Source: Klebsormidium nitens (lineage: Eukaryota; Plantae; Klebsormidiophyceae). Taken from it: DNA of 44,450 nucleotides. The notes under the pieces are model-generated. The model did not search any database. It saw only the letters and a program-made list of their open reading frames with translations, and had not been told where the DNA came from. The stretch covers positions 1 to 44,450 of the forward strand of contig DF237629.1 of the NCBI GenBank assembly GCA_000708835.1, written 5' to 3'. Positions 1 to 44,450 of the stretch are shown piece by piece (positions within the stretch are counted from its first letter, which is position 1; every line of letters begins with the position of its first letter). The translations under genes and the position numbers were made by a program.

Positions 1-3000
1 ATCTCCAATAATCTAACAGTCATGGCGCCAAACAGGCGCGTGAAAACGTGTGAGTCCTCAACCCCACCCGAATACTTTTCGAATTCAACCGCGGAGAGGG
101 GAATCAGAAGATCCTCCAAGTACTCGCCGTTCGAACGACTCCACCTGTTTTTCTTGCGCGTTCTGGCAGTACGAGCCATGGACTGCCCTGCGAAACCCTC
201 CCCGCAAAGAAGCGCGGAGCTTTCGACCACCTTTTCTCCCACAAAGTCGCCCTCATCTTCAAACGGCTCTTCCTCTTCTTCCTCAGACTCCTCATCAACG
301 CCCTCTGCCTCGCGCCTTGCTCTGCTCGCTCGGGCAATCTTACACCTCTCCTCCCAAGGCCGAGCTATCTGCAAAGTGTCGGGATGCTAGTTGCGCGCAC
401 TTTCTGAGCGTTCGATTGGACGATTCATTCGCGCACCATATCTGTTGTGTAATTGAGACAGTGGACGTGCGCATGTACTAACGGGTTCTAGTTCTACGGT
501 TTGACGAATTTGTCCTCAGGGGTTCCTCTCCTCCTCGGTCGAGAAAAGCTTCATAGGCACTCCTAGTCAATTCTACGACGAACGCTCGCTCCCCAGGCGC
601 ATTTTTTCACTGTGGAGCGTACCTGTGAGAGATGCACGAAGCGCACGTGCAGTCCGAGCGCGCGCGCGGCCGCGTATAGCACCGCGTCGGCCCCCTTGAG
701 CAGCGCCGCCGGCCGCTCCGCAAACGTATTGCTGACGTGGGGGTAGCGGTGCTGGCACATGAACCCGAGCCGGCCCCCCCCGGGCATGAAGCTCTCCTGA
801 GCGAGCGCTTCCGAAAGGGTCCGGAACAGGGGGAGCGCGCGCAATTCAGCGCGCGCGCTCAGCGGGTGCCCTGGGTACGGCGCCTCGGCTTCGGCGTACA
901 AGTTGTACGTCAGCGTGATGCGGTAGTTGCTCGTTACTTCCTTGATCTGGGCGACAAGATAGAGAGGGAGAGTCGCGCCGCTGACTACATGTATCGGTCC
1001 AAATGCTGGAAGATACCCCAGGGACCTGGAAGCTTCGACCTTTACACAAATTCAATCGTTACTGATCGCATCCAAAAAAAAATTGGACCGCAATGCAGAA
1101 CTTTTAGTTCAGTAGAACCTGCAGATCAAAATCATGTCCTCCTTTACACGGACAAATTGCGAAGAGCCGGAATCGTTCTGGCAAAGATACCAAGAAGAAT
1201 TAAGTTGGGAGCAAGCTTCCCCCGATTGTGTGGACTGTAAGAATTCGTAGAATAGCGACTTGGCAACTCTTGGATAGATACACGCTTCTTTATCCCACTG
1301 CAGGTTCGAAGATACTCACACGCCGCCACTCTCAATAAAGGTCCAGAGTTCCTAGCAATACGCGGCTGCTCGTGGGATTTCAATTCAACATCATTTAAAC
1401 AGAAAGAAAAGAGTTCAAGGATTTGAACAGCACCTCATGCTCGCAGTCGGAGTACAAGGCACACCACTGGATCGCCTCGCCAGACTTCTTGCTCCAGTCG
1501 ATGACGCAGGTCTGCCCCCGGTGCCGGATGTGCAGCTCCCCTCCCTCGTAGGGGGAGGGCAGGCAAATCACTAGGGAGCCGAACATATCACCCCCCCGGG
1601 GTGTGTCCACGTGTGCCTTAAAGAAGTCTCCGGGCCTGCATTCAGAACCGTGATAACAACAGTGATGATGACTGCGACCCGTGTGGCGGAATGAAAAGTT
1701 GGCTTCCGGGTCCTTCTTGTCGGCGTCTGATATTCAGTATTACTAGAGCGTATACGCCGTTCAGCTTCTTTGAACACTAGGGTGCGATTTACAAAGTGTC
1801 AGGAGGGAATATCGCCGTTGACCAAGTCTGGGAAACATTTAAGCAGGTGCTCGTTAAGCGGTTGCGCTGGAGGGCCAAACTTCTACTGCACAAAGGCTGG
1901 CTTCCAGTTTACTTATGTCGTGCGAAAAGTGAAATTGGAGTTTGAGACGTGGGGTCTTATGCTTGCAAACTCTTAGCATCACCAGATGAGACTCAACGTT
2001 GTGCGAAGCGGAATGTCCTTCGCAGTCTTCCGCTTTGCTTCCAACATTGAGAATTCCCAAATTAAAGGGCCACATGCCTTACCCGAGCGAAACAGTAAAA
2101 AGATATTTATCTACGCAAAAGCTCAGCATCGCTCTCCAATAAAACGTCAACCTGGACAACGCTCTGCAGCCAAGTCACGCTCACCGATAAACGTTTAGCT
2201 TGTGAAGCTCCGCCCCGATGCTCCGCCCTGATGCCCTTCGCATCCGGCGCCATGACGCGGTGAATGTCCGGCAGAATGCTGTACTCGGAGAGGTTGAAGG
2301 TACAGGCAAATTGACCACCAAGTTTGAGAGCCTTCCTGGAAGATGCAGAACATTCCTTGCCTCAGAACGGATGGAAAGGTTTTGGTAAGGTGGCTCGCTT
2401 CAACCGAAAACGTTGCGATACAGGGCTTTCACGGTTTGGATTCGAAGTTTCAACGGCAGATTTCTGTAATCATAAGAAGCACAAGATCTCCACAAGGAAG
2501 GGCAAACCTCGGGCGCCCCGATTGCATCCGAGTTGCCAAGTTGCTCGCCCGTTCATTTTCTGATTGTGAGGATTTCTCGCACTGAGCTCGCACTGTCCCA
2601 GGAATCAGACCGGCTACAAAGCCGTCTCAACAGTACGCACCTGTAAGTTGGATCAAGAACGTCTTCCAAACCCCTTCCAAAGGTGGCTTCTTCGCAGGCG
2701 TCGAGCAATTGAAGCAGGTCTTCCTCTTCGCCTGACGAAACAGGAAGCTCCAAGACCTTTGACTCTCTTGCGGTCTCGTTTGACTGCATTAAGCAGAGAA
2801 ACAAGTAGTGTCTTACAAGGATCATCCCCTTTCAATGACACTTGTTTAGGTTGGTGCTATCATGCATTACGAACCTAGACTCCGACAAAGAAACTAATGT
2901 TTGACATGGTGGCCCATGCATATACTCGTGACAGCCACTTCAAAGATACTAGCCAGCTCTCACACAGTTTGTGCGGACCTTCCCCAGCAAGCTGCTAGTT

Positions 3001-3678
3001 GATAGAGCAATCCAGTGCCAATCCGTGGATCTGTTGCTGCGTAGGTCTGATCAAGATCAGAGGACATTGGAGCAACAGCTTGCTTAAGAGAAACCATGTC
3101 AAGTTTTGAACAAATCAGCTTGAACTAGTCACACAACTAGATTATTAGATACTGAACCAGAGCAGAACAAGAGCGACTTTTATCCTCATACCTCACAAGC
3201 CTGTGGGCATCTGACTCACCGGAAGATAAAACAGTTTCAGACCTTCGATTGGAAGTGGAACAAATCCTCCATAGCAGAACGTGGCTGTGAGGCCCTCTGC
3301 ATTCTTTCCGATCTGGCCAAGGAGGTCGCTCATCCTTGAAGGAGTTCCATCAGTTTCGGACTCCGATCTGGATGACCTGGACAAGTCTGGTGCGGCGCTA
3401 CTACTACTATTGCCTGACGTAGCTCTGACGTGAAGAGTCCTTGACGGAGGAGCTTGATGTGCGAATCCAAGCTGTTCTGTCAAGAGATGAGTACTAGTCG
3501 TTGTGTAGTATACATGATTCTTGTGTGTCTGACCAGAGGAACACCTCTGGTACACCCTGGAGCTGAAAGTGTTGCTTGCAGAATTTGAGGTATGCTGAGA
3601 CCGACTGAAGCACCCCGGCATTGCTTGGGATAAAACGTACGTGCAATCCACCCCTGATCCAGCAGCCAGCAAAGCCAT
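1..3678 (-). CDS. 2OG-Fe(II) oxygenase superfamily protein with probable plastid transit peptide; 3' end runs off the window; frameshifted as assembled
   Basis: Exons (minus): 3678-3220, 2783-2641, 2335-2185, 1635-1434, 946-623, 386-<1, all with GT-AG ends. Motifs: FCYGG, ATFGRGLEDVLDPTYRKALKL, AELHKLNVY, FFKAHVDTPRGGDMFGSLVICLP, WCALYSDCEHE, YRITLTYNLY, LGFMCQHRYP, LLKGADAVL. These give the HxD...H...R metal/2OG ligands. The N-terminus is Ser/Thr-rich with an LHVRA|T cleavage-like site. A 13-bp duplication in exon 3 breaks the frame. Confidence 0.85.
2208..2233. repeat. 13-bp near-perfect tandem duplication inside a coding exon
   Basis: ctccgccccgatg (2208-2220) followed by ctccgccctgatg (2221-2233), one mismatch. 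Confidence 0.95.
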
Positions 3679-4726
3679 GTTGATCAAAACACTGTGACGC
3701 TCTGTGGAAGATGCCCTGCTTGATTTCTCCGCACCTCCCTCCTGCTTTCATTCGCCAGCTGTACATCTCAACAAGGGAACGATTCCGAATTGTCCAATCA
3801 TCACCATATTGCGCGGCATCGCACTTGGACCCGCCAGGAAGGGTGGCCGGGATTTGGAGAGGTTTTCCAATCCAATCATCGTTGTACAAGCGCGCATGCA
3901 GTCGAAACCTACCAACTAGTGTGGGCTTCAAGGATACCGCCTTGATCTCAGCTCGGAGTCGCGGGAGATATGCGATTCCCTCGGAACCACGTATGGCTGC
4001 CCTCTATCACGGATCTCCATGCATTTGCAACGCGGAAGTTTCAGTGACCAATGCAGACCTACCGTAGCTACTGTAGCCTTTTGTTCTGAGATCGTCGGGC
4101 AAGCAATGACAAGAAAGCTGAGACAGCCCTCAGTACAGTACGAGATCGAGCATGACGATCAATATTGGGGTGAAGAACCTTCCAACCCAGTGTGCTTTGA
4201 ATGTCTGTAGCCTGCAAGCTGCACGGGCAACTTGAATTGGCTCCAATGATGCATACACTATACGCGGCTTTTCACCCTGAGTAGCTTCCTGCCTGCACCC
4301 TGCAGGCACGTATAGGTTCTCCAGGCGCCTAGTTCTGCAAAATTGTGCATCGCTCAATCAGCAGCAAACACTCTGCGCCTGCATTGCTTTGTAGCATGCC
4401 GCGCTGCGCAGGTTGATGTGGCTCCGACATGTCATGAGCATATCAGACAGCGTACACGCTCTAACTGGCACGCACATATGCCTAGGTAAATCGTTGTCAC
4501 TGCGACCATAAATTTCTTCTCAAGCGCATGTCCATCAACGAATGCACATTCAAGAGAGATTTGATGGCGGCGGCCGCGCTCATGAGAGGATAAATTCGTA
4601 TCATGCTTCATTTGATCATGCAAACATGCACGACACTTGACAACCGGAAGGGAGCCTAGGACTCTACGTGCGGACCGTCAGTTGGCCTTGCTAATGAAGT
4701 CGGCACGACAACAGATCCCGCCAGTT

Positions 4727-7700
4727 TCAATACACTCGCTCAAAGGTCGACACAGGTCTGAGGAAGGCTATGACAATCGTCAGATTATCTCCGCTTAGTC
4801 GATTTGTGATGGCTTCCGTAGCAAGTCGCTTTCCGACCAGGAATGGGTCCTTCACAGTGTCGTAGACAAAAGCGAGGGCCTCTTCGTTGCTGACGACGTC
4901 CCAAAGTCCGTCGCTGGCAATGATCTGCACGAACAAACAAACTCCGCCTTGAAATGGAGCACAAGGAAACCTTGACTGAGCGACGGACCGCACACGAGGG
5001 CAAAGGCTCCAAAGTTATTCAAACGACCTTCTGTTGTCAAATTGCATCAAGAGTTTGACCAACTACCGGGATGCATGAAGACGTTCAGAAGGCGCCAAGC
5101 GAGACGGACAAGATGTAACTGACAGAGACATAACGGTCGCGAAAACAGATAGCCGATACTTTGTTCACCCGTTTGCTTACCAGAAACTCGTCCTCTTCCG
5201 TGAGCTCAATTGCAGAGACCTCAGGGAAAGCGGTGACTGCGGGCTTCAGATCTCCGTCTCCGATGGACCGAGTCACCTGCGAGCGCTCCAAAGATTGACT
5301 TAAGCAAAATTGAGTTGGAAGGGCCCATCCTCATGACCAATCACGTCGCCCCTGGGCGGCTTTGTGAATTCGAACAATAAATCGTGGCTAGCGGAAAAGA
5401 TTATGGTGACCAGATTGCAATCTTCTTGTGCAGGATCTGTGATGGGAAGTAATTGCCGCGTAATCAGCTGACAGCGCCATTTCTCAGCCAGAATTCCTCA
5501 ATCATTGGACCTATTACGGTGGCAACCAAAGTTTTTGAGAATCAGGAATCAGCAGTGTTTACAAGTCGAACTTCGTCAGAGCAGGTTGCCACGTGATCTC
5601 GATGTGAACCATTTCGCCTTTCCAAGGGCGACCCGCCGCGGTTTTTTAATGCGCCCTCTTTGCCCACCTGAATCGCTGCCTGCCCAACCCGCCACGTGTC
5701 GACCCGCCATTCCACAATGCCTCCTGCAGCCTCAACTCGAGCTCGCTCCGTTGGATCCTCCGCGATGTGGTCCTATAAACGTGAAAAAGACGCGTTCAGA
5801 AAGGTCACAGCTTCTAACACACTTCGAAGAGGCAGGGAGTCTACGTTCTCTTTTGCGGCGACTAATCAGTATGTACTTTGCGACAAAGAGCAGAATTCGA
5901 TGTATAATCCTGAGTACGGGTGGTCTTTCATGGCTTTGCGGATTTACATGGAGGGCTCTGATATCCTCAGCCTTGACCCTTAATCGGATCGTCCTCACCA
6001 AGATGACGGAGCGTTGCAAGTTCACCAGCACACTCCAGTATACGCTCTGAAATTGCAATGTCAATAAAACCAAAGCAGGCTCTTCTTACTTTCGTAATCT
6101 GCACAGCCTTTCCGTTTCGACAGAGGACCGCTCTGCAGTCTCCCGCGTTTGCCACCACCAATTTGTCGTCGATCACGAGCGCGGCCACCGCAGTACAGCC
6201 GGGATGCCAATCCTTTCCGCCGCCTCGTCTCAGCACCCGGCGTGCGTCGACTTCTCTCCGAAACTGCTCGTCGGTCCGCGTAAAGGTTGCCACGAGAGCA
6301 TCTTCCGCACTGCAGAAAAAGGACCTTCGTTAAGCCAAAGCAAGGCAAGGCAAAACGTCAGAAGCAAGTGCGGATCGTAAATAGACGCGTAAACGGTCTG
6401 GATCTGTGGCCCTGACGTGCACAGAGCAAAGATGCACGTCTTGCACGAGACGTTCTTGATCTGTTTAGTAAGACTTGGCCAATCGAGCGGGGAGACGGCA
6501 TATTATTTCCGGTGTTTTCATCCAGGAGCAAGGAGTCTCTCAAAGAATGATCAATTGCACGGGCGAACTAGAACAGGGCAAAATTCAATGTATGAGAGGT
6601 TTAAGCAACCAAAAGTCGAGAAGGTCACGTCCCGCACCTTCGGCCCTCCTTCAAGCTCTTGTACACGTGGCGGGGAACGGCACTGGCAGCGAACTCCGCG
6701 GCTTCCGCACCTGTACGGACTCAAAAGAATTGAAATAGAATTGAGGCGATCGAGCATACTCTGACGAGCTGCGCCGCGAAGTGCTTTTTGGAGGTCCACG
6801 AATAGTTGTCACGTGGGCGGAGTCTTCAAACTGCGGGAAAGTGTCTGCGATTCAAAGCTTCAGTCCACATTTCCCGCACGAGTACACGTGGTGAACACCC
6901 ACGCATGAGAACGATAAAGCTAGGTAAATTCCGCCTTTCTTGAGCGCACGAGGCTGAAGTAGAATGAGCAGAATTTACTGACCACAAATAGTAGCATGCC
7001 GGAAACTTCAACAGTTCGGAGAAAAGCCTAGCCTACCCACCTCTATGACCATCGAAAATGCCAAACAGATGGACCCCGTCCAACCCCCCCAGGTCTTGCA
7101 TCGCCACATGCGTATCCTCCATCCGGTCTCGTGCGCCCTTGGTCTCAAACACGCCGCTCGCGACTGTGGGTCGATACCCTCGTTCCGTTCCGTCCTTCCG
7201 TTCCGTTTCCGCTGGCACCACCGCTGCGGATGCCAGCTCCTTCGTCCCCTCTCCCAACGAAACGCTCGCCTCAGCCGCCTGCCGCCAATCGGTCTGCTCG
7301 GTTCCTTTCACCCGCCCTTCCGCCCCCATTTCCGCGCCGGATTCTGCGGCCTGATTCCGTGCGAGCTCCGCTTTGAGAAAATCTAGCTCTTGGATGACTT
7401 CTTCCAACTCTGGTCGCTGGAGGGGGTCAGAGTGCCAGCAGCGCTCGATGATGGAAGCGAGGCCGGGCGGGGCTCTTGAGGCGGCGGTCATGAGCACGGG
7501 GCGCAGCTGGTCGACGGTGATCGCCGCTGCTAGTTGCTGTTCGCTGTAGTCCATCTCGAGAACAGTATGGCACTGCAGAGAAGGGAAAACGCCTGGTAAA
7601 TTGCCGTCTACTGGCCTGCGCTTCTGGCCTTAGGAGACGCTCGCTAGACCAAAGACCGATAGAACTTTGAGCTCGTACCTTAAAAAGGTCGTCGGCATAT

Positions 7701-9928
7701 GAAAAGATTCGAATAACGACAGAAAGCAAGCACCTAAACGTCCGAAGAGCGAATCCTGTGTAAAGGGTCGCACGCTTTTGTCAGATGGATCCGCGAGCAA
7801 GAGGAGCCAGTCAGCAAAAGATTTCTCGATGAAGACTCCTTCAGGGCGACAATCTTTAGTCACCTTTACAGGAAAACGAAGACGGTAGGGGGTCTCACCT
7901 GTGCATCAGTGTACCTATCCGAGTAAGGTATCGTCCTCGTGGCAAGCTCGCTGCAACAACACGAAAACAACGAGCTACACTAAGCTTGACTTCAGCTTGT
8001 CATATTGAGTCATCCAGTGTTTCGAAAGTGCTGACATGTTGGTAGACTCCAAAAGTCACTCTCGTCATCAGGAGTACAAAGCTTTCAAACCACAGTACTT
8101 CATCTCTGTCACAGGGGAGAAAGAAGCATCTTCTACGGTTTAAGAAACTTGAAGGAGACGGAGCAGAGAGGTAGAGAAAAAGACGTACTTGATGGTGATG
8201 GCATAGCTGTAAACATCGGCCTTCGTAGTCGCTACCTCTTTCTTCAGAACTTCCTGTTCCAGAAGGGACAGCGGTCAAAAAGCTGCAGAGTCGAAGGCGC
8301 TCGACAACAAGTTTGAAAGCCCGTGATAGACGAGAGGGTCGCGAGGAGAAGGTCAATGAATATGAACACAGAGTTAAAATCTGAAATTCAAATCATTGTC
8401 ACAGCCGAACAGAAATCTTCCAGGACCGATGGCAGGAAGAAAGCGAACGAAGTTGAGCGGAAGAAACATACCGGGGCCATGTAGTAGAAGGTGCCAACCA
8501 GAAACCTCTTGTGAAAGCCCCCAGTAGGCTTCCCCACTGCTTTCCAGGACTTGCTGAAGTGCTCAATCTGGTTGGCTTGGATAGCAAGGCCGAAGTCGCT
8601 CAAGAAGGCGTTGTAGTTCTCGTCCAGCTGGATCACAGTTTCAAGTCAGAGGATGAAAGAGAGTGGACCTACATAATGTAACAGTGTCAAGCCTACAAGC
8701 TCTCATTCAAGCAGCTGCAACGGTGTTGTCTGATTCTGTTTCTGGGTTTGCAGTAACTCAAAGATCACGAAGAAAATAAATATTTTGCAGCCTCACCAGG
8801 ACGTTGGCTGGCTTCAAGTCCCGATGCACGAAGCCTTTCGCATGTACATAACGGAGAGCCTTCGCTACACGAAGGCATGAGAGGATCGGTTGAGGGCCAG
8901 TTCATTCAAAGGGTCAGTCGTGATCTCACATCTGTACATATTCAATTAGAGCAGTCTTCGAGACTAGAAACAATCAATTGAAAAACATCCTAGGCTGTCT
9001 ACGTTTCTAATGCAAAAAGGGAATCACAACAAACAATCTTTAGTTCTAAAAAACCTTCTAATGCCTGCTCACCAACTTGAAGGGCAATTTCTAGAGTTGC
9101 TGTCCCTGTGGGTTTCCACTCTCGCTCATGTAGGGCTTCTGCTAGATTCCCTTTCTCAAAGAGAGGGAAGACTGTGATGTAATCAGGTGGATGAGCTCTG
9201 GCTGCTCTTAGTGGAGCGATGTTTGGGTGGTCGAGCTCACTGCATACAGGATGATGACCAGACTTGGAAACTGAGAGGGTGACAAGATCTATGCCTTGAG
9301 CTGACAGCGAAGCTGCTCCTGGTTCCCAATATTTCAGTCAAAGAGAGGGCCTGCGAATACGGCTCTTCTACAATGATTGGTGATTTGACATTTGACTTTC
9401 CTTTTCTTCTACTGTTTAGTTAGATTCTCGAAGACTCACAGTAGCAGCTGCAATTCTTTGTGAAATCGGTTGATGTCCTCCGCAGTTGCCAGCTTAGGCT
9501 TCTTGGCCGCCACAGTCTGATCCTGGTATGATGCGCGGTAGACTGTACTTTCAGAACCTGCAAGCAGCACGTTGACACCAGCTCAGGTGACTATGGCAGC
9601 TTATAGAAAGAGACAAGCAGAAAAGAAAGATTCCTTCTATAAGCAGCTAGGTTCCTTTGATTGAAGGAGTTTTAAATGGTTGCACTAGAACGGCACATGA
9701 TGTTGCAGAAGTTGCCATTGACGCTTCAGTAGCGAAGGGCATACCTTCCGCAAGTGGTTGAGATAGTAAGAACTCAGCCTTCGGTACGTTGAGGCGAATT
9801 TGACTGCTCTTGCAACAACCCCTTATACATGAGGTATCCTCGCCGCTGTCACCACTGTTCAAAACATTCTTGGCCTCAACCACTGGCACACTCTGCTGTG
9901 CAGCTTGGGCCTGCTGATCTGCCACCAT
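4727..9928 (-). CDS. Protein kinase and PP2C-like domain-containing protein (At2g40860-like kinase-phosphatase fusion)
   Basis: 13 phase-consistent GT-AG exons: 9928-9745, 9557-9440, 9239-9073, 8864-8797, 8627-8472, 8253-8189, 7950-7899, 7572-7041, 6710-6638, 6309-6090, 5772-5668, 5276-5181, 4924-4727. Kinase motifs: [41 protein letters not shown]2C motifs: [46 protein letters not shown]. The C-terminus [11 protein letters not shown] matches the plant family as recalled. Confidence 0.95.
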
Positions 9929-10691
9929 GACTCCTAAGTGGTGTTTAACAATAGAGCTAGTGAGAACCTGATAACCCCTCTCGGATATCTATCACAATCA
10001 ATTATCAGGACTTGACTTCCGTCAGTACCAGCAGCTTGGAACTGGTCCAAGGCTAAGTACTCATTGATTGAATGTGGGCAAGCTGGACAGCATGGTCTTA
10101 CGACGCTCTATTTTGGAAAACCACCATCGATCTTCTGCACCACCACATGCGAAAGCTGCCACTATGCAAGCGAAAGCGCAGCAATGAGCGGCATCCCTGG
10201 AGGGAACCCTGAAGGTGTCAGACCGTGTCCCTTTGTAGGCGTCCTATTCCATGGCAGGCGTCTTTGATCATGATGTTGGAACACTTCAAACTTCAATGAG
10301 CTGTACAGAGCTGGGAATGCACCATGCTGCACAAGCACTGGCAGGCTTTGATTCCAGCTTGACCTGTTTCGGGTCAGAGCTCTTTTAACGCCCAATATGC
10401 ATTCTGCAGATTTTAGGAGAGGAAGCCGCTTTCTACTGAAATTTGAGCACAGTCTTTTGAGAAGAGGTTCTTCTTTGTGCGCGACAAATCCGTCTTCTGA
10501 AACAGGTTCTGCACTGAGGTTTGTGTTAACCAGCGAACAGTCAAAAAGTCACTGATGAATGCAACACCTCCTCTCATTGTCAAGCAGTGTGTCAAAAGTA
10601 GAGTGGGTAGAGTACTCCTACTTCAAGGGCGGACTCATGGCATTTGGCTCCACCACCACGATGTAGAAAAGGTTCTGGTTAGAGAGTGACC
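9929..10691. promoter_or_regulatory. Probable bidirectional promoter / 5' UTR interval between head-to-head kinase-PP2C and RF1 genes
   Basis: Divergent ATGs at 9928 (-) and 10692 (+), about 760 bp apart. Inferred from geometry only; no specific element identified. Confidence 0.4.
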
Positions 10692-13600
10692 ATGGCAAGC
10701 CCTTTCTTGTGCCTACGAGCTTGTCTGACGCGGGAGCTGGATGGCTTACCACGGTGGTTGCAGAGACTTCCCATCTTCTCTCCCATGCTTTTTCCGCGGG
10801 CGCCTCTGCACACAAAAGCAGGAAGCCAAGAAGCGCAGCAGCCCTTGGAACTTCTCACATTCTCTGAACCAAGTGACTTGAACGCCACTACGCACAATCA
10901 CACATCTCAGAACAATGCTGCTGGTGCCACCACCACTTGTCCAAGAGGGCTAGCCCAAAGGCCATATCATTCTTGGCATGTTGCAAGCTTACTCAATCAA
11001 GGCTGCTCTGATCTTCCCTTTCCTTCAAGCAGCGCTTTTTGCGCACCTGGAGCAAGGAAGTACTCAAGTGGGGCAGGTGAGGAGGTGGTGCGGAATGTGA
11101 ACCTGGTCCAACGCAGATGTCTTTCAGCAGGTATCTTAAGTGACTGGCGTGCACACAGACAACGCTTTATAGAAGCCTTTCACATCTTCTGATGAACCAA
11201 TTAACTTTTGTACTTGACCCGACTGCTGCGTCTTGCATCTGCCGTAAGTAACAACAGTCTGTAAAAAGTGCAACACCCAATTCTTGTCATCTGTGTCACT
11301 CATGCTGGACTTTTTCTCACTGTATGATCTTCACAGGGCTTTCGTCTTTGCCCATCAAGAGACGAGCCGACTTAATGTGGCTCCTGAACCAAGAGGTAAT
11401 ATTCATTCTCTGGGGCAGCATTCTGCACATGAAGACCAGAGACCAATTAGTAACCTGCTCCTAACATGCCAGTCTAGCATACTGCTTCTTCAAAAGCTGG
11501 GACAGCTTCTGGGATGCCTTTGTCAGGCCAAGTGGTTGTACTGCTTCATCCTGTGCTTTTTGATCGCTATTTGCGTTTATCAGGAAAAGGAAGGTCTACA
11601 CAGTTCTGGCCTAGACAGATGTCTAGTGATGGGCGGGGTTGATCATTGAGGAGTTTTCAGGTTGTGTTTAGAGCTTGTTTGGTGCTGCCGCAGAACGCCT
11701 CCCTTCAGTTCTGGTTGAGAACAGAAGAAGACATCAGCACTGATTCCATGGCAAGCGGCCTGCTCAAACCGTTAATAGCACTGCGGAAGGTGAGGCTCCT
11801 TTCCTTTCACATTGAGATAGTTCTTGTGAGGTACTTGTTTTGTCTGTATACTCTTCAGGTCTGCATGCTCAGTGCCTGTAAAGATTGTCCTTTTGGTTGT
11901 CTCTTTAAGGCTTGATAGACTGAGTCAAAGTTGTCTTTTCTTGCAGACACATAGTATCAGCAACTAACATCTATTGGTCCTGTTTAACCGAGAAAAAGGA
12001 AAGCCTTCGTATCATAATTCAGGAATGTGAACGAAACGGTCCCCTGCGTACTTTCTCATCTCTCAGGAGATAGCGGAGCTGCAAGCGATCCTTGATGATG
12101 CAAACGAAGATGAGGAGATGAAGAACGTCGCAGAAGAGGAGCTTGAAGGCCAGACTCAGGAGTTGGCTCGTGTCAAGGACGAGCTGATCGACCAACTCCT
12201 GCCACGAGACGAAGCAGACGATAGTGGGTGCATTCTAGAGGTGAGAGCAGGTAAGATGGGGGTCATGGTTGGAAGAACACGGCTTCGAAGTCACTGTCTC
12301 CTCCTCTTTAGATGTTTGGAACAATAGAAGTCATCTCCGTGTGGATGACGTAAGATGGATTTTGATTCAATAGAAACGGCAGCGAACCTAATTGTAATCT
12401 CAAAGCTGCATTCAGTGCATAATCACAATCTTGACATGTGCTGGAAAGTACAAGCAAAAGCGTCGAATGTGCTTTCTTGACGCATCTTCAGGGAACGTGT
12501 GATGACCAAGAAAAACTACTTTTGTCAGAACTACGATGCAAGCGTTGTTGAAATCTCACAGGACCGTCTGTCGAGTCTTTGACCTCTCGCTTGGAATAAG
12601 TTCCCTTTTTACACATCACTCAGCAAGATTTGCACACTGTTCCAACTCATGCAGAAAAACCAGACAGAGTTCACGACTGTCCTCGCAAGAGCTAGAACGA
12701 AGAAAACTGTTTCTTCCAGGCACTGGTGGCGACGAAGCTGCCCTGTTTGCGCTGGAAGTATTTGGCATGTACGAGAGTCTGGCCAGGGGCAAAGGCTGGA
12801 AGTTTGAGGTTGTGGACGTCAACAGCACAGAGCTCAAGGGCTGTAAGGTACAAGACTGCAAGTCTGGTTTGCGCTCACGTGCGACTCACGATCTTCGCTC
12901 AACTTTCGCCCTTTCTCAGAGCTCTATGCTAGGGCAAGGGAACTGCGATTTTTCGTTTCTCGAAAGTTTCTAAAAGCACTTGAGAGCTTTTCGATGTGGT
13001 TATCTGATTGTTGTCGTGTTCGACTCTTGGATCGTTTGGGCCGATTATTGGTCCCATTATGATCTCGAAAAATCGTTACTTTCGCTCAAAACAGGAAGCC
13101 AGCGCGGCCATAAGCGGGCGAGGTGCATATGGACGCTTCAAGTATGAAATTGGGGTACATCGAGTGCAGGTAAGCTGTCGCTCTCAACCTTTATATTGTC
13201 GTTCTAGTTGGCATCCTCAACCAGATTTCGATACGTAGGAGTGGCAGCAATCTCTACTTTTCAGAAGCAGACTGCTTCCGTGCTCACAAGACTGGCCTGC
13301 TTTCAGAGCAAACCTTTTTGACTCATTCACGAGCGCTTAAGACGACGCTAGCTTTTAGAATCCGTTCCGATCGAGACCGAGAAGTGACTTGGAACATCAT
13401 TTCTAACTTCACTCCGAGCAATTTTCTCCATAAGCAAGCGGTTGAATCAACAACAGTCCTTTCTAAAGAAGTTATAGAGTTTAGCTACACAGCCGCACCG
13501 ATCTCTCGACACCAGAAACCTCGTCGTAATGAACAGAGGTTGGATAGTCAGACCTTGGCCAACAGAAAGTGAAAACTGGAGGTATTCATACTTTCGCTCC

Positions 13601-15654
13601 TTGCAGCGAGTGCCCGTCACCGAGAAGAGCGGCCGCCTTCACACCAGCGCGATCTCGGTTGCCGTTCTGCCGGAAGCCAGCGAGGTACGTCAACCGTGCA
13701 ATTCAGCAGCACGTCCTTGACTCTGCGTAATGTGCTTGCCCTATTATGGGCTCGCATCAGAGAAGATTCGTGAACGCGTCTACGACCCTCAGCAGGGCTT
13801 CGAAGTTGCTGACCATATTCCGTCGCGTAATGCCCCGTTGAATCTGTCTGGTGCTTTAATGGATGGCGGCCAGAAAAAGTCACCCTTGCCCACTCCTGAT
13901 GCGGCGAAGCTATGCGCATGTGTACACAACGTTATCAGGTCTTGATTCGTTCCGTGCTGATGTACTGCTCTGTAAGTCGCGGACTCCCTAAAGCATCGAG
14001 TGAGTCAGTCTGCGGTCCCTGCAACGGCGTTTTTACAACTCGTCATTCATGGCAGTTCCGAAACTTCCCAATAGACTGGTGATTCCAATATAATGCGGGG
14101 TAGAATCCGACTTCCCAGTAGACTGGTGATTCCTGATAGATCGTGATTAACGGACGATCTATTCACTGGCTTTCTATCCTCAGGTAGACGTGCAAGTCCG
14201 TGACGAGGACCTGCGCATTGACACATACCGCAGCGGCGGCGCGGGCGGCCAGAGCGTCAACACGACGAGCAGCGCGGTGCGGGTGACGCACGTGCCGTCT
14301 GGGGTAGTGGTCGCGATCCAGGACGAGCGGTCACAACACAAGGTTCGCCCACCCCGCTCTTCTAACTTTTGTCGCACAGTCAATGCGCACTCGTGCGCCG
14401 CTATTGAAGTTGCGAGGACAAACAGTTGCGGGTCAAGGCCAGCCCATCCCGCCTGCGAAAGAGCTCTTGTATAAAAGATAAAGCGCAGTCATTCGTCGCT
14501 TTTGGGATAGCTTTTCAGAGAAATAACCGCAGCGCAAGGTTCGCCCACCCGCTCTTGCAGTTTCTCGTTTCTTGAAGTCGGCGTAAAGTCGTCCGTCGCT
14601 TTTAGTGTTGCGAAGTCAAATAGTTGCAGCACAAGCTCCGCCCACAATGTCTCCCTTCTGAATTTCAGGAAGTCAGGCAGAAACCTCTGCTTACTGTGGA
14701 TGTCCATACGGTGTTTGCAACGAACCCTGCGTATTATTGTGTGTCGTGCTGTCTACCACTCGAAAATAGAGTTTCCTCGCAATCTCCTGATGGTGCTTAC
14801 CTGTGCCTGGGGGCAAACGACGCCAGGGAAACGAGCGCGAGTCGGTTGCACTTTTGCGACCAATTGGTCGTAAATTGGTCGGAGCTCTTGCTGAGCTTTT
14901 GCTGCGACACTCGGTCTTGTGTGCCCTGCGATGCGAAGCATGGAAGGCTAAGCAGGTCTATTCCGTGGCCTTCAGTGCGTATTATTACTAAGTGCGAAAT
15001 CGCTGCTTAAAAACCTTGTTTCAGGATCTGGTCGTCGTTTTCTAGTTTCGAAGCATTGCGCTGAATCTCCAACTGCTCTTCCTGTTTCCTCCCAGAACAA
15101 GGCAAAGGCCTTGAAGGTCCTCCGGGCCCGGCTCTACGACATGGAACGTCAAAAGCTGGCGGCGTCGCGGTCCGAGCAGCGGTCAGAACAGGTAAGAGCA
15201 AGCACTTTGGTTTTTTGCTCATACACAGTGGAGTCGAACTTACAGATGGTGCACGACTATAGATGCTAATTGCTCAAGGAGCGCCGTCGCGAAGCCATTC
15301 AGCACGTCTTTACGCCGTTCGGATCCAGCAGTATAATCTCATCTGCAACCTGTCCACACATCTCACGTTGCGCTGACAACACCGAACATCGCAGAAAACG
15401 CCCGGAGAGAAACATTTGAACGAACCTTCTCCGCTTTGCAGATCGGCAGCGGGGATAGATCTGAGCGAATACGGACGTACAACTTTCCGCAAGGGAGGGT
15501 GACGGATCACCGAGTAGGCATCACGCAGCATAGTCTGGAAAGAGTGCTAGCAACGGGCGAGTTGGACGATTTTGTTGAAGCGCTGATTCAGAAACAGCGG
15601 CAAGATGCGATCGCTGCGCTCATACGGACGAAGCAAGCAAGCATGAGGCATTAA
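10692..15654 (+). CDS. prfA: Peptide chain release factor 1, probably mitochondrial
   Basis: Well-supported exons: 12067-12250, 12720-12847, 13095-13169, 13607-13684, 14184-14342, 15096-15191, 15442-15654. Motifs: [37 protein letters not shown] (PxT = RF1 specificity), RSGGAGGQ (GGQ), [24 protein letters not shown]. The long Arg/Ser-rich N-terminal exon from 10692 looks like a presequence. Exons between about 11130 and 12066 are not resolved. Confidence 0.93.
14063..14133. repeat. Two-copy 24-bp direct repeat (47-bp period) in an RF1 intron
   Basis: acttcccaatagactggtgattcc (14063-14086) and acttcccagtagactggtgattcc (14110-14133), one mismatch. Confidence 0.9.
14339..14556 (+). repeat. Duplicated 5' splice-site region of the RF1 GGQ exon
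   Basis: caag|gttcgcccaccccgctctt (14339-14361) is repeated as caag|gttcgcccacccgctctt (14535-14556); period 196 bp. Confidence 0.85.
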
Positions 15655-16661
15655 GCGCAATGATCCCCTCGCCTGCCAATGCACAGCCTCTCAGTTTATG
15701 GATTTGAACCAAAAGCGTATGGAAAGGCGTTGTGTTCCAGATTCGCAGCCTTGCTAGACTGCAGGACGACTTAGTTACGCCTTAGCTCAGTTCCGAGTTC
15801 AAGGCTTTGCAGGTTAATGGAGCTACACATGCTGCTGCATGTGCCAGCTTGCCAGTTGCTGGCAATACACAAGTATTTAGTGCAATAATTCCACTTACAC
15901 ATGATGATCGCACTGCATATACGCAGCATGATGACGGTCGTTGCGCGCGGGCCGGCGAACGGCGACTGATGCCGTCAGACGCCCGAATTGCATCCAAACA
16001 TGTGGGGATATGTTGGAGCTATTTTTTCGATGCATATCACTTGCTGGCACATGTGCACTAGAACTGTCATGTACATTTCCTCTCTGGATGCTGAGATTCT
16101 AATATGGCTGGCCGGTGAGTTTCCCCGTGCGGCATGCGCATAAGTCTCATACGATCATGTGCAACTGCCAGATCTTGCGCGCTACTCGAATGTCGAGAGG
16201 TCGCGGCCTCTGGCCATACCATTCGTGCTTAGAAGCACGTTACATTCTGTAAGCGTACGTGGCCCTGTAGGAACATGCCGGCAAGCACATCGTGAAGGTG
16301 TATGACATGTGGAAGCACTTTGTGATTGAACGGTGTAAGGCACCATGCCTTGCAGTTTTAATTCGGGCCTGCGGCTGCAATTCGTGCCACGGCCGGAACA
16401 GGGCCGCGGATGCACTGATCACAATCACAGCACGGATCCAGCAAACTTGCGGTTCAAATGAGTCGGCAGAATTCAAGATCTCGAGCAAGAATGTTTAATC
16501 CCAGCAAGAGCAATATACGGTAGTCAAAGTATGGTACGGTAAGGGGCTAACTAATTGTCAACTATCGGATGGGGGGATCAATGATGCTCCACAGCGCATA
16601 CAAGTGGAAGAAATGCAGTGGCCCTAGTTTGCCAGATACGAGAGTGACGAATGCATTGAAT

Positions 16662-19600
16662 TCAGTCACTTCTGATCGGCAGGCCGAGGTCAGCCTGTCC
16701 ACGAGGAGAGGCCACGGGGTCGGAGTCGGCAGCAGACGTCAGTGGTGCGCTCGGAGTGGCTACGTTAGGCGCTGGTACTGGTGCTTTGCTTCCATCAAGC
16801 TGCAGTCAGAAAACGGAATGTCCTAACCGGCAGCTTTGAAAGGGTGCAAGCAGAATTTGAGAAAAGCCAGTCTGACCGTTGTCTTTGCGTCCTGCTTGAG
16901 CCACAGGATATGGACTCCCGTGCACCGGGGGAAAATTATGACAGTTCCTGGTCGAAACTTTGCAGTGACCGCTCCCAGAGGTGTTCCAGAGACGAACCTC
17001 AACAGACCAACAACTTTGATTGAAGAGGGAACCCAAGAAAAACCTCGACGAAGTGATTCTTTCGTGGGTGCCAGATTGTCAGAGTACGAGGAAGCCAAGT
17101 TATCATCTTTGACTATGTATAAAGCCCCAGAGGTGGTTTCTTCGGCTTGCAGCACACACTGAGTAGACCCCAACGAGAAGCTCACCGCTGCGGGTGCGTC
17201 GAAGGGCTGGACTGCATCTCTGTCAACGGCTGCGCCTGGCAGCGGCGCGACTGAAACAACTTGGTTGACCTTGTTCCGTTCTGCACGCAAAACGTTTCGT
17301 ATCAGCGCATCATCGGAAGCAGCCCCGTCCGCGACCGGTTTTACTAAAAGCACAGGCAATCCGACAAGTGTTTCAAAGACTACTTGCGCTGCTCATAAAG
17401 GGCGGTATTGTTCCATCGGAGCCATCCGCCACCAACGTGCGAGTGTCTAAGCAGACAGATCTCATTTTGCGGCCTTCGTTTCACTTGCACTTGACTCTTA
17501 TATTGCAAGGAAGTCTGGCGGACGGCAGGTGCTTTAACGGGGCAATGGATTCCTCCAAAAGGCAAATGCGCATTCAATCAGCGAGGCTGAGGGGCACGCA
17601 CTTCGGCGGTGATGAACGAAGAATCCTGCCGCGACTGCGACGAGGAGAAGAAGGCCCCCGCCTCCAGCCGCGGCCGCGTAGATAACGATCCCCGCGCCGC
17701 TGGTGCTTCCCGCCTGTGCCGGTCTGACAGCCAGCATGAAGGCTTCGCTGTTGGACGAGCCAGCCGTGTCCGTTGCCGTGACAAGAATATACGTGGTTCC
17801 GCTCTGGCCGGGTGCTGGGTTCGCTTGAACGCCGTAGGCAGTGCCGTCAAAAGTGACGAGAACATTGCTGCTCGGGACGAGCGTGCTGTTCGACGCCGAT
17901 GCCGAAACGGACACGCCCAGCTTGCCCGACGTCGTGACCGTGAAGCTCTGCTTCGGCATCGGCTGCCCCTGGTCCACGGTGACGTCAGCCAAGGAGCCGA
18001 TCGCCGGGGGGACGGCGCTCCGCCGGTCGTGGATGACGTCACCTGGGGCCAGGGTGACGACCGCCACGTCGGCCGCGAGCGCCGCCTGCACCGCCAGGCC
18101 GCCCGCTCGGAGCTGCGCGTCCACGGCGCCGGACGCAACCGCGCTCCTGACGCTCTGCGCGAACGCGGCCGCGATCACGCTGACGTCAGCCGGCACGCCA
18201 CCTCGATCCCGACCGTGACCTGCGGGCCTGAGGCGGCGTCCAGGAGTCTCCGCCGGAACGAGGCTTGGAGAGGAACCCCGTCCAAAGATAGAAGCGCGAC
18301 GGATAGGACCGGCACACCGAGCGCGCGCGCGGTGCCAATGCGGAAGATGCTCTGCTTCTGCGCGGTGAAGGTCGCAGAGCTCTCCCCGGAGACGGAGAGG
18401 CTCGTTTGGACGCTCTGGGTTGACGCTGCGGAAATGAGCGGCATCGATTAGCTGAGACTGGAGCGTTGAACATCTTTGGGACCGGACGTGATCAAGGCAG
18501 GCAGCGGAACGGTTTGACAAGTTGAGAGAGAAACCCGAAAAAGTGCCCAGTCGCCAAACGCAGAAAGCTGCGCTCCAGCATTTCTGCTGTGTAGGAGGGA
18601 TCCCGAATCATCCCGTTGCATTGCAATGCTCACGCACGTCTACTCTGGCTTGACTTTTTGGTGTGACGTTTTGGAAAGAACCGCTTTTACTTCAGAACAC
18701 TAGGGAAACTGTCAAAGCATACCTGGCGGAAGTGTCGCAGTCGGTGTCGGTGTCGAGCTTGGTGCTGGCACTTTGGTTGAAACCGGCGGCTTAGCTGCGA
18801 GACAACCAGGCCGATTCGATTTTTTTCAAAAGATGACTCGAGTTCTTGATAAAAACGATTTGCAGACGGTAAGACCATCATACGATTTTCAAGCGTTCTT
18901 CAAGAAATATTGAGAGAGCAGAAGCTCGAAAAGCCTGAGCTTTAGGTGAGCTTTCAAGATCGAAAGAGGACGTGACGTGCAGACGAGGACCCTCCCTTAT
19001 GCCCATCTTGTCAAGCCTGACCGCTTGGCCAGACTTTTATCGGAGGCGACTAAAGAATCTGGATTCACCAAAGCAAGCCTCGCCAGCCAGAGGCTCATTT
19101 TGCGCTATCAGCAATAATGGAAAGGGTCGAGCCAGCCACGTTTGACGAAGGCGATGCAAGTACTTTGATTGTGATAAGAAATACAACGAGACCCAATTCT
19201 GGCATCAAGCAAAGCAGAGTTTCAACCTAGTTGTAGTCCTTCTGTCTGACTCAGCAAGCTTCGAGTGTAGAAAAGCTGTCGTATAAGCTGATTCCTTGAA
19301 GACTTACTTTGCGGAAGAGGCGGTAGAGACTGGAGTCGGGACAGGGCAGGAAAGGCAATAACAATCTGCAAATAGAAGCAAGGAAAGCCCAAGGCTTAGT
19401 GATGCAAGGCTTTGGTATTTAAATCCATTATTCGCACGCGACTCAGCGGTATTTCTTAGAAACAGCAAGTAAGACTAAAAGAACACATTGAAAGCATCTA
19501 TGCAAATGAAGTCATCCTAGAAGAAAGACGACCGATGCACAGATAGTTTTAATTCGATATTGATTGACTGACTGCCGACTCTGATTGTGACGAGAGAAGC

Positions 19601-20065
19601 GAAACGCGTTGCTCCACCTAAGAGACAAAGAGGACAGGAACACTCACTGTACATCAGAGTCACCGGGGGCTTTTCCACCCACTTCATCAGCCACGGCCCC
19701 CACATAGCGTCGGAATGCCAAGGCTGTCCGTCTGATGTGAAAGTGGCCGTGATGTCGGATGCCAGGTGGTACTGCGCTGTCAACCGCAGCGGAAGCACGC
19801 CCGTCTGAAGATTCAGCCGCGTATCGTGACCCTGATTGCACAAGCCGTTTGTGGAGGGGACAGATTTTAAATCGATCGGCGGCGGCGTTTGGAATGGTCC
19901 GAGCGTGTGCACCGAGAGACCCTGTGTGATGTACGGCTCCAAACGGACGGAAGCGGAAACGGAACCGCTGGTGAGGTTGCCGAGGCTGGCCCAGCAGCCG
20001 ATGGTTAGAACGGGTGCAAACCCAAGGGTTATCTGCGCGCTAGCGCTCGGGCCCTGGAGGATGGG
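16662..20065 (-). CDS. Type-I membrane/surface protein: N-terminal domain, Pro/Thr linker, RRLL-containing domain, cadherin/Ig-like domain, TM helix, cytoplasmic tail; 5' end unresolved; frameshifted as assembled
   Basis: Exons (minus): 20065-19648, 18794-18723, 18425-17602, 17343-17186, 16799-16662, phases consistent. Ig-like segment: PPAIGSLADVTVDQGQPMPKQSFTV...SASASNSTLVPSSNVLVTFDG...PAPGQSGTTYILVTATDTAGSSNSEAFMLAVRP. TM: IVIYAAAAGGGGLLLLVAVAAGFFV followed by HHRR. The frame switches at about 18198. Confidence 0.75.
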
Positions 20066-22341
20066 CTGGTGCATGTTGCGATAAACAAAAAAACGACCAT
20101 GTAACAAAATTTCGGGTTGGAATGATGGGTAGGCGGGTGGAACCAACGGTAGAGATGGTTGCAGGCCCGCGAGGCGTACGGCAGCCGTCAATTGCTCAAT
20201 CCAAAATCGTATGATGACTAGCTGGTGATGCGAGCCCAGATTGCACTTCGACCAAACCAAGTGCACCTAAGGAAGCCGAAGAATGGTCCAACAGATCAAC
20301 TTTTTGGGTCGTGCCAATTCGCCTTGTGATATCCCTACCGATGCAGTACTAGTGTTGGATAGGGCTTGCAATTGCCGTCTGTTTCTCTAGGTTTTTTTCG
20401 CAGAATTTGCATATTATCTCCAAATGCCCGTGTCCCATCCGAAGAAAACCACGAATCCTCACATACAGCCTACCGAGTAGTACATACATGACACCCTTAC
20501 AAAGTACCTAATTACCAGGACCAATGGATCCGGAAGCATCAATTGCAATGAGCTTTCAGGGTCGCAGTACTCAGGTACAGGCTGTGTACTAGGGCCAAGT
20601 CCCAGCGGCCTATCCTAGCCTAGGGCATGTGCAGTGAGGACAACCTTATGATTGTGCCGCTGCGGCCTCGCATAACTAGGTACCGGGTATACGGTATATG
20701 CCAACTCAATACTTGCTTCGATGGAAGCTCGTTCGAAGTTTGTGATGGGCATTCTTTGAGACAGGAGGTTTGGCACTTCGTCTCCGTCATGCCTGGCCCT
20801 GCATCCTCTCTTCGATTGAAGAGCTTTGCAGGCCTGCCTGATGTCGAGATTTGTGGCAGATGTGTGACGCCTCCCTGTATAAAACAGCGTGGCTGACAGG
20901 GATGAAGTCACAATCAAGCCAGGTTGCAAGTCCATCCTTGTCCTCTCATATGTCGGCATGAGACTCCGTGCTGCATCCTGAGTCCTGATCATGGCATGTT
21001 TTCACTTATTTCATGCTGAAAGCACATGGGATAAGATGATTGCTTGATGGATGGGTCATCAAAGAGAGTCCTTCTCATGTGCTTTGAGTTATGATAGATC
21101 CTTTTAGTACTATTGAAGAGGTAGATGAAAAGTCTACTCTGTTTATATGCCTAAAATGATTACATGTCCCTGGCTGAGAGTATGTCCTTTTTGTCAATCT
21201 AAAGCTCAGCTTTGGGATGGACCCGCGACTACTGCCTATAGAGCTTTGATCTACTTGTATGGATTTGGGCCAGGCCTGGGGGACAGATGCATTGATGAGA
21301 TGCAAGCAAGAAAGGGAGACCACCTTAGACAATTTGAACAAGCAATTCATGCAACTTTGCCTGCAGCTTTCATGGCAGCATAGTTGATCCAAATAACTGG
21401 AGACGTCATACCTGAACATGGAAAGCAATGAAGTGTGGTCAGTTCCGGGTCTTCTTCTGGTCTTCTGTAGATGTTGCACAAGAGAGTGGGAGGGGGAGAA
21501 AGGAGCAGAGATATCAACGAAACAAAAGATTCCCCCAGGCCTGGTTTCCTTCGGTTCGGCGTCCTTGCTTCTCAAACTTTTCTGATGAAGGATTTTGTCT
21601 GACTGACTCTCCCGTCCTTTCGGAGATTGAATTCCACCGGAGTCCAATGATCAGTACAGGCCGGATTTGGTCAGCTGTTAATCACATGAACCTACTGTGT
21701 CCAACCGAGCACTCTTGCCAAGTCCAAATCCCCCGCTTTTGCTGATTCCCCGACTGCTTTGAGCGACGGAGGGTTTCAGGATAATCCATTTTGATTTTTG
21801 CCAAATGGCATCGACTCCGGAGTCCGAGCTTCTCTGGTTTGAGGATCATCGTAGCCCGGGGTTGCAGGATACTTTGCCAATTGGCATCGCCTCCGTCGTC
21901 TACGGCGTGTTACAAGGTCCCAGCAGCTCAGACAGCGACCACGGAAGTCGGGATCTGGGGAACAACGTCGCTGCCACAAATTACATCCAATCATTGCAAA
22001 GAGTCAGGAATGCACATAGTGTCGTGACTCGTGTGCACCGGTGACCGTACGCACTTGCCACTACCCCGGGCCTTTAGCACCAGAATTGCCTCGACGGACT
22101 TGGTGCGAAAAAGTCCGGAAATAGTTTTACCCCAGATGTGCCCCGTAATAGGGGGCGGTTAAGAGTATAAAGGTAGTCCTAACCCGGGTTTGCAAACTGG
22201 AAAAACGAATAAAATGAGGTTTCGCAAAACGCTGGTGCGAATTGTCCGTGCCACTACAGTACTCTGCGAAAGGCCGGAACAGTCACGCCGACGCCGACGC
22301 CGACTCGGACCACGGACTTGCTATAGCGACGGTGCTTTCAC

Positions 22342-22816
22342 NNNNNNNNNNNNNNNNNNNNNNNNNNNNNNNNNNNNNNNNNNNNNNNNNNNNNNNNNNN
22401 NNNNNNNNNNNNNNNNNNNNNNNNNNNNNNNNNNNNNNNNNNNNNNNNNNNNNNNNNNNNNNNNNNNNNNNNNNNNNNNNNNNNNNNNNNNNNNNNNNNN
22501 NNNNNNNNNNNNNNNNNNNNNNNNNNNNNNNNNNNNNNNNNNNNNNNNNNNNNNNNNNNNNNNNNNNNNNNNNNNNNNNNNNNNNNNNNNNNNNNNNNNN
22601 NNNNNNNNNNNNNNNNNNNNNNNNNNNNNNNNNNNNNNNNNNNNNNNNNNNNNNNNNNNNNNNNNNNNNNNNNNNNNNNNNNNNNNNNNNNNNNNNNNNN
22701 NNNNNNNNNNNNNNNNNNNNNNNNNNNNNNNNNNNNNNNNNNNNNNNNNNNNNNNNNNNNNNNNNNNNNNNNNNNNNNNNNNNNNNNNNNNNNNNNNNNN
22801 NNNNNNNNNNNNNNNT
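22342..22816. other. Assembly gap (475 N)
   Basis: Run of N from 22342 to 22816. Confidence 1.
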
Positions 22817-23200
22817 CTCGATCAGAGTCACGCACGACTCTGCACTCGCTGCGTGAGCTTTCCCAGCCTCAAGTTGTAGACCTGCACTTCGGAGTCCTCT
22901 TTCTCCTTGCCCCATGGGTAGGACCTAAGTCCTGAACCTTTGAATTTGGGTGGACTGGCAGACTGGAATGTAGATTCAAATCTGGCTGATGGAGCCCTCA
23001 GGAATTCGAGTGATTTGGTCAGCTTGCAGGTCTACCGATTTGAAGTTGAACGCTGCAGCAATATGATGCTTGCAGCTCATCCCTGATCTCCCGAGCCCAT
23101 TTAGGTGCTTCTTGTCTCCTAGAAGGTCTTAGAGGAGGTGAACTGCTGGGAAGATAGTGATCCAGATAGTCCGGCAGTCCTTGGGCTTTTAAGGTGCAAG

Positions 23201-26200
23201 ATGGCATGCCATCGCTCGACTCGCAGCACGGCCCTACGTCCCCAATCGGCTTTCCTATTGGCAGTCTTGATCATCGTTCTGCAGATAAGCAGCGCGGCTG
23301 CTTTTAACGTCAGCTATTTGCAAGGCTGCCCAGAGTACAACAACGTCACGTCCCTTGACCTTTGGTTCAAGCAACTGGTCGGTCCCATTCCGCCCGAGAT
23401 AGGCAAATGTACCGCGCTTGTCAGTCTCAATCTCAGCGTGAACTTCGCCATCAGCGGCCAGATCCCGCCCGAGATTGGCCGCCTGAGCAACCTCAGGGTG
23501 CTCAAGTTGGCGTCATTGTCAAAGCTTGAAGGGCCCATTCCCCCCGAGCTGGGCAACCTGTCTCAGCTCGAGGAGCTAGACTTGTCGAGCATATACTCCC
23601 TATCAGGGCCTATCCCAACCGAGCTGTGCCAACTCTCAAACCTGCAGAAGTTGGCGCTGCCAAATACCAACCTTTCTGGGCCCATCCCCGATTGTTTGAG
23701 CAACCTGCCGCAGCTCAAGGAGTTGGATCTTAGCGGCGCGTGGGGACTCCATCGCTCTGGTCAAACGTTGGGGCTGGTTTCCCGCCTGACCAACCTGACC
23801 AGTCTGAAGCTGTCCAATGCCAGCATAGCGGGTCCTTTACTCACAGCCATTGCCAATCTGACTGCGCTGCAAAAGTTGGACATATCATCCAACAATTTAT
23901 CGTCGATATCCTCCGTCTCGGCTGTCCAACTTGGTCAACCTGAACCTGGGTTACAACAACCTCCAAGCTAAATTTCCGGTTTGTGTGGGCAACCTGTCTA
24001 GGTTGAGCTTATTAACGTTGTCGAAGAACCGGTTGTCGGGGCCTATTCCGAGAGCTTTAGCGTTGCTGCCAAACCTGACCTACCTGGATTTGAGATCAAA
24101 CCTGCTGTCTGGAACCATCCCTGCAGAATTCGGTCAGGCTAGAATGCTCTCGACACTAGACCTCACCAATAATAGGCTAACAGGCGCAATACCACCTGAG
24201 CTCAGTAATATCACGACTTTAACGTCCCTTGAGCTGTCCAACAACCAGCTTTCGGGTCCAGTTCCTGCGCTTGCCAACATGCCCATGCTTAGGCGTATGA
24301 AACTAGACTCCAACAATCTATCGGGCCTTATCCCACCTTTCGGAACCCTCTCAGGGCTCAACCTTCTCAACCTCAGCTCTAATCAGCTCTCAGGCATGAT
24401 CCCATCAGAGTTCAGCAAGCTTCGAAATTTGGGGTCGCTAGACCTTAGTTACAACAGTCTGCAGGGCCCTGTTACCCCCCTTACAAATTTTTCAAGGAGC
24501 GGACTATTGTATCTGCAGCACAACGAGTTGGAAGGACCAATCCCTCCCAATTTCTTTGTTGGCAAAGCCGGTGTAGACCTGTCGCACAACAGGTTCTCGG
24601 GCGCCATTCCTGCGGAGGTCGGGAAAATGTCCACAAAGTCGACCTTGGGTTTGCCTTATCTGCTCCTGGACTTGTCTTCCAATGACCTGTCCGGCAGTCC
24701 CCCACTAGAGCTCCAACAGCTCCCACTCCTCTCCCAGCTCAACCTTTCCAACAACAACCTTTCGGGCTCTTTCCGGATTGGCCCCTTTGTTCGGGACGGT
24801 ACCTTCTCCTTGCTCCTGGACTTCAGCAACAACGGCCCGTTGGCGATGCTCCCAGGAACCAACTTCAGCGGCCTGCAGATCGTCGCCCTCCCAAACCTGA
24901 CCTCCAGGGATCCCCCACTTATCGCCCCGGACCTGCGCCTTTTGCAACTTAGCGGCGCCGGGGCGACCAACGGAAATTTGGACCTGTCAATCGTCCCCGC
25001 GAGCTGCCCCTACGTGACGTACTCCCGTCCGGTTTCGCACATTACGTTTTGGGGCGCGTGTACGAGCTCCACGGGCTGTCTGGTGAACTTGGTGGGCACT
25101 GGGGCCAAGCTGAGCCGCAGCACGCGCAAGACGGTGTGCCTCAACCGCATCTCGGTCTTCCTGGAGGGGGATCCCCCAACTCTGCAGTTCCCGCTCGGGT
25201 CGCCCCTTTCTCCGTACCTGAACAACAGCCGCGGCCCCTACTTCTTCAACGACAGCCGGTTCATTGACAAGATCGACCTGGGCCCCGGGGGAGTGGCGTA
25301 CACCGGCGTCGGCTTTGCGCGTGTGCAGGCGGGGAACCTGTGCGGGAACCCGGAAGCCAAAACGGTGGTTGCCGTCGCGTATGGCGTCTTCTCCGGGCTC
25401 GTCCTCTTGAGCTCCCTCGGCTGGTGGATCGCCGCGCGGAGCGGGTTCCTCATGAAGACGGGCAGCTCTTCGGGGCAGAACTTCATTCTGACCCTAGCGT
25501 TGTACATGTGGGGCTTGGTCTCGGGGCTCCTGCCGTGGGCCGACCTGGCAACCGATATCGCGGTCGTGGCGGACATTTGGGGGGTCTGGTCGGCGTGGGT
25601 CGTTCTGGGCGCGATTCTGGCCCCGTATCTCATCAGTGCCGCCTGCATCGCGTGCGTCTGGTGGGTTGATCCGACGCCCAACTCGATCTGGAAGGTAAGC
25701 AATTCAGTGGCTTTTCACTTTAGGATTCACTACTCTTGCTTTGAAGACCACACCGAAAATCGGTACCGTTTCTCACGAGGTTCGACAAGAGTGCGTTTTC
25801 TGCAAGCCTGTATTGCACTCGTTTCCCGTCACTTCTCAGCGGCCCTCGTATGTCACAGGAAGGTCGGACCTCTATCTCTTTCCTTTCAGGTTGAAGTGGG
25901 TTTGATTTAGACGTCAAACGTAGTCAATTTGATCTTCCATGTCAGTGTGATATTGGTTGAATCAAGTACGATGGCAGGTAGATAAGGTCTGCTGTTTTAT
26001 CGAGGTCAGGAGAACCGCCAGCACGCCATGCAGCGTCAGTGAGCTTGCTTGCTTCACGGCCTCTAAGGTGGATAACAAGGAAGTTTCGTCGTCAAACATG
26101 CCTACTTGACGGCTGGCTACTGAGAGACCTAGTACCAAGATAGTAGAATGTGGTCAATCCTCAGTCAGCCGAGTCGGCTTGTCTGCACAAACCCCTGTGG

Positions 26201-27018
26201 ATCCTGCGTCATCACCCCATGGCCAATCACGTCAGCCGCACCTAGCCTGGAAAACCGGTTGTGTGCCCCCGGTATTTTGCCCCCTAAGTTTCCTGTGCTT
26301 TTTATCCGATCATTGACATACGGACCGTCCCATGATCATCATAATAAAACTGACTGAGATTGGAGGAGTTATAGAACGCTCGAATCGGTTCCCCGGTGTT
26401 GCTCTTGCTCTGTGGTCAAACCTGCGCTACCTAGGCACTCTCGTCTCAAATGAATGCCTAGCTAGGCCTGCTCGTGTCTGCCAGGCACGCTTCAAGTGGG
26501 TTTGGTTCGCTGACGTCACGGACGCCTACCCGCCCACGCCCCTGGGCAAACTCCCCGCCTGGAGGTACCCCCTGGCGCTCGCGTCTCTACCCGAGGCTGC
26601 CGCGGCCGTCGTCGTTTATGACGTCATCGGCTTTTTGGACAGAGTCGGGTTCCACCTCCGGTGGGGCGCTGACGTGTACACCCTGCGGCCCTACTCCGAC
26701 TTGCGCGCGCAGCTGGAGCTGATTCTGCGCTCCATTCCCCAGGCCCTTTTCCAGAGCGTCCTCTACCTGTTGGGCAGTTCGCGCTCCACGCGCATTTACA
26801 TCGACCAGCACACGTTCACACTCTCGATCGCGGTGTCTCTTCTGAGCATCCTGGTGCAGTTCAACCTGCTTCTGAAGGAGACCCTGGAGAGCAAGCTGCC
26901 CGTGGCGACGATAATGCGCAGGCGTTTCTTGGCCGCGAATTGCCGCCCGTGCCTGATGAAGAGCGCTGGCGAAGCGGGGGAGGAGTTCGAGAGTGTCAAC
27001 GAGAAGGTTGTCCCCTAG
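23201..27018 (+). CDS. Signal peptide + ~20 plant-type LRRs + Cys-containing juxtamembrane domain + multi-TM XK-related domain; frameshifted within the LRRs as assembled
   Basis: ATG at 23201 with hydrophobic leader AFLLAVLIIVLQISSAAA. Repeats of LxxLxLxxNxLSGxIP over about 23350-24850. Exon 1 ends WK|GTAAGC at 25694; exon 2 spans 26485-27018. TM part: ADLATDIAVV, LELILRSIPQALFQSVLY, SIAVSLLSI. The frame shifts from ORF 23138-23971 to ORF 23931-25910 at about 23905-23925. Confidence 0.85.
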
Positions 27019-28503
27019 TTGCATCAAGTGCAACAAAGTCTAATTGGTATTCCGACTGTTCTACGGTCGTGTCCGGCCTGAGCACCCATCTTGCAACAAA
27101 AAATGCGTTTAGTCACCCTAATACAACCTATTTTTTGCGGATGGCAACTACTTGTTAGAGTGTGTCTTACCGTTGTATAAGCACGACATCATACGGAGGC
27201 AGATATTGTCTTGAGACCTCCATGAAACGACGCGATCTTGGAAGTCATGGACGCCCTGGGAATCTTCCTGGTGACCTGGACACGTGGATCGCTTCAATCG
27301 GGCAAAATTAGGTAGGGGATACTTCAATACCGGTTGTTCTTGAAGACACGTGCTTCTTCGCAACAACCTGGTGATGAACAGACGAACACAAGGTTTTAGG
27401 GTAAGCCGGGTCTTATTCCAAGGCGTATCGGGAACTCAGGTATGGAATCATGCGCATATGCACGTGCCAACCTCGACGTGTATGCTACCGTCCAGGCACG
27501 TTCATCAATGATTCACTAGCATGACATCATTCATCAGCCAGATGTATCATCATGTTTAATAAGAAGATGTATATATTGTAATGATATAGTAGAGGCGAGT
27601 CGGGCTTCCATGTTCGCATATCTGCGAAACACTTTTGCATCCGTGCGCAGGCTACATATTCAAACGTGGTCGTCATGTGGATTGCTCTGGCTGAGATACT
27701 ACACGCAGCCATGCGCGCATCGGACGGCCACGGCGTCCATAGCATCATACACGTCACTAAACAAGCCATATGTGCATATTACAGACATAACTATAAACAA
27801 GTCATGTGGGCCTCGCGTGTATGCTATATACAATGGCCGCGCCCCTGCCCTCCAGTTTTGCAGAACAGGTAGGCAGTCCAAAGTTGCAATGGTGGCGTGT
27901 GCAGAGCTAGCTCTCAAATTGACTCCTTTGTGGCCAAAATTTAAGTCACAGCGTCGACGCTATCTGCAAGTATCGGCTAGGGATGACCTCAAGCTCGCAC
28001 TCTCCTCATTGAAGCTAATTCTCAAGGATCACTACCCGACTCCTTGCGTCATAGGGTTGGCCACGGTTGTCATGAGTAGCTGCATCGGAGAAGGAAGAGG
28101 AACCGCTAATCAGAGGACGTTAAGAAACAAAGGACTAGCCTGATAGGGCGGCGACCAACGATTCGCGAGTACAGATTCTTGTAGCCGTAGACGCTGTTTC
28201 TGCAACGCAACAAGAGGCTTACTTCACGCAAGAGTATTCGAGGCACGCAATTCAGTTCCCCTCTTCTCTTGTATGAAGCGTCACTCCCCGCACCGCCTGA
28301 GCTACTGCCGGGCGCATTCACGTCAAGAATCATAGCATTGGTCAACATGAACTAGTTTTCCGCTTTTCCAAGTGTCATGAACTGTCCCACTCTGTTCACC
28401 TGGTGGAAGAGCTTTGGTGTCAACTCGCTTCCCCTTCCAGTGCCACAAGTGGGCGCTCCGCTCTCGTCGTTGGAAGCGCAGCGCCGTCCTGGTAGATTAG
28501 CAC

Positions 28504-31500
28504 TCAAGCTGCACCCCCAGAAACGCGCGCGTACACGACCACGTGGCTTTGAAGCTCCCGGTCCACTGGAAAGTGTGCGTGGAAGAAGCGGGGTCCCTGT
28601 GGGGGCGAAGTAGTGCTAATTCGTCATTTCTTTCTTGGAGGGGCCTCAGAGAATTTCAAAGAGTCTCCTGCCTTTTCTTGGGAGATGACTCATCCTGACA
28701 TGGAGCGGACGCTGATGCAGGGCGTTGGCTTAGGTATGGTTACGTTTGAGAAAGAGGAGCGGCACTGACCTTTAATCTGTGGTATAACGCAAAGGGTCCT
28801 GCTCCGATTATGTGGTCATCTCTGCCGTTGATTGTAAGTCTTTGCAGGATCTAAGCGCCGACCCGACAAAGCACGTCCTCTTGATCCCCAAACATCGAAA
28901 GGAACTGAAAGCCCCCCTTCCTCAGATCCAAGCCCGCCAAAAGTACAACGCCGATGATCCAGACCGTTTCGCTATTTCCGAGAGGTCGGAGATCAACGTG
29001 CGGTAACTTTCATCCTCGCACCCGCAACATAAATCCTTTCCGACAAGTCTTGCCAACACGCCCAGTATGTATGGCTGACTTTCCCATTTTTCTGGACGCA
29101 GAGGTCATGGTAACCGGGAGCTCGACACTAACCTTGGCAAAACCCTCCTGCGTCAGCAGATCCTCAACCCCCTTTTCCACGGGTTCAAAAAGGACGATAT
29201 GACTGGGCAGCTTTTCCGCGAGCCCCTCCGCAGCGGAGCCAATCAGCTGCTGCCACGTGGCTCTTCTGCGGTCGATCTCAGCGTGCTGGGACCCAGACCC
29301 GTTGTTGGACAGCAGTTCGAACTCCCGTGAAAGAAAGGCCGCCGGGTCGCGGAAGAAGCGGTCGTCCTCCCGCACGTGGCCCGGCTTAGAGCTGCGGTGT
29401 TGAGAGGAGTGACGTCAGCAGTGCAGAGCACCACTCAAGGATGACGGAGGCATCGTCATCAGAATGGACGACACCGAGGTAATTGAAAATTACAAAGCCT
29501 CGGAAGTAGATAAAAGACGTCGGCACTTCTCAGTGCTCCCTTCCTGTTCGACTGCTGATCACATGGAGGCCAACTTAGTACAGGTCTGCTTGTCAAGTGT
29601 CTGCCTAGACAGGTGACGGAGTGGGAGAGAGCCGAATCCAAAACCACTTCGACTACAGGGCATTCCAACAAACGAAGCTACTTCAAATTTTAGGAAGCTT
29701 ACAGAAAGAATCTCGAATTTTAGAAGTAAACAGGCAGTGTAGATGACAGAAGACCTAAAACACGCAAACGACTGATCTCCTGCAAGCATATACGCTTGGA
29801 TTCTAAAAGAATCCGACCAGAGTTTCAGTCATCATCTTCGAAGATGATCCTTTACCTCGGCGCACAGTCCAGGATCCGCATCGGAATCGGCGCGTGCACG
29901 TGGCTGTAGAACGGCGTCGAGTGGCACGGCATCAAGAGCCACACTGCTTGTACTTTGATTGTGAAGGATCAGCGAAGAGATGGTTTCAAATGAAACTCCT
30001 CAAACACGGCAGAAGAAACGCCCATGTACACATGGGCAGAGTCGCTTCAAACCTTTACCTGGGCGCGCACTCCAGAATCCGCATGGGCACGCGCGCATGC
30101 ACGTGGCTGTAGAACGGCGTAGAATGGCACGGCATGAGGAACCAAACCCCCGAAACCCCGCCCGCCCGCGCCTCGTCTGCCAGCCACTCGGCGACTCGCA
30201 CCGCGCCCCGTTGGTGAATCATCGAAAAGTAAAGCGCCATCGGAATTTGGGTAAGAATTAGGAACGCGAGCAACAGGCGCAGAGCGAGGGGCCGCGAGGA
30301 GGGTGTGACGTCAGCGGAGGGAGGTGTGACGTCAGCGGAAGGGGGTGAGACGTCAGCGGAGGGTTTGCCGAGACCGGAGGTGCCGACGGGAGAGAAGACG
30401 GCGGTGGTAGCGCCAGGGGAGCGTTTGGAGGGAGCGGGGGCGTTTCCGCAGGTGCTTGTGACGTCAGCGGAGAGCTTTGCGCCGACGGTGCCGGGCGGGG
30501 GTTTGGACTGGGTGACGTCAGCAGGGGTTTTGGAGGGGTTGACCGGCCGGCGCCTGTGCAAGGACGTTACGACTCGGGGGTTCGTTTGGAAGCGCGACGG
30601 GTCGTTGGAAGAGAGATCGGGTTCCGAGTTGGAGGGGTGCAAATCTCGTTCCGAGCTTCGGGGAGCTGAATCCCGTCCCGATTTGGAGGGTTGCAATTCC
30701 GTTTCCGGAAGCTCCGCATCAGGGCGGCCACCGGAACGACCGGGACTGTCCAAGCTTGCCAGCGCTTCGCCGGCGAAGGCCATTACAAGGGGCAGAATCG
30801 GAAGGATGAACCTGCTCAGGCACGGGGGCAGGTTGGAGAGATCGAATGCGGGGTTGCTCGGAAAGCGAGAACACGCGTGTAGCACAAGTTATAAACCAGC
30901 TACTACGTGACGCTGACCAGGAACGTGGGTGAAGGGGATGCTTCCTTCCGCAAGCAAACAACCAGAAAAGTTGGCCACAACAATGTTTCCGAATCATACC
31001 ATAAGAACGACGAAACGTGGATCAGCGAACGACCTGGCTGGGAGGCTTACTGAAGCCAACATCAGTTTCAGCAACGCTGACAGAGACATCGGTGCCCCAA
31101 GCTGCCCCAAACTCCATAATCTCTACTTGTTTTGTTAGTGAAACGGCAGCAGCTTGCTTGTCCTTACCACAGAGAGGACGGGCCACCCCCCCTTACAACA
31201 AAGTGAGCCCCGCTTTCCATCTAGACCTCGGTTCGGTTGGTGGTTGCAGGCTTAGCGGGTTTCAGATCCCTTCACAAATCTTCATCGGACTGGATTCAAG
31301 GTCCATTTTCATTCCTCTATCTTTACGACATAAGTTTGGAAGAGGAACACCGTACTTGGATGATTGTTAGGAAAGCTCCGCTTCGCCTCACCTGAGCTCC
31401 TTGTGTCCCAACAAGCTGTAAGCCGCCATAACCCAGACGATGACGCACGCAAGCGCTCCGTTCCGGCTCCGCCAGACGCCCACCATAGCGAACGGAAGGA

Positions 31501-34417
31501 GCGTCGTGGCCATCGCTGGGAGGCCACCCGTGAAGTACCTGCAACGATGCGCCGGCCATGACTTCGGCGACGGTCCTTCCCTTGAAAGCAGCGAGAAGGA
31601 AAGGGAAGGGTACGAGGTGTGCTCCAAACAAAGGCAGCCGCGCAGTGATAAGTCCTGCGAACGGTTTGCAGTGGTCGAAAAGATGAATCCGCTTCGAATG
31701 CGAGCACTGAGGACGCGTTGCGATCGTCTTGCGTTTTACTAACTGACTTTACAGAAGCAAAATAAAAAGAAGACAGAAGGACGCCACAGCGTCCACACTT
31801 GTGCCGGCTCGACGTTGGGTACGCTTCCAGAGACTTGCTTAGTTTCAAGTCTCGGGCCCAGATGACTATGGTCTTTTCAAACAAGACCGGATACGAAAGC
31901 TTATAACCGAACGGGTACTTCCAAGCTCTTCGCCTTCCAGCAACTATTTACGCTCAACCTTTCAAAAATCGGACCGATTCCATCTTGATACATACCTGCA
32001 GACGCAATTTGAGTGTGAAATGAACCGTACCAGTCTGTCACGCGTTGATCAAAAGTCAAAGACACCCTAGCAATCTTCAGTCGTAGCCACACCGAACCTT
32101 GCCTTACCAGTGCCAAGGGTGCGTTCCATAAGCGTCGGCGCCCCCACTAAGATTAAAGCAGACGAAGTTCAGCGGTACGATCGTCCACTCGCCGTACATC
32201 CAACGGTCCAGGAGCGTCGATGCGCCCAAGCAAACGAAGCTGCGTATGCCGACAGAAAAGCTCAGATTTCAGAGCTCCGATATTGGACTTGGCGGCCAAA
32301 TGGGTCGCCCTTTTTGAGATTGAGTTCAAGGCAGCTCGTTACTCAAAAAGTCGTGACCGAGAGCCCCTCAGACAATCATTGGACACATCTTTTCAATCAG
32401 ATGCTGAGTCGAAGACAAGCCATATGTCAGCCATGCGGGAGTTGCGTTCGACAAGCACCTGCGTCGAATGGAACCGGAAAGAGACGCCGACTCGACGAAG
32501 GTTCGAACAAAGCTCAAAAGGGAATTTGAACGGAATTCTGTCCCTCAAGAAACGACGACGTTCTGGAAGGCAAGGAATCCGAATCTAGAAACAGGCATTG
32601 CAGTTCTTCGAGCTTTGAACAAACGGGGAACACGGGAACAAAGCGAAGGAAGCCAATGAAGTGCGGCTCACCCTATCGGAAGGACTTCGAGGAACACAAA
32701 GCGCTTCTTGTCGGGCGTTCTGGCCAACTCCTGGAATCCCAAGTAGACCCAAAGGACAGCGCTCGTTGGCCGGAAAAGACATGCCAACCCGGCAAGAGAC
32801 AAGGCGAGGGGCCTATTCACACAAGCTCTGCTGGTCCCATACTTGCTGTCCGTTTCGCTGTCTGCGTATCCGTATGCAGTTTTGGAGGCCCTTCCGGTCT
32901 CTGTCTGAAGAAGTGAGTCATTCCTCTGCGGCTGGTTGTAAACTTTTGTGGGTTGCTTGGAGCTTGATGGGAATCCTTGTTCTGTTGCTTTCATTGGCAG
33001 AGGCTTGGTTTCGAGGGGCCAGTAGAAGAGGGCGGCGGTCGTGAGGACGGTCTCGAGGCAGTTCGAGAAGGGTCGGACGATGCAGAAGAACGTGAACCAG
33101 TTGAGCAGCTGGCACACCAGCTGAAGACGCGGTGTCAAGGAAAGCAGTTACGAGAACAGCCTTAGCCAACTGACACTGAAACTTCTAATGGCTCTTCTGA
33201 AGAAAGTGAGCAGCTCATTGGATGAAGAGAAGGGTTGGCAGATGTGTCAAGCGAGCGGTTTCGAATTGAGATTAGACAGACGCTTGGCAAACGTGGGCCA
33301 CAAAGCAGTTCTTAATGAAATAAGGCCAACAGTGAAAGTTTGAAAATCTGTTGTGACAAGTAAGAGGATACGGCCCATTTGGCGGCCTTCTGGGAGAAAA
33401 TGCGCCCCGTCAGCTTGTACAGAAATGAATCTCCGACAGCTGCGAGTGCACCTTGGAGGAGTCTGGGTGCAATCCTCTGCAGAAAAACATAAGCGATGGT
33501 GTGCTTATGGACATACACTATCGGCTGAACTTCTCAAAACACGTTCTAGTCTCCTGGCGAGTATCCCAGAGTGTTCCCTTCCAGCAAGTGTTGGATAAAG
33601 AAACACACCCCAGCCCAAAGTCGTGGATGTGAGCGAATCAAAGCAAGCCTGGACTGATTTACGGCTCTTACAAACAAAACCAAGGGGGCATGCTTCTTGC
33701 ATATGCTTTCAACGCCATTTGCATCAGAAGGGGGCTCAAGACCGCAGTTGAGGTGAGCTGTAACCACATGACCACCACCGTACCCCATTAGCATTTAACC
33801 ATTTTGGTGTCCGGCAAAAGGCTGCTTGGACCAGCGCACCTACCAACGCTGCTGCAGAGTCGCAGCCACAGAGAGCGAGGGCCTTGTACAGCGCAGCAAA
33901 GATGAGCGGGTGGGCATAGCTGCGGATGCCTTCACGCCACTCCCAGGTTATATATCCATACCTGAAATCAAGACCAGATATGCGTTCAAGTCAAAATTCC
34001 AAGCCTTTCTGTTTCAACTCAGAGCAGACAAAGTGGCATAGTCCGCCCATTCCCTGATCCCAGTGTGTACTGAACAGATCAACTGGCTCCCGGTTGTGCT
34101 GAGACAAGCGCCAAGAAGAGTACAAGCAAGTCCTGGGAACTGAATTGATTGTGTTGTTGGGTGTGATCAGCTAGAACCTGGGTTTTGTAGCTAAGACACA
34201 AAGTCCAATGTTCCCTCCCAGCTCCGTCAAGCAGGGCTGGGGCAGCTTGCAATCTACGGTTTGCAACTTACCTGAATACAAGCCGATGCGCCACTTCCAA
34301 GCTCTGCCAATACTCATCTGGATTGAAGTATGTTTGCACCAAAAGGGCATTGAGGAGGCGGAAGATGAGCAAGCTAGCCAGCAGCACTCGATGATCTTCC
34401 GAGCGCAGACACACCAT
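28504..34417 (-). CDS. PIGB: GPI mannosyltransferase 3 (PIG-B / GPI10, glycosyltransferase family 22)
   Basis: Exons (minus): <=34417-34272, 33961-33844, 33476-33372, 33120-32672, 32239-32108, 31538-31392, 30811-30059, 29391-29133, 28596-28504, phases consistent. Motifs: [92 protein letters not shown]. Start codon uncertain. Confidence 0.95.
29856..29944 (-). repeat. Diverged intronic copy of the 3' 89 nt of PIG-B exon 7 including its donor site
   Basis: Encodes [29 protein letters not shown] versus the exon's [29 protein letters not shown] (30147-30059). Both end AG|GTAAAGG; period 203 bp. Confidence 0.95.
30302..30364. repeat. 3 x 21-bp tandem repeat (PSADV[S/T]P) within the PIG-B low-complexity insertion
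   Basis: ggtgtgacgtcagcggaggga / ggtgtgacgtcagcggaaggg / ggtgagacgtcagcggagggt. Confidence 0.95.
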
Positions 34418-34954
34418 TCTGCCCGCAAACAAGGGCGCAGGTGCAGGCCAGCAGCAGGGGAATCAACCTCTTTTGCTGCACCTGTAATAAATCACAATGC
34501 TTTTGCCAATGGGCATGCTGTGAGACTGCCAGTGCTGGCAGCTGGGCAAGCTGCCTTTCTGATCTTCACATGCACATTGAGCTACTTGTTGATCAGTAGC
34601 TTCCAAAATGACCTGAACAAAGTGCAAATCTCCACTTTTCAGTGGTGGCGCCATTTAATTCGAAACAAAGCATCAAGCGGCCCGTTTCTATGTAGTGCTC
34701 GATTAATTCTTTGGCACCCTTAACCTGCACAGTAGAACGCGGCCCGGTGTTGAAGCAATTTCCCTACCGCATGTCAAATCTAGGCTCTAGCGCTCCATTT
34801 TGCCAGGGACGTTGCACTTCAGAATAATAATGTGATGTATGTATGTATAGATTTCCTGAGCATTTTCTGGGGTCTTCAGAACCAGCTTCCTCGGCATCAT
34901 GAGAGGTACCTACTTGGTCTTAGTTAGCAGCCGCCACGACGCTCCGTCTGGATC

Positions 34955-35662
34955 ATGGCGGTAGAGGAGGCGGTAGCCCAGGAAGCTCTGCGCGCCCCTA
35001 GGAGGATCAGGGAGGTGCCGGAGAGCTACTTCCTGAAGCGTCCACCTCTCTGGGTGTCTCTTGCTCGCGCCGGTCTTGCAGTCTCAGCTGGCCTTGCAAC
35101 GGCGGTGTGGCTAGAGGGGTGGATCAAGCAGAAGATTGCAGGTGCGCAGCTCCCAGCCTTACGATTCTTTGATGGAATCCCAAAATCCACTAGTTGTTCA
35201 CAAGCGCAATTGTTCTGCGGCTGGGTGTTTTCGCTGTGCTTTCAAATGAAGCGGCCTCTTGATGCGCAGCGGCCAGTATGCTGTCCAGATGAATGGTGAC
35301 ATGGTCACATCTGGCCTGTCAGATCATTCTTCTGAGCAAGTTGTATATGCATCGTCAATTTAAGCAAGCAGATGTTTTCAAGAGCTTCAGCAGCTTTAGT
35401 GGGATACAATGTCTGTGGGGGGGCGAGGTAAACACTGCATAGATCTCAGTGCTAAGAAGTAAAATGGAAGTATACATCTAGTTACTTCCCAGGGCTGTCT
35501 GTGGATATGGGCAACTTATGTGGTTGCAGTCGACGTTCTCGCAATGCACTTCATTGATCAAGCCTGAACGCTGACCGGTTTTTCCCTTTTTCCTGATCTG
35601 CAGAAGACGGAGGCTATGTCATTGTCTTGGGCAAGAAGAAAGACACTCCTTCTGAAGAGTAG
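34955..35662 (+). CDS. Small (81 aa) single-pass membrane protein, unknown function
   Basis: Exons 34955-35141 (GCA G|GTGCGC) and 35604-35662 (ctgcag|AA GAC). Product: MAVEEAVAQEALRAPRRIREVPESYFLKRPPLWVSLARAGLAVSAGLATAVWLEGWIKQKIAEDGGYVIVLGKKKDTPSEE. Good ATG context (atcATGG) and GC3-rich codons. Confidence 0.75.
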
Positions 35663-36029
35663 CTAGCTCTGATCTGAGATCAGTCAACAGCGGACCTGAG
35701 GCGACAGGAAGTGGCCTCCAGAATCATGCCTTGAAAGCTGCTGCTGACTTTTGATGGGCACTAGAAGCAGGGAGAGCATCAGGTTCCGATTGGATCAGAA
35801 GTTAGAACCCATAACAAGTCAATTGCAAAACCCCTCCGCTGTTGTAAAGCCATCGAAGCTGGTCCTACGATGTGGAGCAGATCAAGTTGCTCCCATATGT
35901 TGAACTAGACATAGGAGTCTGCCGTTCAGCGCATCTCTTTCAGTTCCCTTCTACCACAGGGTCATGTTGAAACCGGGCTGAAACCGGGCTAGTCAGCCTC
36001 TAACCCAGAGTGGTTAAGGGCCATCATTG

Positions 36030-39000
36030 ATGGCAGTCTCCAGCTGGCGATGGCTCAACGAGAGCCGTTGGATCGGCCTCGCTGCCGCCGTCTATGCGGA
36101 GGCCTGCGGTGGCCTGGCATACACGTTTGCCGTCTACTCCGACCACCTCAAGGAAACCCTGGGTTACACCCAAACCCAAATCGACGCGCTCGGGTCAAGC
36201 AAGGACTTCGGCGGGAACACGGGGGTCATCTCTGGGTTGATGTACAACCTGTTCCCGCCGTGGGTGTCGGTTTTCATCGGGGGAACGTGTAATCTTTTCG
36301 GGTATCTGGCGCTTTGGATGACGAGTAAGCAGTGGATAGCGCCGCCGTATTGGCTCGTGTGTTTGTCAATCATGGTGGGGGCGAATGGGGAGACGTGGGT
36401 TGGGACGGCGGTTATGGTGACCAGCATGCAGACTTTTCCAAATGAGCGGGGCGTTGTGATCGGGCTGCTCAAGGCATATATTGGGATTAGCGGGGCCATG
36501 TTTGCGAGGGTGAGTCCGACAAGACATATTGAGTCTCTAGCAGACTAGCAGAAATGCTGTCCAGCAGTCTACAGTAGAATACAAACGCTTCTGCGGGAAC
36601 CTACTTCCGGATTCTTTCGTAGATTGTGACGAAACTGGATCCCTTTTTCAACTCAAGAAACTTTGTGCTGAAAGTTGCCAAGTTACACAGGGGTTTTCCA
36701 AACTTTCTGTATCCAAATCGTGGGCTGATGCTTTTCAGAGTGCTCGGTTGAGGCTTGCTTCTGCCTGATTGATAACATGGGTTCCAGCTTTGGTCACGGG
36801 CGTTCTTCTCTGTGGTTTTAGTAGCCTCTAGTTCTGTAGAGCGTACGTCATGTGTTTGACATCCGGAATCACACGTTAGTGCTGCTGTCATCTGAAACCT
36901 GAACCCATTTATTGCCCATCTCCAGGTGTACAAGAGCTTCTTCGAGCCGCACGCGAGCGCCTACATCCTCATGCAAGCGGTTGCGCCGTTCGCCGTCTCC
37001 GCCTCCGTAATGTTCTTCATCAAGCAGTATCCTGTCCTGAGGGACGCTGACGTCAGCGAGACCGCACGACGGTTCCGGTGGTCGTACTACATCGTGGTGG
37101 TCCTGGCGGTGTATCTGATGCTGATCACGATTGTGGAGAGCGTTGCGGAAGTGGGTCAGGCCTGGGGGTCAACACTAACCGGGGTCATGATGGCGGTGTT
37201 GCTGCTGCCAGCTGCAATACCGGTGAGAATGACGAGCTTTGTCTTGGGAGTTCGAAGCATCCCGTTGGGCACCAGCAAGCTTTCCGTTTCATCATGACGG
37301 TGTTCTTCAAACCCAATCAAGTTCGTAAGGGGGCTGCTGAGAGGCTGGGTGAATCCCGTTACACCTGTGCCTGGCTGGGGCAATCGCTTTACAGAGCAGT
37401 CTCCGTACTGGGCTCGCAAGGTTCATTCGCAGCCTTCAGAAAACCTACTGAGTTTCAGAGATGCTTTCAGTTGAAAAAAACCCGCGCTCGAATCCATCAC
37501 AGCCTGATTCGCTAATGGAAAAGGTTATAGACTTTCTTCCAGAAAGTCTATTACCTCGGTGGGGTCGATGCCAGGTAACGTCACCAAACAAAGACGTTTC
37601 TTATGCATCAACGGACTCGCCTGAACATACGCTCCGCCGCCTGGTTCACCCCATCATTGGCCATTTCACAGACAAGCTTGGTGCGAAGTTCGAGAGTTTT
37701 GACATTCCGAAATAGGAACAAGCGTTGGTTTTGTTCGATTATGAAACTTGAACCCTCCGTTCTGCAGTTCGTGGGAGGTTCCGAGTACCGGCGCCTGTCC
37801 GATGCGGACGAGGAGCAGGTGTCCGGCGGAGAAGAGCCGACGCTCGCGCTCGAAAAGTTCGTCCGAGTGGTGCCCCCGGAGTACACGCTCGCGGAGAGCC
37901 TGCGGACGATAGACTACTGGTAAGGCACTCACGGCTCTTCTCAGTTTGTCTGCCGATTGACATTCGCTCGTCGCTTCTGTACAAGGTTTGAGATTCTGTA
38001 CAATTGTTGCAAACGCCCTTTGAAGATCTGCGGTTGCTCGATTCGGGATCCGTGTCAGATAAACCGTGGATGCTGCATGCTTGGTGGTGACGACAATCCT
38101 CTTCGCTACGGGGATCTGTAGTGCTGGTTTGTCTTCATTGCCCGGTCGCCGTGTCGTGCAATCAGACATGTGGCATCTAAATCGAGAAGTCAGCCATCTT
38201 CGTGGCTGATTGAACATGCCGAACCACCAAAAAATGATTGGGCTTGGCAACCTGGTTCCTGTCGAACCCTTGTTGTGGTCCTCGCAAGTTTCTCTTCTTT
38301 GCAGTGGCGGCCGATACAGGGAGCGGGCTGACGATCATCAATAACAACAATTTTTGTTGCCCTCATCAACCTCTTCATAGCTGCGTTGGAAACCAGACCA
38401 TACACCCAAAAAAGGGCTTCTGCTTCTGTCAAACCCGTGCTCTCATCTCCGCAGGTTGCTCTTCTTTGCGGTCGCGGCGGGAACGGGGAGCGGGCTGACG
38501 ATCATCAACAACCTGGCACAGATTGGGAAGGCACTCGACACCAAGAGCATCTCGTCCTTTGTGTCACTCGTCAGCATCTGGAACTGCGCGGGGCGGCTGC
38601 TGGCGGGGTGAGCGATGCACGTTTGTTTTGTCCCACGGATTCAAATCTTGACTTTTAGACGTTAAGGTGGGCCGTCGGCCCAAATGGCAGCGCCGCAGCG
38701 GCGCGAGGGATGCATTTGAGTTGAGCGGCGCAAGCTGACGCTCGGTTCGCGGCTTAACGATTCGTTGCGCCGTCCTCTTGCTTCTTGCGACTTGAAAGTG
38801 AGTGCAAATTCAACTGGCCCCATAGGGACCTTGATTGGAAGGTTGCGACCTTGGGTCAGCTAGAAGCCCTTTCAGGACTCCCAGTACAATACTCATCATT
38901 TGAACTACTGACTTTGTCCTACTTCTTGACGTCAGGTATACGTCCGAGTGGTGCGTCAAGGCCGGGTATCCCCGGACGTTGATGCTAGTGGGAGTTATCG

Positions 39001-40494
39001 CGGTCATGGGGATCACGCAACTCCTCTTAGCCTCAGGAGGTAAGCCGATACACGATATCGAAGTAATATTCCCTCGCTTTGAATCCTAATGTCGTCTCTT
39101 CGTTGTTGAGGATGATATGGATCTGTTTACTAGAAGTCGCGTGTGCACAAGCTTCTGGCTCGAAGCACCGTAGCATCTAGGGCTCCAGCTTCGTGTTGGC
39201 CTCAGCTTCACCACGTATGTTGGTGTTACGGCTGACCGTACGTGTCTTTGGGGGCAAACGAAAAGTCCTGGTATGTCCCAGTCGTTCTGATGCGCCAAAT
39301 CTTGCCGGTCTGAGTCGGCCATGCTAGCCAAGTCCTGCCTGTTCGCTCTCCGCCTGCTGTCGCCCCAATTGCCAAGGAAAATCGTAACAAAGTGTAGTAC
39401 ATATTATCGAACCTTCGTCCTTGTTTGGGATTGTTTGGTTCAGGGCTGGAGACAACGGATATTGCTAACCTCCACTTAGTTCTGCGCTTGCGATGCGCTT
39501 GACACCTTTGTTTCGGAAGAAAAGCTGACCAACCTCCCCAAGCGGTCAAGCGCCAAGCTTCTGCGGCAAGACGAGATCCTTTCTTGTTTGTGCAGCGGCC
39601 TTCACCTTGTACATAGGGTCAATTCTGGTGGGCCTCTCGTACGGCGCCCATTGGACGCTGACGCCCGTCATCACGTCCGAAATGTTCGGGCTCAAGCACT
39701 ACGGGGCCATCTACAACACCGTCACGTAAGGCCTGACCGCTCGGATTCGTTGTCTCCGCCCTGCCTGCTTTCAATTCCAGTCGTCTCGGACGGGTGTGGT
39801 GCGAAGTGTGTAAACCTTGATTTCAGGATGTTGTTTGAAGCCAAAAAGGGACGGCGGCATTTCTGTCTACGAGGAAGCAGCGGCGAATGCTCGTCTCAGA
39901 TGGCCTTGCTATGAGACTTGTATGAGACACAGACGTTCTTTAAAGGAGCAGGACTTGCCATCGCGCCACTACTGGAAACAAGTCATGACGGTTTGTACTC
40001 CAATTGGACGTCCAAGCAACCTATCCGCCGGCATCATGGGTCTCGTTCGATTGGCAGTCGAGTCATCGACACTGATGTCAGACCGTCTTATTGGAGTCTC
40101 TTCCTCGTTGAACGTATGGTGGGCTACAGTAAACGTCTCGTCCATGGAAGACTTGAGAAACTTCATTTAGCGTTCATCGGCCTCTTCCGTTCTACTGAGC
40201 CCCTGACGCTCCGCACACTTTTCCGGCAGCATTTCCTCCCCCCTCGCCGCCTACTTCCTGTCCACGTGGGTGGCCGGCGTGCTCTACGACCGCGAGGCTG
40301 AAGTGCAGCACGCGGGGGATCCCTCTCCGGCGCACACGTGTCACGGCCCCGAGTGTTTCCGTACGACGCTGCTCATCCTCGCCGCCGTTTGCGCGGCGGG
40401 GGTCGCGTGCGGGTTGGTGCTCGTCTCGCGCACGCGCGCGCTGTACAAAGTGCACACGGTAAAGCCCGATTCCGAGCAAGCGAAGCACTACTGA
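36030..40494 (+). CDS. Nodulin-like / major facilitator superfamily transporter (NFD4-like)
   Basis: Seven phase-consistent exons: 36030-36509, 36926-37222, 37768-37919, 38455-38607, 38936-39039, 39596-39725, 40230-40494. Motifs: FAVYSDHLKETLGY, KDFGGNTG, FPNERGVVIGLLKAYIGISGA, GTGSGLTIINNLAQIG, SIWNCAGR, SEMFGLKHYG, YDREA, CHGPECF. Confidence 0.93.
38259..38345 (+). repeat. Diverged intronic copy of the acceptor region and first 19 codons of MFS exon 4
   Basis: 38259-38345 aligns without gaps to 38426-38512 (period 167 bp). Copy reads FLFFAVAADTGSGLTIINN versus the exon's LLFFAVAAGTGSGLTIINN. The homologous acceptor CAG has become CAA. Confidence 0.9.
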
Positions 40495-41358
40495 AGGTCA
40501 GTCTGATTGGCACTCTCCTGACCGGCCCATGCGAGAGCGCGAGTCCTTCGAGTCCTGGCAGTAGCTTCTCAGGCTTTTTCTAACCAGGAAAGCACTCGGT
40601 TTAGTTTTTGCAGTCAATACGTGTACAGAGTGCCGTTGACAGCTGTTTGATTTCCATGTGAACGGTCTGCGGGAATGCAACCGTTTACCCGGGTTTCGAT
40701 GGCTTCCTTGTGCATGGCATCGTTGCTGCTTAATGTGGATCCGACCGTCACGTCGGTCTGAGCATCCTGGGGGACTTTTGACTAGTTCACTCAGCTTTTC
40801 AGCCTGTCTAAGCACATGTCGATGTTTTTAAAAGCCTAAGGGCTTGCATGCTTTATTGTGCAGGTGCCGGGCAAGCAGTCACGAGCATCGACTGTGGAGT
40901 TGTTCAATTCTGGAGAGACTTAAAATGCAGAAAGTCAACAGTCGGCTATTCGAGTGTGTCCTTTAAAGGGATATGTGGTAAGTCAAGGCGGCAACAAAGA
41001 GGAAAAACTGGAAACCGCTAGGATTTGGCCAAAGCACCTAATACAGAGCTGTCAAGGGTGATCCTTATCATCGATTTTGATATAACGTCATTGATCAGGT
41101 TAGAGCGGGCTAGGCCAAGCTGTATGTATACAACTTGGCAGTCACATGGCAACCATGTACCATCCGGCTCATTGCACATGATGGAACTTAACTAGCGAGC
41201 GCAATCCTTAAGGATGGTTGGTGGCCATGCACAAGACGTGTACAAAGACATGCATCATCGGCAAGCCGGCCATTCTAGAGAGGCAACCAATTTTTCAATG
41301 TGTGAACAACCCATAATTGCATACATAAACCAGCTCAACATTGCGTTCCCTATACACC

Positions 41359-41508
41359 GTCTGGCAGCAAAGCCATGCATAGCAGCCTCACGATCCCAGG
41401 TCGGATGCTTCAAACAGTCTTCTATGTGAGAGTAAGATAGGATAGAAGACTGTTTGAAGCATCCGACCTGGGATCGTGAGGCTGCTATGCATGGCTTTGC
41501 TGCCAGAC
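41359..41508. repeat. Perfect 67-bp inverted repeat with 16-nt loop
   Basis: The left arm 41359-41425 (gtctggcagc...gtcttctat) is the exact reverse complement of 41442-41508; loop gtgagagtaagatagg. Confidence 0.98.
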
Positions 41509-42188
41509 TCTCACAAAGGTATCGAGACAGCTCCTTATATGCCGGGTCATCTCCTGGTCCGTGATAGCAATCATCACCGTCGAGAGGGTGGCATCAAGGG
41601 CCACTGCAAAAAGCACCGTTTGCAACATCAGGATTTCATCGTGACGGAAAGACTTACAACCGATGCGTATAACCTAGAGCCTTCCTCATGAAACAACTTT
41701 CGACTTCCGCCTTTTTCTCTACTCGATTGTTGGTAGAAGGCGTAGTGTGAAATGATTATCACCAGTTTCATTAGCAGTATGTGCACCTTGCTGGTCTTGT
41801 CATGCAGAGAAAGTCAGGCGTCGTCTTTTGATCAGAATGCAACTTGATACTCGTACTTGCCAAACTTTTTGCAGGCTGCGGCTGAATGACAGGGAGTTTA
41901 CTTTATAACTGGGGTTATCAATAAGGTTCAGGGGATCGTCTAGCAATCTTGGCTGCGAGTTACTTGGGGATAAAACACATGTTGCTAGTCAGGCCCAGAA
42001 AGATTGAGTCGACAATCTAGGAGTGCTTGTCATACAGAACAAGTTAGCCAGCACCATTCAAGAAGTCCATACTTGCCAGAGGTGTGCAGGCTGCCGCAGA
42101 ACAACAGAAATGTTTCGCAGACAAGATGGGGTGTCAAGGGTGAAGGAGTCCTGTGCTTGCTTGCATATCACTTGGAAAGGAACAGATA

Positions 42189-42672
42189 TTACTGGTCAGA
42201 TCGAAGGGCTATACCGGAGCATGGTGCGGTCCAGGACTCCTGGTCCAGCTCCAGCATCTCCCCGCGGTGGGGGGCAACCACCCGAGCCAAAGTACCCTCC
42301 GGCACTCTGTTGTACTGCCGGCACGCCTCCAGAAATCGGCCTACAACGACGAAAGCTGAACTGAAACATTTGTGACTTCATTTTCAAGGCATCTACTCGC
42401 GTCTCTATCAAAGGCGCGAAAGAGGCACATCAAGGAAGGCAAGGGTGCTGAGCGTTTGCGCAGTAACAGCACAGTTTCAGGAGGAACTTAGGAGCCTGTC
42501 TAGGCTGCAACCTGCATAGTGTTGACAGTGCAGTAGCAAGGGGATCTCAGCGCTCACCCGCCAAGGCTTCTACAGTCTCGTTCGGTCTCGGACCGGCCAC
42601 CCCATGCTCAACAAAGTACTCTGGCTCCTTCTCCCTTGTCAGGTACTCGATCTCCACGGTGTAAGTGGCCAT
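42189..42672 (-). CDS. Small (93 aa) protein of unknown function, possibly with extra 5' exons
   Basis: Exons 42672-42558 (GCG G|GTGAGC) and 42355-42189 (ttcag|CT TTC), phases match. Product: MATYTVEIEYLTREKEPEYFVEHGVAGPRPNETVEALAAFVVVGRFLEACRQYNRVPEGTLARVVAPHRGEMLELDQESWTAPCSGIALRSDQ. An acceptor-like ttttcag lies just upstream of the ATG. Confidence 0.65.
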
Positions 42673-44044
42673 CTTGTGCGAAGAGCTTCTGAAAATCCGG
42701 AAAAAAGTGCTGTGAGTGAAGGCGCTGATGCGCTTATCCCATTGGCTTCTGGCTTGTCCAAAGAGAGAGGGCCAGTCCACAGTTGCCTTCTCTTCAAACA
42801 TACCACAGAGTGACACCGAGCCGCTGCCTCAATAGAACAATCTGGCAATCAAGCGGATCCCGTTCTTTGAGATGCTCAAAGACTGAATTAATGCAATCCA
42901 GAGAAGGCCTGAAAAGATCACCCTCATGTCTGTCCAGACTCTTCCAGATAATTAGGAAGCAAATGGCCTAAGCAGTGGCCAGCTAACTGGCCGTGCTGAC
43001 AAGACGTCAGACCACAGGCAAATATTGTAGTGAAGCTATCTACGGAAAAGTTGGAAGTTGTTTGTTGACAGAAGCTACAGCAAAGTTGAAGGCTCCTGTC
43101 CAAAGGATCCGTTTCTGTAGAAGTTGCTATGCTGATCTCATACCCTTGCCTGAAACAGCACGCTTGAGACCCTTTTGAAATGATGCCTCGCAGAAGCTTC
43201 TGGTCTTTGCACAACATTCAAGTGCAGGCTGCTCAAGGAGACGTGTCGTTGCTGTCACATAAAGATGGAGGAGTGCCTTATACCCATGCTATGAGACGCT
43301 TCTCTCCTGGCGTGACCTCATTAAAAGAGCAAAGAATAGGTTCCAGTGCCACGACAGGTGCTTCAGCCCATCAACTCCAGTGCAGATCCTATTCCTCATT
43401 ACCGCCGACGTTTGTTCAGAAGCGCTTCAAAAGGCCAAATAAAGAGAGTAGTTAAGGCAGGGACAAACCTTTTGACTTGCTCCTGCGCGTCTCCTTAGCC
43501 TTCGTGAATGCCGCTTTGTGAATGCCGCAATTGGACGCTGGAGTTGGCACCTACCTAGCCAGACACCATGTGCAGCACTCGCCAATTTCAGGAGAGATCT
43601 GTTTCCCGGTCCGACGCACACAAACGAGGCGAGTACCTGCCGCTAAACCCAGGGTTAGCATACTCTGCACCCGTATGTGTACCCTAAACCCCACAATTCA
43701 CCCCACCCGTCCCCCGGGCAGTGACCTCCCCGTTCTGCCGGGCCAAGGCGGACGCTCTGGACAGCTGTGCTTCGTGCACACAGCACAGCCTTGAACTGGA
43801 AGGCTTGAGCCTCATGAGGATGCTCTAGATAGGCTTGGAGGGATGTAGGGATCCCCCCTCCAGCACAAGTTACTAATTCGGCTTTGAGTTTGCCGCAATC
43901 TGAGCTTATCTTCGAGGACCCTTGGAAGTTGGGGGGCGCACTTCCTGTCCTACAGCGAATGATTTCACGCCGCAGCCCGCCACATCCCCTGAGGATAGAT
44001 TACAAGGCTTTGAGCTCTTGTGTTCAGGAGCTGTGTGATTCTAC

Positions 44045-44392
44045 TCAACAAGCTGACGTTCTTTGTGGACGCTGTGCATGTATTCTCGCAGGAACGCTTC
44101 TTTGTTCCTTCAGCCAGGTCCGACGCCCAGTTTCGTCGGCAAAGCCAGTGTGTGGATGCCCGTGCAACCGCTGATCAAGGGAGGGGTTGCTAGCCGCTGT
44201 TGCACTGCGTGCGCGCTCCGCTGCTAAAGCCAAGCTGGGCTTACTCTCCGTCGGTCCTGGCGCACCCGCCTGCGTAGCCACACCGGTGAGCCCTGCACCA
44301 TTTTGCCATTTTACCAAGGACGCCTCTGGAAAGATTTGTTGGACAGGGCGCTCTGCGCTGATCGCATGTGTTTCCAAATGCACGTGTACTCT
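44045..44392 (-). CDS. Probable terminal exon of a gene extending beyond the right edge
   Basis: ctaac branch + atttcag acceptor at 44393, then an open frame RVHVHLETHAISAERPVQQIFPEASLVKWQNG...RTSAC to a stop at 44045. No domain recognised. Confidence 0.5.
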   Translation of the reverse strand, partial: RVHVHLETHAISAERPVQQIFPEASLVKWQNGAGLTGVATQAGAPGPTESKPSLALAAERARSATAASNPSLDQRLHGHPHTGFADETGRRTWLKEQRSVPARIHAQRPQRTSAC

Positions 44393-44450
44393 CTGAAATG
44401 TTAGAGGCATCAATTCGATTTAGCACCAAGGTTGAAGCGGCGCTGAACAG

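Follow-up and report, generated by a model that had tools for sequence, protein, structure and literature searches.

An LRR ectodomain joined to a polytopic, possibly XK-related membrane module in a green-algal gene family, seen at a frameshifted Klebsormidium nitens locus

Analysis of a stretch of Klebsormidium nitens DNA (contig DF237629.1, 44,450 nucleotides; here called the window) revealed a gene in which an LRR ectodomain is joined to a polytopic membrane module instead of a single transmembrane segment and a kinase. This arrangement is real. The locus belongs to a green-algal family of type I membrane proteins, and as assembled the gene is broken. The combination of LRRs with what resembles half of an XK protein is an undescribed receptor-like architecture (no description of an LRR-XK-type fusion was found in published full texts), and its link to XK lies below formal thresholds. 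The explanation that fits best overall, and to which we give roughly even chances, is that the locus is a frameshifted member of a family combining LRRs with a single XK repeat, whose output would act on lipids.

As read from the sequence, an ATG at position 23201 on the forward strand opens the gene and a typical signal peptide follows directly (Table 1). The ectodomain contains about 20 to 21 repeats of 22 to 25 residues each, the last of which are degenerate, and both of its pieces match Pfam strongly (LRR_1, E=1e-26; LRR_8, E=8e-25; LRR_14, E=1e-15). The first LRR part is 69% identical to P0002 and the second 68%. Behind the repeats lies a non-LRR region of about 130 residues with cysteines at 603, 621, 627, 647, and 715, ending in GNLCGNP (25332-25352). 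The G, N, L, and C of this motif are invariant in 12 paralogues, and most distant relatives align from its cysteine onward. No Pfam family matched this juxtamembrane domain, and a Pfam scan of the protein found no kinase and no further domain besides the LRRs. The sequence, the Pfam matches, and the repeat listing thus bear out a first-pass annotation that had read a signal peptide here, followed by some 20 plant-type LRRs and then by a cysteine-containing non-LRR region ending in GNLCGNP, which it put at about 120 residues.

Hydropathy and an AlphaFold model place six hydrophobic or helical segments after GNLCGNP. These comprise one membrane-crossing helix (TM0) and a compact five-helix module, carried on the same polypeptide as the LRRs. 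The same annotation had described about six hydrophobic segments replacing a single transmembrane segment plus kinase, and here too hydropathy, the model, and the kinase-free Pfam scan agree with it; the motifs that it quoted (WADLATDIAVV, YSDLRAQLELILRSIPQALFQSVLY, and TLSIAVSLLSI) are present exactly. At the exon junction, 25694 is joined to 26485 in phase 0, with GT at 25695 and AG at 26483-84. A JGI contig and K. nitens DF236957.1 keep the same donor and acceptor (three loci including the window), and the annotated K. nitens protein P0001 (KFL_000080140) crosses the same junction (...ILK/ARFKWVWF). AlphaFold modeling of the P0001 module, which is 75% identical, from an 82-sequence alignment gave a pLDDT of 89.2 and a pTM of 0.85, with TM0 at a pLDDT of about 97 to 98; a model built from 12 sequences (pLDDT 68) lacked the needed confidence and gave nothing but noise in Foldseek. 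In the 82-sequence model, the module is one fold unit that spans the exon junction. P156 and D166 of helix 3 are invariant in the family alignment, as are R194, P205, Q206, F209, Q210, and Y214 of helix 4. Helix 3 is a candidate counterpart of the half-inserted helix of an XK repeat (XKR8 alpha3, XKR9 IH1). Of the 54 module columns with at least 90% conservation, the window retains 52; in the GSSR(A/S)TRIYID loop it has Ser in place of the invariant Ala.

Table 1. Features of the LRR-module gene, in window coordinates
Feature	Position	Strand	Evidence or remarks
Start codon and signal peptide	23201..23302	+	34 aa: basic n-region, core AFLLAVLIIVL, SSAAA end; hydropathy peak 2.45
LRR ectodomain part 1, ~8 repeats, frame 2	23303..23920	+	Pfam LRR_14 1.2e-15, LRR_4, LRR_8, LRR_1
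+1 frameshift within LRR (…NNLSSISSVS / LSNLVNLNLGYNNL…)	23915..23923	+	ORF frames, sequence
LRR ectodomain part 2, ~12-13 repeats, frame 0	23922..24965	+	Pfam LRR_1 1.2e-26, LRR_8 8e-25
Cys-containing juxtamembrane domain, ~130 aa, GNLCGNP end	24966..25355	+	No Pfam family
TM0, membrane-crossing helix after ectodomain	25356..25442	+	Hydropathy 1.98; P0001 AlphaFold model helix 9-37
Module helix 1 with D..TD (WADLATDIAVV), then conserved W-rich turn	25470..25574	+	Aligned to XKR4 DVGTD
Module helix 2 (WVVLGAILAPY…)	25587..25667	+	Hydropathy, AlphaFold model
Intron, GTAAG…GCCAG, phase 0, 790 nt	25695..26484	+	Donor and acceptor kept in three loci
Loop: conserved RFKWVWF beta-hairpin and Pro-rich stretch	26485..26556	+	Family alignment, AlphaFold model
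Module helix 3, kinked at invariant Pro, with invariant Asp	26557..26643	+	P0001 model helices 145-153 and 155-173
Module helix 4, R…E…(E/R)S.PQ..FQ..LY; window has RAQLELILRSIPQALFQSVLY	26686..26772	+	Family alignment; XKR4 and PF09815 alignments
Near-invariant loop GSSR(A/S)TRIYID	26773..26805	+	Family alignment
Module helix 5 (…SIAVSLLSILVQ…)	26806..26892	+	Family alignment, hydropathy, AlphaFold model
C-terminal tail, basic then acidic, and TAG stop (27016-27018)	26893..27018	+	Sequence; homologues end at same place

We defined the green-algal LRR-GNLC-polytopic family by two alignments of our own (A1 and A2) and by a GNLCGNP-type Cys motif, TM0, the W-rich turn, the Pro and Asp of helix 3, R…PQ..FQ..Y, and GSSRATRIYID. 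The window belongs to it by its conserved columns, its identity to P0001, and the shared intron position. There are at least 13 K. nitens paralogues. Searches returned 22 Klebsormidium-type matches, down to E=5e-121, with P0001 75% identical over the query region, and 140 representatives passed E<=1e-3 when 1.84 billion proteins were searched with a profile. Those with a named source come from K. nitens, Botryococcus braunii, Trebouxia, Bryopsis, and the foraminiferan Bolivina. The module stands behind LRRs in Botryococcus and Bryopsis too (LRRs lie upstream of it in P0067, P0070, P0092, P0115, and P0143), and Trebouxia proteins also have it; in a foraminiferan EF-hand/ankyrin protein, P0102, it occurs twice. 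The architecture, which the first-pass annotation had suggested looking for across streptophyte algae, recurs in a gene family with members in K. nitens, Botryococcus, and Bryopsis. The window itself holds no further family copy, and it shows no synteny with K. nitens or JGI loci outside the gene. In current annotations the members appear as hypothetical proteins or, misleadingly, as FLS2-like kinases, several of the K. nitens ones being named FLS2.

XK proteins consist of two related repeats, each of four TM helices and one half-inserted helix (PMC8298096, PMC8500837). The Pfam profile of the family (PF09815) has 337 positions and a gathering score of 24.8 bits, and the region of it that was matched is the first repeat. 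Four family members match it: P0102 (residues 1060-1310; E=3.3e-5, 23.5 bits, profile 8-150), P0044 (E=3e-4, 20.3 bits, profile 3-174), P0142 (E=7.5e-4, 19 bits, profile 127-184), and the K. nitens protein P0042 (E=1.7e-3, 17.8 bits, profile 4-190). All four are subthreshold and fall within profile positions 3 to 190, and the four proteins are interrelated, so the matches are not independent events. P0042 and P0044 are close Klebsormidium-type relatives (Klebsormidium profile E=2e-44 and 1e-41, respectively). When one of our family profiles (A7) was run against PDB sequences, XKR4 (9boj_B) was one of two matches at E<=10, with a nonsignificant E=8. In that alignment the DVGTD and LESAPQ of XKR4 are collinear with D..TD and LES.PQ of the family, and the helix 4 motif aligns to XKR4 LLATFLESAPQLVLQ as well as to PF09815 positions of about 127 to 150. 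PDB sequence searches with P0013, A1, A2, A8, P0102, and P0044 (phmmer/hmmsearch), among them the Klebsormidium-only profiles, found no XKR. Searches starting from P0102 and from a further alignment (A3) did not reach genuine XK proteins.

The spacing of D..TD and E…E..PQ in the family is that of D26/D30 and E137/E141/Q145 of XKR8. In XKR8, D26, D30, K/R134, E137, E141, and R183, located on alpha1, alpha4, and alpha5 of the first repeat, are essential (PMC8500837). In the window, D..TD and the first Glu of the helix 4 motif are present; the second Glu is Arg in the window's subfamily, a substitution that the first-pass annotation had noticed in this copy. Both Glu residues occur in roughly half of the Klebsormidium paralogues, and P0001 is without D..TD. 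The putative equivalence of these acidic residues, Asp as well as Glu, to those of XKR8 rests on the weak XKR4 alignment and on spacing. That annotation's proposal of an N-terminal XK half holds up as to position (PF09815 3-190 of 337 and the motif order in XKR4), but all of the matches are below the cutoff.

On a rival reading, the module would be a membrane fold restricted to this lineage and without relation to XK, and D..TD and E…ES.PQ would have arisen by convergence or chance; the protein would then count as an LRR receptor-like protein whose multipass anchor, channel, or transporter part is novel. No PF09815 match reaches the curated cutoff, and in the window's own subfamily there is none: comparison of the module with PF09815, which the first-pass annotation had proposed, gave nothing even at E<=10 for the window's membrane pieces, its nearest relative P0001, P0005, P0013, or P0011. 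The other proposed check, AlphaFold followed by Foldseek against XKR structures, likewise failed to produce similarity to a solved XKR: despite a pLDDT of 89, the 82-sequence model gave a best E=0.31 and TM<=0.24 against the PDB, with no XKR among the matches listed. Bestrophin, GPCR, and similar rows were noise (TM<=0.24, rmsd 14 to 27 Å). The XKR4 match at E=8 and the empty Klebsormidium-only searches point the same way. Against this, Foldseek is poor at partial matches among all-helical membrane proteins. Moreover, four members match the same one of 24,736 families, collinearly with its first half, and no other family is matched by more than one of the 82 members at E<0.09; two separate motifs align to XKR4 in the right order; and the helix order (two TM, a kinked helix, two TM) fits one XK repeat. 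We consider an unrelated fold unlikely. A relationship to XK would in any case be to a single repeat, as only five helices follow TM0 and the PF09815 matches stay within the first half.

Two further alternatives concern the integrity of the gene. In one, the LRR ORF would encode a normal receptor-like protein with a single pass, and 26485-27018 would come from another gene. It can draw on the 790 nt between the two parts and on prokaryote-style gene callers, which give two separate ORFs on metagenome contigs. But module helices 1 and 2 already lie inside the LRR exon, the splice sites are kept in three loci, annotated K. nitens, Botryococcus, Trebouxia, and Bryopsis proteins carry the whole module in a single chain, and helices from both exons pack into one confident AlphaFold bundle (pTM 0.85). 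We regard this artefact as extremely improbable and effectively refuted already. More serious is the break itself. Around 23915-23923 the LRR region leaves frame 2 and continues in frame 0, a +1 frameshift that the first-pass annotation missed. A short intron was rejected as the cause: no GT…AG pair has a spacing and phase that would fit, and an intron of this kind would moreover cut an LRR core. Either the assembly is wrong here or the gene is a very recent pseudogene. Were the copy dead through a true indel, the protein would be cut short, keeping about 240 residues and a brief out-of-frame tail, and no membrane module would be made from the locus. The upstream frame indeed reaches a stop at 23969-23971, the window is 83 nt shorter at this site than the homologous loci L001 and L002 (not a multiple of 3; set against P0003, a shorter paralogue, it differs by just 1 to 2 nt), and in so large a family one loss is cheap. 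Yet about 770 codons stay open downstream, across the conserved intron; dN/dS (0.20 upstream, 0.21 downstream, 0.23 in exon 2) shows no relaxation; and the conserved module columns are nearly all intact. The scaffold is a draft in which a 474-N gap lies 386 bp before the ATG, and a paralogue on an independent JGI contig has a similar single-base LRR frame break, which suggests assembly indel errors. A dead copy thus strikes us as a possibility of some weight, short of an even one.

In its signal peptide, extracellular array of 24-residue plant-type LRRs (LxxLxLxxNxLSGxIP), type I orientation, and many N-glycosylation sequons, the window protein resembles plant LRR receptor-like proteins and kinases, such as FLS2. 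Unlike these, it has neither a kinase nor a short cytoplasmic tail, six membrane helices replace one, and its juxtamembrane Cys domain belongs to no Pfam family. With XK-related proteins (XKR8, XKR9, XKR4, XK, and CED-8) the algal proteins share the subthreshold collinear profile similarity, the helix order of a single repeat, charged residues within membrane helices, and the spacing of D..TD in the first helix (i, i+4) and of E…E..PQ..(L/F)Q in the fourth (i, i+4, i+8). They differ in having one repeat (five helices) rather than two, an added N-terminal TM helix and large LRR ectodomain, no Pfam match above the cutoff and no Foldseek match, Arg for the second Glu in the window's subfamily, a counterpart of R134 that is offset by one residue, no evident caspase-type regulatory tail, and green algae rather than animals as hosts. 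In the XKR8-Basigin complex, a single-pass glycoprotein helix with an ectodomain packs on an XK-type bundle (PMC8500837). The predicted pairing of TM0 with the module within one chain (pTM 0.85) may be analogous to this complex, or to that with Neuroplastin; Basigin, in contrast, is a separate Ig-domain chain touching alpha9 of the second repeat, whereas the algal proteins have a covalently linked ectodomain of LRRs and lack the second repeat. Integrin-like proteins of the stramenopile Pirsonia combine large adhesion- or receptor-type ectodomains with Pfam-annotated, multipass XK-related domains (PMC13524835). By that paper's description they are a precedent for an ectodomain-XK fusion in a protist, albeit in another lineage and with FG-GAP or EGF-type ectodomains.

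How might such a protein work? On our preferred reading, the module would be a distant single-repeat relative of the first (N-terminal) XK repeat, a relationship that has subthreshold support, and would keep intramembrane charges spaced like the scrambling residues of XKR8 (D..TD in helix 1, R…E…E/R..PQ in helix 4). XKR8, XKR9, and XKR4 are scramblases, and XK partners with VPS13A. Presumably, the LRR ectodomain binds an extracellular ligand, and binding would alter the membrane part in conformation or oligomeric state. With a single XK repeat per module, two chains would probably need to pair to rebuild an XK-like ten-helix body. Once assembled, the module may act on membrane lipids instead of signaling through a kinase, whether as a scramblase or as a docking site for a lipid-transfer partner. 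What the module does is inferred, and ligand-gated scrambling by the LRR-module protein is pure conjecture on our part.

A bolder possibility, which we think distinctly improbable, is that the module is a free-standing XK repeat, the ancestral building block of the two-repeat animal XK scramblases, that ligand-driven pairing through the LRRs assembles a scramblase, and that the twice-occurring module of P0102 represents an intermediate. If this were true, the receptor's output would be a change in membrane lipid asymmetry and not phosphorylation. Plant cell-surface LRR receptors are known to signal via kinases or kinase coreceptors, and the known XK-type scramblases are two-repeat animal proteins activated by caspases, kinases, or dimerization. 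An LRR-XK family would give LRR sensing in streptophyte and chlorophyte algae a nonkinase output, would offer a natural half-XK protein for studying the assembly of the XK fold and of its lipid path, and would widen the evolutionary range of the XK superfamily.

The first-pass annotation's list of parts (a signal peptide, LRRs, a Cys region ending in GNLCGNP, six hydrophobic segments and no kinase) is borne out by Pfam and by the sequence itself. The window is eukaryotic DNA with a G+C content of about 52%, and both long ORFs 3′ of the ATG give strong LRR matches (LRR_1, E=1e-26; LRR_8, E=8e-25; LRR_14, E=1e-15), with 20 to 21 plant-type repeats counted by eye and numerous N-glycosylation sequons. 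Six hydrophobic or helical segments follow the Cys domain, and the Pfam scan detected no kinase domain in the gene product. The same scan assigned the Cys domain to no family; it is conserved across paralogues, for most distant relatives the alignment begins at its last Cys, and it may represent an undescribed extracellular domain. In the window and in the homologous proteins P0001 to P0022, this region follows the pattern …SCPYVTY…FW.AC…GC.VNL.GTG..LSR.TR..VCL.RISVFL…GVGF.RVQ.GNLCGNP.

The first-pass annotation overlooked that the LRR region does not form a single continuous frame: frame 2 (23201-23920) joins frame 0 (from 23922) inside one repeat, between …NNLSSISSVS and LSNLVNLNLGYNNL…, so that the gene is broken as assembled. 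Two homologous loci, L001 (K. nitens DF236957.1) and L002 (a JGI contig), have 83 nt more than the window at this point, roughly one repeat and 11 nt; the paralogue P0003, itself shorter, differs by just 1 to 2 nt. An intron was rejected as the source of the frame change, there being no GT-AG interval of fitting phase. The break would stem either from misassembly or from a recent mutation, and we favor an error or a very young lesion because some 770 downstream codons are still open, because dN/dS against L002 is 0.20 upstream of the frameshift, 0.21 downstream and 0.23 in exon 2, because the module retains 52 of its 54 conserved columns, and because the scaffold is of draft quality and a paralogue on another contig has a similar one-base frame break. 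The draft quality is evident from the gap upstream of the ATG, which also leaves the promoter region incomplete. In the P0003 locus (JGI contig Ga0590114_0000849, L004:2940-3080), the LRR region is split over two overlapping frames (…SGQTLEI, then MSHLTNLATL…) close to a run of CCC, apparently through a one-base indel, which suggests assembly indel errors or frequent decay within the family.

The first exon ends in …SIWK at 25694, followed by GTAAG, and the second begins at 26485, preceded by GCCAG, in phase 0. Donor and acceptor are kept in both L001 and L002, where similarity stops exactly at the two sites, and P0001 (the annotated K. nitens protein KFL_000080140; 75% identity over the query region) reads the same junction as …ILK/ARFKWVWF. 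Since helices from both exons also pack into one bundle in the AlphaFold model, the possibility that the last exon is a separate gene was ruled out.

Features of the window, helices of the modelled module, and PF09815 matches of family members
Feature	Position	Strand	Basis or score
ORF with C-terminal end of protein kinase domain	7036-7554	-	weak, E=1e-3
PCRF (peptide chain release factor) exon	12536-12970	+	E=2e-11
328-aa ORF, Ala/Gly/Ser-rich, C-terminal hydrophobic helix and basic anchor	17537-18520	-	
Scaffold gap, 474 N, 386 bp 5′ of start codon	22342-22815		run of N in sequence
Start codon ATG, opening typical signal peptide	23201	+	sequence
Non-LRR Cys domain, ~130 aa, five cysteines	24966-25355	+	after last, degenerate LRRs
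GNLCGNP, end of Cys domain	25332-25352	+	sequence
Stop codon	27016-27018	+	homologues terminate at same place
Alg9-like mannosyltransferase exons	30058-30885, 32671-33138	-	Pfam Glyco_transf_22, E=6e-10 and 1e-16
Nodulin-like MFS exon	36027-36545	+	E=2e-50
TM0	model residues 9-37		AlphaFold (A2)
Module helices 1 and 2	model residues 46-80 and 85-111		AlphaFold (A2)
Loop with small beta-hairpin	after model helix 85-111		AlphaFold (A2)
Helix kinked at invariant Pro	model residues 145-153 and 155-173		AlphaFold (A2)
Second hairpin	between kinked helix and helix 188-216		AlphaFold (A2)
Last two module helices	model residues 188-216 and 228-256		AlphaFold (A2)
PF09815 match, P0102	P0102:1060-1310; profile 8-150		E=3.3e-5, 23.5 bits
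PF09815 match, P0044	profile 3-174		E=3e-4, 20.3 bits
PF09815 match, P0142	profile 127-184		E=7.5e-4, 19.0 bits
PF09815 match, K. nitens P0042 (GAQ93027.1)	profile 4-190		E=1.7e-3, 17.8 bits

The window holds no second family copy, and its synteny with K. nitens or JGI loci does not extend beyond the gene itself. The Nodulin-like MFS and PCRF exons are ordinary housekeeping neighbors. After its kinase end, the ORF at 7036-7554 continues by eye into PP2C-like sequence and may be a kinase-phosphatase fusion exon, while the 328-aa ORF, for which the Pfam scan gave no match, may be an exon of a single-pass surface protein.

A search with the Cys domain and first helices matched 22 proteins, the named ones all from Klebsormidium nitens and the others from JGI or ENA samples. 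When the module alignment A1 (12 sequences) served as the profile in an exhaustive search, the set widened to 140 representatives at E<=1e-3 (61 of them at E<=1e-10). Those with a named source come from K. nitens (at least 13 genes), Botryococcus braunii, Trebouxia, Bryopsis and, with one protein, the foraminiferan Bolivina argentea; database labels are hypothetical or FLS2-like. The architecture recurs beyond the window gene, as the earlier annotation had proposed to check, with LRRs preceding the module in P0067, P0070, P0092, P0115 and P0143. The Bolivina protein (P0102, 1877 aa) instead carries ankyrin repeats, an EF-hand at its N terminus and two separate module copies (~190-450 and 1068-1300); a profile built without it and P0142 scores the two at 86 and 55 bits, respectively, in a space of 1.8 billion sequences. 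In the annotated protein P0013 (K. nitens, partial, 905 aa), a complete module is followed by another LRR array; two tandem family members on a short contig were probably merged into one gene model.

AlphaFold was unsure of the module with 12 sequences (pLDDT 68) and returned one bundle with the 82-sequence alignment A2 (pLDDT 89.2, pTM 0.85). In the family alignment, helix 1 carries D..TD and then a W-rich turn, helix 3 an invariant Asp, and helix 4 an invariant Arg followed by E…E/R and the invariant residues PQ, F, Q and Y; the loop GSSRATRIYID is near-invariant. The second helix-4 Glu is Arg in the window, P0001, P0005, P0007, P0016, P0027 and others, and its presence in many paralogues makes the substitution look, from the alignment, more like a feature of the subfamily than a sign of decay. 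The charged positions, this A2 column (window 26728-26730) included, divide the family into an E…E subtype, the E…R subtype of the window, and distant subtypes that have H/N/Q, with PT where the others read PQ; P0001 no longer has D..TD and reads TLASN. The charged residues thus differ among subfamilies, and Arg-for-Glu may signify a different activity in that of the window.

Is the module related to XK proteins, as had been suggested? Direct tests fail. Pfam scans of the window pieces, P0001, P0005, P0013 and P0011 gave no PF09815 match even at E<=10; PDB sequence searches with A1, A2 and the Klebsormidium-only A8 returned no XKR chains; and Foldseek with the confident model gave no XKR among the 50 matches listed (best E=0.31, TM 0.24). 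Indirect tests, on the other hand, consistently point to XK. PF09815 alone among Pfam families is matched at E<0.09 by two or more of the 82 A2 members, and although all four matches fall below its gathering score of 24.8 bits, two belong to near relatives of the window's protein (P0042 and P0044; A1 matches at E=2e-44 and 1e-41) and the best to the second copy in P0102. At E<=10, a small mixed profile (A7) found only two sequences in the PDB, of which one is XKR4 (9boj_B); its E of 8 is not by itself significant, and both stretches are collinear: XKR4 …YFADVGTDVW… lies on the D..TD helix and …LLATFLESAPQLVLQ…SLVSLAWALAS on …LLLES.PQA.FQ…SI..SL.S. Scrambling by XKR8 requires each of D26 and D30 (alpha1), K/R134, E137 and E141 (alpha4) and R183 (alpha5), and Q145 lies along the proposed path (PMC8500837); the i, i+4 and i, i+4, i+8 spacings are those of the algal D..TD and E…E..PQ. 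In XKR8, eight helices cross the membrane and two reach halfway, and XKR9 is described as a pair of related repeats, each with four TM helices plus a partly inserted one (PMC8298096); the algal module resembles one such repeat, its kinked or inserted helix standing between two pairs of TM helices. The PF09815 matches are confined to positions 3-190 of the 337-position profile, the first XK repeat, in agreement with the earlier view that only the N-terminal half is present. Formally the module lies outside PF09815, and the structural comparison is negative or, at most, uninformative; the module is nonetheless probably related to XK proteins, distantly and as a single repeat.

Lacking a kinase and not being single-pass, the window protein is neither an RLK nor an RLP, nor is it a bona fide PF09815 member. 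Full-text literature on Klebsormidium LRR/transmembrane proteins, XK-related proteins in algae, and XK-related plus LRR yielded no description of the family; the nearest precedent is the integrin-like proteins of the stramenopile Pirsonia, for which XK-related domains, along with several TM segments, are mentioned in passing (PMC13524835). In the expected topology, the LRRs would lie outside and TM0 would cross inward (in many paralogues it is followed by a basic stretch), helix 1 would run outward, like XKR8 alpha1, and the tail would be cytoplasmic, provided that helix 3 is half-inserted. The hydrophilic path of XKR8 is formed by alpha1, alpha2, alpha4 and alpha5, all of the first repeat, so a single repeat could keep a polar groove. 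Because a single repeat is half an XK body, and because XKR4 activation is proposed to involve dimerization (PMC12334663), the simplest model is that ligand binding to the LRRs would drive the pairing of two chains, whose modules might then disturb or scramble lipids, or else dock a lipid-transfer partner.
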